Source of the DNA: Anaerolineae bacterium | GTDB lineage: Bacteria > Chloroflexota > Anaerolineae > Aggregatilineales > Phototrophicaceae | Length of the DNA stretch: 64,000 nucleotides | Direction of reading: 5' to 3' | Assembly: GCA_017303635.1 (NCBI GenBank) | Contig: JAFLCG010000002.1 | Span: forward strand, 156,918-220,917 | In this document: one piece after another, positions 1 through 64,000 of the stretch | Layout of the letters: the number at the start of each line of letters is the position of its first letter | How positions within the stretch are numbered: the first letter of the stretch is position 1 | The notes under the pieces: model-generated | Told to the model about the DNA's origin: nothing | What the model saw: only the letters and a program-made list of their open reading frames with translations | Database searches by the model: none | Translations under genes and position numbers: made by a program

Positions 1-273
1 AGCGGCATGAACGGGTGTGAGGAAACCGGGGGCCTCTAACGCCTGAATGAGCGTGTCGACGGCGCGGTAATCCTTCAACTGCCCCAGCATCAAGGCGGCT
101 CGACCACGGGTAATGAGGTCTTCGTAGTCATTGCGGACGGTCATGATGAGGGCACGTAGGGCATCATCGCCACCGATCATGCCGAGCTTCATCACGGCAG
201 CACGGCGGCGTTCTTTGTCAAAGCTGCGGAGGTCACCAAGCAGTTGACGGATGAGTTTGGGTTCTGGTTCCAC
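1..273 (-). CDS. HEAT-repeat (PBS-lyase-like) protein, N-terminal part; gene runs off the left edge
   Basis: Open minus-strand frame from GTG (273) to the window edge. My translation is VEPEPKLIRQLLGDLRSFDKERRRAAVMKLGMIGGDDALRALIMTVRNDYEDLITRGRAALMLGQLKDYRAVDTLIQALE, which shows two HEAT-like repeats. Confidence 0.45.
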   Translation of the reverse strand, partial: MEPEPKLIRQLLGDLRSFDKERRRAAVMKLGMIGGDDALRALIMTVRNDYEDLITRGRAALMLGQLKDYRAVDTLIQALEAPGFLTPVHAA

Positions 274-350
274 GATTGCTGAACCTTTTCGACTATAAGT
301 GCGGGCGTTCAGATCAGCAAACTATTTACAAACGATTATGGCCGAAAACT

Positions 351-1079
351 TTACATTGTGCTAACGCCGTGTGGTGCCACCATCGTCGACACCAGTTTAC
401 CCTCATGAATACGGAAAACCCGATCTGCCAGCGGCACAATCTCGGGATTGTGGGTTGCCATGATGAGGGTCTTGCCCGCGTCACGCGTCAGTTCAAGCAG
501 GAGCTTTAGTACAGATTGCCCTGTATCTTCGTCTAAATTGCCGGTTGGTTCATCAGCCAGCACCAGCTTGGGTTCATGCGCCAGCGCTCGCGCAATCGCC
601 ACCCGCTGCTGCTCGCCACCGCTCAGTCGGTCCGGGAATGTATCCGCGCGATTAGCCAGGCCCACTCGGTCCAGCAGGGCTTTGGCGCGCTGTTCCAGCA
701 ATCGGCGTTCATCGCCGCGCAGTTCACCGGGCAGGGTGATGTTTTCCAAAACTGTCAATGTCGGGATGAGGTTGAAAAACTGAAAAACGATCCCGATATG
801 GTCACGGCGGAACAAGGTCAGCGCCCGATCATCCAGTTTGGTGACATCGGTGTTTTCGATCAGAATGCTGCCGGAATCTGCCCGATCAATACCACTGATG
901 AGGTTGAGGAGCGTGCTCTTACCGCTGCCACTTTTGCCCAGCAGGACGAAGAATTCCCCTTGATTGATGTTCAGGTTGACTTCGTGCAGCACCTGGCGGG
1001 ATTGCGCGCCTTCTTCATAGCGGCGCGTCAGACCAGAGATTTCGACCAGGATTTTAGCAGGGGAACCATTGGTATACAT
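351..1079 (-). CDS. ABC transporter ATP-binding protein (LolD/MacB/FtsE-like)
   Basis: Walker [13 protein letters not shown] signature LSGGEQQR, Walker B LVLADEPT and H-loop ATHN. Confidence 0.9.
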
Positions 1080-1321
1080 GGTTTGTCGTTACGCGCTTGT
1101 TCGCTTCTTCACAAAGGCTATTGTATCATAGCGCCATTCCGGCTGATGACCGGCTCATGAGTCTTCCCTAAAGATTAGTTTAAGGTTGAACAAAGCTTCT
1201 TTCACGTAAGGATTCGTCAGCAGAATGTGTTACACTCAATCTCAATATCTGTTATAGATCTTTACTGATACCGTCGGCTTTAAGCCGGTTGGTTGTACCG
1301 CAGGCTGGAGGACATCGTACC

Positions 1322-1957
1322 ATGCCCCCTGAACGCAGCGGCTTTTACTACCCGAATAAGTTTGCGCGGATCTTCCTCGACGCGATGGAAGAAGTGATGG
1401 GCAAGAACGGCGTCAACGCCGTCCTGCATCTGGCGCAGCTCGATCAACTGATTGGCAACTACCCGTCGGAGAATCTGGAGAAAGCCTTCGACTTCGCGGA
1501 TTTCACCGCGTTGTGCGTAGCGCTGGAAGAGATGTACGGGCCGCGTGGTGGTCGTGGTCTGGCGCTGCGTGTCGGGCGAACCCTGTTCGCGGATGCGCTG
1601 CGCGGCTTCGGAGCGTTGGCGGGGGTGGGCGATCTAGCCTTCAAGGTGCTGCCGTTGAGCGCCAAGCTCAAGGTCGGCATTCCGGCGATGGCGAATATCT
1701 TCAGCCAGTTCAGCGACCAGGTGTCCAACGTGTACGAAGAAGGCGATGACCGCTTCATCTACACGCTGGAACGCTGCCCGATGTGCTGGGGGCGGAAGGT
1801 GCCGGATCGAGCCGTGTGTTTTGTCGGGCAAGGGCTGTTACAAGAGGGGCTGCGATGGGTGAGCGGTGGCCGTGAATTCAAGGTCGACCTGGGCGACTGC
1901 ATCGCCAAGGGCGACAAGATCGGCAAGTACATCATCTACAAAGAGCCGATTGAGTAG
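1322..1957 (+). CDS. V4R (4-vinyl reductase-like) domain protein
   Basis: ATG at 1322 is preceded by GGAGG. The C-terminus LERCPMCWGRK..AVCFVGQGLLQEGLRWVSGG..DCIAKGD fits the V4R Cys pattern. The track ORF starts earlier, at TTG 1289. Confidence 0.55.
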   Translation: MPPERSGFYYPNKFARIFLDAMEEVMGKNGVNAVLHLAQLDQLIGNYPSENLEKAFDFADFTALCVALEEMYGPRGGRGLALRVGRTLFADALRGFGALAGVGDLAFKVLPLSAKLKVGIPAMANIFSQFSDQVSNVYEEGDDRFIYTLERCPMCWGRKVPDRAVCFVGQGLLQEGLRWVSGGREFKVDLGDCIAKGDKIGKYIIYKEPIE

Positions 1958-2062
1958 CTTGGCAGCTTACACGGGTTATAGATGGCAAAAAAAGCGCATT
2001 GCAACATGCGCTTTTTCATTCGGCGTTGAAAATCACCCCGGCTCAGGGTACAACTCAGCACC

Positions 2063-3052
2063 ATGATGCCTACTCCCTCCCCCCTCCGCCGCTGGACTGT
2101 CGCGCTCATCGCCTTATGCATCTTATGCACCCTGCTGGGTGGATTAATGTTGACCGCCGCGCAGGAGGTCACGCCCACACCCGCTATACCGGCAGACGCT
2201 ACGCCGACCATCACGCCGGTGCCGCGACCGCTGCCCGTGAGTACGCAAGTGGTGGAGGCCGCGACGGTTGAGTTCTTCTTCGCCGAGATTCCACAGGGCG
2301 GTACGGGACTCTTCTATGTCAACGCGGCCAATCTACAGGGCGTTCAGGCGGTCTTCCTCGACCATACCAGCGAACTCTGGTCAGCCGGGAACGACGGATT
2401 TTACGGGTTTCTTTCCGCCAGCATGGAACAAACCCCGCGCCAGTACGACCTCGACCTGCTCCTCTGGTATGCGGATGGCACCCGCCAGAGCATTCAGCTC
2501 CCCGTAACGGTCAGTCTGGGTCAGTTCCTGCGGCAGGATGTGAACATCACCGGGGATAAAGCCTATCTGGTTGACCCGACCATTGAACGGGCCGAACTCG
2601 CCCGGTTGGACGGGGTCTTCGCGCCGTTCACGCTCGAACATTTCTGGGATGAACAGGGCTTTGACCTGCCCATCCCTGGTGGTGAACTGACTTCGGCTTT
2701 CGGGGCCTTCCGCACCTTCAACGGCTCGATGCAAAGCCGCCATACCGGGTGGGATCTAAAAGCCAGCCTCGGTCAACCGATTCTGGCCGCAGCGGATGGG
2801 AAGGTGGCCTTCACTGGCACCCTGGAAATTCGCGGCGGTTTTGTCGCCGTCGATCATGGCTATGGGGTCTACAGCACCTACAGCCATTTCCAGCAGGTGC
2901 ATGTTACCCAGGGGCAGAGCATCGTACAGGGTCAAGTCCTCGGCACCGTCGGCGCGACTGGACGCACCAGCGGCCCGCATTTCCACTGGGAAATCGCGGT
3001 CAACGGCGTCTTTGTGGATGCCGCGCAATTCCTCAATCTATGGAAACCCTAG
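2063..3052 (+). CDS. M23 family metallopeptidase (LytM-like), membrane-anchored
   Basis: N-terminal TM segment. M23 motifs HTGWDL, VDHGYGVYSTYSH and GPHFHWEI are present. Confidence 0.85.
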   Translation: MMPTPSPLRRWTVALIALCILCTLLGGLMLTAAQEVTPTPAIPADATPTITPVPRPLPVSTQVVEAATVEFFFAEIPQGGTGLFYVNAANLQGVQAVFLDHTSELWSAGNDGFYGFLSASMEQTPRQYDLDLLLWYADGTRQSIQLPVTVSLGQFLRQDVNITGDKAYLVDPTIERAELARLDGVFAPFTLEHFWDEQGFDLPIPGGELTSAFGAFRTFNGSMQSRHTGWDLKASLGQPILAAADGKVAFTGTLEIRGGFVAVDHGYGVYSTYSHFQQVHVTQGQSIVQGQVLGTVGATGRTSGPHFHWEIAVNGVFVDAAQFLNLWKP

Positions 3053-3073
3053 CGGCGGTTATGCACTTTGATG

Positions 3074-3163
3074 CCCTCACCCTAAATCCCTCTCCCACTG
3101 GGAGAGGGACTTTTGAACCCGCCTCCCCTTCTCCCGCCGGGAGAAGGGGAGGCGGGATGAGGG
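3074..3163. repeat. Nested-hairpin intergenic repeat (CCCTCTCCC/GGGAGAGGG type), probably also the terminator of the M23 gene
   Basis: Hairpins ccctctccc-actg-ggagaggg (3088-3108) and gcctccccttctcccg-ccg-ggagaaggggaggc (3121-3153) are enclosed by ccctcaccc...gggatgaggg. It is related in motif to the elements at 32.9, 59.5 and 62.4 kb. Confidence 0.6.
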
Positions 3164-3213
3164 TTGCATGGAAGGAAAGTTGATAACACGCTCTAGACGT
3201 TCGAGCAAACGGT

Positions 3214-3729
3214 TCAACCATCGAAGACGAACCAGCAGTACGGATTGCGTAAACGCTGGTCATCCAGCACCAGTTCCCGAATAGCATCGGGGAGTTGGTC
3301 GCGCTGCCACTGGCATTCCCGGCGACCGGCTTCCTGGCGTTCCGCTTCCGGGGCAGCGGCCCGCGCTGCCCGGATGGCATAGGCGGCAGCACCCAGGTCA
3401 TGCGCGGCTACATGCGCCACCACCGCAGCCTGACCAGCAGCGAATGCAGCTTCTCTGGCCGCGCCTCTCAAGCTGCGGGCCGCACCCATTGCATGACCGC
3501 CAGCAGCGCGGGCCTGCATCATACTCACTTCACCCCGCACCCAACCGCGCACCTGCTCAAGCGCCCGACGCGGACGATCATCAGCGGGCTGCACCTGTTC
3601 GAACAACGGGAGCACGTGCTCCGCACAAGCGGCCGCCCACAGAGCCAACAGGTGATGATCGGCATCCTGCAGGGTGCCGCCGCGCCGCACAGTAATCAAC
3701 CGGGGGTCAGGGACTTTGCTGAAAATCAT
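3214..3729 (-). CDS. Helical Ala-rich protein, Imm-5-like putative immunity family
   Basis: Start ATG at 3729 (MIFSKV...). The motif HHLLALWAAACAEHVLPLFE..DDRPRRALEQVRGWVRGE recalls the putative-immunity (Imm-5-like) family. The longer track ORF (to 3927) overlaps the upstream gene. Confidence 0.4.
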   Translation of the reverse strand: MIFSKVPDPRLITVRRGGTLQDADHHLLALWAAACAEHVLPLFEQVQPADDRPRRALEQVRGWVRGEVSMMQARAAGGHAMGAARSLRGAAREAAFAAGQAAVVAHVAAHDLGAAAYAIRAARAAAPEAERQEAGRRECQWQRDQLPDAIRELVLDDQRLRNPYCWFVFDG

Positions 3730-3733
3730 GAGC

Positions 3734-4774
3734 CTATAAATGGAGCAGCTTAGCGACAGGAACCTCGCTGGTATCCCACAATTCGAGCCGCCCGTTCTCA
3801 CGTGCGATGGCCAAAAGTGAACCTGCTGGATACCAATCCATCCACACGATTTCATCCTGACTGAGGAGGCGTGCGAGGATTTCCCCGGTGTTGGCGTCAA
3901 TAAAGTGGACTTGCCCGATGAATACACCGATTAAAACTGTTTCATCAGTGTTCCACTTGATGACCTTATAACCGTCCCCTAGTTCATTCAAAATGCTGAA
4001 CCGATTGACTTGCTCCATAGTCTGGGTGTCGTATATCTCGATCTCAGGTGTGCTAAGGGCTAGCCGATCACCTTGCCAATCCATCGCCGGAATTGCCCCA
4101 CTCACAAACAGGGTAGAAAAAGTTCCAGTGGCTATATCCAGGCTAAAGATAGCAGGTAAGTCTAAGCAGAGTGGTTCAACAGATACACACGCATTAGCAA
4201 CTGCCAGCACCTGCCGACTATCGGGACTCCATTCCATCATGATCCAGGGGAATTGATAGTCCGATTCGTAGATCTCGGATGTCCAGTCAGCGGTATCCCA
4301 TATGCGGATTTTGCCGAGCGTTGCATTGAACTGCCTCGGTTGTCGTTCGATCATCTCAGCCAGATATAGTCCATTCGGACTCCATGCGACCGGATTGACA
4401 AAGCGATCTGCCCCACCCACATACAAAGTACGCTCCAACACTACCTCGTTAGTAGTGAGATTCCGCGACCAGATGCGGATGGTGCCATCTCTTGCGCCGG
4501 TAGCAAAGCCAGTACTATCCGGCTTCCATGAGATAAATCCTACCTCACCGCTATGTCCCTCTGGTGTGGCGACTAACTGCAAGCCGGAGTCCATGATCTG
4601 AAGGCCGAGACTGCTGCCAACAGCCAACAATTCCCCATCGGGGCTCCAAACCACGCGATAGATTTTTGATTCGAGAGTGATTTCCACCAATGAGGTCTGG
4701 GCAGAAGAGGTCAGTGGAAAGATCACCAAAAGTAACATGAAGCTCAAAATCAGGGTAAGTCGTCGGAGGGGCAT
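3734..4774 (-). CDS. Secreted WD40/PD40-like beta-propeller protein
   Basis: Signal peptide MPLRRLTLILSFMLLLVIFPLTSSAQT. Repeated WSPDG / WKPDS / GARDGTIRIW / WSPNG / WSPDS blades. Visibly AT-richer than its neighbours. Confidence 0.7.
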   Translation of the reverse strand: MPLRRLTLILSFMLLLVIFPLTSSAQTSLVEITLESKIYRVVWSPDGELLAVGSSLGLQIMDSGLQLVATPEGHSGEVGFISWKPDSTGFATGARDGTIRIWSRNLTTNEVVLERTLYVGGADRFVNPVAWSPNGLYLAEMIERQPRQFNATLGKIRIWDTADWTSEIYESDYQFPWIMMEWSPDSRQVLAVANACVSVEPLCLDLPAIFSLDIATGTFSTLFVSGAIPAMDWQGDRLALSTPEIEIYDTQTMEQVNRFSILNELGDGYKVIKWNTDETVLIGVFIGQVHFIDANTGEILARLLSQDEIVWMDWYPAGSLLAIARENGRLELWDTSEVPVAKLLHL

Positions 4775-4864
4775 AATGCGCCTTCCTGCCGGGATACGAT
4801 CTCACCCTGATTGAAAACCATCGAATAGCTTTAGGCAACCTATGTTTACCCTACGCTAAGCGTA

Positions 4865-5926
4865 TTAGCCCGCTTCCAGCGCGTCTACGATTCTTTCCCC
4901 CACACCCACTGCGCCATAGAAATCCGGGTGGTCAGCGGGCGGAGGAGCCAGAGCTGCGCTGACCGCCGCCTTAAAATCTTCCGGCTCGGTCAGGCGGTTC
5001 CAACCACTATGAACGGTTTCGATCCATTCAGTCGTATCGCGAACGGTCACACCGGGCCGGTGGAGCATGTAGGCTTCTTTTTGCAGGCCGCCGCTGTCCG
5101 TCACCACAATCCGGCAGGCATCCAGCAGCGCGATCATCTCCAGAAAACCGATGGGTTCCAGCGTGCGGACGTTACCCCCAAAGGCCAGGCCAAACTCGGT
5201 CATCATCTTGCCCAGGCGCGGATGCACTGGCAGCACGACCGGCAGTTCCAGCGTGTTGAAGGCGTCGATGATGGCCTTCAGGCGGACGGGATCATCGGTA
5301 TTGCTGGCGCGGTGGATGGTCGCCAGGGCGAACGGTTCACCGGCTTTGAGCTTGGTCTGGTCGAGCAGGCGTGGTTGTTCGTCGCGGGAGCGTGGGACCG
5401 TCTGGGTGACGACATCCACCCGCACATCCCCGACCAGTTTCACACCTTGGGTGATGCCCTCTTTCGCCAGATTATCGACGGCGGCCTGGGTCGGCGGCAG
5501 CAGCAGCGTGCTGATGTGGTCGGTCATGACCCGGTTGACTTCTTCCGGCATTTTGCGGTCATAGCTTCGCAAACCCGCTTCGATATGCGCCACCGGGATA
5601 TGGAGCTTGGCAGCGGCCAACGCCCCGCCGATGGTGGAATTGGTATCGCCAAAGACCACCACCCAATCCGGCTTTTCCCGCAGCATGGCAGCTTCTGCCC
5701 GTGCCAGGATTTCCCCGGTCTGTTTACCGTGCGAGCCGCTGCCCACATCCAGGTTGATCTCCGGCGCGGGAATGCCCAGATCACGGAAAAAGACATCGGA
5801 CATTTTATCGTCGTAGTGCTGGCCGGTATGGACGAGGATTTCAGTGTGGCGACGGCGGATGGCTTTGGTCACAGGCGCGGTCTGAATGAACTCCGGACGC
5901 GCCCCAACGATGGTCATGATTTTCAT
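4865..5926 (-). CDS. wecB: UDP-N-acetylglucosamine 2-epimerase (non-hydrolysing)
   Basis: MKIMTIVGARPEFIQ..., HTGQHYD, GDTNST and HIEAGLRS are the classic WecB/MnaA motifs. Confidence 0.9.
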   Translation of the reverse strand: MKIMTIVGARPEFIQTAPVTKAIRRRHTEILVHTGQHYDDKMSDVFFRDLGIPAPEINLDVGSGSHGKQTGEILARAEAAMLREKPDWVVVFGDTNSTIGGALAAAKLHIPVAHIEAGLRSYDRKMPEEVNRVMTDHISTLLLPPTQAAVDNLAKEGITQGVKLVGDVRVDVVTQTVPRSRDEQPRLLDQTKLKAGEPFALATIHRASNTDDPVRLKAIIDAFNTLELPVVLPVHPRLGKMMTEFGLAFGGNVRTLEPIGFLEMIALLDACRIVVTDSGGLQKEAYMLHRPGVTVRDTTEWIETVHSGWNRLTEPEDFKAAVSAALAPPPADHPDFYGAVGVGERIVDALEAG

Positions 5927-6046
5927 CAGATTTTCCCGGTATGAGGTGTGGGTGCGTCGGCTGGCACCCAGACGTTAGCTAATATTCGCTTCCGAGCATA
6001 AAGTGCCTCACCTAAAGTGAGACTTGCACAGCCGGTTCGGAAGGCG

Positions 6047-7849
6047 CTAACGACTGAGTCCAAACCTACCCCTCAGCCCTGTGATGATCGCCAGCCCCAG
6101 CATCCCCATGCTGATGAGGAGGGCACTCCCCAACAGATAGAGGTGGTTGGAGGTGCGGTCAACCACGGTGACCGAGTCCACCCGTACCTGACCATCACCA
6201 GCAGTCCCAGGGCAGATCAGCCAGCGATGCGTTTGCGGCAGGAGTGAATTGGCCTCCGGCACGCCGACATTCACCCAGCCTTCCTGACCATGCATGGCTC
6301 CGCGCAGATCCAGAAGGCGTTCATTCATGGAAAGCACAAAAGAGGTGCCTTCATCACGCCACAGGCGCAGCCGCACACCGGTGCCGTGGGTGATGAACGC
6401 CACATGTTCCCCACAATCCGCCGCGTCGCTGGTGGCGGCCAACAGGATAGCCTGGTCAAACTCCGCCCCCTCGGCATCAACCAGCGGCGCGCCACCGGCT
6501 CGTTCGATAGCCCAGTCTTCGGCCTGATGCACCCCGGCGTAGAGGGTGGGGGTCAGGTTCGCGGTGTACTCCACCATCGCGTCGTAGACGGGCAGCGGCG
6601 TGAAGTCCGGTTCCATCATGCGGAAGTAGTAAAACGCCTGGTTGCGTTCATAATCCGCCGCCCGCTTGAAGAACCAGTAGCTGATATTGCCGAGCCAGGG
6701 CCATTCTTCCTGGGCGCGCTGATAGGCGATCGGCATATAACGGGCGGCCTGTTCCGGCGTGACGATGCCGAAGTTGCCATATTGTGAAGTGACGATAGAG
6801 GGATCTTCCGGTTGGGCGTTCCAGGCAGCTTCGCTGATCCAGATGGATTTGTGGGCATCACCGTAAGCGACCATGATGTCCCGGATATACAGGTGGCGGG
6901 CATAGGTCAGGGTGAAGGGGCGCATCCGGCGGTCGGTCGGGCCGCTGTAGAAGCCATAGCCCTGCGCGCTCATGACATCGAAGCAGCGCCCGGCCCCGGC
7001 CTCGTACATCCGCACCAGAAAAATGAAATCATTCAGGTTCCGGTCGGTCAGGGAGACGGTGGGCGAAAGCGGCCCGCTGATGACCACAATGTTCGGGTCA
7101 ACCGCTTTGAGGGCATCATGGGCGCGGCAGAGCAGCTCGGTATAGCCTTCCGGGCTGACGGCCTGTTCACCCCATTCCGGGTAGATGTTCGGCTCATTCC
7201 AGATCTGGTAATAACGAATGCGGCCCCGGTAGCGTTCCGCCACCGCCGCGACGTAGTTGACGTAATCCTGCAGGTCATCCGGCGGGGCAAAGGAGCCAAT
7301 GGCTGGATCGGCATGAGTCCAGGCCGGGGGGTTATCCAGCCGCGCCTGAATCGTGATGCCGTACTGATCAGCCAGATCAACAATATTGTCGTACTTGGCC
7401 CAGGCGCTGATCTCGTCAGGGGTGCCATCCCCGTTCAGATCGTTACGACGGTCGGTGAAGTCACCGCGCCCGTGAATTTCAATATCTTCCCAGGGGAACT
7501 GCTGGCGGATCATGGTGAAGCCCGCCTCCCGGATCAGTTCCAGAGTGCGCTCCCGCTTTGCGACTTCGACTTCCTGCTGGAGGAACGTGTTAATGCCAAA
7601 CGGGCTGACATCCGCATGATTGATGGGAGTCATCGGCTGGGTATCGGGTTGGGCGCGGATGTAGTTGCCGAGATAGTAGACGAAGCCCAGCGCCTGGCTG
7701 GCCGGGTCTTCTTCCCCGGTCAAATACCATAGTCCCTGCCAGACGAGGCCGCGATTGGTGAGGTCAAGCACCAGCGCGATGCCCAGCAGCAGGACAACAA
7801 CGAGAAGGATCAACCAGCGGGGACGGCGAGAGGAAGTCATGTTTATCAT
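6047..7849 (-). CDS. Membrane-anchored clan GH-A glycoside hydrolase (GH5/GH39-like)
   Basis: N-terminal TM (RRPRWLILLVVVLLLGIALV). TIM-barrel style FGINTF..., IRQQFPWEDIE and the acid/base motif YYQIWNEPN. Start chosen at ATG 7849 (or 7840), because the longer ORF overlaps the divergent GNAT gene. Confidence 0.7.
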   Translation of the reverse strand: MINMTSSRRPRWLILLVVVLLLGIALVLDLTNRGLVWQGLWYLTGEEDPASQALGFVYYLGNYIRAQPDTQPMTPINHADVSPFGINTFLQQEVEVAKRERTLELIREAGFTMIRQQFPWEDIEIHGRGDFTDRRNDLNGDGTPDEISAWAKYDNIVDLADQYGITIQARLDNPPAWTHADPAIGSFAPPDDLQDYVNYVAAVAERYRGRIRYYQIWNEPNIYPEWGEQAVSPEGYTELLCRAHDALKAVDPNIVVISGPLSPTVSLTDRNLNDFIFLVRMYEAGAGRCFDVMSAQGYGFYSGPTDRRMRPFTLTYARHLYIRDIMVAYGDAHKSIWISEAAWNAQPEDPSIVTSQYGNFGIVTPEQAARYMPIAYQRAQEEWPWLGNISYWFFKRAADYERNQAFYYFRMMEPDFTPLPVYDAMVEYTANLTPTLYAGVHQAEDWAIERAGGAPLVDAEGAEFDQAILLAATSDAADCGEHVAFITHGTGVRLRLWRDEGTSFVLSMNERLLDLRGAMHGQEGWVNVGVPEANSLLPQTHRWLICPGTAGDGQVRVDSVTVVDRTSNHLYLLGSALLISMGMLGLAIITGLRGRFGLSR

Positions 7850-7908
7850 AAAGCGGATTATACTGAGGGTCTGGGGGAGATTGTTAGGGGTTTGAAGGAC
7901 GAACCGGC

Positions 7909-8385
7909 ATGATGCTTGAATTCCAACCCGCGGCGCTGGCAGATGCACCCGCTCTGGTGCTGGCCCAGGTGGCGGCTTTCCACCATGACTCGGTGCTCTA
8001 TCCGGGTGTCGAAGTCGGTGGGCCGCCCGGTTACGAGTCGGTGGAGGTGATGCAGGCGAAAATCATGCGGGATGACGCCTTCAGTTTCTGGCTGGACGGG
8101 CAGATTGTGGGCGGCATGGTGATCTATGACCAGGGCAGCGGTCACTATCATCTGGATGTGATCTTCATTCACCCGGATTATCATAACCAGGGGATCGGGT
8201 CACAGGCGCTGCGCTTTTTGGATGCCACCTATCCGGCAGCGCGGCTGTGGACTCTCAACACCCCGGCCTGGGCGATCCGCAACCAGCATTTTTACGAAAA
8301 ATTCGGCTATGTGAAGGTCAGCGAGAGCGAATGGGAAGGCTTTCCCCTATTCGATTACGAACGGTATGTCCAGCGCCCTGATTGA
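7909..8385 (+). CDS. GNAT family N-acetyltransferase
   Basis: Acetyl-CoA binding motif IHPDYHNQGIGSQALRFL and the C-terminal FYEKFGY. Confidence 0.85.
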   Translation: MMLEFQPAALADAPALVLAQVAAFHHDSVLYPGVEVGGPPGYESVEVMQAKIMRDDAFSFWLDGQIVGGMVIYDQGSGHYHLDVIFIHPDYHNQGIGSQALRFLDATYPAARLWTLNTPAWAIRNQHFYEKFGYVKVSESEWEGFPLFDYERYVQRPD

Positions 8386-8437
8386 GCCGGTAGCAGCAGG
8401 CCTCTATTTATCCCTTATGACTTAGTGACATTTATTT

Positions 8438-8463
8438 GTAGGGACGCGCCGTTGCGCGTCTGC
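8438..8463 (+). repeat. REP-like hairpin with 5' GTAG
   Basis: GTAGGGACGCGCCGTTGCGCGTC. Same family as the elements at 17108, 18176 and 43.7-44.3 kb. Confidence 0.65.
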
Positions 8464-8501
8464 CTGATTTACGCAAGTCCTATCCACAAGAAACGAGGTC
8501 T

Positions 8502-9233
8502 ATGTTGGTCAATGCACATGCAGTCATTCGGCGTTTAGTGGGGGCGGGTCTCATTCTGGCGGCGATCTTTGGGGTGCTGGGTGGGGCAGCGCTCTCACAG
8601 GAAGAACATCCAACCGGCGAACGGGCGGAATCCAGCCGACCCAGTCCGATTGCGTTAAATCCGGCGGCGGGTGCCGAGGTCGGTTTTGTCTACGAAGCGT
8701 TTATGAGTCCGCAACAGGAAGGCGGCGAGGAAGAAGATACCCCCGGTTTCGTTCCGGAAGTGTTCCGCTCCACCCAACCCTCCGTCCCGCGTAATCAGCG
8801 TCCATCACAGGGGCACGCAGTGATTGAGTTCACCAACGACCTCAGCCGTGCCTACGTGCATCTGGCGATTGAGAATGTCGATCCGGCCAGCGTGAACATG
8901 CTGCACCTGCACTGTGGGCGTCCGGGACAGTTGGGGCCGATCATCGTGGATTTTGCGCTGGCGGGGGACATCAATGCCTGGTTAGCGGATGGGCAGTTCA
9001 CCGTCGAGATTGTGAATGAGGATATTGTCGCGGCAGCCGCCCATGGAGATGGCTTGATCGGTGCGTTCACGGCAGGTTGCCCGATTGTGCCGACTATCCC
9101 CAATGACAAGGTTAAAACCATTGCCGGGATGGAATACATCGCCCGACAGGGTGAACTGTACTTTAACCTCCACACCTTCGCGCAGACCTACTTCGGGGAT
9201 ATGCGTGGTCAGTTCCATCTGGTGGCGGGATAA
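8502..9233 (+). CDS. CHRD domain protein with N-terminal signal/TM
   Basis: LHLHCGRPGQLGPIIVDF and the C-terminal GELYFNLHTFAQTYFGDMRGQF match the CHRD pattern (aHiH.G..G.nGpv...YvNvHT...GeiRGQ). Confidence 0.65.
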   Translation: MLVNAHAVIRRLVGAGLILAAIFGVLGGAALSQEEHPTGERAESSRPSPIALNPAAGAEVGFVYEAFMSPQQEGGEEEDTPGFVPEVFRSTQPSVPRNQRPSQGHAVIEFTNDLSRAYVHLAIENVDPASVNMLHLHCGRPGQLGPIIVDFALAGDINAWLADGQFTVEIVNEDIVAAAAHGDGLIGAFTAGCPIVPTIPNDKVKTIAGMEYIARQGELYFNLHTFAQTYFGDMRGQFHLVAG

Positions 9234-9426
9234 AGGTCACGGATTTAAGGCAGCGGGTACCTTCACTTTTCTATCATCCCATTTGACTCGCGCGCTCAAA
9301 CGCTTTACCGGGCAGAGACCGGATGAGGTCTTTGTCCGGTCATGCCAGCCCGATTGATTGCCGTTTCATACAAGACAACCGCGTACTGATACGGTTATCC
9401 TGTAGAAATCAGGCGGAGGAACCGGC

Positions 9427-9816
9427 ATGACACGACGAACCCAGGCCGTAACGGACTTCATCGAAAACCTCGATCATCCTCTAAAGCATGAAGTAGACAT
9501 GCTGAGAGCGATCATTCTGGCGGCGGATGAAGGCATTACTGAGCAGATCAAATGGAAAGCACCCAGCTTCTGCTATCAGGGGCAGGATCGCATAACCTTC
9601 AACTTGCACAAGAACGACCGTGTATTGATCGTCTTCCATAGGGGGGCCAAGGCAAAAGATAGCCAGGGCTTTCGCTTTGAAGACAGCACCGGCCTTTTGG
9701 AATGGGCGAGCGCCGACCGTGCCTTGCTGACTTTCCGCGACCAGGCCGATATTCAGGACAAGCAGGCGGCCTTGACGAACATTGTCAGCCATTGGATTCA
9801 TGCGACTACCGAATAG
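9427..9816 (+). CDS. DUF1801 (YdhG-like) domain protein
   Basis: ITEQIKWKAPSFCYQGQDRITFNLHKNDRVLIVFH is typical of DUF1801. Confidence 0.7.
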   Translation: MTRRTQAVTDFIENLDHPLKHEVDMLRAIILAADEGITEQIKWKAPSFCYQGQDRITFNLHKNDRVLIVFHRGAKAKDSQGFRFEDSTGLLEWASADRALLTFRDQADIQDKQAALTNIVSHWIHATTE

Positions 9817-9828
9817 TGGAATACTCAT

Positions 9829-10416
9829 ATGGGCAAAGTGATTACGGGTTTCACCATGTCGCTGGATGGTTTCATCGCTGGGCCAAATGATGACATTGGT
9901 CCGCTTTTCAAGTGGTATCGCAGCGGAGAGGTCGAAATTCCTCTGAATGACGGACGGTTTGTGGCGAAGGTCTCAGCGGCTAGCGCAGCGATCATTCAGG
10001 AATGGTTTACGCGCTTTGGGGCGATCGTCACGGGGCGGCGGGATTTCGATGTGTCCAGAGCCTGGGGTGGCAAAAGCCCGATGGAGGTACCCATGTTCAT
10101 CGTCACCCATCACCCACCAGCAGAATGGGTATATGCAGGGTCGCCGTTCAATTTTGTAACCACGGGGGTCGAAGCCGCGCTTGAACAGGCACAGCAGGCC
10201 GCTGGTGAGCGCGATGTGCTGATCGGTGGCACCAGGATTGTGCAACAACTGCTCAAAGCGCGCCTGCTGGATGAAATCCATATCGAACTCGCGCCCCTGT
10301 TGCTAGGTAGTGGCATCCGGTTATTCGACCAACTCCCTGATCTTATTGTACTCGAACCGATCCTGGTGGTGGATACTCCGAGCGTAACCCACCTCAAATA
10401 TCGAGTCATCAAGTAA
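9829..10416 (+). CDS. Dihydrofolate reductase family protein (RibD C-terminal domain)
   Basis: N-terminus MGKVITGFTMSLDGFIAGPNDD, then GGTRIVQQLLKARLLDEIHIELAPLLLGSGIRLF. Confidence 0.8.
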   Translation: MGKVITGFTMSLDGFIAGPNDDIGPLFKWYRSGEVEIPLNDGRFVAKVSAASAAIIQEWFTRFGAIVTGRRDFDVSRAWGGKSPMEVPMFIVTHHPPAEWVYAGSPFNFVTTGVEAALEQAQQAAGERDVLIGGTRIVQQLLKARLLDEIHIELAPLLLGSGIRLFDQLPDLIVLEPILVVDTPSVTHLKYRVIK

Positions 10417-10518
10417 ACCATCGTTTCCCCCTCATATTGAGGGGTGCCAATCTCGCTCAAAAGTTCTATAATAGAACGCGTGTACCATAATTCGCGTTCA
10501 TGTGAAGGGGATTGCACG

Positions 10519-10956
10519 ATGCCGCGTACCAGCACCTATTTGAATTTTCAGGGTCATACCGAAGCCGCCTTCAAGTTCTACAAATCGGTCTTCGGGACCG
10601 AGTTTGAAGGCCCCATCCAATACTTGCGGGATGTGCCTGCCGCACCAGATATGCCGCCCATGAGTGCGGAAGACGGCGGCAAGGTCTTGAACGTCGTGTT
10701 GCCCATCCTTGGCGGTCACCGCTTGATGGGTACCGACTCGCTGGAGTCGATGGGGCAGAAAGTGACCTTCGGGAACAACATCAGCCTTAACCTCGAACCC
10801 GATACCCGTGCCGAAACGCAGCGCCTTTTTGATGCCCTCGCTGCCGGTGGCAAAGTGGAAATGCCCTTGCAGGAGATGTTCTGGGGGGCCTACTTCGGCT
10901 CGCTCACCGATCAGTACGGCGTGCAGTGGATGTTCAACTGCACGGAACCTGCCTGA
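10519..10956 (+). CDS. VOC family protein (PhnB/YjdN-like glyoxalase fold)
   Basis: MPRTSTYLNFQGHTEAAFKFYKSVFG...MFWGAYFGSLTDQYGVQWMFN. ATG at 10519. Confidence 0.8.
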   Translation: MPRTSTYLNFQGHTEAAFKFYKSVFGTEFEGPIQYLRDVPAAPDMPPMSAEDGGKVLNVVLPILGGHRLMGTDSLESMGQKVTFGNNISLNLEPDTRAETQRLFDALAAGGKVEMPLQEMFWGAYFGSLTDQYGVQWMFNCTEPA

Positions 10957-11045
10957 CCAACATCCTTTGGCAGGAAGCTCCGCACAGCCACCAGGCTTGT
11001 CCATCCTGACAACGACGACAAGCCTTCATTCTTTCTACTTTCGAT

Positions 11046-11777
11046 ATGAATCCCGAAAGGCCATCCATGAAGCAGATCACTACCCATCTCTGGTTTGATA
11101 CGCAGGCTAAAGAAGCTGCGACCTTCTACACAGGCGTCTTTCCCAATTCCCGCATCGAGAGCATTGTCACCTTGCCCGGCACCCCCCTCATGGAATTGGG
11201 TGCCTATCCCTTCAGCGAGTGGTTCGGCTGGATACAGGATCGCTACGGAGTCTCGTGGCAGATCATGCACACCGCGGCACCTATCCAGCAGAAGATCACG
11301 CCGATGCTCATGTTCGTCGGGGCGCAAGCGGGTAAAGCCGAAGAAGCCATTCGCTTCTACGCCTCACTCTTCCCGAACGCCGCCGTCGGGCCTATCAACC
11401 GTTATGGGTCGGGTGAAGCGCCGGATGCTGAAGGCACCGTCAAACAGGCGGCTTTTACGCTGGCAGGCCAGCACTTCACCGCCATGGACAGCGCCCATGC
11501 CCACGACTTCCAGTTCAATGAGGCCATCTCACTGATGGTCTACTGCGATACTCAGGCCGAGATCGACCATTACTGGGATAGCCTCACCGCAGACCCCACA
11601 GCCGAACAATGCGGTTGGCTCAAAGACCGATTCGGTCTCTCCTGGCAGATCGTCCCGACCGCCATGGATGCCATGATGGCAGACCCCGACCCGGCAACAA
11701 TCGCCCGCGTGACCGAAGCCTTCCTGCAGATGAAGAAATTCGACCTGGCTGTACTCCAGCGGGCCTATGCCGGTTAA
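11046..11777 (+). CDS. Two-domain VOC / 3-demethylubiquinone-9 methyltransferase-like protein; first domain shortened
   Basis: The second half is a complete domain (KITPMLMF...QCGWLKDRFGLSWQIVP...MKKFDLAVLQRAY). The first half keeps ITTHLWFD...RYGVSWQIM but lacks the middle of the fold. Confidence 0.7.
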   Translation: MNPERPSMKQITTHLWFDTQAKEAATFYTGVFPNSRIESIVTLPGTPLMELGAYPFSEWFGWIQDRYGVSWQIMHTAAPIQQKITPMLMFVGAQAGKAEEAIRFYASLFPNAAVGPINRYGSGEAPDAEGTVKQAAFTLAGQHFTAMDSAHAHDFQFNEAISLMVYCDTQAEIDHYWDSLTADPTAEQCGWLKDRFGLSWQIVPTAMDAMMADPDPATIARVTEAFLQMKKFDLAVLQRAYAG

Positions 11778-11896
11778 TCGAGATTGCGTAGGTATTGCCG
11801 TACCTGTCGACAAAAAGGAGTGGATTCGGTATACAGGGCAGAAGATCACTCTGCCCTGCACCGGATTTCACACCTTTCTGTACATGAGGTACTGCT

Positions 11897-12334
11897 ATGA
11901 CCATCGCGGATTTATTGAAGGGCTACTACGTCACGACGCAAATTCCGGTGGCCTGGGCGGAGATGGATGCCTTCGGCCATGTCAATAACGTCGTCTATTT
12001 CCGCTATTTTGAGATCGCCCGCATCGTCTACCTGGAACGCCTGAACGGGCTGGCCTACATGGAGGAAACCGGGATTGGCCCGATCCTGGCTTCCACCCAA
12101 TGCCGCTTCCGGGTTCCCCTCACCTATCCCGATACCGTCTCGGTTGGGGCACGCGTGCACTCGCTGGAAGCCGATCGCTTCACCATGGATTACTGCGTGG
12201 TTAGTCAGCGGCTGGAAAAGGTAGCCGCTGAAGGCAGCGGCGTAATCGTCATGTTTGATTATCGGGAAAACGCCAAGACCGGCATCCCCCAGGTGCTGCG
12301 CCAACGGATTGAAGCGATAGAACGGGGTGAATAA
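11897..12334 (+). CDS. Acyl-CoA thioesterase, hotdog fold (YbgC/4HBT-like)
   Basis: VAWAEMDAFGHVNNVVYFRYFEIARIVYL. Confidence 0.8.
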   Translation: MTIADLLKGYYVTTQIPVAWAEMDAFGHVNNVVYFRYFEIARIVYLERLNGLAYMEETGIGPILASTQCRFRVPLTYPDTVSVGARVHSLEADRFTMDYCVVSQRLEKVAAEGSGVIVMFDYRENAKTGIPQVLRQRIEAIERGE

Positions 12335-12350
12335 ACACCCCGAAGGTTCC

Positions 12351-15300
12351 CTACAGCGTGATTTCGCCCAGGATGCTGTCGAAGGTACGCAGGAATAACT
12401 CCGCATCCGCCCGGCTGAAAATCATGGATGGGCGCAGCTTAATGACGTTATGATACGGCCCATCTGTCCCCGCCAGAATCCCATGATCGCGCAGTCGGTT
12501 GATGAGGTAGGATGCCTGCGCTGCCGCCGGTTCCAGAGTCTCCCGGTCATTCACCAATTCCACGCCCAGGAACAGGCCAACGCCGCGCACATCCCCGATG
12601 ATGGGGTGACGTTCCATCATCGCCGTCATGCCGTCCAGCAGGAAGGTGCCAATCGTCAGCGCATTGGCCTGAAGCTGTTCCTCTTCCAACACATCCAGCA
12701 GCGCCAGACCCGCCGCGCAGGAAACCGGATTGCCGCCGAACGTGCTGAAGAATTCCATGCCATTGTCGAAGGCGTCGGCAATCGCCCGTGTGGTGATGAC
12801 CGCGCCCAGCGGCTGCCCGTTACCAATCGGTTTACCCAGCACGATGATATCCGGCACCACATCCTGTAACTCAAAGCCCCAGAAGCAGCGCCCCAAGCGC
12901 CCGAACCCGACCTGCACCTCGTCCGCAATGCACACCCCTCCCGCCGCCCGGACGTGCGCGTAGACGGTTTCCAGATAGTGCGGCGGGGGGACGATCTGCC
13001 CGCCCACGCTCGGCAGGGATTCCGCGATGAACCCATAAAGCCCTTGCCCCTGGGCCTGCAAATCCGCGATGATCTCCGCCACATGGGCTGCGTACTTTCG
13101 GCCGCGCTCCGGGTCGCTGCGCTTGTACGGCCCCCGGTAGTCATCCGGCACCGGGGCCACATGCACCCAGGCTTTGCGTCCTTCGCCGCCCGGCCCATTG
13201 AACTTGTACGGGCTGATGTCGATCAAGGCGGTCGTATGCCCATGATATGCCGTATCCATCACGATCAGGTTGGTCTGCCGGGTATACGCACGTGCCAGCC
13301 GCAGCGCCAGTTCATTGGCTTCGCTGGCAGAATTGACGAAGTAGCACACCTCCAGCGGCTCCGGCAGGAGGGCGCATAGCCGTTCTGCATAGCGGTTGAT
13401 ATTGTCGTGCAGGTAGCGCGTATTGGTTGTCAGCAGGCCAACCTGTTCCTGAACAGCCTTGACGATCCGCGGGTGGGTATGGCCCACATGCGGGACGTTG
13501 TTGTACATATCCAGGTAGGCCCGTCCGGTATCGTCGTACAGATACTGCCGCCACCCACGCACAATCTTGAGCGGGTGGCTGTATGTCAGGCTCAGGTTGC
13601 CGCCCAGCCGGCTGCGTCGCTGCTGGAGGGTTTCCTCATAGGGTACCTCTAGCGTGGGGAAGCGGTCGGCGGGTATGCCCAGCACCACATTCGGATCTGG
13701 CGAGAGGCTCAGCCACACCGGTCGCTGGCTGGCGAGCCCCACGCCGGGGAAATCCGCATCCCTTTCCAGCAGGTCGGTGATGATCTGGAAATGCACATGC
13801 GGCGGCCAATCCCCGTTGATCGGCGGTGGTCCCATATGCGCCAGCAAATCCCCTGCATGGACTGCCTGCCCGATCTGCCAGCGGCTGAGCACATCCTCCG
13901 CCAGGTGCCCGTACAGCGTATAGAATGGCTCTCCCGCAGCGGTCTGGTGCCGCAAGATGACCAGCGGCCCGTAATCCAGCGGAGCCGCGTTGTTGGCTAA
14001 ACAGTGCACCACGCCATCCAGCGGCGCATAAATCGGTGTCCCGGCGGGCATCCACACATCCAGCCCCAGGTGGATGGTGCGCCGTTCGGCCAATGGATCG
14101 ACCCCGGTGGCAAACAGGTCATTGGCGTAGATCAGCCGCGCCTCGTCATAACGCCCGATCCCGATGTGCGTTCCCGCCTCCCGCAGTGCCTCTTCGATCA
14201 GCCGGGTCATGGGGCCGCAGGTGCTGTTGTCCGGGTTCGCGCCCAGCATCCGGCTGCTCACGCTCAGGTCCAGCACGTGGCAGGCATCCCCGCCCAGGCT
14301 CTGCCCGACCAACGGCGCAAAAGTCTGCTGTGAGAGCCACTCGACCACCCGCTGGCTGTGTGGCACGGCGGGCACGCCACAGGCCGCCCGCAGCAGATAA
14401 TGTGCCAGCCGGGGATGAGCCTGCGCCAACTGTTCCAGCGCGGCCCAGGCTGGTCGCTCACTGATGACCACATACGGGTCATCCGGCACTTCCACCTGCC
14501 GGAAAGCCGAGTTGGTCACGCTGATCGCCAGGCGCATCTGCACCAGCGGGAAGATCAGCTCAATTTCCGCCTCAGTCAGTGGACAATGCTGGTGATACCC
14601 GGCGACCACCTGCACCATCGCCGCCAGTGGGTCAGGCTTATCCATGATGGCATAGGCGCAGGCCACCGCCACATCGTAAACGCGGTAGGTGTCCATCAGG
14701 TCGCCGAAGTCGATGACGCTGCTCACCCGCCACGGATATGTCCCCCGATCATCGACGATCACGTTGTAGTCATTGGCATCCGCATGAATGACGCCCCGCG
14801 GGGTCTGCTGCAAGGCGGGCAGCAGCCTCTGATGAAAATCCGCGAGGATGCCCTGCACCAGCCTCCGCCGTCCGTCGTCCCGAATGTGATGCAGGTAATC
14901 CCCGATCCAACCGGCCTGGGCAATATCCCACTTATAGGTACGCTGCGCGGCGGGGTGCGTAAAACCTGCCAGCGCCGTCGTCAACTGTCCCAGCCACGCG
15001 CCCAGACTATGGAGCAGTTCCGGGCTGTGCGGTCGAACTTTCGCCATCACATTCCCCGATACCCAACTCAGCATCCAGACCAACCGGGTTTCATCATCGG
15101 ATAGCCGATACGGGGTGATGTAGTCCCCTTTAGCTGTAGCTTTCGGCTGGGGCAGGGTCAAATCTGGTGCATGTTCCGCCGCATACAGCAGCGCCCGGCA
15201 CTGCAAGTCGATTTCCGCCAGCGCCCGGCTGGGATGCATGACTTTCAGCACATAGCCCTGACCATCAGCAGTCCGCACCCGAAAGTTGAGATCGTACTCG

Positions 15301-15413
15301 CCCGGTAGTGCGGAAATGTCAGAAGCCGAAAGGTTGTACACATCAGAAAGCAAACGGGCGGCATCAGCCGGGGTCAGGTGGGGCATAGTAGTCAATATCC
15401 TGTCGATGAACAT
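12351..15413 (-). CDS. Tri-domain fusion: APH/hydroxylysine-kinase-like phosphotransferase + M23-like domain + class-III PLP aminotransferase/phospho-lyase-like domain
   Basis: N-terminus has [13 protein letters not shown] and VIDFGD kinase motifs. The middle has [18 protein letters not shown]...PPHVHFQI. The C-terminus has [20 protein letters not shown] and LGKPIGNG (PLP lysine). Confidence 0.85.
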
Positions 15414-15533
15414 GAGTTAGGCGAGAGTATATCAAGGCATCGGCCAATATTCTGGCAACCATTGCCCATCAGTTCGCGAAAGCCATATGGTAGAGTATCG
15501 GCCTTCGCGCTGTTCACCGCGGGAGAATGAGTC

Positions 15534-16163
15534 GTGCTGCTGTTCTTGTCAGCTTTTGCCATGTCGATTGCCTTCGCCGCTCAACCGGGGGTCGTCACCT
15601 TCGAGACGATCCGGCGCGGTTTTGCCGGAGGTTGGCGACCAGCCTTCTTGCTGGAACTCGGTTCGTTGGTCGGGGATGCCACCTGGGCCTTGATCGCTCT
15701 CACCAGCGCGGCGCTGCTGTTCCAGAATCCAGTCATCTCCACCATTCTGAGCCTATTCGGTTGTATCCTGTTATTGAAATTCGCTTGGGAAGCGTGGTTG
15801 GCCTCGCGGCAGGCCGTCGCCCTGGAGATGGGTGGCGCACCGGCCAGCGCCAACCATTTTGCTGCCGGGGCAGCGATCTCACTCAGTAATCCCGCCAACA
15901 TCACTTTCTGGCTGGGGATGAGTGGAACCATTGTGGGGTTAGGCTTCCTCAATCCCCAACCGCTCGACCTGCTGGTATTTTTCACCGGCTTTATGAGTGC
16001 CCAGTTTTTCTGGTGTTTCTTCATGGCGGGGTTGGTCACCGCTGGGCGGCGTTATATCACTGCCCAGGGCTTCCGCTGGATCAACCTGGCTTGCGCTGTC
16101 GTCCTCGCTTACTTCGGCCTGACGCTGCTGTTTAACACGCTGCAAGCGGTTCTATCGGTCTAA
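15534..16163 (+). CDS. LysE/RhtB family amino-acid exporter
   Basis: GTG start after GGGAG. About six TM segments with a LysE-type N-terminus (AAQPGVVTFETIRRG). Confidence 0.8.
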   Translation: MLLFLSAFAMSIAFAAQPGVVTFETIRRGFAGGWRPAFLLELGSLVGDATWALIALTSAALLFQNPVISTILSLFGCILLLKFAWEAWLASRQAVALEMGGAPASANHFAAGAAISLSNPANITFWLGMSGTIVGLGFLNPQPLDLLVFFTGFMSAQFFWCFFMAGLVTAGRRYITAQGFRWINLACAVVLAYFGLTLLFNTLQAVLSV

Positions 16164-16178
16164 ACAGACACAGGCATA

Positions 16179-16202
16179 AGGGCGACCCGCCAGATCGCCC
16201 TT
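16179..16202. terminator. Bidirectional hairpin between convergent genes
   Basis: aagggcga-cccgccaga-tcgccctt lies between the LysE stop and the toastrack gene stop. Confidence 0.5.
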
Positions 16203-16231
16203 ACATAAACCAGACGGCTAATGGTCAACCG

Positions 16232-17080
16232 TTAGCGGACGGTCAAGCCGCCTACCCCACCGGAATACTCCACGCTGATCTTCTGGGTCGCCAGGGCAAA
16301 GCCTTCGGTTTCCCAGGTACCGCTGGCACCAATGCCCGCTAGACCGTCCTCACCGCTCACCCGGCGGAAACGCGCTGGCACCGTGATCCCACCCAGTCCG
16401 GAGGTCGCCTTCAAGCGGGCGGCAGTCGCTTCCGGCAGGCTGATGGTCATGCCACCCACGCCGCCTTCCATCTCGATAATCGGATGCGCGCCGTCAGGGA
16501 CAGTCACATTGACAGCGCCTACCCCGTTATCCACCTCGACTTTGTAGGCTTCGGGTGAAGTAGGCAGGGTCAGTCGGATTTCCCCGACGCCACCATCCAC
16601 ATCCAGCTTGGTCAGGTTGAGTCCGGTCAGGTTCAGGCCGCTGCTGCCCACCCCACAGTCAATTTCGAGTTCGAGCGGCACTGCCGGGTTCAGGCCAATG
16701 TCCCAGCGCAGGTCATCCCGGTTGGTGAACTTGGCAATCGCATCCTTGAACGGGGTGGCGAAATCGGCGAAACCCGGCTTCTGCCCCAGCCGGATGACTT
16801 TCTCCGCCTCGCCGCTGACATTGAACTCCAGTTCGCCGGTGTACGTGACGTTGGCTTCGATCAACTGGTCGGAATCCGCCAGCGCGTAGACGTTCACCCG
16901 CCCTACCGAGAGATTCAGCTTGATCTGAGCGCGGGTGGTTCCGGCCAGCGGTGTCTTGAAGGTCTCGGTCTTGGCTTCTTCATCGCTGCCCAGCTTGCCG
17001 ACCATCCGCTTCAGGCTGTCGCCGATCTGGTCGAACGAGAATGACCATTCCACGCTGCGGTTCGGTTTTTGCTCACTCAT
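16232..17080 (-). CDS. Toastrack (LiaF/LiaG C-terminal, DUF4097/DUF2154-like) protein
   Basis: Repeated beta-helix rungs DGGVGEIRLTLP, DNGVGAVNVTVP, EGGVGGMTISLP, SGLGGITVP and SGGVGGLTV. Confidence 0.65.
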   Translation of the reverse strand: MSEQKPNRSVEWSFSFDQIGDSLKRMVGKLGSDEEAKTETFKTPLAGTTRAQIKLNLSVGRVNVYALADSDQLIEANVTYTGELEFNVSGEAEKVIRLGQKPGFADFATPFKDAIAKFTNRDDLRWDIGLNPAVPLELEIDCGVGSSGLNLTGLNLTKLDVDGGVGEIRLTLPTSPEAYKVEVDNGVGAVNVTVPDGAHPIIEMEGGVGGMTISLPEATAARLKATSGLGGITVPARFRRVSGEDGLAGIGASGTWETEGFALATQKISVEYSGGVGGLTVR

Positions 17081-17107
17081 GATTGTCGTTGTCCTTTATT
17101 GCATCTC

Positions 17108-17150
17108 GTAGGGACGCCCCGTTGGGCGTCCGCTGTCAACTTGAAATCAG
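17108..17150 (+). repeat. REP-like hairpin with 5' GTAG plus conserved tail, intergenic within the operon
   Basis: GTAGGGACGCCCCGTTGGGCGTCCgctgtcaaCTTGAAATCAG. Confidence 0.7.
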
Positions 17151-17151
17151 A

Positions 17152-18159
17152 TTACCGGATCGTCACACTACCGACGCCGCCGTTATAGATGATGTCAATC
17201 TGGCGATCAGAACCATCCCAGTTGGGGGAAACCCACACACCATCCGAGCCGACAAAATCATCCCCACCGCTGATGCGTTCATAGCCTGCCGGGACGTTGA
17301 TGCTGCCCACCCCGGTCTTTCCATTGATCCGCACCGCGGCGTCATCCGGCACATCCAGATCCAGCGATCCAGCACCACCATCAATATCCAGCGTCAACGC
17401 TGCACCTTCTTCAATGGTGATATTGATGGACCCCGCGCCACCATTGAGGTCTACCCGGTAAGGCGACTCTGTCCCTGGCAGTTCCAGATCCAGCGATCCG
17501 GCCCCCATGTTGTAATCCAGGCCGGTCAGGTTCAGATCCATCAGATGGAGCGCGCTGCTGCCAGCCCCGCCGTTGATGGTCAGGTTGACCGGTACCGCTG
17601 CATTCAGGCCCACATCCCAGCGCAGGCTGCCATCACCGATGCCCGTGATGTCAAATAACTGGAAGTTATTGGCTTCGTTCCGCAGGTGAATCTGTCGGTT
17701 CGCGCCGCCTTGCACATCAAAGGTGACCTCTCCGATATAACGGATGTCCGCAGCAAAAAGTTCATTCGAGTCGGTCAGCGGGCTAACGGTGGTATCTGCT
17801 GCTGCCAGATCCAGGCGCACAGTAACCGCTTCAGCCCCGTTTATGGCTTCCGTATAGGTTTCTGCCACGGCTTCTGCACCGCGTGACCAACCCAGGGCCG
17901 GGCCGACCAGCGTCAGCACGACGATCAGGCCAATGCCGCCCAGCGCGATCAGCGAACGGATCCCTTCGTAGCGTGGCTTGACGAGGATATAGGCACCCAG
18001 CACGATCAGGATTAGCGGCCACAGGCGCGCCAGCATCGCCAGATTAGCAATGCTCAGGATGCCTACATTACCCAGCAACCACAGCCCACCGATGGCGATG
18101 AGCAAGGCGGGTAAGAAAAACGAGCGTTCTCGTGTTGGATGCAGGGGTTGCGTTGTCAT
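17152..18159 (-). CDS. LiaF-like membrane protein: N-terminal TM region + toastrack domain
   Basis: Start ATG at 18159 (MTTQPLHP); the track ORF start at 18201 reads through the REP hairpin. Four TM helices are followed by NGGAGSSALHL, MGAGSLDLELP, NGGAGSINITI, DGGAGSLDLDVP and NGGVGSVTI rungs. Paralogous to 16232-17080. Confidence 0.65.
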   Translation of the reverse strand: MTTQPLHPTRERSFFLPALLIAIGGLWLLGNVGILSIANLAMLARLWPLILIVLGAYILVKPRYEGIRSLIALGGIGLIVVLTLVGPALGWSRGAEAVAETYTEAINGAEAVTVRLDLAAADTTVSPLTDSNELFAADIRYIGEVTFDVQGGANRQIHLRNEANNFQLFDITGIGDGSLRWDVGLNAAVPVNLTINGGAGSSALHLMDLNLTGLDYNMGAGSLDLELPGTESPYRVDLNGGAGSINITIEEGAALTLDIDGGAGSLDLDVPDDAAVRINGKTGVGSINVPAGYERISGGDDFVGSDGVWVSPNWDGSDRQIDIIYNGGVGSVTIR

Positions 18160-18175
18160 TTGTCGATATACCTCC

Positions 18176-18213
18176 GTAGGGACACCCGATTGGGTGTCCA
18201 CCTTGAAATCAGG
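18176..18213 (+). repeat. REP-like hairpin with 5' GTAG plus conserved tail, intergenic within the operon
   Basis: GTAGGGACACCCGATTGGGTGTCCacCTTGAAATCAG. Stem changes relative to 17108 are compensatory. Confidence 0.7.
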
Positions 18214-18525
18214 TTAGGAATGCCGCGTTGTCCGTCTGCCGCGCCACAGCATCAACAGCCCCAGCGCGATCAGCAGAACCGGCCACAGATTGCCGATAGC
18301 CGAACCCAGTGTGCCGAAGACAAGGCCAATGGCCTCGCCGATGCCGCCAAAGAACATGCCAATCAGGTTGCCAAGTGTGCCAAAAACAGTACCAACGATG
18401 TCCCAACTGACGACGCCAAACTGAGCCAGCAGAAAATACGCGCCCAGCCCAATCAGGACGACCGCCGCGATGAAGCGACCACGTCCACCTGAGTCCTGCA
18501 GTTCGCCCCGTTTTGCCTTTTCCAT
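18214..18525 (-). CDS. Small Gly-rich membrane protein (LiaI/LiaF-TM-like), first gene of the toastrack operon
   Basis: ATG at 18525 follows GGGAGG. Three hydrophobic segments rich in G-x-x-x-G. Confidence 0.6.
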   Translation of the reverse strand: MEKAKRGELQDSGGRGRFIAAVVLIGLGAYFLLAQFGVVSWDIVGTVFGTLGNLIGMFFGGIGEAIGLVFGTLGSAIGNLWPVLLIALGLLMLWRGRRTTRHS

Positions 18526-18662
18526 ATGCAAAATCCTCCCAACGCCTTGCCCACAGGGCAAAGCCTGAATACCGCAACGATAACGATGCCTGTTACAGTG
18601 TGATCTACAGGGTATTACGAGTGGCGCAGTGGAAAGGTTGCGCGAGCCTTTGCAGGCTAGGC

Positions 18663-18705
18663 AAAAAACAGGGGTATGGCTCTACCGAGTGAGAACCATA
18701 CCCCT
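18663..18705 (-). terminator. Rho-independent terminator of the adk-family gene
   Basis: The minus strand reads AGGGGTATGG-loop-CCATACCCCT followed by TTTTTT. Confidence 0.7.
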
Positions 18706-18737
18706 ATTGCTTTTCTCCTATCGACCAGCAGCCTCAC

Positions 18738-19445
18738 CTAGCGGGCCGCATCAATGATGGTGTTGACCTGTGCGCTGACCGCCTCAATGGAGACTGAAGC
18801 ATCCACGCGCTTGACCAGGCCGCGGGCATCGTAATAACTAATCAGTGGCGCGGTCAGGCTGCGGAAGTCATCAATCCGTTTGATGATGGCGTGGGCGTGG
18901 GCATCATCCGCCCGCCGCTTGAGTTTTTCACCGGTCGCTTTCAGGGTCGCTTCCAGGCTGGGCGGAAAGGCTTTTTCCGGGTGTTCATTCCACTTCACGT
19001 CCAGCAGTTCTGGTGTGGTATAGACGTTATAGCTCTCCCCGTCGGCAGCGGTCACCCGCCCAAAAGCCCGGCGGAAGGCATCATACAGGTCCAGTTCCAT
19101 GAGCAGCACCGCGCTCAGTTTTTCACCCTTGCTCGCCAGCAGATCATCCAGATATTTGGCCTGATCTGGCGTACGCGGATACCCATCAAAGATGGCTCCT
19201 GCCTGCACATCCGGTTGCTCCAGACGTTCCTTCACCACCTGATTGGTGATCTCATCGGAGATGAGCTGCCCGGAAGCCATAATCGTCTGAATCTGTTGTG
19301 CCAGCGCGTCAGTGCGCGTTTTCATCGCCCGAAAGAGGTCGCCAGTGGAAATCTGCGGGATGCCGTAATGCTTTTGGACCAGCCCGGCCTGAATGCCCTT
19401 ACCCGCCCCCTGCACGCCCATAATTAACAGAAAAAGACCCATCAT
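18738..19445 (-). CDS. adk: Adenylate kinase family protein with long Cys-less LID
   Basis: P-loop GVQGAGKGIQ, ISTGDLFR, FDGYPRT and RRADD. The LID insert has no zinc cysteines. Confidence 0.7.
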   Translation of the reverse strand: MMGLFLLIMGVQGAGKGIQAGLVQKHYGIPQISTGDLFRAMKTRTDALAQQIQTIMASGQLISDEITNQVVKERLEQPDVQAGAIFDGYPRTPDQAKYLDDLLASKGEKLSAVLLMELDLYDAFRRAFGRVTAADGESYNVYTTPELLDVKWNEHPEKAFPPSLEATLKATGEKLKRRADDAHAHAIIKRIDDFRSLTAPLISYYDARGLVKRVDASVSIEAVSAQVNTIIDAAR

Positions 19446-19533
19446 TCAACCTTATACATGGATGATTATTAACCGTTCTTTATAGTGTATCGGGGAAGCG
19501 GCGGCGTGGAAAGCGAGAACTGCGCCAGGCAAT

Positions 19534-20010
19534 TCACCGTTTGAGCAGAATCCACTCGACACTCGTCTGGGTCAGCGGCGTATCCTCGGTCAGGCTCATC
19601 AGTGTCACCTCGACCCTGAAGCGGGATTTGCGTCCCGTGCTCAACTCGGCCCGGACGCGCGCCTGCTCGGCCTCGCTCAAAGTCCCCCGCGCCCGTAGAT
19701 CGCCCCCGGCAGGAGCCTTGTAGGTGATGGTTGCCGTGGTCGCCAGGGGGACAGCCCCACTCATGATGAGATCGCCAAAAGCTGCAATTGCCATCGCGCC
19801 GGAAGCCGCCTCACACAGGGTGAACTGTACTCCGGCATGAATCGTACCGACGTGGTTGTGGTGTGCAGGATTTTCCTGGAGTTGGACCTGTGCGTAATCC
19901 GCCTCTGCATCGCTGACCTCGATACCCAAATGCCGGTTAAACGGCACCAAGTCCAGCAGCATCGTGCGCACTGTATTCACATCGGTCATAGTCATGCCCT
20001 CCAGCTTCAA
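19534..20010 (-). CDS. PaaI-family hotdog thioesterase
   Basis: FNRHLGIEV...HNHVGTIHAGVQFTLCEAASG. Alternative ATG starts at 19995 and 19989. Confidence 0.7.
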   Translation of the reverse strand: MKLEGMTMTDVNTVRTMLLDLVPFNRHLGIEVSDAEADYAQVQLQENPAHHNHVGTIHAGVQFTLCEAASGAMAIAAFGDLIMSGAVPLATTATITYKAPAGGDLRARGTLSEAEQARVRAELSTGRKSRFRVEVTLMSLTEDTPLTQTSVEWILLKR

Positions 20011-20567
20011 CCCGCAGTATACCGTTCCAAATCGATATCGGGTGACCAGGGGGTGCCATCCGGCAGACGTGTCGCTGTATCAAACTGAGTCCCGGTCAGC
20101 AGCGCGCCGGTCAGGATTGCGCCGGTTAGATCAGCTCCATGCAGGCGGCTGCCCCACAGGTTGATCCCCTGAAGCTGTGCCCCCCGGAAGGTCACCCCCG
20201 TCAAATCCGAATCAGGAATATACGCCCCTTGTCCATCAATTCCGACCAGCGAAGCACCCGTGAGCACACAATCCCGCAGGTTGGCTTCCCGCAGGATAGC
20301 CCCTTCCAGATCAACCTGCCGCAGGATGCCATTCCCCACATACGCCTTGGTCAAATCCACCCCGCGCAGATTCGCGCCTTCCAGGTCGACCATAGCCAGC
20401 GCCGCACCGCGCAGATTCGCGCCTTCCAGGGTCACACCCCGCAGCGTTCCATCGCGGAAGTGCCCCCGCGCCTTCAGTTCGGTCAGTGCGTCGAGTGCTT
20501 CTTTGTTATCGCGGCTGCTCAACCGCGCCAACAGAGCTGGAATCGACGGACGAAAGGGATTGAACAT
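20007..20567 (-). CDS. Pentapeptide repeat protein
   Basis: Long run of A(D/N)LxG repeats (LEGANLRGAALAMVDLEGANLRGVDL...). Overlaps the downstream gene by 4 nt. Confidence 0.85.
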   Translation of the reverse strand: MFNPFRPSIPALLARLSSRDNKEALDALTELKARGHFRDGTLRGVTLEGANLRGAALAMVDLEGANLRGVDLTKAYVGNGILRQVDLEGAILREANLRDCVLTGASLVGIDGQGAYIPDSDLTGVTFRGAQLQGINLWGSRLHGADLTGAILTGALLTGTQFDTATRLPDGTPWSPDIDLERYTAG

Positions 20568-20574
20568 GGTGACG

Positions 20575-21744
20575 CTATACGCTGCTGACCGCTTCCCGCA
20601 CCCGTTCTAACGCCTCATGCAACGTCGAACGCGGACAGCCCAGGTTGACGCGCACGAATCCCGTGCCTGCCTCCCCGAAAGCGGCACCGTCATTGAAAGC
20701 CACTTTGGCGTGTTCGAGAAGGAACTTGTAGGGTGACCCCGGCAGATTCAGGCTGCGGAAGTCCATCCAGGAAAGGTAGGTCGCTTCCGGGCGCGTGACG
20801 CTCACGTTCGGGAAATGCTGCTGTGTATACTCCACCAGAAAATCACGGTTGGCCCGCAAATACGGTAGTAACGAGTCCAGCCAGGATTGACACTGGGTAT
20901 AGGCGGCCAGTGCGCCGACAAAGCCCATCGGCCCCGGATGCGGCACCACGTAATCGGTCACTTTTTGGAAGCGCCCTCGTAGACCGGCATCCTGCGCAAT
21001 CGCAAAGCCCAGGCCCAAGGAAGGAATATTGAAGGTTTTGCTGGGAGCCATCAGGGTGATGGTCTGTGCCGCAACTTCCGGCGAGAGCGAGGCAATCGGG
21101 ATGTGCTTGACCTCATCGAGCAGCAAATCACAATGGATGTCGTCGGAGACGATCAGCAGTTTGTGGCGCAGGCAGAAGGCCGCGATTTGCTCCAGTTCAG
21201 CCCGGCTCCATGCCCGCCCCACCGGATTATGCGGATTACACAGCATAAAGACACGGGTGCTGGGCGTGATGGCGGCTTCCATCGCATCCAGATCCAGCTC
21301 GTAGCGGATCACCTGCCCATCCTGGGTCATCGCCAGCGGCGCGACGATCTGTGCACGGTCACAGGTTTTGGGGGATGCCAGGAATGGTGGATATACCGGG
21401 GTATTCATCAACACACCCTCGCCCTCGGCCGCGTAAGCGCGTGAACTCGCTGCCAGCGCACTCACCAGATTGGGCAGGAACAGAATGTCCCCCGGTTCAA
21501 TCGACCAATTATAGAGCCGGGCCATCCGTTCGACCAGCACCTGCCGCAGCGCCGGATCATCAAAGGCATAGCCAAATACCCCATGTTCAACCCGGTCTTT
21601 CAAGGCGTTCAGGATCGGCTCCGGCGAGGGGAAATCCATATCCGCCACCCACAGGGGGAGAACATCCGGGCCGTATAGCTCCCACTTGATGCTGCCGGTG
21701 CCGCGGCGTTCGAGGACGGTATCAAAGTTATAGGTGGCGGTCAT
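20575..21744 (-). CDS. MalY/PatB-type cystathionine beta-lyase (class I/II aminotransferase fold)
   Basis: RRGTGSIKWE...LPLWVADMDFPSP, NPHNPVGR and the PLP lysine region APSKTFN. Confidence 0.85.
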   Translation of the reverse strand: MTATYNFDTVLERRGTGSIKWELYGPDVLPLWVADMDFPSPEPILNALKDRVEHGVFGYAFDDPALRQVLVERMARLYNWSIEPGDILFLPNLVSALAASSRAYAAEGEGVLMNTPVYPPFLASPKTCDRAQIVAPLAMTQDGQVIRYELDLDAMEAAITPSTRVFMLCNPHNPVGRAWSRAELEQIAAFCLRHKLLIVSDDIHCDLLLDEVKHIPIASLSPEVAAQTITLMAPSKTFNIPSLGLGFAIAQDAGLRGRFQKVTDYVVPHPGPMGFVGALAAYTQCQSWLDSLLPYLRANRDFLVEYTQQHFPNVSVTRPEATYLSWMDFRSLNLPGSPYKFLLEHAKVAFNDGAAFGEAGTGFVRVNLGCPRSTLHEALERVREAVSSV

Positions 21745-21833
21745 GCTGGTTCCTTGCTGAAGTTGGATCGAAGTGTGGTCATTATGCGCGGGCGCATCCC
21801 GTTCGGCAAGGCAATTGCAAGACCAACTTCCAA

Positions 21834-23078
21834 TTAACCCAGTGTAAAAACGGTTGGGGGTAGGATCGGGGTGAATGGTGTGTTGACACTGGATCCCAGT
21901 TCAGGCGAATTCAAGATAATGGGCGATAAGTGCGTGGCAGGCAATTTCGTCAGGGTAGACACCGATACTTCATCATCATTGAATTGGTAGTGCAAGATTG
22001 GCTGTTCTTCGCTATCTCCTGCAGGCCCTAACATGATCCAGCCATCCGGTGTGCCCGTCAAAAAGTCACTAAACCGATCAACTTCAATATCAATCCGTTC
22101 CCCGTCTCGGTGCAACACAAACGTCTCTGAATCATTAGACCCGGTTGTGCGAACGAAAAGAGCATGTCCATCAGCTACCCAATGGGATTCAACTCGAAAC
22201 TCATTCCATTCGCCCCAAAAGGTATCGAAGTTGTAGATCAAGGTTGGGTTCTCATACCATCCAGTTGTGGAGGGTTCTGGCACCCACGCCAGCACATACA
22301 TACCAATTGGAGGATTCATATTGGTTGCCTCAGGGTAAGCGGGATAATACAGGTATGGCGTGACGTATTCACCTGTGAATGCCAACCGATCACCATAGTC
22401 GGTTTGGTTGTCCCAAAGGGCTGTTCGTTCCCATGTTATCTGGTCGTTGAAAGGCTGCCGTATCCGCCGCGTACCTGGCACCATCGGCTTCATGCACGAA
22501 TCCCCTTCTCTGCACCAGTGAATATCAGTCGAGGCAATACCTTCAGGAGTCCATTGCACGTTTATTTCATCGTTTTCGGGGAAATCTCCCGCCTTTGCCG
22601 AAATGAGGGTTTCTGGGTCAACAAGGTAGGTTTCATAGGACAGAAAAACCGGATACGGTTCGTATTGGAGGTTAGGATCTGTTTCTGGCGGGAGATATAC
22701 CGCCAACGCATTATCCGGGCTGAAACCAATCAGTCGGATCCACTCCCGATTCGGTGTTTCAGCAATCTGATCAGGGTGGATTTCGACGCAACAGGAATTC
22801 CTTTGGAGATCACCCAGATAAATCACCGTTGTAGCGTTTGGTTCTCGTTGGTTAAAGGCAATCCAGCGACCATCAGGCGAAAGGTGAATATTTGCCCAAA
22901 TCATTTCCTTAAGCTCAACAGGTATAGCTTCTTGCTTTACAAGTCCTTCTGCCGAAATGGTTTGAAGGTATTCAGAACCGGGAACATACAACGTAAATTC
23001 CCAAAGGTTAGTATCTGATTGAGCATAAGTAGTTAGGGTAAGACAAAACATCATGGCGATAATGATGAAAACGCGCAT
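21834..23078 (-). CDS. Secreted hypothetical protein (AT-richer island), weak PD40-like motifs
   Basis: Signal peptide MRVFIIIAMMFCLTLTTYAQS, then LSPDGRWIAF and GFSPDNALAV. No catalytic motif recognised. Confidence 0.6.
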   Translation of the reverse strand: MRVFIIIAMMFCLTLTTYAQSDTNLWEFTLYVPGSEYLQTISAEGLVKQEAIPVELKEMIWANIHLSPDGRWIAFNQREPNATTVIYLGDLQRNSCCVEIHPDQIAETPNREWIRLIGFSPDNALAVYLPPETDPNLQYEPYPVFLSYETYLVDPETLISAKAGDFPENDEINVQWTPEGIASTDIHWCREGDSCMKPMVPGTRRIRQPFNDQITWERTALWDNQTDYGDRLAFTGEYVTPYLYYPAYPEATNMNPPIGMYVLAWVPEPSTTGWYENPTLIYNFDTFWGEWNEFRVESHWVADGHALFVRTTGSNDSETFVLHRDGERIDIEVDRFSDFLTGTPDGWIMLGPAGDSEEQPILHYQFNDDEVSVSTLTKLPATHLSPIILNSPELGSSVNTPFTPILPPTVFTLG

Positions 23079-23213
23079 AAATGTTCCTCATGGTGATACT
23101 AATTCATATGATGTCTACTTTATCATGGGGCCAGGTATCAGTTGCATAATCATCGGTTTATCATTGGGTAGGGTACGCTAGAATAGAACGCATGCAATGA
23201 TGAGGATACTCAT

Positions 23214-23795
23214 ATGCTGGCACGCAAACTCGATAACCTCATGACTGAGGCAGCCTATCTCGAATTGGAACGTACCGCAGAGGTTCGCCATCAATGGATT
23301 GATGGCGAAGTTTTTGCAATGGCGGGTGCCTCCGAAGAACACAGTTTGATCGGCAGCAATCTGATTACAACATTGAGTGTTCAAACCCGTTCACGCCGCT
23401 GCCGCGTTCATGGAAGCGACCGCCTCATCAAAACAGGTAATGGCAACTATACCTATGCCGACGTAGCTGCACTGTGTGGTCAACCGGAAATCACGACACC
23501 CCATCCTTCGGCATTGCTAAACCCCAGCCTCATCATTGAAATACTATCACCCTCGACCCAAACCTATGATCGCGGTGACAAGTTCGAACATTACCGCACG
23601 ATCCCATCTCTGATCGATTATGTTCTGGTCGCCCAAAGTAAAATACATATCGAAACTCGCGTCCGGCAAATCGATGGGAGTTGGCTGATTCGGCACTATA
23701 TCACGATGGATTCAACCATACACCTGGAATCAATCGATGCTAGCCTGCTTGTGAGTGAAGTCTATCGCAATATTTTCGACAATGACCCGGAGTAA
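23214..23795 (+). CDS. Uma2 family (DUF820) endonuclease
   Basis: YLELERTAEVRHQWIDGEVFAMAGASEEHS...PSLIIEILSPST...DRGDKFEHY. Confidence 0.8.
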   Translation: MLARKLDNLMTEAAYLELERTAEVRHQWIDGEVFAMAGASEEHSLIGSNLITTLSVQTRSRRCRVHGSDRLIKTGNGNYTYADVAALCGQPEITTPHPSALLNPSLIIEILSPSTQTYDRGDKFEHYRTIPSLIDYVLVAQSKIHIETRVRQIDGSWLIRHYITMDSTIHLESIDASLLVSEVYRNIFDNDPE

Positions 23796-23797
23796 CT

Positions 23798-24196
23798 GTG
23801 ATGATTGACCGTGCCATGATCTTCGGGCTGGCGGCCTCGGTAGGCGTACTCCTGCTGGTACTGGAACTCGTCCGCCGTCGCCGCCTAAAGGAAGAATACT
23901 CGCTGCTCTGGCTGGCAACGGCGCTGGCGATTCTGTTCCTTAGCATCTCACGCCCACTGTTAGACACACTGGCCGGGTTGGTCGGCATTTTCTACCCGCC
24001 CAGTGCGCTGTTTTTGGTTGCGATGGTCTTTGTGCTGTTCATTCTGTTGCACTTTTCGACAGTGCTGACGCGGCTCTCCCAGGAGTCGAAGGAGAATGCT
24101 CAGCAGATTGCCCTGTTGCGCTGGCAATTGGAGCAGGCACAGAAGCAGTTGGCGACACACAACAAGCCGGAATCGTCATCCACCCCTGAACTATAA
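23798..24196 (+). CDS. DUF2304 membrane protein
   Basis: LVRRRRLKEEYSLLWL motif plus three TM helices and a C-terminal coiled region. Confidence 0.65.
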   Translation: MMIDRAMIFGLAASVGVLLLVLELVRRRRLKEEYSLLWLATALAILFLSISRPLLDTLAGLVGIFYPPSALFLVAMVFVLFILLHFSTVLTRLSQESKENAQQIALLRWQLEQAQKQLATHNKPESSSTPEL

Positions 24197-24232
24197 TTGA
24201 GTGTGATGGTTCGCTGAGTCTGTGCGGATCAC

Positions 24233-25048
24233 TCAATCGCGTAGGCTACGCTCGGTACGATAGCGCTCCACCAGCGCATCAGCTTCGGCTACACCTGACT
24301 CCGGGATAGTGACCGGAACCGCATGGAGCATACTGCCGCCTCTGGGGAGGGCGTATTTGATGTAGAAAGAGATAACCTGTTTCTTTTTGGAAAAGCTAAT
24401 GCCGCCCAGGTTCCGTAGAGAGGTGTGCCCATCGACCTGATGATAAAAGCCATAAGGGCCGAAACATATCCAGGGCACAGTCAACTGGCGGGCGGCTTCC
24501 AGTTTGGCCTCCCACTTGCGCCGTTCCCGCCCGGCACCCACCACTGACAGGGCAACCGCCAGCAGTGCAAAGAAGATCGCCAGACCGATCACAAAGGTGC
24601 GTATAGAGGGTGGCATCTCATCCCCGGCAATGACTGCCGGCAACAGTGCGCTTCCCCCGATGATGATCCCAGCAATTCCGCCTAGCCACGGTGTAAATCG
24701 TTGGAAGCGCACCCGTTTCTCATGGTCTTGCTGGCGCTGCCGGAGTTCCTGCTGCCAGTCAGCGATTGACCATTGCCAGACGGCCCAGGCCGCCCCAGTG
24801 AACAGCGACTCGGCATCCCGGCGCTCACGTTCGACGATGCGGCGATTGTTTAGACCAATCACTGTGACCAAGAGCAACCAGAATAGGCCGAGGGTAGCCA
24901 GCAGACCGAGGAGTTCCTGCACCCCTCCACCCAGAGTCAGGATGGCAGTGATCGCAATACCCAGGATGAGTGCTGCCGCACCCACTGCCGAGTAAAAATC
25001 GTTGTAATTCTTTTCGAGATGGAGAACGGCAGGTCGCCTGGGAGTCAC
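24233..25048 (-). CDS. Hypothetical multi-pass membrane protein
   Basis: Four hydrophobic helices separated by an Arg/Gln-rich loop. Lies 22 nt downstream of the short TPR-TM gene. Confidence 0.5.
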   Translation of the reverse strand: MTPRRPAVLHLEKNYNDFYSAVGAAALILGIAITAILTLGGGVQELLGLLATLGLFWLLLVTVIGLNNRRIVERERRDAESLFTGAAWAVWQWSIADWQQELRQRQQDHEKRVRFQRFTPWLGGIAGIIIGGSALLPAVIAGDEMPPSIRTFVIGLAIFFALLAVALSVVGAGRERRKWEAKLEAARQLTVPWICFGPYGFYHQVDGHTSLRNLGGISFSKKKQVISFYIKYALPRGGSMLHAVPVTIPESGVAEADALVERYRTERSLRD

Positions 25049-25070
25049 AGGGTTTTCCGAAACGTGAACC

Positions 25071-25508
25071 TCAAATAATGCCGCTATACCAGATGATGCT
25101 GGCTAGAACCCCGAACATCACCCCGGATAGACCCACGGCGATTCCCAGCAGGATGGCATTGATGAGTAAGCGCCGCCGATGCTTTTGCCAGCGTTCCTTT
25201 TTGCGGCTGATCTCTTCCTGATGTTCCTGTCGCCGCCGCATCGAGGCTTCCAGACGACCTAACGTCCGCCGTGCCTGCACATTCAAAGGATTGATCGAAA
25301 GGATATTTTGCAGGCAAACCCGCCGGTCGTTATCGCCTTCCAGCACATCCAGCAGTGCCAACCAGACCTGTTCATCATAGGGGTTGATGTTGGCTGCTTC
25401 GCGCCAAAGGTCATGCGCTGTCTTACGTTTTCCGGCTGTGAACGCCTTTCGCCCGGCCTGCATCAGTTCGGCGAAGTTCAGCACACCTTGTTGGCTCATC
25501 GCTTGCAT
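25071..25508 (-). CDS. Short TPR-like module + C-terminal TM anchor (paralog family member)
   Basis: [51 protein letters not shown], then the TM segment LLINAILLGIAVGLSGVMFGVLASII. Confidence 0.6.
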   Translation of the reverse strand: MQAMSQQGVLNFAELMQAGRKAFTAGKRKTAHDLWREAANINPYDEQVWLALLDVLEGDNDRRVCLQNILSINPLNVQARRTLGRLEASMRRRQEHQEEISRKKERWQKHRRRLLINAILLGIAVGLSGVMFGVLASIIWYSGII

Positions 25509-25682
25509 CCCGCCCTGTTCCGCTGAAAGTCAATCGACTACGCTGAGTTATACCACTAAACTCAAACGGTTTCCCCAGATTTCCACCCCGCCCGGTACTC
25601 ATGTACCAATCGGGCGGGTAACATACCGTCTATAGCAATTCAACAATGCCCTGGTACCCAGCACCTTATATGCAGCACTGCC

Positions 25683-27185
25683 TTACCCCTGCCATGCGCT
25701 GGGGAACGCATCATCCGGGCCTGCCGTCACTTGCCCCAGCGTATTCGTCACCAGATCATACGTGAAGATCATGTAACGTCCATTCCGGTTGCTGGCAAAG
25801 GCCAGGATGCGTCCATCCGGACTGAAGACCGGGAAAATGTCATTGGCATTGTTCGGGTCCGGCACCGGCAGGATCGGCGTACCACTGGCGCTGGCCGGAC
25901 GGATGACGATGTCATAGTCGCCAACGTTCTCCCCTTCATACGCCGTATAGACGAGTTGGGTGCCATCCGGCGAGAAACGCGGCGAGGCCTCGGTCACCCG
26001 GTTCAGATCATTGGTGATCGGGGTCTGCGCCCGTGATGCGATGTCAATGAAGACCAGGTCACTCCCCGGTGTCAGATTGGTGGGATCTTCCTTGACGACC
26101 ACTACCCGGCTGCAATCCGGGTCGAATGAAGGTGAACTATAGTTCAGCCGGTCGCTGGTCAGCGGGCTCAGTGTATTCGTGTCCAGGTCAAAGAGGAATA
26201 GTTGTATCGGTACGTTGAACAGATCAGTGCTGAATTCCTGAATGTTTGTCGGCTTACCCACGAAGACAATCTGGTTATTGAGTGGGCACCAGGTCGGCAT
26301 CTCCGAATCAACGACCGGCTGACCGATGAGCGGTTGGGTCGGTTCATTCCCTGCCACATTATTGATTTCGATGCTGTAATCAGAAGTTACCGGGAAGTAG
26401 CGGGTATAGGCCATGCGAGTGCCATCCCCGTTCAGGACAATCGCTCGCCCCCGTTCATTGGATAGCGGTGTAAATTGCCCGCCCGGCACCGTAAAGAATC
26501 CCAGACTGTAGAAGTTAATCTGGGTCACATCAGTGCCACCCCAGCCATAGAGCCGCCCGCCCGCGCCTTCCGGTGGAGGCAATGGGGTAGCGGTCACTGG
26601 TGGCGTGACGGTGAAGGTGGGCGTGAACTCCGGCGGTAGTGTGGCACGATCCGGCGTTTCAGTAGCGGTCGGTGTAGGAGAAGCAATGGCGATTTGTGTT
26701 TCAGCAACACTGGTCGCATTAGCGAAACTGTCCAGTGCCACCTGCGTTTGCCCGCTGATGATGGCTTGAGCAGCCGCCGTTTCCTGTGCGATGCCTGCGT
26801 TACGACCGCCCACCACTGCCAGGAAGACACCAATCACCAGCAGGATGACCAGCGCGCCACCTCCGCCGAAGATCATCAACTGGCGGCGAGTCACACCGGG
26901 GATCACTTCCGGCTCGACGCGCTGGAGCTTGCCACCCTTGGCCTCCAGTTGCTCCAGCAGTTGTTTAGCTTTCTCATTATTCGGGTTGATCTGCAAGACC
27001 TGCCCCAGCGCGAACAACCGCTCCTCACGAGTCGGGACGACGCCTGCCAGCCAGTACCAGGCTTTCTCGTTCCGGTCATCAATCTCCAGCGCTTGCTCGA
27101 AGATCTGCCGTGCCTCTTCTTTTTTGCCCTCGCGGGCCAGTTCGATGCCCTGCCGCAGTAGATCTTGCAGATTGTTTTCGCTCAC
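25683..27185 (-). CDS. TPR-like module + TM + TolB/PD40 beta-propeller protein
   Basis: N-terminal EEARQIFEQALEIDDRNEKAWYWLAGVV..EERLFALGQVLQINPNNEKAKQLL, a TM segment, a Thr/Pro linker, then PD40 repeats (FSPDGTQLVY, FSPDGRILAF). Confidence 0.75.
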   Translation of the reverse strand: MSENNLQDLLRQGIELAREGKKEEARQIFEQALEIDDRNEKAWYWLAGVVPTREERLFALGQVLQINPNNEKAKQLLEQLEAKGGKLQRVEPEVIPGVTRRQLMIFGGGGALVILLVIGVFLAVVGGRNAGIAQETAAAQAIISGQTQVALDSFANATSVAETQIAIASPTPTATETPDRATLPPEFTPTFTVTPPVTATPLPPPEGAGGRLYGWGGTDVTQINFYSLGFFTVPGGQFTPLSNERGRAIVLNGDGTRMAYTRYFPVTSDYSIEINNVAGNEPTQPLIGQPVVDSEMPTWCPLNNQIVFVGKPTNIQEFSTDLFNVPIQLFLFDLDTNTLSPLTSDRLNYSSPSFDPDCSRVVVVKEDPTNLTPGSDLVFIDIASRAQTPITNDLNRVTEASPRFSPDGTQLVYTAYEGENVGDYDIVIRPASASGTPILPVPDPNNANDIFPVFSPDGRILAFASNRNGRYMIFTYDLVTNTLGQVTAGPDDAFPSAWQG

Positions 27186-27202
27186 CGCTTCATCCCTTAA
27201 AT

Positions 27203-27237
27203 CAGTGCACAGTACAAAGTTCGCAGTTCACAGTGGC
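27203..27237. repeat. Short heptamer tandem (CAGTnCA-like, 5 units)
   Basis: cagtgca cagtaca aagttcg cagttca cagtggc. Confidence 0.5.
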
Positions 27238-27302
27238 AATCGACATTCCAAGGATTAAATCGCCAGTCACGCACCCTCAGTTCGTCTTTTGAGGGCCTTG
27301 CA

Positions 27303-28874
27303 CTACCGGAACAGCGCATCCCGCTGGGGCCGGAAGGTTAATGATACCAAGTTGAACGGGCTGTCCTCAAGCAGGGTAATCGGCCCGCCGTTGATGTCCA
27401 CCGCATACAACTTGAAGGTTTCGCCGTTGTCTTCCCGGTTGGAACTGAAGACCACATCGCGTCCGTTGGGCATAAACGCTGGAATACGATCTTCCGCCCC
27501 GGCATCATCCACCGTCAACAGCACCAGCGCCTGACCGTCCGCATCCATTATGAAGATGTCGCTGTCGCCGTTGCGATCACTGGCAAAGACGATGCGTGTC
27601 CCGGCAGGCGACCAGGCCGGGGTATAGCTGCTGTTGGCGGCATCCGTCATCTGCTCAATGGTTTCACCATCTGGCGTCACGCTGAAAATTTCTGTCACGC
27701 CGGAGTCCGGGCCGTTCGCCTGGTCGGACACAAACAGGATGACATCCCCGTTGGGCGACCACGCCGGTTGGGTATCCACCCCGGTATTATCAGTCAGACG
27801 CTGCGGCTCGGTGCCATCGGCATTGATGCGCCAGATATCCAGGTTGCCACGCGCGCTGGAAGCCACTGCCAGTTGCCGACCATCCGGCGACCAGGTGGGG
27901 CTGTACATCTCCTCACCTTCAAGCCGTGTGACCTGCCGCGCATTGTACACATCGTTGACCGACGCGATGAAAAGCTCCGCGGCGGTCACGCTGGTGCCAG
28001 CCGCATTTTCATAGGTCACGGTGCGGACGAAAGCGATCTGCTCGCCGTCCGGTGAGTAGGCCGGGTCCTGGAAGCCGGGGTCGCTGGTGCCGATCACCTG
28101 CTGACCAACGCCGCTGCCGCTGGCAGACCACAGCGCTGGCCCAATCCCTCCATCATCAATGCCGAACAGCATTGTATAGGTCGAAGGCGGCAGATAGGTC
28201 GCGCTCGGCTGGGGGGTGAGGCTGGGCGTGATCGTCGCCGTCGGGGTAAAGGTCGGCGGGAAAGTCGGTTGTGTGTTCGGACGCGGCGTAACAATCACGC
28301 CGGTGAAGCGTGTCGCAGTCGCAGTCGGGCGCGGCCCGCTCAGCGAACCCTGGACGCTGCCGGGATCAATCGTGCTGAGCAGCACCGCGACCTGCGCCGT
28401 TTGCGTGGCATTCAGATCGGGCAGGGCCGGGGCCTGCGTCCCCGTGCCGCTGGCGAACAACACAAACACCACCAACGCCCCGGCCACCAACAACAGACCG
28501 ATGACGTACATGGGATTCAGCGGTTCCCGGCCCCGGTCGACCGGCGACCGGCGCGCTGGTCGTGTAGCGACCCGGTTCGCCCCCCCCACCGGACGCGCCG
28601 ATGGCGAGGGTGCGGCGGAAGGCCCTGCCACTCGATCCAACTGTGCTAATGCATCTTTGGCGCGGCTATTGCCGGGATTCACCCGCAGCGTTTGCTCCAG
28701 GCAGCGGCGGCGTTCCTCCAGCGTGTCCGAAACCGAAGCCTGCCACATCCAGGCGACCTCGTTCTTCGGGTCGCTGAGTGTCACCTGCCGGAATAAGCGC
28801 AGCGCGGTGGCTTTATCGCCTGCCCGTGCCGCCTCAATCCCAGCCTTGAGGGTTTCCTGATTACTTCCAGCCAA
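27303..28874 (-). CDS. TPR-like module + TM + TolB/PD40 beta-propeller protein (paralog)
   Basis: ATALRLFRQVTLSDPKNEVAWMWQASVSDTLEERRRCLEQTLRVNPGNSRAKDAL, a TM segment, then YSPDGEQIAF, WSPDGRQLAV, WSPNGDVILF and WSPAGTRIVF. Confidence 0.75.
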   Translation of the reverse strand: MAGSNQETLKAGIEAARAGDKATALRLFRQVTLSDPKNEVAWMWQASVSDTLEERRRCLEQTLRVNPGNSRAKDALAQLDRVAGPSAAPSPSARPVGGANRVATRPARRSPVDRGREPLNPMYVIGLLLVAGALVVFVLFASGTGTQAPALPDLNATQTAQVAVLLSTIDPGSVQGSLSGPRPTATATRFTGVIVTPRPNTQPTFPPTFTPTATITPSLTPQPSATYLPPSTYTMLFGIDDGGIGPALWSASGSGVGQQVIGTSDPGFQDPAYSPDGEQIAFVRTVTYENAAGTSVTAAELFIASVNDVYNARQVTRLEGEEMYSPTWSPDGRQLAVASSARGNLDIWRINADGTEPQRLTDNTGVDTQPAWSPNGDVILFVSDQANGPDSGVTEIFSVTPDGETIEQMTDAANSSYTPAWSPAGTRIVFASDRNGDSDIFIMDADGQALVLLTVDDAGAEDRIPAFMPNGRDVVFSSNREDNGETFKLYAVDINGGPITLLEDSPFNLVSLTFRPQRDALFR

Positions 28875-28899
28875 GGGGTTTACTCCCGGTTGTGCCGAT

Positions 28900-29274
28900 C
28901 TAACGGAAGAGGAAGAGTGCGGCCACCAGCACCAGCGCCAGCACGATCAACACCCCGGCGATCATGCCGAAGATGAGCAGCGTGCGGTTTTCGTTCGCGC
29001 TGCGGCTGTAGGCCATCTTCTGCAGCGCCTGCCGGGCCGTTTCATTATCCGGGTTGATCGCCAGCACCCGGTCGAGCCACTGCTTACGCTCGCTCTTCTT
29101 CTCCGCCAGCTTCGCCATCCACATCATGGCGCGTTCATTCTTTTTGTCCTGCGCCAGGATCTGCTCGAACATCATCTTCGCACTATCCGCATTGCCTTCT
29201 TTGGCAGCGCGGATCGCCAATTGCAGCAGTTCTTCGCGGTTCGGGCCGCCGGAAGCCATAAACGCCATAGTCAC
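28900..29274 (-). CDS. Short TPR-like module + C-terminal TM anchor (paralog)
   Basis: [54 protein letters not shown], then the TM segment [25 protein letters not shown]. Confidence 0.6.
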
Positions 29275-29503
29275 AACCTCTGCTTACGTACTTGCATCAG
29301 GGTACAGGTTCATTGTACGTCAAATTCGGTCAGTGACGAGTCAAGATCATGGCACAAGTCGATTGGAAGCCAGTGGACTTGATTATTCCAGTCCATGCCA
29401 TTCACGTTACAGGAACACCAATCATAACTGTCTGGCACCCTCCCCGCCTTCGGGGTATCCTTCAACAGAAACGAAATGCAGAGACAGGAGCAAATCCCGC
29501 ATC

Positions 29504-32230
29504 ATGGCAACCACCCCTTCCACCCCCGTCACCGCAGAGCGTGTGGCGAGCGAATTCCAACAGCTTGACGCCATCTTCGCCCCCAAAAATGTCGCCGTCA
29601 TCGGCGCCACCGAGAACCTGGGCAGCGTCGGGCGCACCATCATGTACAACCTCATCAGCAACCCCTTCGGCGGGGCTGTGTTCCCGGTGAATCCCAAGCG
29701 CCCTGCCGTACTGGGCGTCAAGGCTTATCCGACCATTCAGGATGTCCCCGACCCGGTCGATTTAGCTGTCATCGTCACCCCGGCCAAATCTGTCCCGCCG
29801 CTGGTCAAAGACTGCGTGGCGCTGGGCATTCGCGGCGCGATCATCATCTCGGCAGGCTTCAAAGAGACCGGGCCGGAAGGGGTAGCGCTGGAGCAGGAAA
29901 TCCTGGCGACGGCCAGGGGTAAGATGCGGATCGTCGGCCCCAACTGCCTGGGCGTGATGATGCCGCACTACGGCCTGAACGCCACCTTCGCCGGAGCCAT
30001 GGCAAACCCTGGCAGCGTTGGCTTCATCAGCCAGAGCGGGGCTTTAGCCACCTCCGTCCTCGACTGGAGCTTTAAGGAGCGCGTTGGCTTCAGCAGTTTC
30101 ATCTCGGTCGGCTCCATGCTGGATGTCAACTGGGGCGATCTCATCAGCTACCTGGGCGATGATCCCAAGACCAGCAGCATCATCGTCTATATGGAAACGG
30201 TCGGCGATGCCCGCTCGTTCCTCTCTGCCGCCCGCGAAGTCGCCCGCGATAAACCCATCATCGTCATCAAGGCGGGCCGTACCGAAGCCGCCGCCCATGC
30301 CGCGGCCTCTCACACCGGCTCACTGACCGGCAGCGACGAGGTGCTGGATGCCGCCTTCAAACGGGCTGGCGTGCTGCGGGTGGATAGCATTCAGGATGTC
30401 TTCTCGATGGTTGAGGTGCTGGCGAAGCAACCGCGTCCCCGTGGCAACCGCCTGACCATCCTGACCAACGCCGGTGGCCCTGGCGTGCTGGCGACTGATG
30501 CGCTGATCGGCGGCGGTGGCGAACTGGCCGAGATCACCCCGGAGACGATTCAGAAGCTGAACGAGTTCCTCCCGGCTGCATGGAGCCACAGCAACCCGAT
30601 TGACGTGCTGGGCGATGCGGGACCAGATCGCTACGCCAAGTCGCTGGCGATTGCCGCTGATGATGCCAACAGCGACGGCCTGCTGGTCATCCTGACCCCG
30701 CAGGCGATGACTGCTGCCACTGAAACCGCCGAACTGCTCAAGCCCTATGCCCAGATCGAAGGCAAGCCGGTCATTGCCAGTTGGATGGGCGGCGAAGTGG
30801 TTAGCGAGGGCGAACACGTCCTCAATCAGGTGGATATCCCCACCTTCCAGTACCCAGATGCCGCTGCCCGCATGTTCAACTACATGTGGCAGTACGCCGA
30901 TAACCTGCGCGCCATCTACGAAACACCGAGCCTGCCGCCGGAAACGACGGCTGATGTCCGCGCCGCCGAGCAGATTATTCAGCAGGTGCGGGCCAGCGGA
31001 CGTACCATCCTGACCGAGACCGAATCCAAGCAGGTGCTGGCGGCGTACGGCATCCCGACCATCCCGACCTTCGTTGCCACCAGCGAGGACGCCGCCGCCC
31101 AATCGGCTAACTCTGTCGGGTATCCGGTGGTCATCAAGCTGCACTCGGAGACCATCACCCACAAGACCGATGTCGGCGGGGTCAAGCTCAACTTGCAAAC
31201 CGAGGAAGCGGTGCGGGATGCCTACCGCGCCATTCAAGCCTCGGTCACCGAGAAGTACTCGGCGGCAGATTTCCTGGGCGTCTCCGTCCAGCCGATGATT
31301 AAGCAGGATGGCTACGAGATCATCCTCGGTGCCAGCCCGGACCCGCAGTTCGGGCCGGTGCTGCTGTTCGGCATGGGCGGCATCCTGGTCGAGGTGTTCA
31401 AGGATCGGGCGTTGGGTCTGCCCCCGCTGAATACCACGCTCGCCCGCCGCATGATGGAACAGACCAAGATCTACACGGCGCTGAAGGGTATTCGCGGGCG
31501 CAAATCCGTCGATATGCCCGCGCTGGAGCAACTCATGGTGCGCTTCAGCCAGTTGGTCGCCGAGCAGAAGTGGATCAAGGAAATCGACATCAATCCGCTG
31601 CTGTGTTCCGCCGAGCGCATTCTGGCCCTGGATGCCCGCGTGCTGCTCTACGACCAGGATGTGACTGAAGATCAACTGCCGCGTCTGGCGATCCGCCCGT
31701 ACCCGACCCAGTACGTCAAACCCTGGACGATGAAGAACGGCGCGGACGTCACCATCCGCCCGATCCGCCCGGAAGACGAGCCGCTGATGACTCCGTTCCA
31801 CGAGCGCCTCTCCGAGCGGACGGTGCAACTGCGCTACTTCTACCCCATGCGCCTCAGCCAGCGCATCGAGCATGAGCGCCTGTCACGCATCACCTTCATC
31901 GACTACGACCGGGAGATGGCGCTGGTGGCCGAGGCCCGCGACGAGCGCAGCGGTGACCCGCAGATCATCGCGGCGGCGCGGCTCATCAAGCTCTACGGCG
32001 GGGAGGATGCCGAGTTCACCGTCCTCGTCTCCGATGCGTATCAGGGGCAGGGCCTCGGTTCCGAGATGCTGCGCCAGTTGATCGACATCGGGCGCGCTGA
32101 GGGACTCAAGCACATCTACGGGGACATCCTCGGGGACAACCGCAGTATGCTCCGTGTGACGACCAGCATGGGCTTCCGCGAGATCGGGGAGCCGAAGGAA
32201 GGCGTCATGCGCGTGGGGTTGGATTTGTAG
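29504..32230 (+). CDS. Pat-like bifunctional protein: NDP-forming acyl-CoA synthetase domains + C-terminal GNAT acetyltransferase
   Basis: ATG at 29504 (MATTPSTP). CoA-binding [15 protein letters not shown], succinyl-CoA-synthetase-like and ATP-grasp regions, and a C-terminal GNAT ([14 protein letters not shown]). The upstream 150 codons of the track ORF overlap the divergent gene. Confidence 0.85.
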
Positions 32231-32550
32231 GGGAAGCGATCAGCTTGCAGCCGGAGGTCAATGGGGCTTCCGGTTGCGAGGCCGATCCACTGGAACAGAC
32301 GACGCTGAGTAAGTATTACTAGCTGTGGTCGGAAAAATATGTGGCAGTAGTCTTCGGCTTCGGCGGCCTGTACAACCACTCCAGCGATGCCAACATCTAC
32401 TTCCACCGGGATTACCGGAACAAGCAGATGGTCTTCACGGCGACGGCTGACATCGCCGCTGGGGAAGCATGCTTCGTCAACTACTATCAGGGATCAGACG
32501 AGGAAGTGGACCCGGCTAACCTGGACTTCAACGCCTACGAGAAGGCTTGA
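32230..32550 (+). pseudogene. SET-domain gene remnant: 5'-truncated, with an in-frame TAG
   Basis: A single frame reads ...[57 protein letters not shown]...TATADIAAGEACFVNYY. NHS-x-x-x-N plus the GE..(F/Y).NY motif are SET hallmarks. The TAG is at 32320-32322 and the N-terminal part is missing. Confidence 0.55.
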
Positions 32551-32847
32551 GGCGGTGACTGGACATTTTTGACAGATTCGACACGTTGGACAGCGGTTCG
32601 GCGCTCGTGCTGGCAGCAATCGCACTGGGGGGGGTGTTGCAGCGGTTGCTGCTATTTCAGCCGGGCGGTTTTGTTGGCAGTCTCTAAAGGGATTTCCTTC
32701 GGTCATGGCGGCTATGGCGGCTGTGGCAGACCCCCTCCGCCGCCACAAGCTTGTTGTCGTTGATGTCGTTGTCGGCTATTCCTTTTAGGGCCAAGGTGAC
32801 AAGCTCAGATCGTCTCACAGGATCACGATACCACAGATCGGGGCGGG

Positions 32848-32871
32848 AAATTGGAACATATGTTCCAATTT
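32848..32871. promoter_or_regulatory. 24-bp perfect palindrome with a GAAC-N4-GTTC (Cheo/SOS-box-like) core
   Basis: AAATTGGAACATATGTTCCAATTT. A near-identical copy lies at 63476-63501. Confidence 0.35.
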
Positions 32872-32894
32872 TGGGGCGAGTTTTGGTAGCGGCA

Positions 32895-32995
32895 GGGGCA
32901 AAGACAGACGCCTCACCCCCGCCCCTCTCCCGCGCGACCCTTAGCGGTTGGGCAGTTGAGATTATCCGGGGCCGGGTCGCTGGAGAGGGGAATCA
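32895..32995 (-). repeat. MITE-like inverted-repeat element (CCCCTCTCCAGCGAcCCG ... GGGTCGCGcGGGAGAGGGG..GGGGGTGAGGCGTCTGT)
   Basis: The reverse complement aligns with the copies at 59525-59615 and 62355-62439, including the GAGGCGTCTGT tail. Confidence 0.7.
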
Positions 32996-33240
32996 GGCGA
33001 GCAACAACAGCTTTTTGGCAATTTCGACGGCGACAGGTGTTACAACAGCAAGGTTCTTAGCTACTTCAATCAGACTCTTGCCTTTGATTTCCAAACTCCA
33101 TCGATTTGGTTCTTCTTTTGCAGCCGCCTCGATGGCTCCCTCAGCATATTCCTGAATAATAGAAGGATCGTTTATTCACAGTGCAAAAAGGTATAATCAC
33201 AGTATATAAATGAATTAGAAGATAGTGCTCCAAAAGAGAT

Positions 33241-35553
33241 ATGCGAATTCTAGCTGATTTCCACATACGCCCACTCCGTATGGCATACATTGTCAATCGC
33301 TCTATCAATCATAGCGATCTGAACTTGATATATAAATATAATACAGAGCATTGGGGAGGTCTTTATAATCTGTTTGTCCCCACAGATGGGGATTCAATAC
33401 GCAATGATTGGCTACATCTGCTTACCTTACACGATCCTGATGTTCTGTTCCTCGTGGGAGAGATTGATAGTGATCTCGTAGACTCACTTTATCTTTTGCT
33501 TCAGCCTTTAGGTATCTTCAATTGGGATGCAGTACTTTCTAATGTTATAGCTGGAAAACCAACAACTGTAGATGGGCTACAAGTTAATGCGATTCTTGAG
33601 AGTATTCTGGCGGAGAATGGTCGACAAAAGTTCGAACAATCTAATATGCGTTATCCTGAATCTTCTGGAGATTTCTCAAAATACTTGGAGATAATCTGTG
33701 GATCATGGCATTCGAATTCAAATTATCTGAAATTCTCTGAAGAATACTTGGGAGCGATCAAAACACCTTTACATCCCAGGACTTTGTCAGATTACCTGTC
33801 AAATCTGGACATGATACATGACCATGTTTTTCCACTTGATATTTCAGCACACCAACTAAAACCATCCTTTGGTCTTCCTTTTGCGCTATCGAATCATTCA
33901 GTTGTTGTGTCTAATGGGCTTATAGATGATTTGTTTCTATATCACGCGATGCGCTGGTCCGGCAGAAGCCGGAATCTCAAATGGTCAAAGATTATTGTCC
34001 CAATACAGTCGCTAGCATCAGATAATGACTATGATGTTTTGGCTAAATGGCTAGGTTCTTCGATTCGAGGAAATACATTTGATTTGGTAAGTCACAGCAT
34101 GGAAATGGATGTTCTCCAGGATATTCGAGAAAAATTACGTGTTTATCTGACTGAACGTTCATCATTAAGCGCGAGAAGTCATTGGCACATTCATATTCGT
34201 AGATGTAACGTGCATATTGCAGTTCCCACAGTTAGTCATCTAAAACGCACCCAACTTGTAGAAAAAAGAGAACAAGTATATTCCTTTGCAATTCCCAAAC
34301 TTAAGTTTGGTGGAGACGGCGGAGATCAGCGTTTTCAAAACAAGCAAATGATCTGTGAAGTAAATCTCTCACCTAAATTTGGAGATAAACGCGCCTATAC
34401 ACCTAGTATGTTTAGCCGTCTAAACTTCCTGCTTTCAGGTTATCCAAGTCTTGAATGGTTCCAACACACCTTTGCTCATATCAGAATTGCTCGTGGACAA
34501 CTTGCTCTGCTTATCGATAAAAATATTGACATGAATAGCATTAGGATCCCAAATGATAAAGTGACAATCGAAACAGCTTGTGAGGATGCTGGTTTTGAGG
34601 TTAAGGCGGATCAGAGGAACTACTACAAGGGGATAATGAGCCTATTAGGTAGCATAGAAAAAGCAAATTTTCTACATAACGCGAACATCCGCCAGATGTT
34701 TTTGGAGCGTAAATTCATAAAGGGAGAAGCCATTACTCATTCAGAGATAATTACTCCACTAAAGCGCAAGCAAGCTGACTCAGCGGATTTCGTTCAACTG
34801 GTTCAAGGATTGGCAGGAAACAAAATACTATTACGAGGTTATCAACTTAAGTGCCCAACCTGCGGTCTAGAATCATGGTACAACTTGGGTCACATGCGCG
34901 AACATATGCTCTGTGAGGGCTGTCAAACTCGATATCAATTGCCCTTGCAGGTTGACTTTGTATATAAGCTAAATCGTCTCTTTACAGATAAATATAATCA
35001 AGGTGTTGTAACTGTATTGCTCTCTCTCCTTCTTCTTAAGCAAACAAGCCGCGATGGGCTGATCTGGCAAGCAGATGTTAACCTAAAGAAAAATGACCAA
35101 GAAGTGGAGATAGATGTTATTGCCATGTGTGATGGGGCATTAATTCTGATCGAATGCAAAAATAGTTTCCTACCCTTTAACGACGGGAAGAATAAGGCTA
35201 ACTACGATATCAAACGCGACAAAGCTGTTAAAGACTTAGTCAATCAACTAGACCGACAAATTGCCATCGCACACAAGTTAGAAGCTCATCTGTTTTTGTT
35301 TGCAACTCTCGAGGATGATGTGCCAGATGAAGTCAAAGACTTCTTACATGAACAAGATTCCAAACATAATAAAATGCGAATCCGGCTAGTTGCTAAATCT
35401 GAGCTAATTGAGGGCAAGTTCAAAATAGATGGTGGAGAGAATAATTTTATATCAATATATGAAATCATTGGCAAAGATGTATTTGTAGAAGCCCATATAG
35501 CAGATGATTGTACCGATATCGAATTTCCTAAAGATGGAATAATTTTCTTTTAA
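33241..35553 (+). CDS. Hypothetical 770-aa protein: large unassigned N-terminal region + C4 zinc ribbon + PD-(D/E)xK / NERD-like nuclease domain
   Basis: A single long ORF in a strongly AT-rich segment. CPTC-x16-CEGC at aa 538-561. EVEIDVIAMCDGALILIECKNS at aa 621-642 gives D625-x12-E638-x-K640. No P-loop or helicase motifs seen. Confidence 0.75.
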   Translation: MRILADFHIRPLRMAYIVNRSINHSDLNLIYKYNTEHWGGLYNLFVPTDGDSIRNDWLHLLTLHDPDVLFLVGEIDSDLVDSLYLLLQPLGIFNWDAVLSNVIAGKPTTVDGLQVNAILESILAENGRQKFEQSNMRYPESSGDFSKYLEIICGSWHSNSNYLKFSEEYLGAIKTPLHPRTLSDYLSNLDMIHDHVFPLDISAHQLKPSFGLPFALSNHSVVVSNGLIDDLFLYHAMRWSGRSRNLKWSKIIVPIQSLASDNDYDVLAKWLGSSIRGNTFDLVSHSMEMDVLQDIREKLRVYLTERSSLSARSHWHIHIRRCNVHIAVPTVSHLKRTQLVEKREQVYSFAIPKLKFGGDGGDQRFQNKQMICEVNLSPKFGDKRAYTPSMFSRLNFLLSGYPSLEWFQHTFAHIRIARGQLALLIDKNIDMNSIRIPNDKVTIETACEDAGFEVKADQRNYYKGIMSLLGSIEKANFLHNANIRQMFLERKFIKGEAITHSEIITPLKRKQADSADFVQLVQGLAGNKILLRGYQLKCPTCGLESWYNLGHMREHMLCEGCQTRYQLPLQVDFVYKLNRLFTDKYNQGVVTVLLSLLLLKQTSRDGLIWQADVNLKKNDQEVEIDVIAMCDGALILIECKNSFLPFNDGKNKANYDIKRDKAVKDLVNQLDRQIAIAHKLEAHLFLFATLEDDVPDEVKDFLHEQDSKHNKMRIRLVAKSELIEGKFKIDGGENNFISIYEIIGKDVFVEAHIADDCTDIEFPKDGIIFF

Positions 35554-35572
35554 AGTGACGTATTAACAGAAA

Positions 35573-35599
35573 CAGCCACCCCATCAAATAGGGTGGCTG
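35573..35599. terminator. Bidirectional rho-independent terminator (island gene / clpC)
   Basis: cagccaccc-catcaaata-gggtggctg, flanked by a T-run on the plus strand (ttgtgttg) and an A-run upstream (reads tttctgtt on the minus strand). Confidence 0.7.
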
Positions 35600-35721
35600 T
35601 TGTGTTGCTACGTCGGGAGGACATACGCGCTGACGCGCTAGTCCTCCTCTACGAGTGTATACAATGGGTTGCGGGCGGACATGCGGACTCAGAAGGCCTT
35701 AGTCCGCCCCTACGGGAAAAT

Positions 35722-38232
35722 CTACGATACGCCGGCTTCGAACTCTTCTTCAACGGGTTCGAGCAGCAGTTCGCCGTCTTCACCGACGTTGATGCGGACG
35801 ACACTGCCGAGACGGAAGCGCCCGGCCAGAATGCCATCCGAGAGGGCGTCCTCGACCTCGTTGGTGATGAGGCGGCGCAGCGGGCGTGCCCCAAATTCGG
35901 GGTCGTAACCGCGGGTCGCCATCCAGTCGCGGGCTTCCTCGGTCAGGTCGATGGTGATGGCCTGTTCGATCAGGCGCTCACCGACCTTCCGCATCTCCAG
36001 ATCGACGATCTGCTTGATCTCGTCGCGGGTCAGCGGGCGGAAGATGATGGTGGCATCAACACGGTTGAGGAATTCCGGTCGGAAGGTACGGCGGAGTTCT
36101 TCCAGCACGTTCTTCTTGACTTCCTCGTAGGCCAGCATTTCTTCGCGTTCTTCATCGGTGGGCATGTCGAAGCCCAGGTAGGCCTGCCGCTTGAGGTTGG
36201 CCGCGCCGACATTGCTGGTCATGATGATGATGGCGTTGCGGAAGTTGACCAACCGGCCACGCGCATCGGTGAGCTGACCTTCTTCCATGATTTGAAGCAT
36301 GAGGTTGAAGGTATCCGGGTGCGCCTTTTCGATTTCGTCAAAGACGACGATGCTGTACGGGCGGCGGCGGATGGCCTCGGTCAGTTGACCGGCGTCCTCA
36401 TAACCGACGTAACCGGGCGGCGCACCAACCAGACGGGCGCTGGAATGGCGTTCCTGGAATTCGCTCATGTCGATCTGGATGAGGGCTTCTTCGCTGCCAA
36501 AGAGGAACTCTGCCAGCGCCTTGGTCAGTTCACTCTTACCGACACCCGTCGGGCCGAGGAACATGAACGAGCCGATGGGACGGCGCGGGTCTTTCAACCC
36601 GGCGCGGCTGCGGCGGACGGCCTTGCTGATGGCTTCGATGGCCTCGTGCTGCCCGATGATGCGGTTGTGCAGCGCGGATTCCATGTGGACCAGCTTTTCG
36701 CTCTCTTCGCCAGTCATGCGAACCGTGGGGATACCCGTCCACATGGAGATGACCTCGGCCACATCTTCCCCCATCAGGCGGGGCTGGTTGGTCTCCGAGT
36801 TCCAGTTGGCCTTCATGTCACCCAGCATATCGCGCAGGTTATCGCGGTGCATCCGCAACTGGGCGATCTCGGCAGCCTCGCCGCCTTCGGTCTCCATCAG
36901 TTGCAGGTCATCCTCGACACTGCTGAGTTCCTGCTCGGCCTTGCGGACCTGAGCGGCCTCCGGGGACTTGTACATGCGGAGGCGGGCTGCGCCTTCGTCA
37001 ATCAGGTCGATGGCCTTATCCGGCAGAAAGCGATCCGGCACGTAGCGGGCGGAAAGATTGGCCGCCGACTCGATGGCTTCGTCAGTGATTTCGACGTTGT
37101 GGTGTTCCTGATAAGGGATTTTGATCCCTTGCAGGATTTCGATGGTTTCTTCGATGGTGGGTTCATCCACCAGCACCTGCTGGAAGCGGCGTTCCAGGGC
37201 GGCATCACTTTCGATATGCTTGCGGTACTCGTCCAGCGTGGTCGCGCCGATGCACTGGAGTTCACCACGGGAAAGCGCCGGTTTCAGAATGTTGGCAGCA
37301 TCGACACTGCTCCCCGCAGAACCGGCACCGACCAGCATGTGGACTTCGTCAATGAAGAGGATGCAGTTGGAGGACTTGAGTTCCTCGATGACGCGCTTGA
37401 GGCGTTCTTCAAACTGACCGCGATACATGGTACCGGCGACCAGTGAGCCGACATCCAGTTGGTAGACGCGCTTTTCCAGCAGTGGACGCGGGACTTCCCG
37501 CATGACGATGCGCTGGGCCAGCCCTTCGACGATGGCGGTCTTGCCGACACCGGGTTCACCGATCAGCGCCGGGTTGTTCTTACGGCGGCGGCTGAGCACC
37601 TGGATCACGCGCTCGATTTCCGTCTCACGCCCAACCACCGGATCGAGCTTGCCTTCTTCAGCCAGCGCGGTCAGGTCGGTTGCCAGTTGATCGAGCAGCG
37701 GGGTCTTGTTTTCGCCGGACTTGGTGGTCTTGGTACCTGCCTTGGCGGCTTCCTTCCGTTCGGGTTCCTGCTGCACCGGGCTTTCCTGCAGGACGCGGCG
37801 GGTCTGGCGGCGGACTTCTTCCGGGCTGATCGCCAGCTTCTTCAGCACATCAATCGCCACGCCTTCCGACTGGCGCACCAGACCGAGCAGCAGATGCTCG
37901 GTGCCGATGTAGTGATGGCCCATCCGACGGGCTTCATCAACCGCCAATTCCAACACGCGCTTGGTCCCGGCGGAGAGGTCAATCTGACCGCCGCTGCTGG
38001 AACGCGACGTGGCGCGGGTGAGTTCCTCTACGAGGCGCTCCACCTTCGGCAGCTCCAACCCCAGATCACGCAACACCCGGCCTGCAACGCCGCCATCTTC
38101 GCGCATGAGGCCGAGGAGGAGGTGTTCCGTGCCAATATAATTGTGCTTTAAACGTTCGGCTTCTTCCGACGCCAGGCTGAGCACACGCCGGGCGCGCTGC
38201 GTAAAACGCTCCATCTTATTGTTATTCGCCAC
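35722..38232 (-). CDS. clpC: ATP-dependent Clp protease ATP-binding subunit ClpC
   Basis: Two Clp_N repeats ([33 protein letters not shown]), AAA+ D1 GEPGVGKT, a UVR-like linker, AAA+ D2 GPTGVGKS and the sensor GARPLRR. Confidence 0.92.
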
Positions 38233-38557
38233 GGTTACAACCTCCGTAACCCATCAGGCAACTGCACATGCAGCCACCTCATTCTTGATACATCAGCACT
38301 GAAACCTTAAGACCGCCTTAAAGAAGATTAGTTCATTCCATTATAGCGCCTGTTGCGCGGCTGTCATTACGCTTTGTGTACAGACTTCTTGCCATCGTAC
38401 ACCCGGCAGGGCGCTGCAACATGAGGAAATGGAGAGGAATCCGGTTGTTCGATGCAGGGTAGTATACGGTGTCTTACGTCAGGAGCGACTAGACTTTCGG
38501 GGAGGGGATGGGTGGAAAGTAGAGGGTGCACCTCACTTCAAAGTATAAGTACAACAA

Positions 38558-39361
38558 TCACAATAAGTGCTGATTGAAGTGGGCTAATACTCGCTCTGCG
38601 TAGGCATCGGGTGCCGTCATAAAGGCGAAGTTATGCCGGGCAGCAGGGACTTGCCATAGCGTGCTGGGGCTGTGACTCGCGGCATGCAGGCGCTGACCCA
38701 TCGCTACCGGGGCAACTGCATCGCTCTCCCCGTAGATCAGCAAGATATGCTGTGTAACCGCTTCTCGAATGCGATCAATCGGTTTGACCCGGCGGGCAAA
38801 GTTGGGCATGAAAACCGAGAGTGTCTGCAAAATGGTGTATGGTACCCGATACCGATACCAATATTCGGCCAGCGTGGTAAACGCGCCTTCTGCAACCACC
38901 GCTTTGAAATTGTGTCCCGGCAGGGCGACCGCACATAAACTCCAGGCCGCACCGAACGATAAACCCAACAGACCAACCGATGGATCATGGGTCAGTTGGG
39001 TCGCATAGCGCCCGGCTGCTGCGACATCGAGCGGGTAATCCAAATTACCATCGGCGCTTTCCCCAAAGCCGTTGAAATCAAAGAGCAGGACATCGTAACC
39101 GTTCTTCAACAAGAGTTCGGCGTGACCGTAGCGCAGGAAGAAGCCTTTGGCATCCTTGCCCATCGGATGGGCGCAGACAATCGTGCCGCGCCGTTCCGCT
39201 GCGGTGGTTCGCCTGAAGAGTCCCTGTAAGGTTGCACCCGTCTCGCTGGGAAAGGTGACGGCTTCCCATGCAGGAGAACACTCAATGCCATCGGGCCATT
39301 GCCATGTGACCTGATACTTCCCGAAAAAGGGCTTCTTCAGTAGCGGGTATATGCCTGACAT
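38558..39361 (-). CDS. Alpha/beta hydrolase
   Basis: Nucleophile elbow GLSFGAA and FDFNGFGES. Divergent from the TetR gene. Confidence 0.75.
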   Translation of the reverse strand: MSGIYPLLKKPFFGKYQVTWQWPDGIECSPAWEAVTFPSETGATLQGLFRRTTAAERRGTIVCAHPMGKDAKGFFLRYGHAELLLKNGYDVLLFDFNGFGESADGNLDYPLDVAAAGRYATQLTHDPSVGLLGLSFGAAWSLCAVALPGHNFKAVVAEGAFTTLAEYWYRYRVPYTILQTLSVFMPNFARRVKPIDRIREAVTQHILLIYGESDAVAPVAMGQRLHAASHSPSTLWQVPAARHNFAFMTAPDAYAERVLAHFNQHLL

Positions 39362-39380
39362 AGTGATCTCCTGATTTAAT

Positions 39381-39397
39381 CTAGAATATCATTCTAG
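39381..39397. promoter_or_regulatory. Candidate TetR operator (7-3-7 palindrome)
   Basis: CTAGAAT-ATC-ATTCTAG in the 140-bp divergent intergenic region. Confidence 0.5.
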
Positions 39398-39503
39398 AAT
39401 ACCGTTCTACTTTATACCAGATGGCAGTTTTCTACTTTCTGCTACAGTTAATCTATGAAAGGAACCAGGCAGGATTAAATAGCCGTTTTTGGATATCGTG
39501 ACC

Positions 39504-40076
39504 ATGCAACAGCGCAAACAACAAATACTCGATGCGGCCTTGCGGAGTTTTGCTGAACTGGGTTATGAAGGCACAACCATCAGCGATATTCAACGCGCAT
39601 CGGGTGCCAGCGTGGGGAGCATTTATCACCACTTTGAGGGTAAAGAGGCGATTGCCACCGCGCTCTATGTGGAGTTGCTACAACAATATCGGGCGGGGTT
39701 GCTATCAGCGGCTGAACAGGCGGACTCTGCCGAGGCCCTGATTAAATCGCTGGTGCGCTTCCATGTGACTCAAGCCATCCACAATGATATTGGGGCGCGG
39801 TATCTGGTCGTGATGCGGCATCATGAGATTATCAAGCAGGCATCCAGTAAGATTGATGAATTTAATGTGAGCTTATTCAAAGAGATATTTGCTTATATCA
39901 AAGGATATGTTAAGTCCGGCGACCTCCGACAATTGCCGCTGGAATTGTATTTCCCGGTAATCTTTGGCCCTGCACAAGAAGTCCTGCGGAGTTACTTCAT
40001 GGGCTACACACAGACTTCGCTGGAAGAGTTGATTGAAGAACTGGCTCAGGCTACTTACCGTGTGATGCAGCCCTGA
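39504..40076 (+). CDS. TetR/AcrR family transcriptional regulator
   Basis: HTH ILDAALRSFAELGYEGTTISDIQRASGASVGSIYHHFEGKEAI. The track ORF begins at TTG 39489. Confidence 0.85.
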   Translation: MQQRKQQILDAALRSFAELGYEGTTISDIQRASGASVGSIYHHFEGKEAIATALYVELLQQYRAGLLSAAEQADSAEALIKSLVRFHVTQAIHNDIGARYLVVMRHHEIIKQASSKIDEFNVSLFKEIFAYIKGYVKSGDLRQLPLELYFPVIFGPAQEVLRSYFMGYTQTSLEELIEELAQATYRVMQP

Positions 40077-40085
40077 TCTAGAGCC

Positions 40086-40538
40086 TCAATCCGCAGCTTG
40101 CAACTTGCGCCGGAGCGTGTGCCGGATCATCTCCGGGATGAGGTTGAAGGTCGCCAGCACCCGGATGGCAACTGAATCCGCACGCAGCCGTATAAGTGCC
40201 AGTAGCAAATTTTCCGTGCCGATGTAGCCCTTGTTCAGGGCGAGGGCTTCTTTGGCGGTAGCCTCGAGCATCTACCTTGTCTCCGGGCTGAGGTCCCGTT
40301 TGGTTGGTGGTTGGCTGGCAGGGGGTATTGCCGCTGCGATTGTAGCGGTGAGAGCAGTGGCCTCCTTCCAGGCTGAGGTCGGTTAACACACGAGCAGCGA
40401 TACCACCATTATTCCGCAACATCCCGATCAGGATATGCTCCGGGGCGATGGCACTATCCCTAGTTGATCAGCGGCGTTGGTGGCGTGGTTCAAAGCACAC
40501 TCGGCGCGGGCAGTAAAGCGATCAAGCGAGGGATACAC
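40086..40538 (-). pseudogene. Clp_N-domain protein gene disrupted by at least two frameshifts
   Basis: Three minus-strand frames read in series: (GTG 40538) MYPSLDRFTARAECALNHATNAADQLG, then DSAIAPEHILIGMLRNNGGIAARVLTDLSLEGG, then MLEATAKEALALNKGYIGTENLLLALIRLRADSVAIRVLATFNL. These are Clp_N repeats 1 and 2. Confidence 0.6.
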
Positions 40539-40581
40539 GGCGGGATAGCTCCATCATCCGCTATCGACTATCGACTAGCCA

Positions 40582-41025
40582 TTATCCCAGCGCCTCGTAC
40601 ATGGCCTCGATCTGGTCTTCGGAGATGGCGGTGTCATGCTGGCTGGCGATGACGGCGGCCAGACCGCTGAGGTTGAGCACGGCGGCGCGGGGGATGGCAC
40701 CCAGGCGCATGGATTGGTCGAGGTAGATGGCACCCAGTTCACCGACCGGGATGACCACGATGAAGCGCAGGTCGCGGAAGGTGGTGTTGGTGGTGAGGGC
40801 GGCGGCGGCGTCCTTGGAGACGTTGTTGGTGATGACCACCTCGCTGGATTCCAGCGCCTGCCGAGCCGCCTCGATGCCGACGAAGTGATTATCCAACAAG
40901 CCAACCTGGTCAATCTGATAGGAAGCAACAATCGCCAGTTCGGAATCCAGGGCCAGAGCGCGTTCAGCACCGGACTTCTGCACGGCCAGGCGCATAAAGT
41001 TCGTCAGCAGGGTTGTGGAGTCCAT
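40582..41025 (-). CDS. Small GAF-like domain protein (tentative)
   Basis: ATG at 41025 follows GAGGTG. About 147 aa with an alpha/beta pattern and LRFIVVIPVGELGAIYLD, resembling the GAF core. Assignment is weak. Confidence 0.4.
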   Translation of the reverse strand: MDSTTLLTNFMRLAVQKSGAERALALDSELAIVASYQIDQVGLLDNHFVGIEAARQALESSEVVITNNVSKDAAAALTTNTTFRDLRFIVVIPVGELGAIYLDQSMRLGAIPRAAVLNLSGLAAVIASQHDTAISEDQIEAMYEALG

Positions 41026-41243
41026 CGTTACGTCCACCTCATTTGCAGGCGCACAGCAGTACGCCTGTACATATCAGAACAGGGGTGTATAGCCTGCATT
41101 GTAATGCAAGATGGAATCGAAAGCGACAGGACTAGAGACCCGTTAGAATAGATCGTCGTGTAATCGTCGGTTAACAGATGTATTCAACGGGCGGACATGC
41201 CGCCGAAGACGGCGTTAGTCTGCCCCTACAGTGGGTGGTGCAT

Positions 41244-42539
41244 ATGACTTCTATTCCTCGACTCATTATTCTGGCGGGTGGAGCATCATCACGGATGTGG
41301 CCGCTGCGCGAGAAATCCTTACTGCGCTTTGGGCCGGAGCCGCTGCTGTTGACGCAACTGCGGCGCTACGCCGGGCTGGGATTGCGGGAGGTGGTGATCG
41401 TCGGCAATCCGGAGAATCAGGCGGAGATGGACGGGCTGGCAGCCGAGGCGAGCCAATCGACCGGGCTGCAGGTGCGGGTGGCGGTGCAGCCGGAGCCAAA
41501 GGGTATGGGTGATGCCCTGCTGCGGGCGGAACCGCTGCTGGCCGGGGATGGGCCGATCTTCATCATTCAGGTGCATGACGTGGTGGACGAGACGCTGCAC
41601 CGGGATTTGCTAGCGGCCTTTGCAGCCGATCCAACGGCGTCCTACCTGGCCGGGGTGGAGATGCAGCAGTATTTTCCGGGCGGGTACCTGATCGTCGAGG
41701 GGGATGGGCGCATTACCGGCATGGTGGAGAAGCCGGGGGCGGGCAACCAACCGAGCAACCTGGTCAACATTGTGGCGCATATCCATAGCCAGTCCGGGGT
41801 GCTGTTCGAGGCGATCCGGGCGGAGTATGCGCGGGATTTGCCGAGCGATGACCACTACGAACGGGCGATGGATGCCCTGATGAAGCGGCAGGTCTACCGG
41901 GTGGTGCCGTACAGCGGGGCGTGGAAGGCGTTGAAATTCCCGTGGCAGGTGCTGGACGTAATGGAGTACTTCCTGGGGCAGATCAAGGGACAGCACATCG
42001 ACCCAACAGCCTATATTCATCCGAATGCGGTCATCAACGGGGACGTCATCATCGGGCCGGGGGCGAAGGTCTTCACCGGGGCGGCGATTGCCGGGCCAGC
42101 CTATATCGGGGCGAAGACCATCGTCGGCAACAATGCGTTGGTGCGGCATTCGATGGTGCTGGATCGAGCGAACGTGGGCTTTACGACCGAGGTGGCACGG
42201 AGCTACGTGGCGGATGACTGCCAGATGCATGCCTGCCGGGTTTTGGACTCGGTTTTTGCGCCGAACGTCAATTTTTCGGCGGGGTGTACGACGGCCAACC
42301 TGCGGATCGACCGGGGGAATGTGCCGGTGTACGTGAAGGGGCAGAAGCTGGACAGCGGGCGGGATAAGCTGGGGGCGATCATCGGGCGGGATGCGTTCCT
42401 GGCGGTGGACGTGATGACCATGCCGGGAGTCAAGGTGGGCGAACGGGCACAGGTCGGGCCAGGGACGCATGTGCATCGGGATGTGAAGGATGGGGCGAGG
42501 GTGTGGGTGAAGCAGGAGTTGGGGATTGTGGAGGAGTAG
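41244..42539 (+). CDS. Sugar-phosphate nucleotidyltransferase with C-terminal left-handed beta-helix domain
   Basis: LAGGASSRMWPL (the G-x-G-x-R motif) and C-terminal hexapeptide repeats (INGDVIIGPGAKVFTGAAIAGPAYIGAKTIVGNNALV). Confidence 0.8.
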   Translation: MTSIPRLIILAGGASSRMWPLREKSLLRFGPEPLLLTQLRRYAGLGLREVVIVGNPENQAEMDGLAAEASQSTGLQVRVAVQPEPKGMGDALLRAEPLLAGDGPIFIIQVHDVVDETLHRDLLAAFAADPTASYLAGVEMQQYFPGGYLIVEGDGRITGMVEKPGAGNQPSNLVNIVAHIHSQSGVLFEAIRAEYARDLPSDDHYERAMDALMKRQVYRVVPYSGAWKALKFPWQVLDVMEYFLGQIKGQHIDPTAYIHPNAVINGDVIIGPGAKVFTGAAIAGPAYIGAKTIVGNNALVRHSMVLDRANVGFTTEVARSYVADDCQMHACRVLDSVFAPNVNFSAGCTTANLRIDRGNVPVYVKGQKLDSGRDKLGAIIGRDAFLAVDVMTMPGVKVGERAQVGPGTHVHRDVKDGARVWVKQELGIVEE

Positions 42540-42837
42540 TGAAGAAGTACACAGTTCACAGTCACAGTGAAGACAGAGAAGTGAAGAGTGAAGGAGTGAA
42601 AGCGTAGGGACGGGGTGGGGTGAGGAAGCGGGTGGCTGGGCGGTCATTGGTGACCGGCTTTACCATGAAGCGTAGAGGATTTATTACGGCGGGAAGGGGA
42701 AGGATTACCTGTTATGCAGGGAAATAACAGGTCATTTATTTCGTTATATTACGGATGGAGATGAGCGGCGGGAATGGGTGAGTCCGCTTATAATTGAGCG
42801 CATTCTAGCGACGAGTGAGGCAACCACCGGGGACTTC

Positions 42838-42912
42838 ATGGCGTACATCTTCATCAGCTATAGCAGCAAGGATCGGGTGTTGGTCAGCGAACGGGCAGAC
42901 GACAGTGATTGA
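42838..42912 (+). pseudogene. TIR-domain N-terminal remnant (24 codons, then stop)
   Basis: MAYIFISYSSKDRVLVSERADDSD*. (I/F)FISYSxxD is the canonical TIR_2 start. It lies out of frame just upstream of the FGE domain. Confidence 0.5.
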
Positions 42913-42949
42913 AGTGACTCCACCTTCCCCACCTGCTGCCGGGACGCGA

Positions 42950-43681
42950 ATGATCGACGACTACGGCATTCCGATGGTATATGTGCCAGCAGGGAAATTC
43001 ATGATGGGCAGCAAACTCGGCGAGGGCTTTGCTGATGAACGTCCTCAGCACGAGCAGGTTATCCGGCTAGGTTTCTGGCTGGATGTGACACCCGTGACCA
43101 ATGAGAGTTATGCCCGCTTTGTGGCAGCAGGCGGCTATCAGAACCAAGACTACTGGACGGAACCCGTTTGGACACGGATGCAACGGAGACAGAAGACGGG
43201 CCCATACGATTATTGGAGTTATCGTGACCCGCAGCTACCTCGCGGAGGTGTAACCTGGTTTGAAGCCCATGCCTACTGCAACTGGCGGTGTGGACGGCTA
43301 CCGACCGAAGCCGAATGGGAGTGGGCGGCGCGTGGGCCGGAAAATCGAGTGTATCCCTGGGGCAACGTCTTTGACAGCAGCAGGGTTATTTACAATGGCA
43401 ATTCCAGTAGCGAGAAAGCACCAGTGGGTGAGAGCATTCGCCAAGGAGCTGCTTCCTGGGTGGGTGCGCTGGATATGAGTGGCAATGTCTCTGAATGGTG
43501 TAGCAGTCTTTACCAGCCCTACCCGTTTGATGCTGAGGATGGTCGAGAGGATATATCAGACGAAACACATGATCGCGTGGTGCGTGGACGTTCGTGGGAT
43601 AGTCGCGGGATGGCTCGCGGCAGGAACGTCCCACATATCGAGTTCAATACACTCGGTTTTCGGTGTGCACGCTCTGCCTGA
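42950..43681 (+). CDS. Formylglycine-generating enzyme family (SUMF1/FGE-sulfatase domain) protein
   Basis: MVYVPAGKFMMGS...ERPQHEQ, VTWFEAHAYCNW, RLPTEAEWEWAARG, VVRGRSW and GFRCARS. The track ORF starts at 42815. Confidence 0.8.
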   Translation: MIDDYGIPMVYVPAGKFMMGSKLGEGFADERPQHEQVIRLGFWLDVTPVTNESYARFVAAGGYQNQDYWTEPVWTRMQRRQKTGPYDYWSYRDPQLPRGGVTWFEAHAYCNWRCGRLPTEAEWEWAARGPENRVYPWGNVFDSSRVIYNGNSSSEKAPVGESIRQGAASWVGALDMSGNVSEWCSSLYQPYPFDAEDGREDISDETHDRVVRGRSWDSRGMARGRNVPHIEFNTLGFRCARSA

Positions 43682-43702
43682 GCGTTGTGTGGGATAGTAC
43701 GC

Positions 43703-43916
43703 CGGACGGCATTCTTGCCGTCCCTACGAATGGATTGGTAGTCCGCCGCGCCGCCTCATCAACCCCATATCGCCGCGTGGTAGGATGCCCGTAGGGACGC
43801 GATTATTCGCGTCCGCCCGCCGCCCCATCAACCCCATATCGCCTGATGGTGACCGGCCCCGGACGGCAAGAATGCCGTCCCTACGGATGGGTAGGGACGC
43901 GATTGTTCGCGTCCGC
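43703..43916. repeat. BIME-like cluster of four REP hairpins in alternating orientation upstream of the RayT gene
   Basis: GGACGGCATTCTTGCCGTCCCTAC (43703-43726, inverted), GTAGGGACGCGATTATTCGCGTCC (43790-43813), GGACGGCAAGAATGCCGTCCCTAC (43860-43883, inverted) and GTAGGGACGCGATTGTTCGCGTCC (43890-43913). Confidence 0.8.
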
Positions 43917-43985
43917 CACGCCTCTCAATGCAATCGCCATCTGCAACGAATATACAATCGTATCAACGTTCAGGAGGACGCATGG

Positions 43986-44543
43986 ATGCAATCCCTTCCC
44001 CGGCGCAAATCCCCACGTCTGAAGGAATATGATTACCGTCAGGCTGGAGCCTATTTTGTGACCATCTGCACTGTCAAACGGCTGGAATTATTCGGCACGA
44101 TCAATGATGGGGTAATGGCTCTGTCACCCCTGGGTCAGATTGCCAGCGAAGAATTATTATCCTTGCCTGCCCGCTGGCAATCCATCGATCTGGATGCCTG
44201 TGTGGTCATGCCGAATCATGTTCACGCGATCATTGTGATCGAAGCCGATGCCCAGGACGGCATTCTTGCCGTCCCTACCGACCCATCCGTAGGGACGCGA
44301 TTATTCGCGTCCGCCGCAGACCCATCCGCCACGCCATCATTGGGAAGCATTGTCGGCAATTACAAAGCAGGTGTGACACGCTTCGCCCGATCTGCGAACC
44401 TTATTGATGATGCTCAATCGATCTGGCAAACCCGTTATCATGACCATATCATTCGGTCTGAAGGAAGTCTGAACCACATACGCGCTTATGTCGAACAGAA
44501 TCCGGCGCGGTGGTCAGAGGATACTTTCTATTCTGTAGTCTGA
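43986..44543 (+). mobile_element. REP-associated tyrosine transposase (RayT / IS200-like Y1 HUH transposase)
   Basis: ATG at 43986 follows AGGAGG. YDYRQAGAYFVTICT, HUH motif MPNHVHAII, WQTRYHDHIIRSEGSLNHIRAYVEQNPARW. Confidence 0.8.
44255..44315. repeat. REP doublet (inverted + direct) lying in frame inside the RayT coding sequence
   Basis: GGACGGCATTCTTGCCGTCCCTAC-cgacccatcc-GTAGGGACGCGATTATTCGCGTCCGCC. It encodes DGILAVPTDPSVGTRLFASA between the HUH and Tyr motifs. Confidence 0.8.
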
Positions 44544-44745
44544 ACACCATATTCTCCCGGCGCATATGCCGGGCACGAGCGCCGGTGCTTCCCGCCCATA
44601 CAAGCGAGCGAATACAGAATAGCGCCGCCAGTTCTGGTACCCTCACGGGGAACGATCTGGCGGCTCATTGTCAGCCGCTGCCGGCGGTGGAGATCAATCC
44701 GGAGGATGCGTATTGGGTTGATCCAGCGACGGTGGAGGAGATTTA

Positions 44746-45012
<267 letters not shown>

Positions 45013-45095
45013 CCATGCTGGACTGCACTGGCGCTGGACACCGGCCCCCATTCCCGTCATCATGAGGCGATACCCGCACCCCACCTCAGGATTGT

Positions 45096-46313
45096 GTGAT
45101 GCTCGCCTCCATCGCTGCCAACCTGCGCGATCTGCCCCGCGCCCTCACCCTGCCCGCGCTCCTCTCCGGCCTGCTGGTGATCGTGGTCGGTTCGGCCTCG
45201 TCGCTGGTGATCGTGTTCCAGGCCGCCAGCGCCGCCCAACTGGATGCTGACCATACTTCCTCGTGGGTGGTGGCGCTCATGCTCGGCTGTGCCTTTAGCT
45301 GCATCGTCATGAGCCTGTGGTTCCGCCAACCGGTGATCGCGGCCTGGTCGACCCCCGGCGTGGTGCTGCTGGTGGACAGCTTCAAGGTGGCGCTGGCGAC
45401 GCCCGGTTACAACTATGGCGATTATGTGGGGGCCTTCGCGGTCGCCTCGCTCGCCATCATCCTGCTCGGCGCGTCCGGGTTGTTCGGCTGGGTGATGGCG
45501 CGGGTGCCGACCTCGGTGGTCATGGGCATGCTGGCGGGCGTGCTGATCCGCTTCGGCTTCGGGCTGTTCAACGCCATCCCGGAAGATGCGGCGCTGGTGC
45601 TGGCGATGATCGCCGTCTTTTACCTGCTGCGTCGGCTAGAGTTCCGCGCCCCGACGGTGGGCGCGCTGGTGGTCGGGATCATCGTGGCGGCGCTGGGCAA
45701 TACCATCCATCTGGAAAGCCTGAATATCGCACTGGCGACGCCGGTCTATACCCCGCCCTCGCTGACTCTACAGACTCTACTGGGGGTGGCGCTGCCGCTG
45801 GCGGCGCTGGCCTTGACCGCGCAGAACGCGCCCGGTCAGGCCGTGCTGAAGAACGCGGGCTATAACCTGCCGATCAACGGGGCGCTGGTCGTGACCGGGT
45901 TGGCCTCGCTGCTGGGCGCGCCCTTCGGCGGGCATGGCATCACGCTGGCGGCGATCACCGCTACACTGGTGACCGGGCCGGAGTCGCACCCGGATAAGGA
46001 CTTGCGCTATGGGGCGGGTGTGGCAACCGGCCTCTGGTACCTGCTGCTGGGGATCTTCGGCGCGACGCTGGTCAGCGTCTTCACCGCGCTGCCGCATCCG
46101 CTGATCGCGGCGATTGCCGGGTTGGGTCTGCTGGGGGCGCTGAGTAGTTCGCTGGCGGCCTCGATGAGCGATCCGCAGTCGCGGGATGGCGGGTTGATCG
46201 CGCTGCTGTGTACGGCGGCGAACTTCACGCTGCTGGGGATCGGCGCGCCTTTCTGGGGGCTGGTCTTCGGCGTGGCAGTCGAGTGGGTGCTGCGGTGGCG
46301 GAAGAAGAATTAA
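45096..46313 (+). CDS. benE: Benzoate/H+ symporter family transporter (BenE)
   Basis: About 12 TM segments. The N-terminus LPALLSGLLVIVVGSASSLVIVFQAA...FRQPVIAAWSTPG is typical of BenE. Confidence 0.8.
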   Translation: MMLASIAANLRDLPRALTLPALLSGLLVIVVGSASSLVIVFQAASAAQLDADHTSSWVVALMLGCAFSCIVMSLWFRQPVIAAWSTPGVVLLVDSFKVALATPGYNYGDYVGAFAVASLAIILLGASGLFGWVMARVPTSVVMGMLAGVLIRFGFGLFNAIPEDAALVLAMIAVFYLLRRLEFRAPTVGALVVGIIVAALGNTIHLESLNIALATPVYTPPSLTLQTLLGVALPLAALALTAQNAPGQAVLKNAGYNLPINGALVVTGLASLLGAPFGGHGITLAAITATLVTGPESHPDKDLRYGAGVATGLWYLLLGIFGATLVSVFTALPHPLIAAIAGLGLLGALSSSLAASMSDPQSRDGGLIALLCTAANFTLLGIGAPFWGLVFGVAVEWVLRWRKKN

Positions 46314-46393
46314 TGCAAAGCGGCAAAGATGCAAAGGGGCAAAGCCTTCTTTCTTGCTATCAGCCATAAGCTATCAGCTATCGACTAACAACT

Positions 46394-47110
46394 ATGGACT
46401 ATCGACCGACACCAGACACCCCCCGCGCCGCCTTTCTGGCGGGTTTGCGGGATACGATTCCGCTGCTCGTTGGCGCGGCTCCCTTCGGCATCGTCTTCGG
46501 GGCGCTGGGGGTGAGCAACGGCCTCTCTGCCGGGGCGACCATGGGCTTTTCGCTGTTCGTCTTCGGCGGCGCATCGCAGGCGATTGCGTCCGGTCTGGTC
46601 AAGGCCGGGGCGGATATGACCATCATCATTCTGGCAACGTTGATGGTCAACCTGCGTCATGCGCTGTACAGCGCCACGCTGGCCCCTTACGTCAAAGGGC
46701 TGGGGCAGAAGTGGCTGCTGCCGCTGGGCTTCTGGCTGACGGATGAGACCTTTGTCATCACCGTCAAGTACTATCAGGAACACGCTGATTCGCCGCATAA
46801 ACACTGGTATCAACTGGCGTCCTCGCTGGCGATGTACATCAACTGGAATGCCTGCACCCTGCTGGGTCTGCTGATCGGCACCGCCATCCCCGATATGCGG
46901 CAGTGGGGCGCGGTGGCGATGACCGTGACCTTCATCGGCATGGTGGTACCGCTGTTGCAAACGCGCCCGATGGTGCTGGCGGGGATCGCAGCAGCCCTCA
47001 GCGCGGTGCTGCTCCAGGGTTTGCCGAATCTGCTGTGGCTGATGGTCGCTTCGCTGATCGGTGTGGCGGTGGGAGTGCTCGCGGAAAAAGCCCGGCCGCT
47101 TGACCGTTAG
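46394..47110 (+). CDS. azlC: AzlC family branched-chain amino-acid exporter subunit
   Basis: GLRDTIPLLVGAAPFGIVFGAL...FGGASQ...NLRHALYS. No azlD-like small ORF follows. Confidence 0.85.
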   Translation: MDYRPTPDTPRAAFLAGLRDTIPLLVGAAPFGIVFGALGVSNGLSAGATMGFSLFVFGGASQAIASGLVKAGADMTIIILATLMVNLRHALYSATLAPYVKGLGQKWLLPLGFWLTDETFVITVKYYQEHADSPHKHWYQLASSLAMYINWNACTLLGLLIGTAIPDMRQWGAVAMTVTFIGMVVPLLQTRPMVLAGIAAALSAVLLQGLPNLLWLMVASLIGVAVGVLAEKARPLDR

Positions 47111-47201
47111 CCCACTGTTAGGCTGCCCCCTTATTTTCAGATTCAACAGGTATCCTATCTGTACGATCTGGCCTATTCTCATCCATCGGTGAACCTGACT
47201 T

Positions 47202-48404
47202 ATGCGTATTCTGTTCATTGTTCCGTATATCCCTTCGCTGGTGCGGGTGCGCCCCTACAACTTCATCCATACGCTGCATCAACGTGGGCATGAACTGACG
47301 CTGGTTCTGCTCCAGCCACCGGGCGAACCGGATTCCACGCTGCCGCAACTGCGCGAATGGGCGAAAGAAGTCCATGTCGTTCCCCTGAAAAAGTCGCAGA
47401 TCATCCGCAATGGCCTGCGTGGTTTATTCCGGTCGCTGCCCTTGCAGGCCAGCTATTCCGAGTCGCCGGAGGCGGAGGCGCTCATCCGCGACCTGGTCAG
47501 CAAGAATCAGTACGATGTGGCCCACGTCGAGCATCTGCGGGGGTATATCCTGATCCGGGCGCTGGGCAATCTGCCGGTGGTCTGGGACACGGTAGACAGC
47601 ATCGCGCTGCTGTTCGAGAAGGTCATCCAGAGCGCGCCCAGCCTGAAAAGCCGCCTGATGGCCCTGCTCGACCTGAACCGCACCCGCCGCTTTGAAGGGC
47701 GCATCACCGACGAACTCAGCGAGATCGCCATTTGCAGCGATCTGGACAAGCGGCGCATGGTGGAACTGGGTGCGAACGCGGATCGGCTGACCTTTGTGCC
47801 GGGCTGCGTGGATGTGGACTACTTCAAGCCGATGCCGGAGATCCAGCGTGAACCGCGCACCCTGATCTTCAGCGGCAAGATGAGCTATCACGCCAATATC
47901 GCCGCTGTGCAGGATCTGGTCGAGAAGATTATGCCCCTGGTGTGGGCGCAGGAGCCGGAAACCAAGCTGCAGATTGTGGGCAAAGACCCCGGCCCAGAGA
48001 TTGTGGCGATGGGCGAGGCCGACAAGCGCATCGAAGTCACCGGCTTTGTGCCGGATATCCGCCCGTATCAGGCGAAAGCCACGATGGCGGTCTGCTATGT
48101 GCGCTACGGCGTCGGCCTGACCAACAAAACCATCGAGTCGATGGCGATGGGGACGCCGATTGTGGCTTCACCACATGCCGTATCCACCCTGAAAGATGAG
48201 TTCCGCCGCGAGGTGCTGGTGGGGGAAACGCCGGAACAGATCGCCGCGCATATCATCACCCTGCTGCGCGATCCGCAGCGGGCGGCAGCCATGGGAGTCG
48301 CGGGGCGGCAGTATGTGGAAGCCTACCAGCGCTGGGAATATGCGGCCTCGCTGCTGGAGCAGATGTATGCGCGGGCCAAACCGGCGCACCTGCGGGAAGC
48401 GTAG
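47202..48404 (+). CDS. GT4-family glycosyltransferase
   Basis: MRILFIVPYIPS...VRPYNFIHTLHQRGHELTL, and a C-terminal E-x7-E region (GLTNKTIESMAMGTPIV). Confidence 0.8.
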   Translation: MRILFIVPYIPSLVRVRPYNFIHTLHQRGHELTLVLLQPPGEPDSTLPQLREWAKEVHVVPLKKSQIIRNGLRGLFRSLPLQASYSESPEAEALIRDLVSKNQYDVAHVEHLRGYILIRALGNLPVVWDTVDSIALLFEKVIQSAPSLKSRLMALLDLNRTRRFEGRITDELSEIAICSDLDKRRMVELGANADRLTFVPGCVDVDYFKPMPEIQREPRTLIFSGKMSYHANIAAVQDLVEKIMPLVWAQEPETKLQIVGKDPGPEIVAMGEADKRIEVTGFVPDIRPYQAKATMAVCYVRYGVGLTNKTIESMAMGTPIVASPHAVSTLKDEFRREVLVGETPEQIAAHIITLLRDPQRAAAMGVAGRQYVEAYQRWEYAASLLEQMYARAKPAHLREA

Positions 48405-48464
48405 CGCCGGATCGCAGAGGGGGTATGCTACACTATGATGGCAAGACTGTGTGAGGATAAGCCC

Positions 48465-48830
48465 ATGTTGACTATCCAAATCCCTGAAGCAATCGAGCAA
48501 GAAGCCCGTCAGATTGCAAAGCGTACCCAACGCCCCATCGAGGTCATTATCACGCAACTGCTTGAGTTGGGCATCACTGAAGCACCGGTTAGTTCGCTCT
48601 CGGATAGCCGTGTTTTGGAGTTATGTGACCAAATGATGCCAGCTGATCAACAGGCTGAAATGAGTCGGCTGTTGGATCGCAATCAAAATGGAGAGATCAC
48701 CTCCGCAGAGCTGTTCCAACTTGATGAACTGCTGAATACTTATCAAAAAGGAACGCTGCGAAAAGCGGAGGCCTGGAAAGTCGCAGTTGCGCGTGGATTA
48801 CGTTCTCCAGTAAGCGAAAAGCCTGAGTAG
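48465..48830 (+). CDS. Hypothetical small protein, partner of the downstream HNH gene
   Basis: ATG at 48465 (MLTIQIPEAIEQEARQIAKRTQRPIEVIITQLLE, an RHH-like N-terminus). Stops 5 nt before the HNH ORF. AT-richer than the flanks. Confidence 0.55.
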   Translation: MLTIQIPEAIEQEARQIAKRTQRPIEVIITQLLELGITEAPVSSLSDSRVLELCDQMMPADQQAEMSRLLDRNQNGEITSAELFQLDELLNTYQKGTLRKAEAWKVAVARGLRSPVSEKPE

Positions 48831-48835
48831 TCCTC

Positions 48836-49270
48836 TTGAGCCGTGGCTATATTTCAATTGAAATTGAGCGTCGGGTAATGGCAGAGGCTCATTATCGTTG
48901 TGGTTATTGCCTCAGTCCGCAACACTTGGTCATGGCTGCGCTTGAGATCGAACACATCATCCCTCTTTCAAGAGGTGGCAGTGATGATGAAATAAATTTA
49001 TGGATTGCTTGCCCACTCTGTAATCGGCATAAAGGTCAACAGATAGAAGCAAATGATCCTCTGAGTGGTACTCTACAGTCGCTTTTTAATCCCCGGCTAC
49101 AATCTTGGTCGGAACATTTTGAATGGGATGACTCCGGAATTCGCATTTACGGTAAAACCCCTGTTGGTCGTGCCACAGTCATCGCCCTCAAACTCAATGA
49201 TGATCCTCGTTCACTCGCGGTACGGCTGCATTGGGTGCAGGCCGGTTGGCACCCGCCCAAAGATAAGTAA
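48836..49270 (+). CDS. HNH endonuclease
   Basis: YRCGYCLSP...EIEHIIPLSRGGSDDEINLWIACPLCNRHKG and LFNPRLQSWSEHFEW. TTG start at 48836, or ATG at 48878. Confidence 0.8.
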   Translation: MSRGYISIEIERRVMAEAHYRCGYCLSPQHLVMAALEIEHIIPLSRGGSDDEINLWIACPLCNRHKGQQIEANDPLSGTLQSLFNPRLQSWSEHFEWDDSGIRIYGKTPVGRATVIALKLNDDPRSLAVRLHWVQAGWHPPKDK

Positions 49271-49408
49271 TTCTGTTTCCTCTGCACTGAATAGTGCATA
49301 TCCCGCCCGGCAAGCGTAGGTTATCCGCCCGGACTTACGTCGTCTGCTGCCCTATCCTGAAAAGTAGCTACAATGATCTACAGGTACCGACTTGAAAGGA
49401 TATGTTTT

Positions 49409-50575
49409 ATGCGACACTCACGATGGTTATTTGCTGTGCTCCTGGTGCTGCTATCCGCAGCGCTGATTGCGCCAACCCTGGCCCAGGGCATTGAGCCTGA
49501 CCCCGCCACCCCGCTCGACCCGAACGCCAACATCAGTTGGCCGCCGCCGGTCTATGTCCTGCGTGGACAATTTGAACTGCGCGGTTCGGCCAATCTGCCG
49601 AACATGACCAACTACTTCATCGAGTACCGCCCGGTGAGCGCCGACCTGGTCAATCTGCCGGATGAGAGTGTGCCGTGGCAGCCAGCCACTCTGCCGAGCG
49701 CCTCCGCCGTCTCCAACGATGTACTGGGTGTTTGGGATACCCGGTTGACGGATGACGGTCTGTACGAGCTGCGCCTGACGATCAATGTGCGCGGTGGGCA
49801 GCCCGTGTACTTCCGGTTAGCGCCGGTGCGGGTGGAGAATAATCCGCCGCCCTTTGCCGTCATCGCCACCCCGACTCAACTGCCGGTGGCCCTGCCGACC
49901 CTGTTACCCACCCCGACCGCTTTTGATCCGTCACCGCGGGTGACTGCCCGCCTGAATGCCAACGTCCGCCAGGGTGACAGCACCTTCTACGGTACTGTGG
50001 GCGCCTTGCTCAATGGCACCAGCGCACCGATTATCGGCATCAGCACGACCGGTTCGGGCTGGTTCCTGATCCAGTTGGACGACGGAAAGCGTGGCTGGAT
50101 TTCCCCGACGGTAGTGGATGTCAGCGGGGATCTGCGCCAGGTACCTTCGGTAGAACCGCCGCCGCCCCCGCCGCCGACGGCGACCCCCATCCCGCCGACT
50201 CCGGTCAGCGCGGTCAATCTGGTCGCAGGCAACTTCCGCTTCGATCCCTCGTCGCCAGTCTGCAACCAGACCTTCAATGTGTACATTGATGTGGCGAACT
50301 TCGGCACGGCCACCAGCCCCGGCGGCTTCATCGGGATACAGGATGTGCGCCGGTTGGATGGTACTCCGCAGGGTTCGACGGTCGGCTCCTTCGGCCCGAT
50401 TGCCCCTGGTCAGACCGTCAACATCGGCCCGATCCCGATCACCATCAGCACCTGGTACAACGAAGAACATACGCTGACCATGACGGTGGACGGTGCCAAC
50501 CAGATCGCCGAGACCAACGAAACCGATAATGTGCGGCAGGCGATTTACATCCTGCAGCGCGGCACCTGCCCGTAA
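49409..50575 (+). CDS. Secreted protein with SH3b-like and C-terminal CARDB-like domains
   Basis: Signal peptide MRHSRWLFAVLLVLLSAALIAPTLAQG. SH3b-like NANVRQGDS...GWFLIQLDDGKRGWIS, a Pro-rich linker, and CARDB-like NVYIDVANFGTATS...ETNETDN. Confidence 0.6.
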   Translation: MRHSRWLFAVLLVLLSAALIAPTLAQGIEPDPATPLDPNANISWPPPVYVLRGQFELRGSANLPNMTNYFIEYRPVSADLVNLPDESVPWQPATLPSASAVSNDVLGVWDTRLTDDGLYELRLTINVRGGQPVYFRLAPVRVENNPPPFAVIATPTQLPVALPTLLPTPTAFDPSPRVTARLNANVRQGDSTFYGTVGALLNGTSAPIIGISTTGSGWFLIQLDDGKRGWISPTVVDVSGDLRQVPSVEPPPPPPPTATPIPPTPVSAVNLVAGNFRFDPSSPVCNQTFNVYIDVANFGTATSPGGFIGIQDVRRLDGTPQGSTVGSFGPIAPGQTVNIGPIPITISTWYNEEHTLTMTVDGANQIAETNETDNVRQAIYILQRGTCP

Positions 50576-50591
50576 GGCTTCCTGAATCGTG

Positions 50592-50634
50592 AACGTCCTC
50601 GCTGCGATTATTCGCAGCGAGGACGTTTTGTTTA
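50592..50634 (+). terminator. Rho-independent terminator
   Basis: A 16-bp perfect stem aacgtcctcgctgcga-ttat-tcgcagcgaggacgtt followed by ttgttt. Confidence 0.85.
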
Positions 50635-50698
50635 TGGGATTGGGTCTGCCGTCCAATCCCAACCTGCCCCCAACTTTGCAAATGCCGGGCCGATTTCC

Positions 50699-50728
50699 TT
50701 GACAAGCCGCTGGACAGCATGTTATACA
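50699..50728 (+). promoter_or_regulatory. Sigma70-like promoter candidate
   Basis: TTGACA (50699-50704), then 17-18 nt, then TTATAC/TATACA (50722-50728). Confidence 0.4.
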
Positions 50729-50890
50729 CAGCGCGTTCGCCTGATCAAACGGTGTAAAATCTGTGTTCAGTCTTCACCCCATGTGTATGTGTTGTTGTAC
50801 CACTGACCGACCGGTCAAGGGGGTGTTGATCTGCTGCCAGGTGCTGGACACATAAATCCACAAGTACCGTGACAGATCAATCGTGTCGTG

Positions 50891-50916
50891 AACCCCTAAC
50901 AAGGGGTTTTTTGTTT
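50891..50916 (+). terminator. Terminator-like hairpin 35 nt upstream of the ABC operon start (attenuator or sRNA 3' end)
   Basis: aacccct-aaca-aggggtt followed by TTTTTG. Confidence 0.5.
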
Positions 50917-50950
50917 CCTGTGGGTCCATCCGCAAAAGGAGTTCTTGTCT

Positions 50951-52027
50951 ATGTCGTCGTTCCGCAAATATCTGCTCGTGTTTGTCACCTTCGCCCTCGC
51001 ATTAGTCAGCGTTGGCACGCTGGCCTTCGCCCAGGATGAGGTGGTCATCCCTGACCGCTTCAACAACGCCGATGATCCGGTGGAAATCGCGTTGGTGCGC
51101 TTCATCGGGGATGGCGCTTTTATGGCGCGCTACCTGGCAGGTGCTGAATCGCAGGCGGAAGAACTGGGTATCAACATTACCGAGTACAACGCCCGCAATG
51201 ACCAGGCGCAGTTCGTCACCCTGCTGGAACAGGCCATCCAGCAGCAGCCGGATGCCATCATCATCAGCCACGGCACCACCGATGTCGTCCAGCCCTACAT
51301 TGAGCAGGCTGAGGCCGCTGGCATCCCAGTGGTCACGTTCGATACGGTCGTCAACAGCAATGTGGTGCCGGAAATCGAGCAGGACGACCTCCTGATCGGC
51401 TTCGACCTGACCCGCCATGTGGCGATTGAATACGGTGGCAATGCCAACGTCCTGTACCTGAATATCGCCGGTTTCCCGCCGCTGGATAAGCGTGACCGTT
51501 CCTACCAGAACTTCCTGTGGCGCTACCCGAACTTCGTCCAGGTGGCGCAGGTGGGTGTGTACGTTGAAGGCGGCACCGCTGCCGAGACTCAGACCCGCGT
51601 GGAAGCAGCCCTGACCGAAAATCCGAACGTCAACGTGGTCATCGCCATGTGGGATGAACTGGCAAAGGGTGCCGTCCGCGCCATCGAGCAGCTGGGGCTT
51701 TCCGAACAGATCAAGGTCTACTCGGTCGATGTCTCGGACGAAAACATTCAGCTCATGCGGGAAGACGGCAGCCCCTGGGAAGCAACCATGGCTACCGACC
51801 CGTACAATACCGCCCGGGTCGCGGTTCGTAGCGCGGTCGCCCGCATCGGTGGGGAGACCGTCCCCAAGTATCTGCTGATTGAGCCGACTCTCATCACCCG
51901 TGATTTTGTGTTGGAGAATAACGTCACCAACATGGATGAGCTGATTGTGGCGCTGCCCTCGCTGGGCGAAAGCGAACTATCCTGGTATCCCTGGATTCGG
52001 GCGCTGGCGGAGCGCAACGCCGGGTAA
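50951..52027 (+). CDS. Sugar ABC transporter substrate-binding protein (RbsB/LacI-type PBP fold)
   Basis: ATG follows AGGAG. Signal peptide, then a PBP type-I pattern. Followed by ATPase and permease genes. Confidence 0.85.
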   Translation: MSSFRKYLLVFVTFALALVSVGTLAFAQDEVVIPDRFNNADDPVEIALVRFIGDGAFMARYLAGAESQAEELGINITEYNARNDQAQFVTLLEQAIQQQPDAIIISHGTTDVVQPYIEQAEAAGIPVVTFDTVVNSNVVPEIEQDDLLIGFDLTRHVAIEYGGNANVLYLNIAGFPPLDKRDRSYQNFLWRYPNFVQVAQVGVYVEGGTAAETQTRVEAALTENPNVNVVIAMWDELAKGAVRAIEQLGLSEQIKVYSVDVSDENIQLMREDGSPWEATMATDPYNTARVAVRSAVARIGGETVPKYLLIEPTLITRDFVLENNVTNMDELIVALPSLGESELSWYPWIRALAERNAG

Positions 52028-52111
52028 GATAATCAGGCCAAATTAGCGATAGTATAGGCACGCCATCCATCACGGTTTGGCGTGCCGTGGTTTTTATGCC
52101 AGAAGGTTTAC

Positions 52112-53629
52112 ATGGCGATACAAGGGCTTCAAGCTGTTGGGCTAGGCAAACGCTTTCCGGGCATCATCGCGCTGGATGATGTGTCGCTGCATCTGCAACC
52201 GGGGCAGGTGATGGCGCTGGTAGGTGCCAATGGGGCCGGGAAAAGCACGCTCATCAAAATATTGACCGGATATTACGACAGCTATGAGGGCCGGATCGAG
52301 ATTGACGGGCAGGGGGTTCAGATTCATCAGCCCAAGGATGCCGCACGAGTCGGTATCCAGGCGGTCTACCAGGAAGTGGATTCCGTCCTGGTGCCCAGCC
52401 TGACCATCAGCGAAAACCTGTTGATGAACCAGCTTGTGACCATCCCAAACCCGCTGCTGAGTTGGTCAGCCCTACATCGGCAGGCGGAAGCCGTACTGGC
52501 CCAGGTGGGGTTGGATCTCGATGTGCGCCGCCGCGTCGAAGATCTCGTCCTGCATGAGAAGCAAATGCTGGTGATTGCGCGGGCGGTCTCCCAACAGGTC
52601 AAATACCTGATCTTTGATGAACCGACGACCTCCCTCAGCCTGCCTGAAGTCGAGCGGTTGTTCGTCATCATCCGGCGGCTGAAAGCGCAGGGTGTGGGTA
52701 TTCTCTACATCTCCCATCGGTTGATGGAGGTTTCGGCGCTGGCGGATGAGATCACCGTCCTGCGAAACGGTCGCAAGATCACACAATTCCCGGTTGCCGA
52801 ATTTGATTTCGCCCGCGTGAGCGAAGCCATGCTCGGCAGCGCCATTCAGGATATCTACCCCGCGAAGGCTGCCAGTCCGCCGGGGGAAGTCGTCCTGACG
52901 GCAACGGACTTGACTCGCCGGGGCAAGCTCAAGGCCGTGAGCCTGGTGGCTCGTCAGGGTGAAATCCTGGGCATTGCCGGGTTGGTTGGAGCCGGTAAAA
53001 CGGAACTGCTGCGGGCACTGTTCGGTGCGGATGGACTCGAGAGCGGTCAGCTTGCCATTGATGGTAAACCCGTCACCTTGACGACTCCCCGGCAGGCAGT
53101 CCAGCAGGGAGTCTATCTGGTGCCGGAGGAACGGCGGTCGCAGGGTGTGCTGCTGGAAGAAAAGATACGCCAGAATATCAGCCTGCCTTTTCTGAGCCAG
53201 TTCAGCCGTATCCTGGGACTCATTGACCAGCTGCGCGAGCGGTCCCACGCCGTCAACCTGATTGATCGGCTGGGGATCACGCCGCCCAATACCGAGGCCG
53301 AAGTCAGCAACCTGAGCGGTGGCAATCAACAGAAGGTTGTCATCGGCAAATGGCTCACCGGCCGACCCCGTGTGGTCATGTTCGACGAAGCCACCCAGGG
53401 CATTGATGTCAAAGCCAAGCAGGATGTGTATGCCATCGCCCGTGAGCTGGCCCATTCGGCAGCCGTCATCTATGCGGCATCCGATATTGACGAGGTGATT
53501 GGGATTGCTGACCGCATCATCGTCATGCACGATGGCGCGATCGTGGCAGCGTTTGAAGCAGATGCCTTTGACCGTAACCTGATTCTGGAATACGCGACTG
53601 GAACGAGAGAGAAAGAAACGCATGACTGA
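52112..53629 (+). CDS. Sugar ABC transporter ATP-binding protein, duplicated ABC domains (RbsA/MglA-like)
   Basis: GANGAGKST, Walker B LIFDEPT, second domain GLVGAGKTE, LSGGNQQK and VMFDEAT. Confidence 0.9.
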   Translation: MAIQGLQAVGLGKRFPGIIALDDVSLHLQPGQVMALVGANGAGKSTLIKILTGYYDSYEGRIEIDGQGVQIHQPKDAARVGIQAVYQEVDSVLVPSLTISENLLMNQLVTIPNPLLSWSALHRQAEAVLAQVGLDLDVRRRVEDLVLHEKQMLVIARAVSQQVKYLIFDEPTTSLSLPEVERLFVIIRRLKAQGVGILYISHRLMEVSALADEITVLRNGRKITQFPVAEFDFARVSEAMLGSAIQDIYPAKAASPPGEVVLTATDLTRRGKLKAVSLVARQGEILGIAGLVGAGKTELLRALFGADGLESGQLAIDGKPVTLTTPRQAVQQGVYLVPEERRSQGVLLEEKIRQNISLPFLSQFSRILGLIDQLRERSHAVNLIDRLGITPPNTEAEVSNLSGGNQQKVVIGKWLTGRPRVVMFDEATQGIDVKAKQDVYAIARELAHSAAVIYAASDIDEVIGIADRIIVMHDGAIVAAFEADAFDRNLILEYATGTREKETHD

Positions 53630-54686
53630 CCTGGCCCCATCAGCATCCATCCCGCCTGAACCCCGCTCCGAGCATATTCGGGGGCTGATCTACGACTTCA
53701 TCATCAAGTACGGCATGTTGGTCGCCATCGGCATTCTGATTCTGTTCTTCAGCACGCAGAACGAGGCCTTCCTCACGCTGAATAACCTGCTGCTCATCGC
53801 CCGTGCGGTCTCCATCCTGTGTATTGTCGCTATCGGTGTGACCATCTCCGTCAGCGTCGATGGCTTTGATGTGTCTGTCGGTGCCGTCACGGGCTTATCC
53901 GTGCTGCTCTCCACCTCGCTGATGGTCATCTGGAATGTGGAGTGGTATCTCGCCATCCTCATCACGCTGGGGGCCGGGCTGCTGGTGGGGCTGATCAACG
54001 CTTTCTTCATCATCAAGCTGCGTATTCCGGATTTGCTGGCGACGCTGGGGATGTTGTATCTGGCGCAGGGTGCCCAGCTCATGCTCACCCAGGGTGAGTC
54101 CGTCTTTCGCGGGATGTTCAACCCCTGGGCGACCGAGCGCGTGCAGACCACGGGCGATATTACCGATGCCTTCAAACAGATCGGGCAGGGATTCGTCTTT
54201 GGCAGTGAGGGTTTTAACGGGATTCCCATCCCCATCATCATCATGCTGGTGATTGCCATCAGCGTGCATGTCTTCCTGCAATACACCCGCTGGGGACGGA
54301 TGTTTTACGCGGTGGGCGGCAACCGGGAGGCAGCACGGCTTTCCGGCGTTCCCATCCATCGCGTGCGCCTGTTGGCTTACCTCCTGAGCGCACTGCTGGC
54401 GACCATCGCCGGGATTGTGCTGGCCTCGCGCATCGGTTCCGGCGCCATCCGGGCGGGTGACCCCTATCTGCTGGATGCCGTCGCGGCCACCTTCTTCGGC
54501 TTCGCGGTGCTGGGTGCGCGCCGCCCGAATGTCTTTGGCACCGTGATTGGAGCCCTGTTCGTCGGCATCATGCTGAACGGGCTGACCATGATGGATGTCG
54601 AGTGGTTCTTCCAGGACTTCATCAAAGGGTTCGTGCTGATTGCCTCGCTGGCGATGAGCTTCTTCCTCGTCAAGCGCACCCGCTAG
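53622..54686 (+). CDS. Sugar ABC transporter permease (RbsC-like)
   Basis: About 9-10 TM segments, FYAVGGNREAARLSGV motif, 8-nt overlap with the ATPase gene. Confidence 0.9.
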   Translation: MTDLAPSASIPPEPRSEHIRGLIYDFIIKYGMLVAIGILILFFSTQNEAFLTLNNLLLIARAVSILCIVAIGVTISVSVDGFDVSVGAVTGLSVLLSTSLMVIWNVEWYLAILITLGAGLLVGLINAFFIIKLRIPDLLATLGMLYLAQGAQLMLTQGESVFRGMFNPWATERVQTTGDITDAFKQIGQGFVFGSEGFNGIPIPIIIMLVIAISVHVFLQYTRWGRMFYAVGGNREAARLSGVPIHRVRLLAYLLSALLATIAGIVLASRIGSGAIRAGDPYLLDAVAATFFGFAVLGARRPNVFGTVIGALFVGIMLNGLTMMDVEWFFQDFIKGFVLIASLAMSFFLVKRTR

Positions 54687-54712
54687 GGCAGATACTCACC
54701 ATAAATTGTGTC

Positions 54713-54734
54713 GTGGACGCGCTGTTGCGCGTCC
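54713..54734. repeat. Degenerate REP-like hairpin; likely shared terminator of the permease gene and the ancestral carB end
   Basis: GTGGACGCGCTGTTGCGCGTCC. Confidence 0.5.
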
Positions 54735-54780
54735 GAAACATACGATGACCTGCTTTAGGTTGGTTCAGTGACGAACGACT

Positions 54781-54836
54781 ACCCCCAGTGATGCGTCTGC
54801 AAGCTCCGCACGCGCAACGGCTTCTGCCGCACCGAC
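54781..54836 (-). repeat. Orphan copy of the last 18 codons + stop of carB (direct repeat, copy 1)
   Basis: 54 of 56 nt are identical to 56285-56340. The minus strand reads [21 protein letters not shown]. Confidence 0.9.
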
Positions 54837-54872
54837 TTTCAGTTCGATCCAGCTGTCGATATGGTTTCATCT

Positions 54873-55784
54873 TTAGGGCACCGGATCGGCAAACCACCCG
54901 ACCACCTCATTTGCTGCCAGATTAAGCCGATAGCCGACCCATTCGTTCAGATCGAGGATGTAGACAAAGCCTTCATCATATTGACCAATACTCACCGCAA
55001 CTTGCTCCGCGGAGGGTGAGATAGCAAATTGAAAGCGGGTATCAATACAAGTGTCATAGATTTGTTGTAGCGCAGAGTCAAATACATAAACCGGGTGTGG
55101 CCAGGTATCGTAATCGGCAAACACTCGCATAGGAATGCCATCGTTGTTCGTATTGGCAGGGGAGTTCGTAAGCAAACCCCAGATCACATTGGCTGACTGT
55201 GAAAATTCCGCTGCTTGATCTGTATCAACAGGTAGTATTTCAGCAGTGAAGGGGTTGTAAATGTAGTCTCCAAGCCGTCGGTCTACTGCTGAGGCAGGCA
55301 CTATCGCAAAGCGTTGATTGTCTAGCCAATAGATGCCGCTGAACAATGCTGTGCGGGAAATGCCAGCAAAAGCATTTTCTTCATATGGGACCCGGTAGGA
55401 TTCAGTAGATGGAATTGTGGAAACGACTTTGATGCCGGTCGCACGATAAACCGAGTTGACCATCCCATACGAGAGCAGTCTACCAACAGGTATTGCAAAC
55501 CACTGTCCATCCGGGGAAAACGAGCCGGAACTAGCGAACTCTGATTGGCTATCGAAGGCGATGTAATAGCGCGTGGGGAAATCAGATCGGAAGCCGTGTA
55601 CACCATCTCTAAGTCGATAGGTGACAATGGTTCCCTCAAATGTCCATTCATCAGGCGGTTCCCGCAGGTCGGTGAGGCAGCGTTCGACGATGGGGTATGG
55701 CTCCGGTGTGGTTTCCTGAGCATGAGTGTGGTGAATAGCAAGTGTGGTAATGACTGAAAACAGGATCAATATCAGGTGGCGCAT
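54873..55784 (-). CDS. Secreted hypothetical protein (AT-richer), weak PD40-like motif
   Basis: Signal peptide MRHLILILFSVITTLAIHHTHAQE and FSPDGQWFAI. No catalytic motif recognised. Confidence 0.6.
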   Translation of the reverse strand: MRHLILILFSVITTLAIHHTHAQETTPEPYPIVERCLTDLREPPDEWTFEGTIVTYRLRDGVHGFRSDFPTRYYIAFDSQSEFASSGSFSPDGQWFAIPVGRLLSYGMVNSVYRATGIKVVSTIPSTESYRVPYEENAFAGISRTALFSGIYWLDNQRFAIVPASAVDRRLGDYIYNPFTAEILPVDTDQAAEFSQSANVIWGLLTNSPANTNNDGIPMRVFADYDTWPHPVYVFDSALQQIYDTCIDTRFQFAISPSAEQVAVSIGQYDEGFVYILDLNEWVGYRLNLAANEVVGWFADPVP

Positions 55785-55877
55785 ACTAATTTATCCGAAG
55801 CTGAGATGTGTTGATACGCTTATCGTAGCATCGGATAACCAATCACAACCTGACGTTTGGGCAACGCGAAAGAAACG

Positions 55878-56141
55878 TTATGCGCTCAGGGGGATAACCC
55901 GAACAGGGGTACCAAGCCGCCGCATGAAGTCCTGGCAGATGTCCCAGGTCAGCGGGAACGCAGCCGTATCGGCAGCGGCCAAGTGCGCGATCACATCCCG
56001 CACGAGCGCCGTATCCGATTCGGGTTCGATCCAGCCGTCGATGAAAAACGTCTCTGCCCAATCGACCAGTTGGGCGAGGGTTATCTCACCGTTGAGGTAG
56101 GCGAGGAGTTGGGTACTGACTGTGTGGCGGGTGAGTTTCAT
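55878..56141 (-). CDS. Small acidic hypothetical protein (87 aa)
   Basis: The ORF has a plausible start. No family recognised with confidence; its helical, acidic, Trp-rich composition resembles small immunity-type proteins. Confidence 0.45.
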   Translation of the reverse strand: MKLTRHTVSTQLLAYLNGEITLAQLVDWAETFFIDGWIEPESDTALVRDVIAHLAAADTAAFPLTWDICQDFMRRLGTPVRVIPLSA

Positions 56142-56211
56142 GGTTTAGTCCTCATCACGAGGTTTGATAATTTGATGTCCGGTATCAAGCTGAGTACAAA
56201 TAACATTTGTG

Positions 56212-56239
56212 ACAAAACGGGCGATCCGGTGGATCGCCC
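56212..56239 (-). terminator. Rho-independent terminator downstream of the present carB stop
   Basis: The minus strand reads GGGCGATCC-acc-GGATCGCCC followed by GTTTTGT. Confidence 0.6.
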
Positions 56240-56282
56240 TCCAAATCTGTATTCAATCAGGCTCCGGCTGGATACCCACCAA

Positions 56283-59200
56283 TTACCCCCAGTGATGCGT
56301 CTGCAAGCTCCGCACGCGCAGGGGCTTCTGCCGCACCGACCGGATCGCCTGCACCGCGGCTGCCGCGCCCGTCAGCGTGGTAAAGATCGGTACGCCATAC
56401 GCCACCGCTGCCCCGCGAATCGCGTAGCCATCCGCGTGCGATTGCCCGCCGCGGGGCGTGTAGATAATCAGGTCAATCTCGCCCTGCCGGATCGAGTCGA
56501 TCACAGTGGGGGCGTCTTCGCTGGGCTTGCGGACGACCTCCGCCGTGATGCCCACCTCGCCCAGCGCCTTGGCCGTACCGACCGTCGCCACCAGCTTGAA
56601 CCCTAGCTTGACCAGATCCTGCGCCAGCTTGACCATCGCGTTCACGTCATATGGGTTGACGCTCACCAGCACCGTCCCACTTTGGGGGAGTGGCGCATTG
56701 GCGGCCATCTGCGCCTTGGCAAAGGCATGACCAAAGCTGGAGGCGTGACCCATCACCTCGCCGGTCGAGCGCATCTCCGGCCCCAACCGCGCATCCACGC
56801 CGGGGAACTTCTGGAAAGGCAGCACCACCTCCTTGATGAAGAAGCCATCCACCGGTGGCTCTTCCTCAAAGCCCAACTCGGCTAGAGTCTTCCCAGCAGC
56901 GATCTGCGCGGCATACCCCGGCAGCGGCGCCCCCACCGCCTTGCTCACATACGGCGAGGTCCGGCTGGCCCGCGGATTGACCTCCAGCACATAGACGATC
57001 TCATCCCGCAGCGCGAACTGGATGTTGAACAAGCCCTTGATCTTCAGCGCCTTGCCGATGCGCTCGGTGTATTCGCGGATGATCTCGATGTGGTACAGCG
57101 CCACCTTATACGGCGGCATCACGCAGGCCGAGTCCCCGGAATGCACACCGGCTTCTTCGATCTGCTCCATAATGCCGCCGATGGTGACGTTCTCGCCGTC
57201 GCAGAGTGCATCCACGTCCAGCTCAAAGGCGTCATCCAGGAAGCGGTCAATCAGCACCGGATGCCCGTTCCATTCGATGTGTTTCTCAATCCAGCCCAGC
57301 AGTTCGGCATCATCGAAGACGATACCCATGCCGCGACCGCCCAGCACATAACTCGGCCTGACCAGCACCGGGTAGCCGATGCGGTTAGCAACTGCCAGCG
57401 CCTCCGCCTGATTGAGCGCCGTGCCGCCGTCCGGCTGCGGGATATCCAGTTCAGCCAGCACCGCATTGAACCGCCGCCGGTCCTCCGCCAGATCAATCGT
57501 GTCATAGGACGTGCCGACGATGGGCGCACCGGCTTCATGCAGTTGCCGGGCGATATTCAGCGGGGTTTGACCTCCGAACTGCACCAGCACGCCATCCGGC
57601 TTTTCCGCCTCGATGATGTTCATCACATGCTCGAACGTCAGCGGCTCAAAGTACAGTCGGTCGGCGGTGTCGTAATCCGTACTGACCGTCTCCGGGTTAC
57701 AGTTGATCATGATGGTCTCATAGCCCAACTGCTTGAGCGCGAAGCAGGCATGGACGCAGCAGTAATCGAACTCGATGCCCTGCCCGATGCGGTTGGGTCC
57801 GCCGCCCAGCACGATCATCTTGGGTTTGTCGGTCGGCTCGGATTCATCGCCTTCTTCATAGGTCGAATACAGGTAGGGCGTGTGCGCCTCGAACTCCGCC
57901 GCGCAGGTATCCACCCGGTAGTAACTGGGAATGACGCCCAGCGCCTTGCGTCGCTCCCGCACCTGCATCTCCGGCACATTCAAGAGCTTGGCGATGTGCG
58001 CGTCGGTATAGCCATAGCGTTTGAGCTTGCGGAAGTCCGCCGCATCCAGCCGATCCAGCGTCAGCCCCTTGCGGAGGATAGTGTGCTGGATGCGGATGAT
58101 ATCCGCCATATGCTGCACGAACCAGGGATCAAAGGCGGTCGTCTTGACCACCTCCTCCGGGGACATGCCCTCGAACAGGGCCGACGCCACCTGGAACAAG
58201 CGCTGCGCCGTCGGTACCCCGATCACCTCGGCGCGCGGATCAGCCGGCTTGGCACCGAAGCCCGTCATGCCGATGTCCAACCCGGTGATGGCCTTCTGCA
58301 GCGCCTCTGGGAAGGTGCGCCCAATGGACATGACCTCGCCGATGGCCTTCATCTGCGGCCCCAGCACCGGATCGACTCCCTGGAACTTCTCGAAGTTCCA
58401 GCGCGGGATTTTGACCACCACGTAATCCAGCGACGGTTCAAAGCTGGCGGGTGTCACGCGGGTGATGTCGTTGGGGATTTCATCCAGCGTGAAGCCCACT
58501 GCCAGCAGTGCCGCGATCTTGGCGATGGGGAAGCCGGTCGCCTTGCTCGCCAGCGCCGATGACCGTGACACGCGCGGGTTCATCTCGATCACAAAGACCT
58601 CGCCGGTCGTCGGGCTGATGGCAAACTGCACGTTCGCGCCGCCCGTCGCCAGCCCGACCCGATCCAGCACCACCCGCGCCATATCGCGCAGGCGCTGTAA
58701 CTCGCGGTCGGTGAGGGTCTGCGCCGGGGCGACCGTGATGCTGTCCCCGGTGTGGACGCCCATCGGGTCAAGGTTCTCAATCGAACACACCACCACAAAG
58801 TTCCCCTTGTGGTCGCGCATGACCTCGACTTCAAATTCCTTCCAACCGAGCAGACTCCGGTCGATCAGCACCTGCCCGACCGGACTCAGCTTGATGCCCC
58901 GCGCCGCGATCTCTCGCAGGTCGGCCTCGTTGTAGGCCACCCCGCCGCCGGATCCGCCCAGGGTGAAGGATGGGCGCACCAGCACCGGATACTCCAGCAC
59001 CTGCGCCGCCCGCACCGCCGCCTCCACGTTATCGACTACCTCGCTCGGCGGTGATTTGAGACCGACCTCGGTCATGGCGTCCTTGAACAACTGCCGATCT
59101 TCCGCGAGGCGGATGCTTTCCAGATTCGCGCCGATCAGTTCGATTTGGTGCTTTTCCAGCGTGCCGCGTTCGTGCAGCGCCAGCGCCAGATTGAGCGCCG

Positions 59201-59480
59201 TCTGCCCGCCGACCGTCGGCAGGATGGCATCCGGTTTTTCCTGCTCGATGATGCGCTCGACCATCTCCGGCGTCAGCGGCTCAACATAGGTGGCATCGGC
59301 GAATTCGGGATCGGTCATGATGGTCGCCGGGTTGGAGTTGACCAGCACGATCCGGTAGCCTTCGCGGCGCAGCACCTTGCAGGCCTGCACGCCGGAGTAG
59401 TCGAACTCGCAGCCCTGCCCGATCACAATCGGGCCAGAGCCAATCACCAGAATCGTGTGTAGATCAGTGCGTTTGGGCAT
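56283..59480 (-). CDS. carB: Carbamoyl-phosphate synthase large subunit
   Basis: [30 protein letters not shown], duplicated ATP-grasp halves (second: [17 protein letters not shown]) and a C-terminal MGS-like domain. 1065 aa. Confidence 0.95.
56285..56340 (-). repeat. carB 3'-terminal 56 nt (direct repeat, copy 2; the functional gene end)
   Basis: See 54781-54836. The two differences are synonymous (CCC/CCG Pro, CTG/TTG Leu). The stops, which lie outside the 56 nt, are TAA here and TAG in copy 1. Confidence 0.9.
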
Positions 59481-59524
59481 GGGGGATAGGTCCTCAACAG
59501 GGTGCGTATGCTGCGCCGACCGCC

Positions 59525-59615
59525 TTCCCCCTCTCCAGCGATCCGACTCTCACCGCGTCTTATCCTTCAGCAGCAGGAGGGTCGCGGCGGGAGAGGGGGC
59601 CAGGGGGTGAGGCGG
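59525..59615 (+). repeat. MITE-like inverted-repeat element, copy flanking the TIR island (left)
   Basis: cccctctccagcgatccgactc...gggtcgcggcgggagagggggccagggggtgaggcg. Confidence 0.7.
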
Positions 59616-59709
59616 ATTGGGCTTCTCACCACGAGGATGCTATCCGATTCCGGGCGGGTAATCCAGCGGCGGGGCGTCTGAATCGGGTTGGTCAGGTTGC
59701 ACAGGGCGC

Positions 59710-59745
59710 AAAATCATTGCCGGGACATATTGGGGATGTCCCGGC
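59710..59745 (-). terminator. Terminator of the TIR/PPC operon
   Basis: A 10-bp stem gccgggacat-attgggg-atgtcccggc. The minus strand continues aatgatttt. Confidence 0.55.
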
Positions 59746-59757
59746 TCGACATCGAGA

Positions 59758-61062
59758 TCACTGCGAAAGGGTAATTACATAAACACCAGCTTGTGAGGGA
59801 TCAAGATTTGAATCGAGGCTGGCTAGGTAGAAGACAAGAGTATGAACTCCATCTGAAGTAATTAGGAGGTTGGTCGTGAAATTCTCTGAATTGCCCATAG
59901 CTAGTGCAAAAATTGGAACACTATCTGGCCCGTACACTGTGAATCCAAGAGGATTTGTCCCACTTTGCCGTTGAATTTGAATGCTGTAAGTATCTCCTGC
60001 ATTTGCCTCGACAATACTTGTGTATACAATGTCCTGTGCGATAGCAACTGTTAGTGGTGCATCAAGCGACAGAGGTAAATTGATCCCACCATCAGTTTCT
60101 GCCAACGGAATCCCGGCCGGTAAATTGATTTCTTCAGCAGGAGAAGGTGTGCCAGATTGAATATCAACCCCAGTTACCGAACTGGTAGTAGTATTTGGAG
60201 TAGAAGATGATGCAAGCTCAGGTTGTTCTACTAAGTCAACGAACGCAGATGTTCCGGCCTGAATTTCGACATTATCGGGTGTTATACAACCAATAGAGAG
60301 CGTATAATTTCCTCCTTGATTGACATCATGGCGTGAAGTTACACCAGCAACGATTATGAAGTACACACCAGTGGTTGGTAATCCAGATGTCTGAATTGAA
60401 TCTATCGTCGCACGATTGTAATAGGTATCAGGTTCAATAATGAATCTTTCATTATGACTTCCAAAGTTCTTGATTACTCCAGTATCAATTTTGAGGTCGA
60501 AACTGTTCTGAATTACTTCTACTACTGCCTTTAGCACAGTTCCTCTCTCCAAGGTTAAGTAATATCTATGATAAGGTTCATTGGGTGCAAACTCGTTTTC
60601 ATAAACCGAACCACATTCACTTGCGACAACACTCCGATTACTCGAAACCACTTCGCCGTTGGCTTTAACACAACTAATGTTCAGCTCAAATGATCCTCCT
60701 TGATCTGTACTTCCACTGACAATTATTTTGTAGTCGCCAGGAACAAACACTTCACGAGTGTTATACACATGGTAGACGGCAGCGTTATAGTAGACATCTA
60801 GTTCATCAAGAACAGTGGCGTTGGGCGATACAATGGAAAAGTCCACTCTTAAATTACCACCGGTTACTCTTATGTCAGCGATCATAGAGTCCTTTACGGC
60901 TAGGTTAACTGAGAATTCTTGAACCTCTCGATTTCGATTCATTACACCTGCATACACCTGCCCACATTCAAGATGCTGTTGGGCAATTACACTTTGGGTT
61001 GCCCCCATGAAACTTATCATCAACACAAGAATTACTAGCAGTCGATAGGAATGCATTTGCAT
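59758..61062 (-). CDS. Secreted protein with three PPC-like (pre-peptidase C-terminal type) beta-sandwich modules
   Basis: ATG at 61062 follows GGAG, then a signal peptide. Repeated modules run from ECG.VY to G(G/N).(F/Y).L.I.C (ECGQVYAG...GGSFELNISC; ECGSVYENE...GGNYTLSIGC). AT-rich. Confidence 0.6.
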   Translation of the reverse strand: MQMHSYRLLVILVLMISFMGATQSVIAQQHLECGQVYAGVMNRNREVQEFSVNLAVKDSMIADIRVTGGNLRVDFSIVSPNATVLDELDVYYNAAVYHVYNTREVFVPGDYKIIVSGSTDQGGSFELNISCVKANGEVVSSNRSVVASECGSVYENEFAPNEPYHRYYLTLERGTVLKAVVEVIQNSFDLKIDTGVIKNFGSHNERFIIEPDTYYNRATIDSIQTSGLPTTGVYFIIVAGVTSRHDVNQGGNYTLSIGCITPDNVEIQAGTSAFVDLVEQPELASSSTPNTTTSSVTGVDIQSGTPSPAEEINLPAGIPLAETDGGINLPLSLDAPLTVAIAQDIVYTSIVEANAGDTYSIQIQRQSGTNPLGFTVYGPDSVPIFALAMGNSENFTTNLLITSDGVHTLVFYLASLDSNLDPSQAGVYVITLSQ

Positions 61063-61082
61063 TGTCGTCTCCAAAACCAATT

Positions 61083-62210
61083 CTAAGGGCAGCCAAGCGG
61101 CGGACGGGAAAAGTCATCGTGTGTTACCCAACCAGTATTGTTGTCATACACGATCTGATACCACATTACTCCATTGCGCTCCTCACTATCAAGCACATCA
61201 ACCTCTGTGGAAGGTTCAATAGGAGGGGCCATTGTTCGTGAAGCAGGTGCAACTCTGACTATCGAGATTTTAGGCAAATCGCTATCGACAATCATGGCAG
61301 TACATCTATCGACTATCACAGCGACAACTAACGTTGAAGTGATGATAGGCGTCAAAGTAATGGAAGGTGTTGGCGTAATAGCAAGTGCGGTCTGCGTAAA
61401 ATAACTACTTGCCGTGCTTGCTGCATTATTGATTGCGATTTGCGCCTCATTGGTGCCAACAAAAATGGTAGCTGCAAGATCGGGAGTAAATGTGTAAGTT
61501 GACGTGATCGAAGGCGTAGAAGTTGGGTGTGCAGTCGGTGATGGTTCAGCTGATGTAGATGTAACTTCAATTACTGTTTGGGTGACAGAAGGTGTAGACG
61601 TACTTGTGGGAATGAATGGAATAGGTGTAGTTGCTGCAAGGATGGGTTGAACAATTAAAGTTGGAGCTATTGCTGTTGGCAAGATGACATCATTGGTTGG
61701 TAAAGGGCGCATAATGAACGCTGAAATGATAAGACCTACAAAACCAAGTATTCCTATAGCGATAGTGATTGTGCGGTCAACTCTCGACACTTCTGTTCTG
61801 GTAATTTCTGTTTGGGGAGGCTTGTTAGAGTCATCTTGCTCAACTGCTATTGCATCTACTTGCAAAATTCTATGTATTGCGGTGTAAACTGGGTCTGGTA
61901 TTGATGGAAGCTTTGTCCCTCGTAAATCAATGTAGTTGAATTTCCATGATCCAATCCAAGGTTCACCCTCTATCAATAGGCCAATTATTGGAATCTTGAG
62001 TGCCTCTGCTAATTTATGTTCTTCTTTAACCCACTGAGACTCGTATGAAGCACTCGACTGAACAAGCAACATAACCGAAGACTCATGAAGTGCGGCAGCG
62101 GTATTGGTTACGTCACGAAGTACATCGAAGCCCTTGACTTGGAGTTCTCGTTCGAGCTTTCCTGCGAAATGCTCATTTTCCTGACTGTAGCTGATGAATA
62201 TGCGAGCCAT
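61083..62210 (-). CDS. TIR domain - TM - Thr/Pro/Ser-rich linker - SH3b-like domain protein
   Basis: ATG at 62210 (MARIFISYSQENEHFAGKLERELQVKGFDV...SSASYESQWVKEEHKLA = TIR_2 pattern with the W-x-x-x-E glutamate). TM segment ITIAIGILGFVGLIISAFIM. C-terminus GVMWYQIVYDNNTGWVTHDDF. Confidence 0.7.
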   Translation of the reverse strand: MARIFISYSQENEHFAGKLERELQVKGFDVLRDVTNTAAALHESSVMLLVQSSASYESQWVKEEHKLAEALKIPIIGLLIEGEPWIGSWKFNYIDLRGTKLPSIPDPVYTAIHRILQVDAIAVEQDDSNKPPQTEITRTEVSRVDRTITIAIGILGFVGLIISAFIMRPLPTNDVILPTAIAPTLIVQPILAATTPIPFIPTSTSTPSVTQTVIEVTSTSAEPSPTAHPTSTPSITSTYTFTPDLAATIFVGTNEAQIAINNAASTASSYFTQTALAITPTPSITLTPIITSTLVVAVIVDRCTAMIVDSDLPKISIVRVAPASRTMAPPIEPSTEVDVLDSEERNGVMWYQIVYDNNTGWVTHDDFSRPPLGCP

Positions 62211-62354
62211 TACAGTTGCCCTAAGGACCATCAAGCTAGATATTGGAATTGCTGACATAAACATGCGGAATGGAAACACTATAGCCTGAGTTGCAAATCA
62301 TTGCTATCAATCAAATATTAAAGAAAAGTAAACCCTTCTGCTGCCGTACTTACT

Positions 62355-62439
62355 CCCCTTTCCAGCGACCCGACTCCCAGATAGTCTCCCTTTCCCATCA
62401 AGTAAGGGTCGCGGCGGGAGAGGGGTTGGGGGTGAGGCG
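62355..62439 (+). repeat. MITE-like inverted-repeat element, copy flanking the TIR island (right)
   Basis: cccctttccagcgacccgactc...gggtcgcggcgggagaggggttgggggtgaggcg. Same orientation as 59525-59615. Confidence 0.7.
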
Positions 62440-62890
62440 TCTGTGCGGCACACTTAGAAACACGCTGGCGCAGCTTGTTGATCCCAACTTCAGGGACGCG
62501 GAGGGGTGAGGCGTCTGTGCAGCACGCTTAGAAGCGTGCTGGCAGAGGTTGTTTATCCCAACTTCAGGGACGCGGAGGGGTGAGGCGTCTGTGCGGCACG
62601 CTTAGAAACGCACTGGCGCAGCTTGTTTATCCCAACTCCAGGGACGCGGAGGGGTGAGGCGTCTGTGCAGCACGCTTGGAAACGTGCTGGCAGAGGTTGT
62701 TTATCCCAACTTCAGGGACGCGGAGGGGGTGAGGCGATCCTGCGGCACGCTTGGAAACGTGCTGGCGCCGGTTGTTTATCCCAACTTCAGGGACGCGGAG
62801 GGGTGAGGCGTCTGTGCGGCACGCTTAGAAACACGCTGGCGCAGCTTGTTGATCCCAACTTCAGACACGCGGAGGGGTGAGGCGGTACTG
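62431..62890 (+). repeat. 74-bp tandem repeat, 6 full units + 1 diverged partial unit
   Basis: GGTGAGGCG unit starts at 62431, 62505, 62579, 62653, 62728, 62802 and 62876 (period 74, with one of 75). Units alternate between two subtypes. Confidence 0.9.
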
Positions 62891-62991
62891 CGCTACCGCT
62901 AGAAACCCCTCCATTCGACTCACAACCTCAATCCATCGCCCATCCCATCTCGCCTAGAATCGAATTACACACATCGAAAGGAGCAACCCCC

Positions 62992-63378
62992 ATGTCCGAT
63001 GACCACCCCGACCAGTACACCGTCAAGCGGGAACGGTGGGGGACGCTCAAAGCCCGCTCCCGCGAGATGCGCCACCAACCCACCTCCGCCGAAGAGCACC
63101 TGTGGAAGTACCTGCGCGGACGGCGGCTCAACGGAGCCAAGTTCCGCCGCCAGCACGCCATTGACCAGTTCATCGTCGATTTTGTCTGCATCGAGCAGCT
63201 GTTGATTGTGGAGGTGGATGGCCTCGTCCATGAAGTTCCCGACCAGCGCGACCGGGATGTGAATCGGCAGGCGCACCTGGAAGGCATGGGTTATCGTATA
63301 CTGCGCTTCACCAATGCCGAGGTACTGCAATCGGTGAGGGCGGTACTGGAAGTCATCGGCGCGGCCTTGCAGGAATAG
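62992..63378 (+). CDS. DUF559 (Vsr-like fold) endonuclease-domain protein
   Basis: EEHLWKYLRGRRLNGAKFRRQHAIDQFIVDFVCIEQLLIVEVDG...RDRDVNRQAHLEGMGYRILRFTNAEV. Confidence 0.85.
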   Translation: MSDDHPDQYTVKRERWGTLKARSREMRHQPTSAEEHLWKYLRGRRLNGAKFRRQHAIDQFIVDFVCIEQLLIVEVDGLVHEVPDQRDRDVNRQAHLEGMGYRILRFTNAEVLQSVRAVLEVIGAALQE

Positions 63379-63475
63379 CGCACTTCATCACGGCGGCGAA
63401 CTGCCTCCAGGTACGAATGAGATGCGGCCAGGCTCCGCGACTGTGTAGGGCAGGTTTGCCCCTGAAAATCGACAC

Positions 63476-63501
63476 AAAATCGGAACATATGTTCCGATTT
63501 T
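63476..63501. promoter_or_regulatory. 26-bp perfect palindrome with a GAAC-N4-GTTC core (second copy)
   Basis: AAAATCGGAACATATGTTCCGATTTT, about 250 nt upstream of chrA. Confidence 0.35.
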
Positions 63502-63751
63502 CAACCCCAATCGCTGCTATCCTATCTACAGGTCTGGTACCCATTCGGCAACCAGCGTCCAGACCTGACAAAAGGGCAAACTTCACTGCCGGGTCATCGC
63601 CGCCGCCGCCGCCGCCGCAAAAGTCCACGCGACGATCATCACCCACCTGAACCCGCACCCATCCGTTAATCATCCTTAATCGTCGCGCACTGGAATGGCG
63701 GGCTGCCGATGGCTACCATAGCCGCACCCTGCTAGCCACACCGGAGCTGCC

Positions 63752-64000
63752 ATGTCTGTCCCGCCCGAATCCGCCCAACCTACCGTCACCTATGCCGAGT
63801 TGATTCGGTTCTTCCTCCGCTTCAGTCTGGTGGCCTTCGGTGGCCCGCCCGCCCATATCGCCCTGGGCGAGGCCGAGATGGTCAGCCGGCGCAAGTGGCT
63901 CACCCGCGAGCACTATCTGGATCTGGTCGCCGCCACCAACCTGATCCCCGGCCCCAACAGCACCGAGGTGATGATCCACGTCGGCTATGTGCTCAAGGGC
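63752..64000 (+). CDS. chrA: Chromate transporter ChrA, N-terminal part (runs off the right edge)
   Basis: My translation is MSVPPESAQPTVTYAELIRFFLRFSLVAFGGPPAHIALGEAEMVSRRKWLTREHYLDLVAATNLIPGPNSTEV, with the CHR-family motifs FGGP and PGPNS. Confidence 0.85.
   Translation, partial: MSVPPESAQPTVTYAELIRFFLRFSLVAFGGPPAHIALGEAEMVSRRKWLTREHYLDLVAATNLIPGPNSTEVMIHVGYVLKG

Follow-up and report, generated by a model that had tools for sequence, protein, structure and literature searches.

A widespread, unnamed family of stand-alone zinc-ribbon/PD-(D/E)xK nucleases carried as AT-rich single-gene cassettes: candidate single-protein defence effectors

Between two housekeeping genes, a Pat-like gene and clpC, the 64-kb stretch of DNA analysed here (the window) holds an AT-rich island with one intact gene inside. 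This locus raises the question of what the 770-residue product of that gene does, and whether it is an isolated curiosity or a representative of something more general. The features of the island and its immediate borders are as follows (positions are those of the window):

33002..35590, no strand: AT-rich single-gene island of about 2.6 kb, with G+C change points at 33002 and 35572-35590
32996..33175, minus strand: start-less open frame of 60 codons within the AT-rich patch, seen by translation
33192..33197, plus strand: TATAAT hexamer, a possible -10 box, seen in the sequence 44 nt upstream of the start codon
33241..35553 (stop codon included), plus strand: gene of the zinc-ribbon/PD-(D/E)xK nuclease family, 770 aa, from the list of open reading frames and full-length homologues
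35557..35614, no strand: extended palindrome of 58 nt that separates the 770-aa gene from clpC, the two genes being convergent

The G+C content is 0.40 over the island as a whole and 0.37-0.41 across 33000-35600, against 0.57-0.66 in the flanks (0.60-0.66 upstream of the island and 0.58-0.64 in clpC). At third codon positions it is 0.344 in the 770-aa gene versus 0.76 in clpC and 0.79 in the Pat-like gene. The sharp AT-richness of 33000-35610 and the single long reading frame within it, both described in the initial annotation, are thus upheld, and the proposal that this is a horizontally acquired single-gene island is supported. Searches of the island ends recovered no inverted repeats, direct repeats or target duplications, and no tRNA genes were found across the 64-kb window. 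The database gene call for the protein gives 757 residues starting at M14; this start would drop R10 and P11, which are conserved in the family, and we therefore take the ATG at 33241 to be the real one. The TATAAT box reported upstream is present, but it has no acceptable -35 hexamer upstream of it and a sigma-70 consensus scan called no promoter at this site. At the other end, the palindrome at 35557-35614 contains an inverted repeat whose 14-nt arms enclose a loop of 3 nt, and its RNA is predicted to fold with -33.2 kcal/mol (z -8.95) on the plus strand and -35.2 kcal/mol (z -7.81) on the minus strand; a terminator-like site was called inside it on the plus strand (35581-35596). The strong bidirectional terminator that had been suggested is therefore borne out in part: the palindrome is very stable on both strands, but the U-tracts are weak on both. 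It is probably the shared transcription stop of the 770-aa gene and clpC.

The left border had been described as an accumulation of repeats and gene remnants, most of which are real. The SET remnant is the C-terminal part of such a domain (PF00856, 26.7 bits versus a cut-off of 22.4), and the palindrome is a perfect one of 24 nt (32848-32871) with a twin copy at 63477-63500. The start-less frame on the minus strand lacks a Pfam match and has no counterpart at any homologue locus; it is probably the remnant of a gene that came in with the island. The supposed MITE-like copy does exist as a repeat, but it is a single unit of a repeat that occurs in tandem, with a 74-nt period, at 62.4-63.0 kb. 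A CRISPR array was considered for this latter region, in which a 16-nt motif recurs every 74 nt, and was rejected; whole units resemble one another at 84-89% and are not separated by unique spacers, which makes it a plain tandem repeat.

Word-index searches with the 770-aa protein returned four or five relatives, but this apparent rarity proved to be an artefact of the index when an exhaustive profile search was run. The latter recovered 1,226 cluster representatives with E<=1e-3, of which 82 reached E<=1e-30. The protein is thus no orphan but one of a family that exceeds 1,200 clusters, with members in Chloroflexota, Actinomycetota and Beta-/Gammaproteobacteria that are labelled "hypothetical protein" in every source. 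All six modules of the protein (see below) are present in 113 of 154 retrieved proteins; the remainder are fragments, and none is combined with another effector. At 17 of the 19 loci compared, the gene has a lower G+C content than its host or flanks, the difference reaching 20 points, and the AT-rich patch is limited to the family gene in all nine loci tested. The 90% clusters that we looked up are nearly all singletons on one contig. We conclude that the family is large, unnamed and passing between bacteria as a single-gene cassette, and that it offers an unusually clean case of a gene that remains AT-rich while moving in this form among GC-rich genomes.

The gene might have no part in defence. 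It could serve selfish or maintenance ends of mobile elements, such as a homing-type nuclease spreading its own cassette, competition between plasmids or ICEs, or DNA processing, or it could be a decaying passenger that has no present function in this genome. The precise single-gene cassettes at unrelated intergenic sites, which bring along no integrase or transposase and show neither inverted repeats nor target duplications, are in keeping with this, as are the copies on plasmids of Rhodococcus, Kitasatospora, Streptomyces, Burkholderia and Piscirickettsia and those beside recombinases or in IS-dense regions. Known homing endonucleases, however, are far smaller than a 770-residue protein with six conserved modules. 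The NERD domain, to which the nuclease of this family is related, was originally described in connection with a virulence plasmid and DNA processing on it (Grynberg and Godzik 2004). Against a role of this kind, only about 5 of 72,556 plasmids carry the gene, which argues that it is not a core plasmid function. Likewise, we detected no close relatives in the 2.9 million viral contigs of IMG/VR and no match to the 770-aa protein in 50,697 phage genomes. The viral structures of BFVD gave generic restriction-endonuclease-like matches only. Decay is made less likely by a reading frame that is unbroken and retains every catalytic and signature residue. We regard a non-defensive role as distinctly unlikely.

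To characterize the protein itself, we used a 112-member alignment, in which members share 17-45% identity, and an AlphaFold2 model built from these 112 sequences (pLDDT 93.3, pTM 0.92), which supersedes an earlier model from 5 sequences (pLDDT 58). These delineate six modules in a fixed order:

33241..33555, plus strand: module 1, Rossmann-like alpha/beta domain (aa 1-105; beta-beta-alpha-beta-alpha-beta-alpha-beta)
33556..34185, plus strand: module 2, helical region followed by a second Rossmann-like alpha/beta domain at about aa 200-310 (aa 106-315)
34186..34551, plus strand: module 3, beta-rich domain with a nearly invariant R415, from model and conservation, without a family match (aa 316-437)
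34552..34824, plus strand: module 4, mainly helical, with the family consensus motif SDKGxY, without a family match (aa 438-528)
34825..34956, plus strand: module 5, four-cysteine zinc ribbon with R532-G533, C538, C541, W546-Y547, C558 and C561 (aa 529-572)
34957..35430, plus strand: module 6, PD-(D/E)xK nuclease, NERD/Card1-like, by Pfam NERD, PDB profile and Foldseek (aa 573-730)

Module 1 is the most conserved of these, with 13 of its 105 columns at least 80% conserved, and together with the zinc ribbon it makes up the best-conserved parts of the protein. It is typified by a family signature of the form R10-P11 ... W38-G-G ... P47-T-D-G50 ... D65-P-D67 ... P89. A profile of this module retrieved nothing from the PDB (best E 0.8) or Pfam. 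Module 2, in contrast, is variable, with 5 of 192 columns conserved and a length of 195-268 residues across the family; the strands of its second domain are predicted at 219-224, 250-254 and 279-283 with helices between them. The initial annotation had been unable to place the first ~530 residues in a family, and searches of aa 1-530 in Pfam, NCBIfam and PADLOC, all without a match, agree with this. The N-terminus, which it called sensor-like, is not a variable, swappable sensor: the order of modules does not change, and aa 1 to ~105 rank with the best-conserved stretches of the protein. None of the six modules is markedly basic.

The C-terminal third matches its earlier description closely. 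The CPTC-x16-CEGC motif at aa 538-561 is present (C538-P-T-C541, 16 residues, C558-E-G-C561), and all four cysteines are invariant among the 112 family members. Beta-hairpins are predicted at aa 530-566, and recurrent weak Pfam matches to Zn_ribbon_IS1595 were obtained in 19 of 57 members. The D625-x12-E638-x-K640 signature of PD-(D/E)xK and NERD nucleases is likewise present and conserved, with D625 (codon at 35113-35115) invariant and E638 and K640 (codon of the latter at 35158-35160) at least 90% conserved in the same 112 members. The restriction-endonuclease-like core anticipated for this region is seen in the AlphaFold model as alpha(589-602)-beta(606-617)-beta(620-630)-beta(633-640)-alpha(652-679)-beta(684-689). 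This is the canonical alpha-beta-beta-beta-alpha-beta core of the PD-(D/E)xK superfamily, with D625 on strand 2 and E638 and K640 on strand 3. Together, alignment and model show that the predicted nuclease fold and its catalytic residues are intact and under selection.

Within this superfamily, the Pfam NERD model (PF08378) matches aa 599-680 with 26.2 bits, above its gathering cut-off of 22.1. Across the family such matches number 1 of 57 members at E<=0.01 and no more than 8 of 57 even at E<=5, which places the family at the edge of the NERD model. Comparison with PADLOC-DB v2.0 gave no full-length match to a catalogued defence family but did return short, weak matches confined to the nuclease module, the best at 4.7e-6 in 1 of 57 members; for the 770-aa protein these include a weak match to the viperin-associated NERD model. 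Unlike Nhi, which carries a helicase, and the viperin-associated NERD proteins, the family has neither a helicase nor a viperin neighbour; membership of Nhi was considered and rejected. Shedu-type systems had been offered as an analogy, and with Shedu (SduA, DUF4263) the protein does share the logic of a single protein with a C-terminal PD-(D/E)xK nuclease and a regulatory N-terminus. However, Shedu N-termini are variable and swappable, whereas the present family has a fixed architecture and a highly conserved N-terminal module. Moreover, the Shedu/DUF4263 models of PADLOC and Pfam matched neither the 770-aa protein at E<=10 nor the 57 members, so that the analogy does not extend to membership.

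A precedent for a single-protein effector is ZwsA (Zowangsin), a stand-alone multidomain NERD protein of ~82 kDa that has been shown experimentally to defend Pseudomonas aeruginosa against RNA phages and that occurs in horizontally acquired islands (bioRxiv 10.64898/2026.04.06.716636). The family could comprise RNA-targeting effectors of this kind, in which structured viral RNA is recognised by the accessory domains and selectively cleaved. ZwsA is comparable in size, NERD lies towards its C-terminal end, and the spacing of its D567, E580 and K582 is identical to that of D625, E638 and K640; further, Cdn1 and Can2, the structurally closest characterised nucleases (see below), cleave ssRNA (PMC12825302). 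On the other hand, by its published description, on which our comparison is based, ZwsA has VHS, DUF647 and S4 domains, with no mention of a zinc ribbon, while the VHS, DUF647 and S4 families of Pfam were found in none of the 57 members. The hosts also weigh against this reading, which we consider very unlikely: for most of them no RNA phages are known.

The strongest structural relationship that we recovered is with Can2, Card1, Cdn1 and VC1899 (DUF1887), CRISPR ancillary nucleases that combine CARF4 with a PD-(D/E)xK domain and are gated by cyclic oligoadenylate. In Foldseek searches with the full-length model these were the sole significant PDB matches (Cdn1 4e-6, VC1899 7e-6, Can2/Card1 2e-4 to 9e-4), whereas the nuclease-only AF1548 reached an E of just 0.04; the low-confidence 5-sequence model ranked its PDB neighbours identically. 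The alignments to Cdn1, VC1899, Can2 and Card1 extend over 530-590 columns, which is longer than the nuclease by itself, but with an rmsd of 17-20 A and a TM-score of 0.24-0.37. Sequence comparisons bring in only the nuclease part of these proteins: the best PDB sequence match of the family profile falls on the Cdn1 nuclease domain (residues 294-370 only, E 0.0037), Card1_endonuc gave weak matches in 7 of 57 members, and the PADLOC CARF_PDDEXK and Csx1 matches span the nuclease part only (262-300 in a profile of 364 positions and 284-337 in one of 382, respectively). No CARF domain was found by sequence profile in PADLOC, the PDB profile search or Pfam, only the nuclease module being aligned. 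The resemblance to CARF nucleases in the model could stem from the nuclease domain together with a generic Rossmann-like match.

The two designs nevertheless have in common one or more Rossmann-like alpha/beta domains N-terminal to a PD-(D/E)xK nuclease, which makes an allosterically gated nuclease the natural working model (for the mechanism of Cdn1 see PMC12825302). There are also differences: at 770 residues the protein is double the size of the Can2-type proteins (~350-430 aa), its first alpha/beta domain is separated from the nuclease by four extra modules and the zinc ribbon, and no linkage was found for the family to type III CRISPR-Cas and its Cas10 cyclase, with which the Can2-type nucleases are linked. 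Neither Cas10 nor a CD-NTase nor a CRISPR array was detected in the 64-kb window, and none of these turned up among 97 neighbour ORFs of 13 loci; one weak Cas10 match (E 0.0011) fell on a family member and not on a neighbour. Without a CARF match at the sequence level or an association with type III CRISPR/Cas10, membership in Can2 was rejected.

In about half of the loci, genes for pAgo, restriction-modification (R-M), toxin-antitoxin systems, integrases or IS elements lie nearby, or the gene is on a plasmid. A long pAgo is 7 bp from the family gene in L004 and a type IIG R-M enzyme is 95 bp from it in L012; an N6-methylase, PIN and ResIII are neighbours in L007, an integrase, Dcm, Vsr and HATPase_c_3 in L015, and HicA/HicB in L017-L020, while HEPN_LA2681 occurs 2.7 kb downstream in L001. 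The other half, this window included with its Pat-like gene and ClpC, have housekeeping neighbours only. The company of pAgo, R-M, HicAB, integrase islands and IS-dense plasmids suits a defence or accessory gene. A conserved partner was sought across 19 loci and none was found; the lack of any gene common to them indicates that the protein acts alone, as its description as a stand-alone gene had implied.

These same neighbourhoods are pertinent to another possibility, namely that the family consists of modification-dependent (type IV-like) or otherwise DNA-feature-directed restriction nucleases. Here the zinc ribbon and a middle module, the beta-rich or the helical domain, would read a modified base or unusual structure in foreign DNA, and the PD-(D/E)xK domain would then cut straight away, no small molecule being needed as a trigger. 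Type IV enzymes that join a reader and a PD-(D/E)xK domain in a single chain form an established class. Their wH-fusion examples are among the material covered in PMC11037411. The lack of a methyltransferase partner conserved over the 19 loci, the R-M genes that neighbour the family gene in L007, L012 and L015, the zinc ribbon directly adjoining the nuclease and the variable middle modules, which could follow diverse targets, would all accord with such a role. Yet SRA, EVE/PUA, YTH and DpnI-like winged-helix readers were not detected in any of the 57 members at Pfam E<=5, no type IV enzyme was among the significant Foldseek matches, the lack of a markedly basic module does not favour it, and the strongest conservation in the protein, that of module 1, is left unexplained. 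We see this alternative as unlikely, and with no modified-base reader domain in those members, assignment to type IV restriction was rejected.

The explanation that we favour, with moderate confidence, is that this is a widespread unnamed family of stand-alone nucleases of ~750-850 residues in the mobile accessory genome, and that they are most likely single-protein effectors against phages or plasmids. The defence role proposed in the initial annotation is one that we infer from genomic context only. In such an effector, the N-terminal modules would hold the nuclease inactive. By analogy with the Can2/Card1/Cdn1 structures, a trigger would bind the conserved pocket of module 1, perhaps aided by the variable middle modules, and its binding would rearrange or dimerise the nuclease domains; the zinc ribbon would help to hold nucleic acid, and the enzyme would then cut that of the invader or the host. 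The module 1 signature (R10, W38-G-G, P47-T-D-G50, D67) is pocket-like, and its strong conservation is compatible with an enzymatic role as well as with sensing. A more specific version, which we think improbable, is that module 1 is a new small-molecule or nucleotide sensor, CARF/SAVED-like but unrelated in sequence, that gates a Can2-type nuclease without a signal-making partner. It would then act as a free-standing 'listener', set off by a signal that originates in an unlinked host system, infection-induced metabolism or the phage, and the persistent AT-rich single-gene cassette form would mirror the constant horizontal exchange of a self-contained unit.

If the family is indeed a defence effector, it adds a widespread and compact single-gene system, with more than 1,200 sequence clusters in at least three phyla, and its N-terminal region of ~530 residues would be a regulatory part to which nothing in Pfam, NCBIfam, PADLOC or the PDB corresponds. 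Its structural resemblance to Can2/Card1/Cdn1 offers the concrete hypothesis of an allosterically gated PD-(D/E)xK nuclease, and the resemblance to Can2-type proteins without a linked cyclase raises the question of what triggers it. A profile from the 112-member alignment would put a name on many 'hypothetical' proteins, and the AT-rich cassettes should be useful for the study of how genes are acquired, silenced and retained. One copy of the family gene adjoins that for the xenogeneic silencer Lsr2.

The initial annotation had singled out a segment richer in A+T than its surroundings and carrying one long ORF, and both observations hold: G+C is 0.37-0.41 inside the patch versus 0.60-0.66 upstream and 0.58-0.64 downstream, and the ORF spans 770 codons (33241..35553, + strand). 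Change-point analysis of G+C placed the borders of this island at 33002 and 35572-35590. Third-position G+C is 0.344 in the 770-aa gene, as against 0.76 in clpC and 0.79 in the Pat-like gene, indicating that the island differs in codon usage and not in amino-acid content alone. Its neighbors on both sides are ordinary genes:

Upstream of the island: Pat-like gene, an ADP-forming acetyl-CoA synthetase/GNAT fusion
32341-32550, + strand, directly 3' of the Pat-like gene: 69-codon ORF, a truncated SET-domain gene
Downstream of the island: convergent ClpC gene, then hydrolase and TetR regulator genes

The 69-codon ORF, earlier read as a SET remnant, indeed matches the last third of that domain only (PF00856 positions 64-104 of 105; 26.7 bits). 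Terminal repeats and target duplications are absent at the island borders, and the window holds no tRNA. The TATAAT proposed as a promoter box is present at 33192-33197, but it lacks a -35 partner and was not called by a promoter scan. As for the supposed strong bidirectional terminator, the element at 35557-35614 is a 58-nt extended palindrome of very high stability on either strand (-33.2 and -35.2 kcal/mol; z about -9 and -8), though only weak U-tracts accompany it. The right arm of this palindrome overlaps a 617-codon ORF (35593-37446, + strand) antisense to clpC, which we rejected as a gene, since spurious long ORFs of this kind are typical of GC-rich DNA.

Both C-terminal motifs of the 770-aa window protein were found exactly as described, namely the zinc ribbon C538-x2-C541-x16-C558-x2-C561 and the nuclease signature D625-x12-E638-x-K640. 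A Pfam search made the protein a marginal member of NERD (aa 599-680; 26.2 bits versus a cut-off of 22.1), with all other matches being sub-threshold ones to zinc-ribbon families. It had no match in NCBIfam, nothing significant among PDB sequences, and in PADLOC only weak matches to the nuclease part of the CARF-PD-(D/E)xK and Csx1 models. A word-index search yielded only four full-length relatives, and hence the protein appeared to be an orphan. This status was overturned when a profile of the N-terminal 520 residues was run exhaustively with HMMER: 1,226 cluster representatives were recovered at E<=1e-3, of which 474 reached <=1e-10 and 82 reached <=1e-30, and the length of most was 745-850 aa. 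The window protein thus belongs to a large, unannotated and sporadically distributed family: the source names retrieved for its members are all "hypothetical protein" and no PADLOC family covers them. That the N-terminal 530 residues fall in no recognizable family proved true of the relatives as well, a covering Pfam family being found in 0 of 57 members even at E<=5; the weak matches that recurred among these were Zn_ribbon_IS1595 (19), UPF0515 (11), NERD (8) and Card1_endonuc (7).

An alignment of 112 full-length members, with 17-45% identity to the window protein, gave an excellent AlphaFold model (pLDDT 93.3, pTM 0.92), as against a poor one from five sequences (pLDDT 58). The following elements precede the nuclease in the model:

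aa 1-105 (module 1): Rossmann-like alpha/beta domain
aa 106-315 (module 2): helical stretch, then a second alpha/beta domain at about aa 200-310
aa 316-437 (module 3): beta-rich domain
aa 438-528 (module 4): helical domain
aa 530-566: zinc-ribbon hairpins

The nuclease itself adopts the expected restriction-endonuclease-like core in canonical alpha-beta-beta-beta-alpha-beta order, with D625 on strand 2 and E638 and K640 on strand 3. In the 112-member alignment the four zinc-ribbon cysteines and D625 are invariant, and positions conserved in at least 90% of members include E638, K640, R532-G533 and W546 in the C-terminal part, and R10, P11, W38-G39-G40, P47, P66-D67 and P89 in the N-terminal part. 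Conservation is highest in module 1 and the zinc ribbon, with modules 2-4 being variable in sequence and length. Module-by-module profiles detected all six modules in 113 of the 154 retrieved proteins, the remainder being fragments at contig ends; another effector or an extra domain was never seen among the 154. Judging from these sequences, the architecture of the family is fixed, and within it an intact and conserved PD-(D/E)xK nuclease of the NERD-Card1 type adjoins the zinc ribbon. The public gene call for the window protein begins at M14 (757 aa; 33280 instead of 33241), which removes R10 and P11; as these two positions show family-wide conservation, the true start is the ATG at 33241. 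Automated start calls may go wrong likewise in other AT-rich islands of GC-rich genomes.

Foldseek searches of the PDB with the model recovered only CARF + PD-(D/E)xK ancillary nucleases with significant E-values (Cdn1 4e-6, VC1899 7e-6, Can2 and Card1 2e-4 to 9e-4), while the nuclease-only AF1548 scored 0.04; the ranking was identical with the poor five-sequence model. The alignments extend over 530-590 columns, which suggests that a Rossmann-like domain was co-aligned with CARF, though at an rmsd of 17-20 A and in output that does not give the aligned residues. Beyond these matches the N-terminal 530 residues showed no likeness to PDB structures, and a viral structure library added nothing. 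In profile searches of PDB sequences, Cdn1 was the best match of the family, by the nuclease domain alone, and module 1 found nothing. We assign the nuclease to the Card1/Can2/NERD type, and the predicted layout of one or more putative Rossmann-like domains leading into it resembles that of the ligand-gated CARF nucleases, a likeness that does not amount to a claim of CARF identity. Membership in Can2/Card1 was rejected: the window protein has neither a sequence-level CARF nor the type III context of those proteins, and is twice their size. Nor is it a member of Shedu, to which its logic had been likened, or of any other PADLOC family.

The genomic comparison covered 19 distinct loci. The named sources are an Aggregatilineales and an Anaerolineaceae MAG in Chloroflexota; a member named for Nocardia aurea and plasmids of Rhodococcus, Kitasatospora and Streptomyces in Actinomycetota; and, in Pseudomonadota, a Piscirickettsia plasmid and a conjugative plasmid of Burkholderia glumae that encodes a full family member (E 2e-73). 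The B. glumae copy is of native proteobacterial composition. The distant copies retain all signature residues. No close relatives were found in 2.9 million viral contigs, and no match to the window protein in 50,697 phage genomes. In 17 of the 19 loci the flanks exceed the gene in G+C, by 3 to 20 points, and in all nine loci tested the AT-rich patch takes in, besides the gene, 70-450 bp on its upstream side and 10-630 bp on its downstream side. The single-gene AT-rich island is a trait of the family and not peculiar to the window, and the gene was acquired horizontally as a single-gene cassette. No neighboring gene is common to the 19 loci, indicating that the protein is stand-alone. About half of the loci, the window included, have housekeeping neighbors, and the other half have defense or mobile genes nearby, among them:

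L004, 5563-7749, - strand: full-length long pAgo (PADLOC pAgo, E 3.7e-153)
L012: type IIG R-M, 95 bp upstream of the family gene
L007: N6-methylase, PIN and ResIII near the family gene
L015/L016, 80-9035: integrase-bounded island with Dcm-type methylase, Vsr, HATPase_c_3, excisionase-like HTH and several unannotated ORFs adjoining the family member
L017-L020 (e.g. L017 12731-13163): HicB-like/HicA pair immediately 3' of the family gene, in one branch, on four independent metagenome contigs
L008: PrimPol-like and HerA-like genes near the family gene
L014, 15053-15391, - strand: Lsr2 xenogeneic silencer, 2.6 kb from the member named for Nocardia aurea

The L004 pAgo, of native G+C, lies downstream of and convergent to the AT-rich gene for P0002, the closest homolog, 7 bp from its stop codon. 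The L015/L016 island may be a composite defense island. In L017-L020 the AT-rich patch reaches over the HicB-like/HicA pair, and the two could form a two-part cassette with the family gene. The L014 region is IS-rich and variable, and its Lsr2 bears on the possible silencing of AT-rich acquired nuclease genes in high-GC hosts. Plasmid copies lie in IS-dense or recombinase-flanked regions, and the nuclease may alternatively be selfish, or maintain mobile elements.

We favor a defense or anti-mobile-element effector, judging by the company that the gene keeps, by its distribution as an accessory gene and by precedents, among them the stand-alone NERD effector ZwsA of P. aeruginosa strains PMM19, PMM38, PMM44 and PMM55 (bioRxiv 10.64898/2026.04.06.716636). 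The catalytic spacing of ZwsA is identical to that of the window protein's triad, and an RNA-targeting enzyme like ZwsA may be envisaged, as may a type IV-like restriction enzyme directed by DNA features. In Can2, Card1 and Cdn1, the nuclease dimer and its active site form anew when a ligand binds to the Rossmann-fold domain (PMC12825302). By analogy, the N-terminal modules of the favored defense effector would keep the nuclease inactive until they sense a trigger. In module 1, the near-invariant residues resemble those of a binding pocket or catalytic site rather than of a fast-evolving sensor of phage proteins. A single-protein accessory-genome nuclease with a regulatory N-terminus is a familiar category; the N-terminal 530 residues and the fixed architecture are undescribed, with ZwsA compared by its description only. 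Candidate defense nucleases are numerous and the function here is one that we infer, but the family is a well-defined and widespread candidate amenable to experiment, for which there are a high-confidence model and a specific hypothesis.

No Cas10, CD-NTase or CRISPR array is present in the window. Elsewhere in it, further PADLOC matches were to PDC-S03 and a PtuB-like protein, those to mad3, mad8 and AriA being rejected as ABC-ATPase cross-matches; other ORFs are Imm5-like, Uma2 (a putative restriction endonuclease) and DUF559. About seven 74-nt units, 84-89% alike, form an intergenic array (62428-62980) upstream of a small DUF559-type ORF (62992-63378); since entire units repeat, it is a tandem repeat and a CRISPR reading was rejected. 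A small family of dispersed intergenic repeats occurs at 32827-32991 and at 62354-62444 / 63465-63521, one copy adjoining the left border of the island, where a 91-nt stretch (32904-32991) has 82% identity to the left end of the array. The palindrome noted at this border is a perfect one of 24 nt (AAATTGGAACATATGTTCCAATTT, 32848-32871), and it has a twin with 2 mismatches at 63477-63500, where chance would predict none.

Follow-up and report, generated by a model that had tools for sequence, protein, structure and literature searches.

The end of carB, the gene for the large subunit of carbamoyl-phosphate synthase, is a site where insertion and recombination recur, with no integrase in reach, in an activated-sludge Anaerolineae species (Chloroflexota). 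Between carB and an ABC permease gene lie cassettes that are each bounded by a direct copy of the final 34-77 nt of carB, and the locus in the window (the whole 64,000-nucleotide stretch of DNA analysed here) represents a single unit of an array that can hold up to four such tail copies. Its 1.5-kb segment is a single cassette, E3, made up of a terminator, the remnant of an 84-aa gene, an 87-aa gene and a 303-aa secreted protein gene (Table 1).

Table 1. Features between the ABC permease gene and carB, in window coordinates
Feature	Position	Strand	Remarks
ABC permease (BPD_transp_2)	53622..54686	+	last gene of a sugar-type ABC operon; converges on the array; conserved far border
Flank F0	54687..54778	.	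perfect 8-bp hairpin 54715-54734; homologue of the flank beside X, the most distal tail copy, in L103
Orphan carB-end copy	54779..54836	-	18 codons and stop TAG 54779-54781
Junction patch, 303-aa stop to orphan copy	54837..54872	-	contains 19-mer 54842-54860
303-aa ORF with signal peptide	54873..55784	-	ends conserved, middle hypervariable between strains
87-aa acidic ORF	55878..56141	-	conserved small-protein family; 111 homologous clusters
Remnant 3' end of 84-aa gene (partner of 87-aa ORF)	56142..56190	-	junction 56186/56191
Intrinsic-terminator-like hairpin and T tract	56209..56239	-	9-bp stem, 7 GC pairs; insert side of active copy; scan locates 56219-56239
Active repeat copy	56276..56340	-	last 18 carB codons, stop TAA 56283-56285, ~8 nt beyond (TAATTGGTGG); repeat proper 56284-56340
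carB (carbamoyl-phosphate synthase large subunit), 1065 aa	56283..59480	-	ORF; last conserved gene before the variable region

Direct repeat of the carB 3' end

A repeat search of the window recovered the last 57 bases of carB (56284-56340) a second time about 1.5 kb downstream of the gene (54780-54836), in direct orientation and with 55/57 identical positions. The 54/56 duplication reported in a preliminary description of this DNA is confirmed and is one base longer. Translation of the minus strand likewise bore out that both copies encode the same 18 residues followed by a stop, TAA in the active copy and TAG in the orphan copy, and that the two mismatches (CCC/CCG and CTG/TTG) are synonymous. 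The active copy forms the genuine 3' end of the 1065-aa carB ORF; its tail motif KPLxVRSLQxHH also makes up the native C-terminus of the carB product in 80 Anaerolineae relatives, and the carB orthologue of strain L001 has the CPSase_L_D1, D2 and D3 and MGS domains. The 37-nt core of the repeat occurs exactly twice in the window and a second copy was seen in 0/100 dinucleotide shuffles, so the repeat is beyond chance. Extended homology at the repeat spans at least 67 nt, with TCGG at one end and ATTGGTGG at the other, and since the orphan of strain L001 keeps TGATTGGTGG, the ancestral repeat had a length of at least 67 nt. The preliminary description had named a longer carB pseudogene, i.e., a segmental duplication, as a finding that would speak against an insertion; further carB similarity was looked for around the orphan copy and none was found. 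The repeat structure is not an assembly artefact, because the window haplotype recurs in an independent k=141 ENA contig (L005/L089) and the repeat was also assembled in three other haplotypes. It is real and old, predating four lineages that differ by 3-7%.

On the left side of the orphan, the 19-mer of the junction patch is identical at 18/19 positions to codons ~33-39 of the 87-aa ORF (56024-56042) and meets the carB tail where TGAAAG joins TCGG. Other strains have a longer, 5'-truncated 87-like gene at the same junction position (joint 56036->54872). The left junction of this orphan (copy Z) would be the vestige of such a truncated gene, fused to the carB end at the TCGG microhomology, which is common to both partners and, being only 4 nt, is weak evidence. 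On the right side, the hairpin in flank F0 belongs to a small family of intergenic hairpins with 8 matches in the window versus 0.7 expected. It had been described as the shared terminator of once convergent genes. The perfect hairpin is real, and the flank that holds it, F0, probably represents DNA that once separated carB from the permease gene.

Tail copies, cassettes and cassette-less forms

The repeat is kept in four independently assembled haplotypes of the species, i.e., A in the window, B (L001-L006), C (L091) and D (L105/L106). Lineage C has four direct carB-end copies separating three cassettes, one with 84-, 87- and 305-aa genes, one with a 184-aa gene and one with a ParE/RelE-like pair and PP2C. 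In this four-copy array, contig L103 has copies X and Y and ends at Z, and it overlaps L091 by 606 nt at 100% identity. The 5' limits of the orphans differ (~34-38 nt in X, 57 nt in Z and ~77 nt, with three transitions, in Y), and they therefore point to independent joints rather than to one fixed site. The right flank of the orphan also differs in every haplotype. It is F0 in the window, matching the flank of X; F1 in L001, matching the flank of Y (p<0.003); F2 in L091; and a fourth type in L105, where it adjoins an IS3-type orfA, the only mobile-element gene near that array. A MAFFT alignment had suggested that the arms to the left and right of X, Y and Z resemble each other, which shuffle tests did not bear out; significance was reached only for the L001 orphan against Y and the window orphan against X.

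The orphans are mosaic, and the points at which they switch are not the same. That of L105 has the X-type signature GGGCGGCGGAGC in its middle, and that of the window has a standard middle and an X-type flank. All sequenced copies of C and D but the most distal one, X, read CATCAT, and both copies of haplotypes A and B read CATCAC; CATCAT/CATCAC co-varies between the copies of a genome, a co-variation at one polymorphic site, while the adjacent 19-mer has decayed in lineage C. Judged from such signatures, recombination takes place between the copies. Where the active and Z copies differ, the changes are synonymous, and the older orphans have nonsynonymous changes, a frameshift or no stop. Synonymous-only differences fit two formerly functional gene ends.

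Forms without a cassette were also found. Contig X12 (1805 nt, 58x), from a 92%-identical relative, has the carB body, a single tail and then flank F1, which in strain L001 lies beyond the orphan copy; X12 was read through its 30-nt loose ends. Two further contigs, X15 (194 nt) and X19 (411 nt), have the carB body, one tail and the F0 and permease of the window, with no insert, so that the direct convergence of carB and permease anticipated in the preliminary description may be seen there, in short contigs of 3-6x depth assembled with k=31, which is shorter than the repeat. The Logan contigs at 2-6x that are cassette-less or reordered run through the 57-nt repeat at k=31 and may be chimeric, and only X12, at 58x, is robust. 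The supported reading is that the insert and one tail copy behave as a presence/absence unit that appears to be bounded exactly by the repeat. This and X12 support the earlier proposal of an insertion which brought a replacement gene end. Two other candidates were rejected: the joint 54689->56276 in X13, considered as an empty site, has only 46 nt inside the repeat and fits an L001-type orphan, and the 'goes back' joint of X8 and X10, considered as a circle of the insert, derives from a divergent haplotype.

Searching genome contigs with the carB C-terminus returned only relatives at 54-74% amino-acid identity, which had no synteny, no tail repeat and no 87-aa, 303-aa or permease genes nearby; because they are too distant, they are unusable as empty sites. 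A carB-end repeat within 10 kb was found in 0/80 relatives. A degenerate tail pattern retrieved one metagenome contig, L091. The exact look-up of carB gave no match and that of the permease gave the window haplotype only. The larger array, the orphan junction at a truncated 87-like gene (TCGG) and the recombination between copies had been missed in the preliminary description.

Possible origins of the array

Recombination anchored in carB, homologous at one end and illegitimate at the other, could explain the array with no integrase needed; we favour this explanation over site-specific accretion, with a confidence that stays somewhat below even. carB would act as a one-sided homologous anchor when DNA of a sister strain recombines in, since it is the last conserved gene before the hypervariable region. 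The other end would be closed by an illegitimate joint at microhomology, i.e., by homology-facilitated illegitimate recombination, or alternatively by a Campbell-type crossover of a circle which such a joint had made. If the joint fell inside the carB end of the recipient, the incoming DNA would supply the functional end and the resident end would be left as an orphan; only joints in the carB end would remain visible, because only those keep carB intact. The orphans would then be portable homology at which RecA-type crossovers and gene conversion could delete, reorder and homogenise cassettes, and the window would be the minimal, one-cassette state. In its favour stand the differing 5' limits and right flanks of the orphans, the mosaic and co-varying tail copies, the TCGG junction at a truncated 87-like gene, the cassette-less forms, the failure to find a recombinase and the stable chromosomal setting of the 84+87 pair in sister genera. 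Against this explanation, three independent illegitimate joints in the last 80 nt of one gene strain chance even with selection for an intact carB, and a dedicated recombinase would be the simpler account of the recurrence.

Homology-facilitated illegitimate recombination was reportedly described during natural transformation by de Vries and Wackernagel in 2002. It ties one end of the incoming DNA to a conserved gene and the other to 3-10 nt of microhomology, with no recombinase of its own, and it usually replaces or deletes recipient DNA. The carB array would be similar to it in its two kinds of joint; unlike in the usual product, the anchor end is duplicated, which would make it a special case.

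Site-specific integration with tandem accretion is a doubtful but serious competitor. Small integrative elements with a carB-end copy in their attP would have been inserted into the carB 3' end by a tyrosine or serine recombinase acting in trans or encoded on a lost neighbour, the active end being attL and the orphan attR. Successive insertions would have built the array from cassettes that can be mobilised in cis or in trans without their own integrase. The footprint is the classical one for a site-specific element, as direct repeats flank the insert and one of them is the functional carB 3' end, a replacement end with a displaced orphan. Up to four tandem direct copies that separate unrelated cargo (a toxin-antitoxin pair among it) and the existence of cassette-less forms also agree with accretion. 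The possible opposite cassette order in X12 and X7 (Y-left flank, tail, then F3) would do so too; the reordered forms, however, are low-coverage k=31 contigs.

The search for a recombinase counts against accretion. Neither the insert, nor the 64-kb window as a whole, nor cassettes E1 and E2 yielded an integrase, excisionase or transposase; the ORFs of the insert and of E1 and E2 had no recombinase match in Pfam, NCBIfam or PADLOC, and there was none among the window ORFs of at least 150 aa. This search covered 64 kb of the genome and short contigs of relatives. Recombinases with a similar attachment logic, whose search the preliminary description had proposed, were not found in the window or the related loci. 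Its statement that the insert has no integrase stands, but its interpretation as a decayed or trans-mobilised island is unproven, with no evidence of a site-specific element. The cassettes are only 0.8-1.7 kb long with no remnant of an ICE/IME integration or transfer module, and the arms beside the tail showed no significant likeness from one cassette to the next. A dif-like (Xer, IMEX/pdif) or tyrosine-recombinase core was rejected, as the best inverted-repeat core of the tail was no better than in shuffles (for a 28-bp 11-6-11 site, 11-nt arms with a 6-8 nt spacer and 7/11 matches; 724/1000 shuffles were as good). A fixed crossover point was not seen, the mosaic tails switching at different positions. 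The absence of the carB-end repeat near carB in the relatives argues in the same direction, and viral contigs had neither the tail pattern nor a relative of the 87-aa gene.

Prophages and ICEs with an integrase of their own are the textbook case of insertion into the 3' end of a gene with supply of a replacement end. The prophages e14 and phage 21, for example, integrate in this way into the 3' end of E. coli icd; such prophages are 15-40 kb long, have their integrase next to the att site and represent one insertion. As in icd, the incoming DNA at carB supplies the functional end and the displaced original end is an orphan with mainly synonymous differences; unlike icd, the carB locus is an array of units and no integrase was found. 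A precedent in the phylum, which favours accretion, is Dehalococcoides, where tandem islands occupy the ssrA 3' end between 20-bp repeats, with a serine recombinase module (DsiB/DsiA) in 16 islands, each of many kb, and no integration module in 15, and with a fixed insertion point and a conserved 15-bp element-side motif (McMurdie et al. 2011, PMC3146451). Both cases concern Chloroflexota and a single-copy essential gene whose 3' end is repeated directly downstream, with strain-specific tandem units between the repeats, some without recombinase. The carB array differs in its protein-gene target, its 34-77 nt repeats with different limits, its 0.8-1.7 kb units, and in that no recombinase and no conserved arms were found. 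The concept of CIMEs and accretion, which also favours this explanation, is described in PMC5704250, with the ICESt1/ICESt3 family at the 3' end of the protein gene fda in Streptococcus thermophilus as the example (Pavlovic 2004 and Bellanger 2011, cited there). CIMEs likewise have attL/attR-like direct repeats, including at a housekeeping protein gene end, lack integration and transfer genes, and form tandem arrays. The layout at carB is of this type, with such repeats present and integration and transfer genes absent. CIMEs are, however, recognisable decay products of ICEs or IMEs that co-occur with integrase-bearing relatives, and none such was found for the carB array.

An unlikely further reading is that the carB end is the common site of an undescribed, integron-like cassette platform in Aggregatilineales-type Chloroflexota. 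An unlinked recombinase, or else a dedicated host pathway, would insert, excise and reorder cassettes of 1-3 genes and 0.8-1.7 kb that all end in a copy of the final 34-77 nt of the gene, and each event would restore the essential gene. The array resembles integron arrays and CALINs in its one- to three-gene cassettes, including a toxin-antitoxin pair, in its repeated separator and in its strain-variable content. In contrast to these, it has no intI, its genes point in mixed directions, a terminator of its own is present in one cassette, and the repeat copies a gene end and forms no attC-type hairpin (z about -0.6 to -0.7). The tail with or without flanks folded no better than shuffles (z -0.6 to +0.4), and an integron attC was ruled out, there being no hairpin in the tail. 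As for intI/attI, the array starts in carB and the window has no integrase.

It is improbable that no insertion took place at all, the 84-, 87- and 303-aa genes being native neighbours of carB and the orphan a short templated patch (carB end plus 87-aa piece) that template switching or end-joining repair copied into a junction both fragile and hypervariable, with the cassette-less forms as later deletions between repeats. The two adjacent patches (19 nt of the 87-aa gene and 57-67 nt of carB) both come from within 1.5 kb, in direct orientation and with few filler bases at the join, the junction beyond the orphan is different in every strain, and the canonical carB terminator lies on the 'insert' side, all of which would suit such a history. 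It leaves unexplained, however, the two further carB-end copies with other boundaries between unrelated cassettes in lineage C. The 19-mer is moreover a vestige of a longer 87-like copy in other strains and not fresh filler, the active/Z differences are synonymous, as expected of once-working gene ends, and the 92% relative has carB directly abutting F1. Assembly artefact or chance similarity, which a metagenome-type source and mis-joining repeats might suggest, deserves practically no credence, given the shuffles, the same arrangement in NCBI MAG contigs and in independent assemblies (L001, L005) whose k of 127-141 exceeds the repeat length, and the Logan unitigs of five runs, whose breaks fall exactly at the two copies and whose depth is doubled on the 37-mer that these share.

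What sets carB apart is the occurrence of the replacement-end footprint up to four times at one housekeeping protein gene, in cassette-sized units and with no recombinase in reach, in a host phylum that is poorly studied and abundant in wastewater plants; a literature search gave no report of carB as an integration site. If the process is integrase-free, a conserved gene beside a variable region could become a self-perpetuating insertion hot spot, where every event would add to the portable homology on which later ones can draw. A trans-acting recombinase, should there be one, would make the array a new cassette system. In both cases, the carB-end repeat could serve as a marker to type strains and to trace gene flow among activated-sludge Anaerolineae.

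Gene content of the window's cassette

The preliminary description had placed the active copy's own terminator inside the insert, and a scan finds the hairpin and T tract there; this hairpin after carB is kept in L001, L091 and L105. An Rfam search of 54500-56500 gave nothing above threshold, and PADLOC gave no match for the insert genes. The 84-aa gene of the window lacks ~224 nt relative to strains L001 and L091. The pair of 84- and 87/88-aa genes is conserved in other genera, and in sister genera the 84+87 pair is a stable chromosomal module adjoining a LiaF-TM gene. From its conservation, the 87-aa ORF is evidently a real gene, although it has no match in Pfam, NCBIfam or PADLOC. Its protein is confidently predicted as a four-helix fold (pLDDT 94.6), which had no significant match in the PDB (best E 0.69); a likeness to the colicin D immunity protein (TM 0.52) was non-significant and was discarded.

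The insert had been described as AT-richer, and GC is indeed 0.47-0.50 in the 303-aa gene versus 0.60-0.68 in carB. This is not particular to the insert: a secreted-protein gene upstream of carB is equally GC-poor, and low GC is therefore not a specific sign of foreign origin. The model of the 303-aa product (pLDDT 67) matches TolB propellers at E ~1e-5, and the product is probably a secreted TolB/PD40-like beta-propeller.

The carB-end repeat and the genes of the insert

The 3' end of carB is present twice in the window, as direct repeats identical at 55 of 57 positions: an active copy, which ends the functional gene, and a displaced orphan copy. Translation of both copies on the minus strand bore out the preliminary description, which had claimed that they encode the same carB C-terminal peptide and a stop codon (TAA in the active copy, TAG in the orphan) and that the two mismatches are synonymous. 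The 37-nt core of the repeat occurred exactly twice in the 64 kb, and a second copy was obtained in 0 of 100 shuffles. An assembly artefact or a chance similarity was ruled out for practical purposes as the origin of the repeat. Since KPLxVRSLQxHH is the normal C-terminal motif of the carB product in 80 Anaerolineae relatives, the tail is native to carB; a carB-end repeat within 10 kb was found in 0 of the 80. A longer carB pseudogene around the orphan had been named as a possibility, and the search found no carB similarity beyond the orphan. The hairpins expected inside the insert (terminator-like) and near the orphan (8 bp) were both present. The footprint, read as DNA inserted at the carB end with a replacement end supplied and the orphan displaced, is supported.

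On the carB-sense strand, the insert consists of the terminator, a remnant of an 84-aa gene, an 87-aa gene, a 303-aa signal-peptide gene, a 36-nt patch and the orphan tail. The 84-aa gene is intact in the related contigs L001 and L091 and deleted in the window and L105; in the window its last ~45 nt remain and the other ~224 nt are missing. The 87-aa protein is a member of a conserved family (111 clusters). A four-helix fold is predicted for it with confidence (pLDDT 94.6), and the model had no significant neighbour in the PDB. In sister genera this gene and the 84-aa gene form a pair in the stable order LiaF-TM, 84, 88 and 478-aa gene, with a 3-nt spacer within the pair, which shows 66-73% identity in other genera and adjoins the LiaF-TM gene. 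The pair is an uncharacterised two-gene module, and its context there is atypical for mobile cargo. A secreted TolB/PD40-like propeller is the probable identity of the 303-aa protein. This protein has at least seven alleles (36-57% identity, with conserved ends and swapped middles), all within this lineage, and between strains with 97%-identical flanks the protein is 56% identical overall, its N- and C-terminal parts being nearly identical and its middle replaced. Such variation resembles that of a surface or secreted protein undergoing diversifying exchange. The low GC of the insert says little about its origin because another secreted-protein gene, upstream of carB, is also GC-poor.

Coordinates of the features discussed in the text
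Feature	Window	Other contig	Remark
carB ORF, ended by active copy	56283-59480		1065 aa
Active tail copy	56284-56340
Orphan tail copy	54780-54836
Terminator-like hairpin	56219-56239
84-aa gene	56142-56191	L001 9743-9997	deletion junction 56186/56191
303-aa gene	54873-55784
8-bp hairpin near orphan	54715-54734
Further intergenic hairpins	8442-8461, 17112-17131
Hairpin-related copies	43795, 43895, 44293		within ORF 43785-44543
IS3-type orfA (HTH_Tnp_1)		L105 5989-6273	GCA_020051655.1
Variable side opposite the array	59758-62279	L001 4822-5790
74-nt tandem array	62429-62884	L001 about 3634-4410	6.1 copies, 88% match
Imm5-like and WD40 propeller ORFs	3214-4774		overlapping/adjoining
Uma2 endonuclease-like ORF	23214-23795
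NERD-domain ORF	33241-35553

Related haplotypes and the cassette array

Independent assemblies with related haplotypes were obtained through look-up of the 87-aa, 179-aa and 303-aa proteins. The window itself derives from an uncultured Chloroflexota/Anaerolineae bacterium of activated sludge, and one homologue is labelled "Aggregatilineales bacterium" by NCBI. An ENA contig (k=141) independently carries haplotype A, that of the window. Haplotype B (L001-L006, including GCA_002455305.1) has flanks 96-97% identical to the window and the same duplication, with an intact 84-aa gene and a 305-aa allele; its interval from the orphan to the ABC permease at the far border spans 1082 nt and includes a convergent 179-aa gene, versus 90 nt in the window. 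Haplotype D (L105/L106, two NCBI MAGs) also has the duplication, with a 93% identical carB, a 295-aa allele and a different flank beyond the orphan, adjoining an IS3-type transposase orfA ~280 nt past the tail. The L105 orphan carries a +1 nt change and is without a stop codon.

Haplotype C, formed by L091 and L103 (606-nt overlap, 100% identity), is the most informative. Its order is carB, tail, 84, 87, 305, tail Z, a 184-aa gene (reverse), tail Y, a 77-aa + 133-aa ParE/RelE-like pair, PP2C (reverse), tail X, 24 nt and the permease, and all four tail copies are direct. The window shows one unit of a larger, strain-variable cassette array, more than the single insert claimed earlier.

A 179-aa-like gene with 85% nucleotide identity to the L001 copy was also found in L104 (JGI 3300021518), where a short repeat of the GACAGATTA type and a TPR gene come after it. 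No carB tail was found near it, so this cassette gene occurs outside the carB array too.

Proposed recombination at the carB end

The tail copies differ in their limits. Copy X retains only the 3' 34-38 nt, copy Z begins at TCGG like the window's orphan, and copy Y reaches ~20 nt deeper into carB and carries three transitions; the junctions of X and Y were reproduced by loose ends of an independent run. On its left, Z is bordered by the end of the 303/305/295 gene and the patch in each of the four haplotypes. Its right flank is different in each: it is homologous to the X flank in the window and to the Y flank in L001 (p<0.003), and it is of two further types in L091 and L105. The tails are mosaics: the middle of the L105 orphan bears the X-type signature GGGCGGCGGAGC, while the window's orphan combines a standard middle with an X-type flank. 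A polymorphism co-varies within genomes, with CATCAT in all sequenced C and D copies except the most distal X and CATCAC in both A and B copies. These patterns indicate crossovers and conversion between copies at varying positions, and varying switch positions are typical of homologous recombination, not of a fixed-site recombinase. Contigs of two public runs (X7 and X8) have, at window 54828, the end of the 303-aa gene, the patch and the first 9 nt of the orphan, beyond which the DNA is unrelated for 395 nt or more (CTGCACCTCACGGCAATTGATGG...); they represent an additional haplotype, whose breakpoint falls within the tail.

A 19-mer beside the orphan matches codons about 33-39 of the 87-aa gene at 18 of 19 positions; it is decayed in haplotype C. 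Two other runs contain a divergent 303-like gene, after which come, at this position, 16 nt and then a longer 87-like sequence beginning in the 19-mer (joint 56036->54872), so the patch is a vestige of a 5'-truncated 87-like copy. Its fusion point with the tail (TGAAAG|TCGG, with TCGG in both partners) has the appearance of an illegitimate joint at a microhomology.

Cassette-less forms were also found. In a freshwater run, a 1805-nt contig (58x) contains 1411 nt of carB (92% identical), one tail and then TGAGTG..GATTGGTGGCTGGTGGTCAGTGG, the F1 flank found beyond the L001 orphan, and this single-tail join is solid. The shared segment ends after ATTGGTGG in this contig, in agreement with the 10 extra repeat bases of L001. 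The contigs X15 (194 nt, 6.3x) and X19 (411 nt, 3.1x) join the carB body and one tail to the window's own flank (F0) and the permease end, with precisely 1504 nt left out. This is the appearance expected of an empty or excised site; these contigs could possibly be chimeras, as they cross the 57-nt repeat in a low-depth k=31 assembly with an insert-bearing strain also present. The same caution applies to low-depth k=31 contigs with the Y left flank ahead of the tail and the start of the window's insert.

We tentatively favour, at close to even chances, an array built through integrase-free recombination anchored at carB. The gene would serve as a one-sided homologous anchor for incoming DNA, an illegitimate joint would be made within the carB end of the recipient, and the accumulated tail copies would then undergo homologous exchange. 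This reading was ranked somewhat higher than a site-specific one because of the differing copy limits, the microhomology junction with a truncated gene and the variable switch points, and because the two youngest copies differ only synonymously and no recombinase or site structure was found. Pfam scans of the window ORFs of at least 150 aa revealed genes of ordinary chromosomal kinds, none of them an integrase or transposase, and no recombinase was found in reach of the array. The tail lacks an attC-like fold and any dif-like or core-type symmetry, the arms show no significant similarity from one cassette to another, and 0 viral contigs carried the tail or the 87-aa gene.

The decayed or trans-mobilised site-specific element proposed in the preliminary description keeps an appreciable, smaller probability. 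The closest documented case, in the same phylum, is the tandem ssrA islands of Dehalococcoides, which lie between 20-bp gene-end repeats, 15 of them without an integration module (PMC3146451). The ssrA system differs in that other islands have a serine recombinase module, the insertion point is fixed and a motif on the element side is conserved (PMC3146451). CIMEs in the accretion concept are units that lie between att sites at the ends of genes and lack an integrase, but they are viewed as decay products of ICEs or IMEs (PMC5704250). An integron-like platform with the carB end as common recombination site is unlikely, and it keeps some weight because the tail duplication recurred at least three times at one gene, which is the main unexplained point. 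A purely local, templated-patch origin of the orphan is less likely than the integrase-free and the site-specific readings.

Hairpins and the wider neighbourhood of carB

The hairpin near the orphan belongs to a family, GGACGCGC-NGTT-GCGCGTCC, with 8 matches in the window versus 0.7 expected. It occupies three intergenic sites, with compensatory changes at one, and three related copies (GGACGCGATTATTCGCGTCC) lie within an ORF.

Strains also differ on the other side of carB, away from the cassette array, so carB is flanked by two variable regions. The window has there a GC-poor 440-aa secreted ORF without a Pfam match and a 398-aa TIR_2+SH3 ORF with weak ThsB-like PADLOC matches; L001 has a 322-aa TIR_2 + PA-IL lectin ORF instead. 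Upstream of the TIR-domain gene is the 74-nt tandem array, with more copies in L001, a sister strain. The Imm5-like immunity-protein ORF with its WD40 neighbour and the NERD and Uma2 ORFs are conflict-type genes dispersed in an otherwise housekeeping region.

Follow-up and report, generated by a model that had tools for sequence, protein, structure and literature searches.

The locus raises the question of what a bacterium gains from a protein that appears to hold a TIR domain inside its membrane and an SH3b-like domain outside, encoded beside a secreted protein in an AT-rich island upstream of carB. The window is the whole 64,000-nucleotide stretch of contig JAFLCG010000002.1 analysed here, and the host genome of the cassette is Aggregatilineales-like (Chloroflexota). 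Aggregatilineales are filamentous Chloroflexota. The cassette is best read as a two-gene module gained by horizontal transfer, and it occupies a strain-variable hotspot flanked by carB and a DUF559 gene. A sequence-only reading had first described the pair, and its observations are confirmed with small corrections. Of its interpretation, the layout, the catalytic glutamate, and the gene pairing have held, whereas a unique architecture, mobile-island ends, and an empty site have not.

Gene A Architecture

Gene A (61083-62210 including the stop codon, minus strand) encodes a 375-aa protein that its sequence marks as a predicted type-II single-pass membrane protein, with the TIR domain inside and a disulfide-bracketed SH3b/GW-like domain outside. 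Its start, MARIFISYS, has support from homologues, which open with M-x-H-I-F-I-S-Y-S. The putative cytoplasmic TIR domain (residues 1-125; 61836..62210, minus) is delimited by Pfam TIR_2, the family alignment, and alignment of the family profile to SARM1 and AbTIR; the TIR_2 match covers residues 4-98 (E 4.3e-11, 43.8 bits, gathering score 28). A single TM helix at residues 147-169 (61704..61772, minus) is indicated by K+R counts across the family and by hydropathy, which reveals one strong hydrophobic helix with a peak of 2.6. The predicted extracytoplasmic stalk (residues 170-295; 61326..61703, minus) is assigned by its Thr/Pro/Ser/Ile/Ala-rich composition, and the ~130 aa past the helix are mostly T, I, S, A, and P. 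The stalk would cross the envelope and place the SH3b/GW-like domain at its outer end. This SH3b-like ectodomain, here called SH3b-CP (residues 296-375; 61086..61325, minus), is assigned from a sub-threshold SH3_3 match (residues 334-365, E 4.6e-4, 20.8 bits, gathering score 27) and from invariant residues. C303 and C374 bracket the domain, its terminal residues are Cys-Pro, and alignment A2 shows no variation at C303, W361, C374, or P375. The TIR_2 match, one TM helix, the stalk, and the C-terminal SH3_3 match together bear out the TIR-in, SH3b-out layout proposed earlier.

The TIR domain is probably cytoplasmic and, from its alignment, of the SARM1/AbTIR type. It contains the motif S58-x-W60-x3-E64, and E64 shares a column, nearly invariant in the family, with SARM1 E642 (the Glu of WVHKE) and the AbTIR glutamate, so the catalytic glutamate is retained as claimed. 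The family alignment also reveals a deletion of ~10 residues in the BB-loop region, which the earlier reading missed, along with W31->L and P77->G substitutions relative to the family. The BB loop is required for active assembly in SARM1 and AbTIR; the gene A copy is therefore possibly weak or inactive. This TIR is the family's most divergent (43.8 bits versus 80-100 bits in relatives), and it has no near relative among the ~15 billion proteins searched, the best being ~30-37% identical.

The TIR-TM-Stalk-Ectodomain Family

Gene A belongs to a large family in which ectodomains are exchanged, and is not the singular architecture it was first taken for. An exhaustive search recovered 432 relatives, and the majority of the top matches are TIR-TM-stalk proteins whose outer domains are exchanged among FGE-sulfatase, ricin, PD40, and SH3b. 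A TM helix lies past residue 100 in 108/149 top matches. The positive-inside signal is present in 96 of 108 family members, with K+R counts of 3.39 ahead of the helix and 0.91 behind it (108 members), and the mean T+P+S over the 100 aa past the helix is 0.36. Ectodomains among the 111 members scanned include FGE-sulfatase (15), SH3_3 (11), and PD40 (10), plus ricin and SBP_bac_1, and are typical extracytoplasmic binding modules. SH3_3 and GW are domain families known for cell-wall binding; both are matched in relatives of gene A, and P0023, P0083, and P0061 exceed the SH3_3 gathering score. P0011, P0013, P0023, P0061, and P0078 share the TIR-TM-stalk-C...SH3b...CP layout with gene A. Throughout the family, the S-x-W motif and the catalytic Glu hardly vary, and alignment of the family's profile to SARM1 and AbTIR gives E ~1e-10. 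No description of TIR-TM-stalk-ectodomain proteins was found in the literature or in defence catalogues.

Gene B and Its Pairing with SH3b-CP

The product of gene B (59758..61062, minus) is a 434-aa secreted protein. Its signal peptide precedes two N-type modules (residues 30-135 and 147-262), and a Ser/Thr/Pro linker then leads to a C-type module at 333-434. The three PPC-like modules described earlier are thus present, although Cys pairs bound two of the three (C33-C131 and C150-C259) and the third is without Cys. Pfam gave no PPC match at a useful score on gene B itself (E 3.8). "PPC-like" is a fair label given sub-threshold PPC matches on the same module in 5/6 homologues and a best Foldseek match to the tandem PPC-type collagen-binding domains of ColG, the latter obtained from a low-confidence AlphaFold model (pLDDT 48.9) at TM-scores of only 0.19-0.32.

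Gene B most likely starts at ATG 61062, since a GGAGA ribosome-binding site lies 6 nt upstream and homologues start alike, opening directly with their signal peptides; TTG at 61080 is a possible but less likely start. The gap between the genes is consequently 20 nt, not 3 nt as first given. A terminator-like hairpin (59719..59745, minus) with a 10-bp stem and the tail AATGATTTTG lies 13 nt past the gene B stop. Both ORFs (375 and 434 codons) are intact, with ribosome-binding site, signal peptide, conserved Cys pairs, and terminator, and an independent assembly gives an identical sequence. The AT-richness is likewise real: the island has 43.0% GC (43.3% on line 61621-61680) versus 63% in carB and 57% in the whole window.

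Gene B homologues are strictly linked to SH3b-CP genes. The sequence-only reading had named a lack of conserved pairing as one outcome that would refute it. The pairing is conserved: wherever enough sequence follows an SH3b-CP gene, the gene directly downstream is a gene B homologue (7 distinct loci). The distance is 12-70 nt at L002, L007, L008, L011, L028, and L029; the L029 homologue scores E 4e-26 against a profile built without it, and the L003 partner is a disrupted remnant. No homologue adjoins any of the 43 testable non-SH3b family loci (7/7 versus 0/43, Fisher p ~1e-8). This conservation in other bacteria indicates that genes A and B work as a unit. The partner is tied to the SH3b-CP domain and not to the TIR, because homologues also follow SH3b-CP genes without a TIR: P0083 comprises only TM, stalk, and SH3b-CP, L028 has a 301-aa secreted protein that ends in SH3b-CP, and both are paired. 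The L028 homologue is surrounded by secreted multi-SH3b proteins.

In one pair of contigs from different samples, the SH3b gene is 100% identical and the partner gene is polymorphic past a sharp breakpoint. Neighbours of SH3b-CP/gene B loci are defence-like or mobile (PLD with SNF2 helicase, resolvase/relaxase, phage-type DAM/GNAT, another TIR gene), an anecdotal pattern from few loci on short contigs. The polymorphic partner, these neighbours, and the alternative TIR cargo described below suggest a locus engaged in conflict or recognition.

The carB Hotspot

The hotspot is bounded by carB (56283..59480, minus), a conserved core gene, and by a conserved DUF559 endonuclease-like gene (62992..63378, plus). 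carB is 95-96.5% identical in nucleotides to its counterparts in L112 and L114, which are Aggregatilineales MAGs. Their AT-rich cargo at the same site is different, either a gene that joins TIR_2 to a PA-IL lectin or other genes of unknown kind, and this identifies the site as a strain-variable cassette hotspot. TIR genes are among the cargo in two of its three states. The empty site anticipated upstream of carB appeared in none of the relatives read, which hold alternative cassettes there instead.

The flank element is an imperfect palindrome of ~88 bp. The left copy (59528..59615, plus) lies 48 nt upstream of the carB start, and the right copy (62355..62440, plus), which reads CCCCTTTCCAGCGACCCGAC ... 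AAGGGTCGCGGCGGGAGAGGGG TT GGGGGTGAGGCG, lies 145 nt upstream of gene A. These same-orientation copies share an exact 21-mer and GGGGGTGAGGCG; shuffled sequence gave 0 matches, and hairpin stability does not exceed that of shuffled sequence (z -0.8 to +0.6). The window's second AT-rich island (33000-35600) has a gene for a NERD-domain protein (nuclease) at 33241-35553, and a third copy of the element (32904..32991, minus) lies at its upstream border. The 74-bp unit of a tandem array of 6.1 copies (62429..62884, plus) opens with the final 11 nt of the right element, and the array varies in copy number in relatives. Segment S (59632..59704), a GC-rich junction from the terminator to the left element, recurs as three repeats around the alternative cassette of L112. 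Elsewhere in the window lies a truncated TIR-FGE-sulfatase remnant.

Direct copies on both sides of the island, and another beside the second island, would agree with a mobile island that inserted upstream of carB and ended in att sites or MITE termini, as first proposed. The repeats are real, but their role as island ends is largely refuted and now highly improbable. L112 keeps both orthologues, with 1-2 differences each (left: 2), around a different gene, and L114 keeps a nearly identical array-side copy with yet other cargo; the right-copy orthologues occupy the same place in both. The elements therefore belong to the hotspot. Copies within the window are paralogous and only ~77% identical, their asymmetric tail is common to the 74-bp array, and the island has no recombinase or integrase gene and no target-site duplication. 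Beyond chance single matches, the element did not turn up in 596 Gb of reference genomes or in metagenome and viral collections.

Like defence-island hotspots, the site keeps the same flanking genes (chrA, DUF559, carB) around AT-rich cargo that differs between close relatives and includes TIR genes, and the second island here carries a NERD nuclease gene. Unlike them, it is marked by a lineage-specific ~88 bp palindromic element, the 74-bp array, and short repeated junction segments, and is without an integrase.

Relation to Known TIR Systems

TIR NADases are switched on by oligomerisation, as in SARM1, AbTIR filaments, SPARTA, TIR-SAVED, and TIR-STING. Gene A shares with SARM1, AbTIR, TIR-APAZ/SPARTA, TIR-SAVED, and TIR-STING the W-x3-E catalytic glutamate, the union of sensor and TIR in one polypeptide, and, by prediction, induced proximity as the trigger. 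The known enzymes respond to a cytoplasmic trigger (nucleotide signal, guide-target duplex, or NMN/NAD ratio), whereas the sensor part of gene A would lie outside the membrane, and its BB loop is shortened. PADLOC and NCBIfam recognised no known defence system in the cassette and gave only weak generic TIR matches. The resemblance to Thoeris ThsB is weak (PADLOC E 9e-5; NCBIfam ThcB4 27 bits, cut-off 220 bits); Thoeris has a ThsA effector, whereas the cassette has no ThsA-type or other cytoplasmic effector gene and its partner is a secreted beta-sandwich protein. In the 29-type Thoeris catalogue, TM helices are found on effectors, not on an ectodomain-bearing TIR (bioRxiv 10.64898/2025.12.03.692087).

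Animal Toll-like and IL-1 receptors are also single-pass proteins with the binding domain outside and TIR inside, and TLR4-MD-2 likewise has an accessory secreted beta-sandwich protein; ectodomains vary in both families. Unlike these receptors, gene A has an N-terminal TIR of the bacterial, enzymatic type and not one that recruits adaptors, a predicted type-II orientation, and no LRR or Ig domains. The likeness is one of analogy, not whole-protein homology.

Conflict systems of multicellular bacteria (Kaur, Burroughs, Iyer, Aravind; PMC7159879, PMC8195603) also combine TIR with FGE-sulfatase ("FGS"), NPCBM, or other lectin-fold domains, are enriched in filamentous bacteria, and have variable domain architectures, as does the gene A family. 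These papers place FGS and NPCBM inside the cell, as NTPase-coupled sensors of invaders, and a keyword search of their text gave neither a TIR-TM-stalk-ectodomain family nor an SH3b-CP and PPC-like pair.

Proposed Mechanism and Alternatives

The most likely function of gene A would be that of an envelope-facing receptor with clustering-activated TIR NAD+ cleavage; the complete scheme with its secreted partner is the best available explanation, a tentative one at somewhat less than even odds. The three PPC-like beta-sandwich modules of the gene B protein would act with, and probably bind, the SH3b-CP ectodomain outside the cell. Their joint target may be a cue at the envelope or outside the cell, for example a phage particle, a lytic enzyme, or the surface of a foreign cell. 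Recognition would cluster the receptors and bring their cytoplasmic TIR domains together, which would switch on NAD+ cleavage and lead to cell arrest or death in a presumed defensive role. The TIR would serve as sensor output and effector within one protein.

An unlikely reading is that the pair lets cells of a filamentous, multicellular bacterium recognise kin or neighbours. The gene B protein would then be a polymorphic ligand, secreted or displayed at the surface, the SH3b-CP receptor would read it on adjacent cells, and the TIR would enforce self/non-self discrimination or developmental cell death instead of phage defence. The identical receptor gene beside a hypervariable partner, cassettes that differ among strains with 95-96.5% identical carB, and the Aggregatilineales host agree with it, as does the tie that published comparative genomics draws between TIR and lectin-like domains and the conflict and apoptosis-like systems of multicellular bacteria (PMC7159879, PMC8195603). 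The polymorphism rests on one pair of contigs, however, and a phage arms race fits the same features equally well.

Simple attachment of proteins to the cell wall is a frequent role of SH3b/GW domains, and the gene A ectodomain might therefore serve for anchoring instead of sensing. Extended to the cassette, an envelope-anchored structural or adhesive module would have SH3b-CP and the PPC-like protein bind wall or sheath polymers around a non-enzymatic TIR scaffold. The SH3_3/GW matches, the shortened BB loop, and L028, where SH3b-CP sits on a secreted TIR-less protein amid multi-SH3b proteins, speak for this. A near-invariant catalytic Glu and S-x-W are unexpected in a pure scaffold, ectodomains are freely swapped among lectin-like binders as in receptor and conflict families, and the relatives' hotspot holds another TIR+lectin gene; the module is accordingly improbable. 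Just as doubtful is a decaying passenger, horizontally acquired, crippled by the 10-residue BB-loop deletion, and awaiting loss. The divergence of the TIR, the remoteness of its best relatives, 43% GC against 57-63% in the host, the truncated remnant in the window, and the disrupted L003 partner would fit such decay. Against it, both genes retain intact ORFs and their signals, the deletion is in frame and limited to one loop, and the independent assembly is identical.

As a clustering-activated receptor with a secreted partner, the cassette may be an undescribed bacterial coupling of outside sensing to a TIR "suicide/alarm" enzyme.

Gene A and its AT-rich cassette

Gene A (61083-62210, minus strand) encodes a 375-residue protein that begins MARIFISYS and contains an N-terminal TIR domain, one transmembrane (TM) helix, a long stalk, and a C-terminal SH3b-like domain. 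Residues 4-98 match Pfam TIR_2 (PF13676; E 4.3e-11, 43.8 bits, over the gathering score of 28), and hydropathy places a single strong hydrophobic helix at about residues 147-169. A stretch of about 130 residues after the helix consists mostly of Thr, Ile, Ser, Ala, and Pro. The only cysteines, C303 and C374, bracket the C-terminal domain, in which residues 334-365 give a weak SH3_3 match (E 4.6e-4, 20.8 bits, under the gathering score of 27). With TIR_2 above threshold, one TM helix, and a C-terminal SH3b-like domain, the gene pair and TIR-TM-SH3b layout described in an earlier sequence-only reading are real.

Gene A and the secreted-protein gene just downstream, gene B (59758-61062, minus strand), are the two co-oriented genes of a sharply AT-rich block at 59750-62350, where GC is 0.39-0.46 versus 0.60-0.66 on both sides. 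The island has a mean GC of 43.0%, and carB, the conserved gene beyond gene B, has 63.2%. The likeliest start of gene B is the ATG at 61062, which has GGAGA 6 nt upstream, gives a protein of 434 residues, and lies 20 nt from gene A; the two genes are adjacent, as had been claimed, although not at the claimed distance of 3 nt. 3′ of the gene B stop lies a hairpin (10-bp stem, T-rich tail), which bears out the terminator proposed there. A Logan contig from SRR13786856, an independent public assembly, is 100% identical to the window over 59382-62482.

A family of single-pass TIR proteins

An exhaustive HMMER search with gene A as query (E<=1e-3) returned 432 cluster representatives. Word-indexed searches with gene A and gene B recovered the window's own proteins plus one weak match, and phmmer found no match to gene A among PDB sequences. 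A TM helix lies beyond residue 100, usually near residue 150, in 108 of the best 149 of these 432 relatives. In the 108 TM-bearing members, Lys plus Arg average 3.39 over the 15 residues preceding the helix versus 0.91 following it; the preceding side has the higher count in 96 (Wilcoxon p 5e-18). Thr, Pro, and Ser together make up 36% of the 100 residues past the helix in the family.

A Pfam scan of 111 members finds TIR_2 in 110, FGE-sulfatase in 15, SH3_3 in 11, and PD40 in 10; other members have ricin lectin, other propellers, or a solute-binding protein domain. The family is thus one of single-pass TIR proteins, predicted to be N-in/C-out, whose extracytoplasmic binding domains are swappable. 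Gene A has each of its marks: an N-terminal TIR domain with an M-x-H-I-F-I-S-Y-S-type start, one TM helix near residue 150, a stalk rich in Thr, Pro, and Ser, and a C-terminal binding domain.

The layout of gene A, including a Cys just ahead of the SH3b-like domain and a terminal Cys-Pro, recurs in five relatives (P0011, P0013, P0023, P0061, and P0078). This Cys...SH3b...Cys-Pro ectodomain (SH3b-CP) scores above the SH3_3 threshold in P0023 (27.7 bits), in P0061, and in a further relative, P0083 (32.0 bits), which also exceeds the GW threshold (GW 25.0). The gene A domain aligns column for column with those of P0023, P0083, and P0061, and its own weak SH3_3 match is credible by homology because these homologous domains pass the threshold.

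The sequence-only reading knew of no described membrane TIR-SH3b protein paired with a PPC protein. The literature consulted lay outside subscription journals and covered, among other papers, the Aravind-lab conflict-system surveys for multicellular bacteria and a catalogue of TIR signaling systems from 2025; neither the family nor the gene pair is described in its accessible text. Gene A is not an isolated oddity: it has 432 relatives, several with the same layout.

State of the gene A TIR domain

A profile built from the TIR domains of 15 family members finds AbTIR, SARM1, TIR-APAZ, and other TIR NADases of solved structure at E about 1e-10. In the profile alignment, the family motif W-V-x-x-E lines up with W-V-H-K-E of SARM1, whose Glu we take to be the catalytic E642, and with AbTIR. 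The corresponding gene A motif is W60-V-K-E-E64, with a Glu column that hardly varies across the family, and S58, W60, V61, and E64 are all retained. The Glu singled out earlier as putatively catalytic therefore stands in the column that aligns with the SARM1 and AbTIR residue.

Gene A shares this W-x3-E Glu with SARM1- and AbTIR-type TIR domains but, unlike them, has no intact BB loop. It is missing 10 residues directly past strand B, the BB-loop segment I-D-Y-G-x-x-W-x-x-x, which is present in every aligned relative. It also carries the substitutions W31L and P77G, and it scores about half as high against TIR_2 as its relatives do. In SARM1 and AbTIR, the BB loop serves active TIR-TIR assembly. 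The gene A domain thus has its catalytic residue in place and its assembly loop shortened, and the activity of this copy is uncertain.

Gene B and its pairing with the SH3b-CP ectodomain

Gene B encodes a signal peptide followed by two modules that Cys residues bound (C33-C131 and C150-C259), then a Ser/Thr/Pro linker and a last module that lacks Cys. Three modules had been predicted, all Cys-bounded and PPC-like; the number stands, and the Cys boundaries apply to only two. Gene B has no Pfam match of its own (PPC, PF04151, scores 8.9 bits against a gathering score of 25.9). Its homologues at other loci consist of one N-type and one C-type module, and the N-type module is duplicated in gene B. 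PPC matches occur in five of six partners, always in the C-type (C-terminal) module and always under 25.9 (13-23.9 bits). AlphaFold models of gene B reach a pLDDT of 35.5 from the single sequence and 48.9 with a 5-row alignment; the best PDB match to the latter model by Foldseek is the tandem PPC-type collagen-binding domains of ColG (E 2.8e-9, TM 0.19/0.32). Since pLDDT is only 48.9 even with an alignment, these fold matches are treated as weak, and "PPC-like" is a reasonable but not proven description of gene B.

B-family genes follow SH3b-CP genes elsewhere. In GCA_040007395.1 (locus L002), a gene for a secreted 291-residue protein begins 12 nt past the TIR gene, and its product aligns to gene B (E 1e-14). 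Downstream B-family genes likewise occur at L007, L008, L011 (with L009, L010, and L012), L028, and L029; the L029 partner matches a B-family profile built without it (E 4e-26). At L003, the partner is reduced to a disrupted start before the contig end. Counted as a B-family gene in the same orientation directly after a gene that ends in Cys...SH3b...Cys-Pro, the pairing occurs at seven distinct loci, the window included. As controls, 80 metagenomic loci were taken from the wider TIR family, most of them of FGE-sulfatase and ricin types; in 43 the TIR gene is complete and is followed by 400 bp or more. None of the 80 has an SH3b-CP domain or a B-family gene (7/7 versus 0/43 for the loci with sufficient downstream sequence, Fisher p about 1e-8), which answers in the affirmative the earlier question of whether the two genes co-occur in other genomes.

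The pairing extends to proteins without a TIR domain. P0083 has the TM helix, stalk, and SH3b-CP domain and no TIR domain, and a B gene lies downstream; at L028, a B gene also comes after the gene for a secreted 301-residue protein that ends in SH3b-CP. What is conserved is therefore the couple of SH3b-CP and B, both predicted to lie outside the cell, and TIR-TM is one of several carriers. Gene A thus belongs to a large undescribed family and to a conserved two-gene module, and the case is more general than the sequence-only reading supposed.

The partner is polymorphic. L011 and L012, from different samples, are 100% identical over a stretch of 1,080 bp that spans the SH3b gene and the initial 225 bp of its partner; past this point there are 22 mismatches in 146 bp, equal to 11 amino-acid changes, and homology is then lost. 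Neighbors of SH3b-CP loci include a PLD+SNF2 helicase gene (L028), resolvase and relaxase genes (L002), phage-type DAM/GNAT genes (L009 and L010), and a further TIR gene (L011). Neither P0083 nor the L002 partner had a relative in scans of viral collections.

At L011, which is from an unrelated metagenomic lineage, direct repeats of about 85 bp (2297-2390 and 4080-4165, 82% identical) with a terminator hairpin flank SH3b-CP and its partner, and the start of another TIR gene, MAQIFISYRR, follows; this arrangement suggests tandem cassettes with repeated intergenic regions. A cluster at L028 (3922-9521, one metagenome) encodes a TIR-TM protein with a different ectodomain, a B-family protein, two secreted proteins of many SH3b repeats, and a secreted protein fusing a related N-terminal domain to SH3b-CP, and it adjoins the PLD+SNF2 helicase gene.

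Flanking elements and the carB hotspot

The cassette lies between two copies of an imperfect palindrome of about 88 bp, one at 59528-59615 on the carB side and one at 62355-62440. They have an exact 21-mer and an exact 12-mer in common and are 77% identical overall; shuffled sequences give no matches. A third copy lies on the minus strand at 32904-32991, bordering a second AT-rich island on its upstream side, and each of the three copies precedes a gene, always in the same relative orientation. The right copy continues into a 74-bp tandem array whose unit begins with the last 11 nt of the element. The array (62429-62884) contains 6.1 copies with 88% matches and an internal palindrome, CAGCACGCTTAGAAGCGTGCTG, in each unit. 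It has no Rfam match, and its units are contiguous and without spacers, which excludes a CRISPR.

Proteins at least 90% identical to those of carB (56283-59480, minus strand), the DUF559 gene on the other side (62992-63378, plus strand), and a PatB-type lyase come from "Aggregatilineales bacterium" metagenome assemblies. Two relatives were compared at the site. In one, represented by L112 and L113, where the carB region is 96.5% identical, chrA, DUF559, the array, the array-side element, the junction sequence at 59632-59704 (segment S), the carB-side element, and carB are all kept. Between the elements (L112 5970-7776, equal to L113 688-2493) there is a different AT-rich gene, encoding a cytoplasmic 322-residue TIR_2 and PA-IL-like lectin protein without a TM helix. 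The L112 cassette has an extra inverted variant of the palindromic element, and segment S occurs three times around it. The other relative (L114, 95% identical) has the array-side element only; its cargo is two unrelated genes without known function, and its sequence becomes homologous again from the carB start. Three different cargos thus lie between DUF559/array and carB in the window, L112/L113, and L114, with carB 95-96.5% identical. The array has about 9 copies in L112 and some 7.5 copies in L114. Downstream of carB, the window is also rearranged relative to L112.

Each element copy differs from its orthologue at 1-2 positions, and paralogous copies are about 77% alike. The bracket is older than its present cargo, because each copy is nearly identical to its orthologue around different cargo. 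The site is, by sequence comparison, a strain-variable cassette hotspot between core genes, and the repeats belong to the hotspot rather than forming the ends of a mobile island. The two same-orientation flanking repeats reported earlier are real, and their reading as MITE-like ends of a mobile island is wrong, as both are kept as orthologues around other cargo in L112/L113. No recombinase is present, and cargo exchange by homologous recombination in the conserved flanks would be the simplest mechanism.

Several other identities for the element were rejected. Its terminal arms of about 10 nt pair as in a MITE, but a target-site duplication is lacking, the tail at one end is asymmetric, and the three copies in 64 kb all lie at AT-rich island borders and are orthologously fixed in relatives. 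The R″/R′ core sites of an integron attC (RYYYAAC/GTTRRRY) are absent from its ends, and no integrase ORF occurs in the window stretches with listed ORFs (21.5-24.5, 32-36.5, and 38.3-64 kb). An integrative island with att duplication is contradicted by the lack of a recombinase gene and by both repeats pre-existing as orthologues around different cargo. The element does not fold better than shuffled sequences, which argues against a stable hairpin, and a structured RNA or PyrR attenuator upstream of carB was set aside, as 55000-64000 has no Rfam match at E<=1. A sigma-70 promoter scan was uninformative (7 sites versus 4.8 expected). Apart from chance matches, the element did not turn up in the collections scanned: a 20-mer of it gave 15 unrelated single matches in reference genomes, none in the source genome; a 30-nt version gave 0 matches in metagenomes, and viral collections gave one chance match.

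Other features of the window

The second AT-rich island (32827-35600, GC about 0.40) contains a single 770-residue gene (33241-35553, plus strand) with a NERD nuclease-related domain (26.2 bits versus a gathering score of 22.1). Upstream of it are the third element copy and a 57-bp segment with the perfect palindrome GGAACATATGTTCC; this segment recurs at 63465-63521 and in L112.

A remnant of another TIR-TM-ectodomain family member lies at 42838-43681. Its start, MAYIFISYSSKD, breaks off after 12 codons, out of frame with a 288-residue FGE-sulfatase ORF (42815-43681) that ends in LGFRCARSA. An IS200/RAYT-like Y1 transposase gene (43700-44543; weak Y1_Tnp match, HUH motif HVH) is surrounded and even interrupted by GTAG-headed REP palindromes (GTAGGGACGCGATTATTCGCGTCC/GGACGGCATTCTTGCCGTCCCTAC). 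These form a family distinct from the flank element, which excludes the latter as a REP of this gene. A long heptanucleotide microsatellite, (GCGGTCA)n, and then short CTATCGA/CTATCAG repeats separate the RAYT gene from a membrane protein gene (44812-44930). Two lower-GC genes encode secreted proteins without a Pfam match (21834-23078, 414 residues; 54873-55784, 303 residues), and another gene encodes a 400-residue secreted SH3_3 and CARDB protein (49373-50575).

Comparison with known systems and interpretation

PADLOC and NCBIfam return weak generic TIR matches only. In Thoeris, a ThsA-type effector gene would accompany a ThsB-type TIR gene; here the cassette has two genes, the second product is secreted and without an effector domain, and the NCBIfam ThcB4 score is 27 bits versus a cut-off of 220. 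A CBASS or Pycsar TIR effector is not indicated either, with no adjacent cyclase gene and no SAVED or STING domain; the TIR part of gene A gives a weak SAVED_TIR match (E 5.7e-4). Toll-like receptors have an N-terminal LRR ectodomain, a TM helix, and a C-terminal TIR domain, whereas gene A has the reversed order and an SH3b-like ectodomain. To our knowledge, almost all characterized bacterial TIR systems sense events inside the cell.

The best-supported reading is that gene A encodes an envelope-facing receptor, a function predicted from sequence. Its SH3b/GW-like ectodomain would be held on a long stalk away from the membrane and work with a secreted PPC-like protein dedicated to it. On engaging an external or cell-wall cue, the receptor would cluster, and the cytoplasmic TIR domain would be activated by induced proximity, which is the established switch for TIR NADases. 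The variable ectodomains of the family, the polymorphic partner, and the hotspot context fit a role in conflict or recognition. Recognition might instead concern neighboring cells in a filamentous bacterium, which is one main rival; in another, the protein would have a structural or anchoring role and the TIR domain would be non-catalytic. In the third, gene A would be a decaying passenger in this particular genome, in view of its BB-loop deletion.

Beyond the receptor reading, it is tentatively hypothesized, by analogy and as a possibility on the doubtful side, that bacteria, here Chloroflexota, have a whole family of outside-in TIR receptors. In these single-pass proteins, swappable extracellular lectin, SH3b, and propeller domains would sense surface non-self, in the SH3b-CP subtype with a secreted PPC-like co-receptor akin to MD-2, and turn on a cytoplasmic NAD+-cleaving TIR domain. 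If true, this would be a prokaryotic functional counterpart of Toll-like receptors and a form of surface immune sensing before DNA entry. Having just two genes, a single TM helix, and an evident catalytic residue, the pair is small and tractable, and the carB hotspot, which swaps TIR cassettes between near-identical strains, offers a natural comparison. A large, uncharacterized family with TIR domains inside and interchangeable binders outside would mean that bacteria couple surface recognition to NAD+ depletion, with SH3b-type members, on our reading, needing a dedicated secreted partner. This layout echoes the logic of animal Toll-like receptors and their co-receptors and would bear on how TIR-based immunity was wired before eukaryotes.
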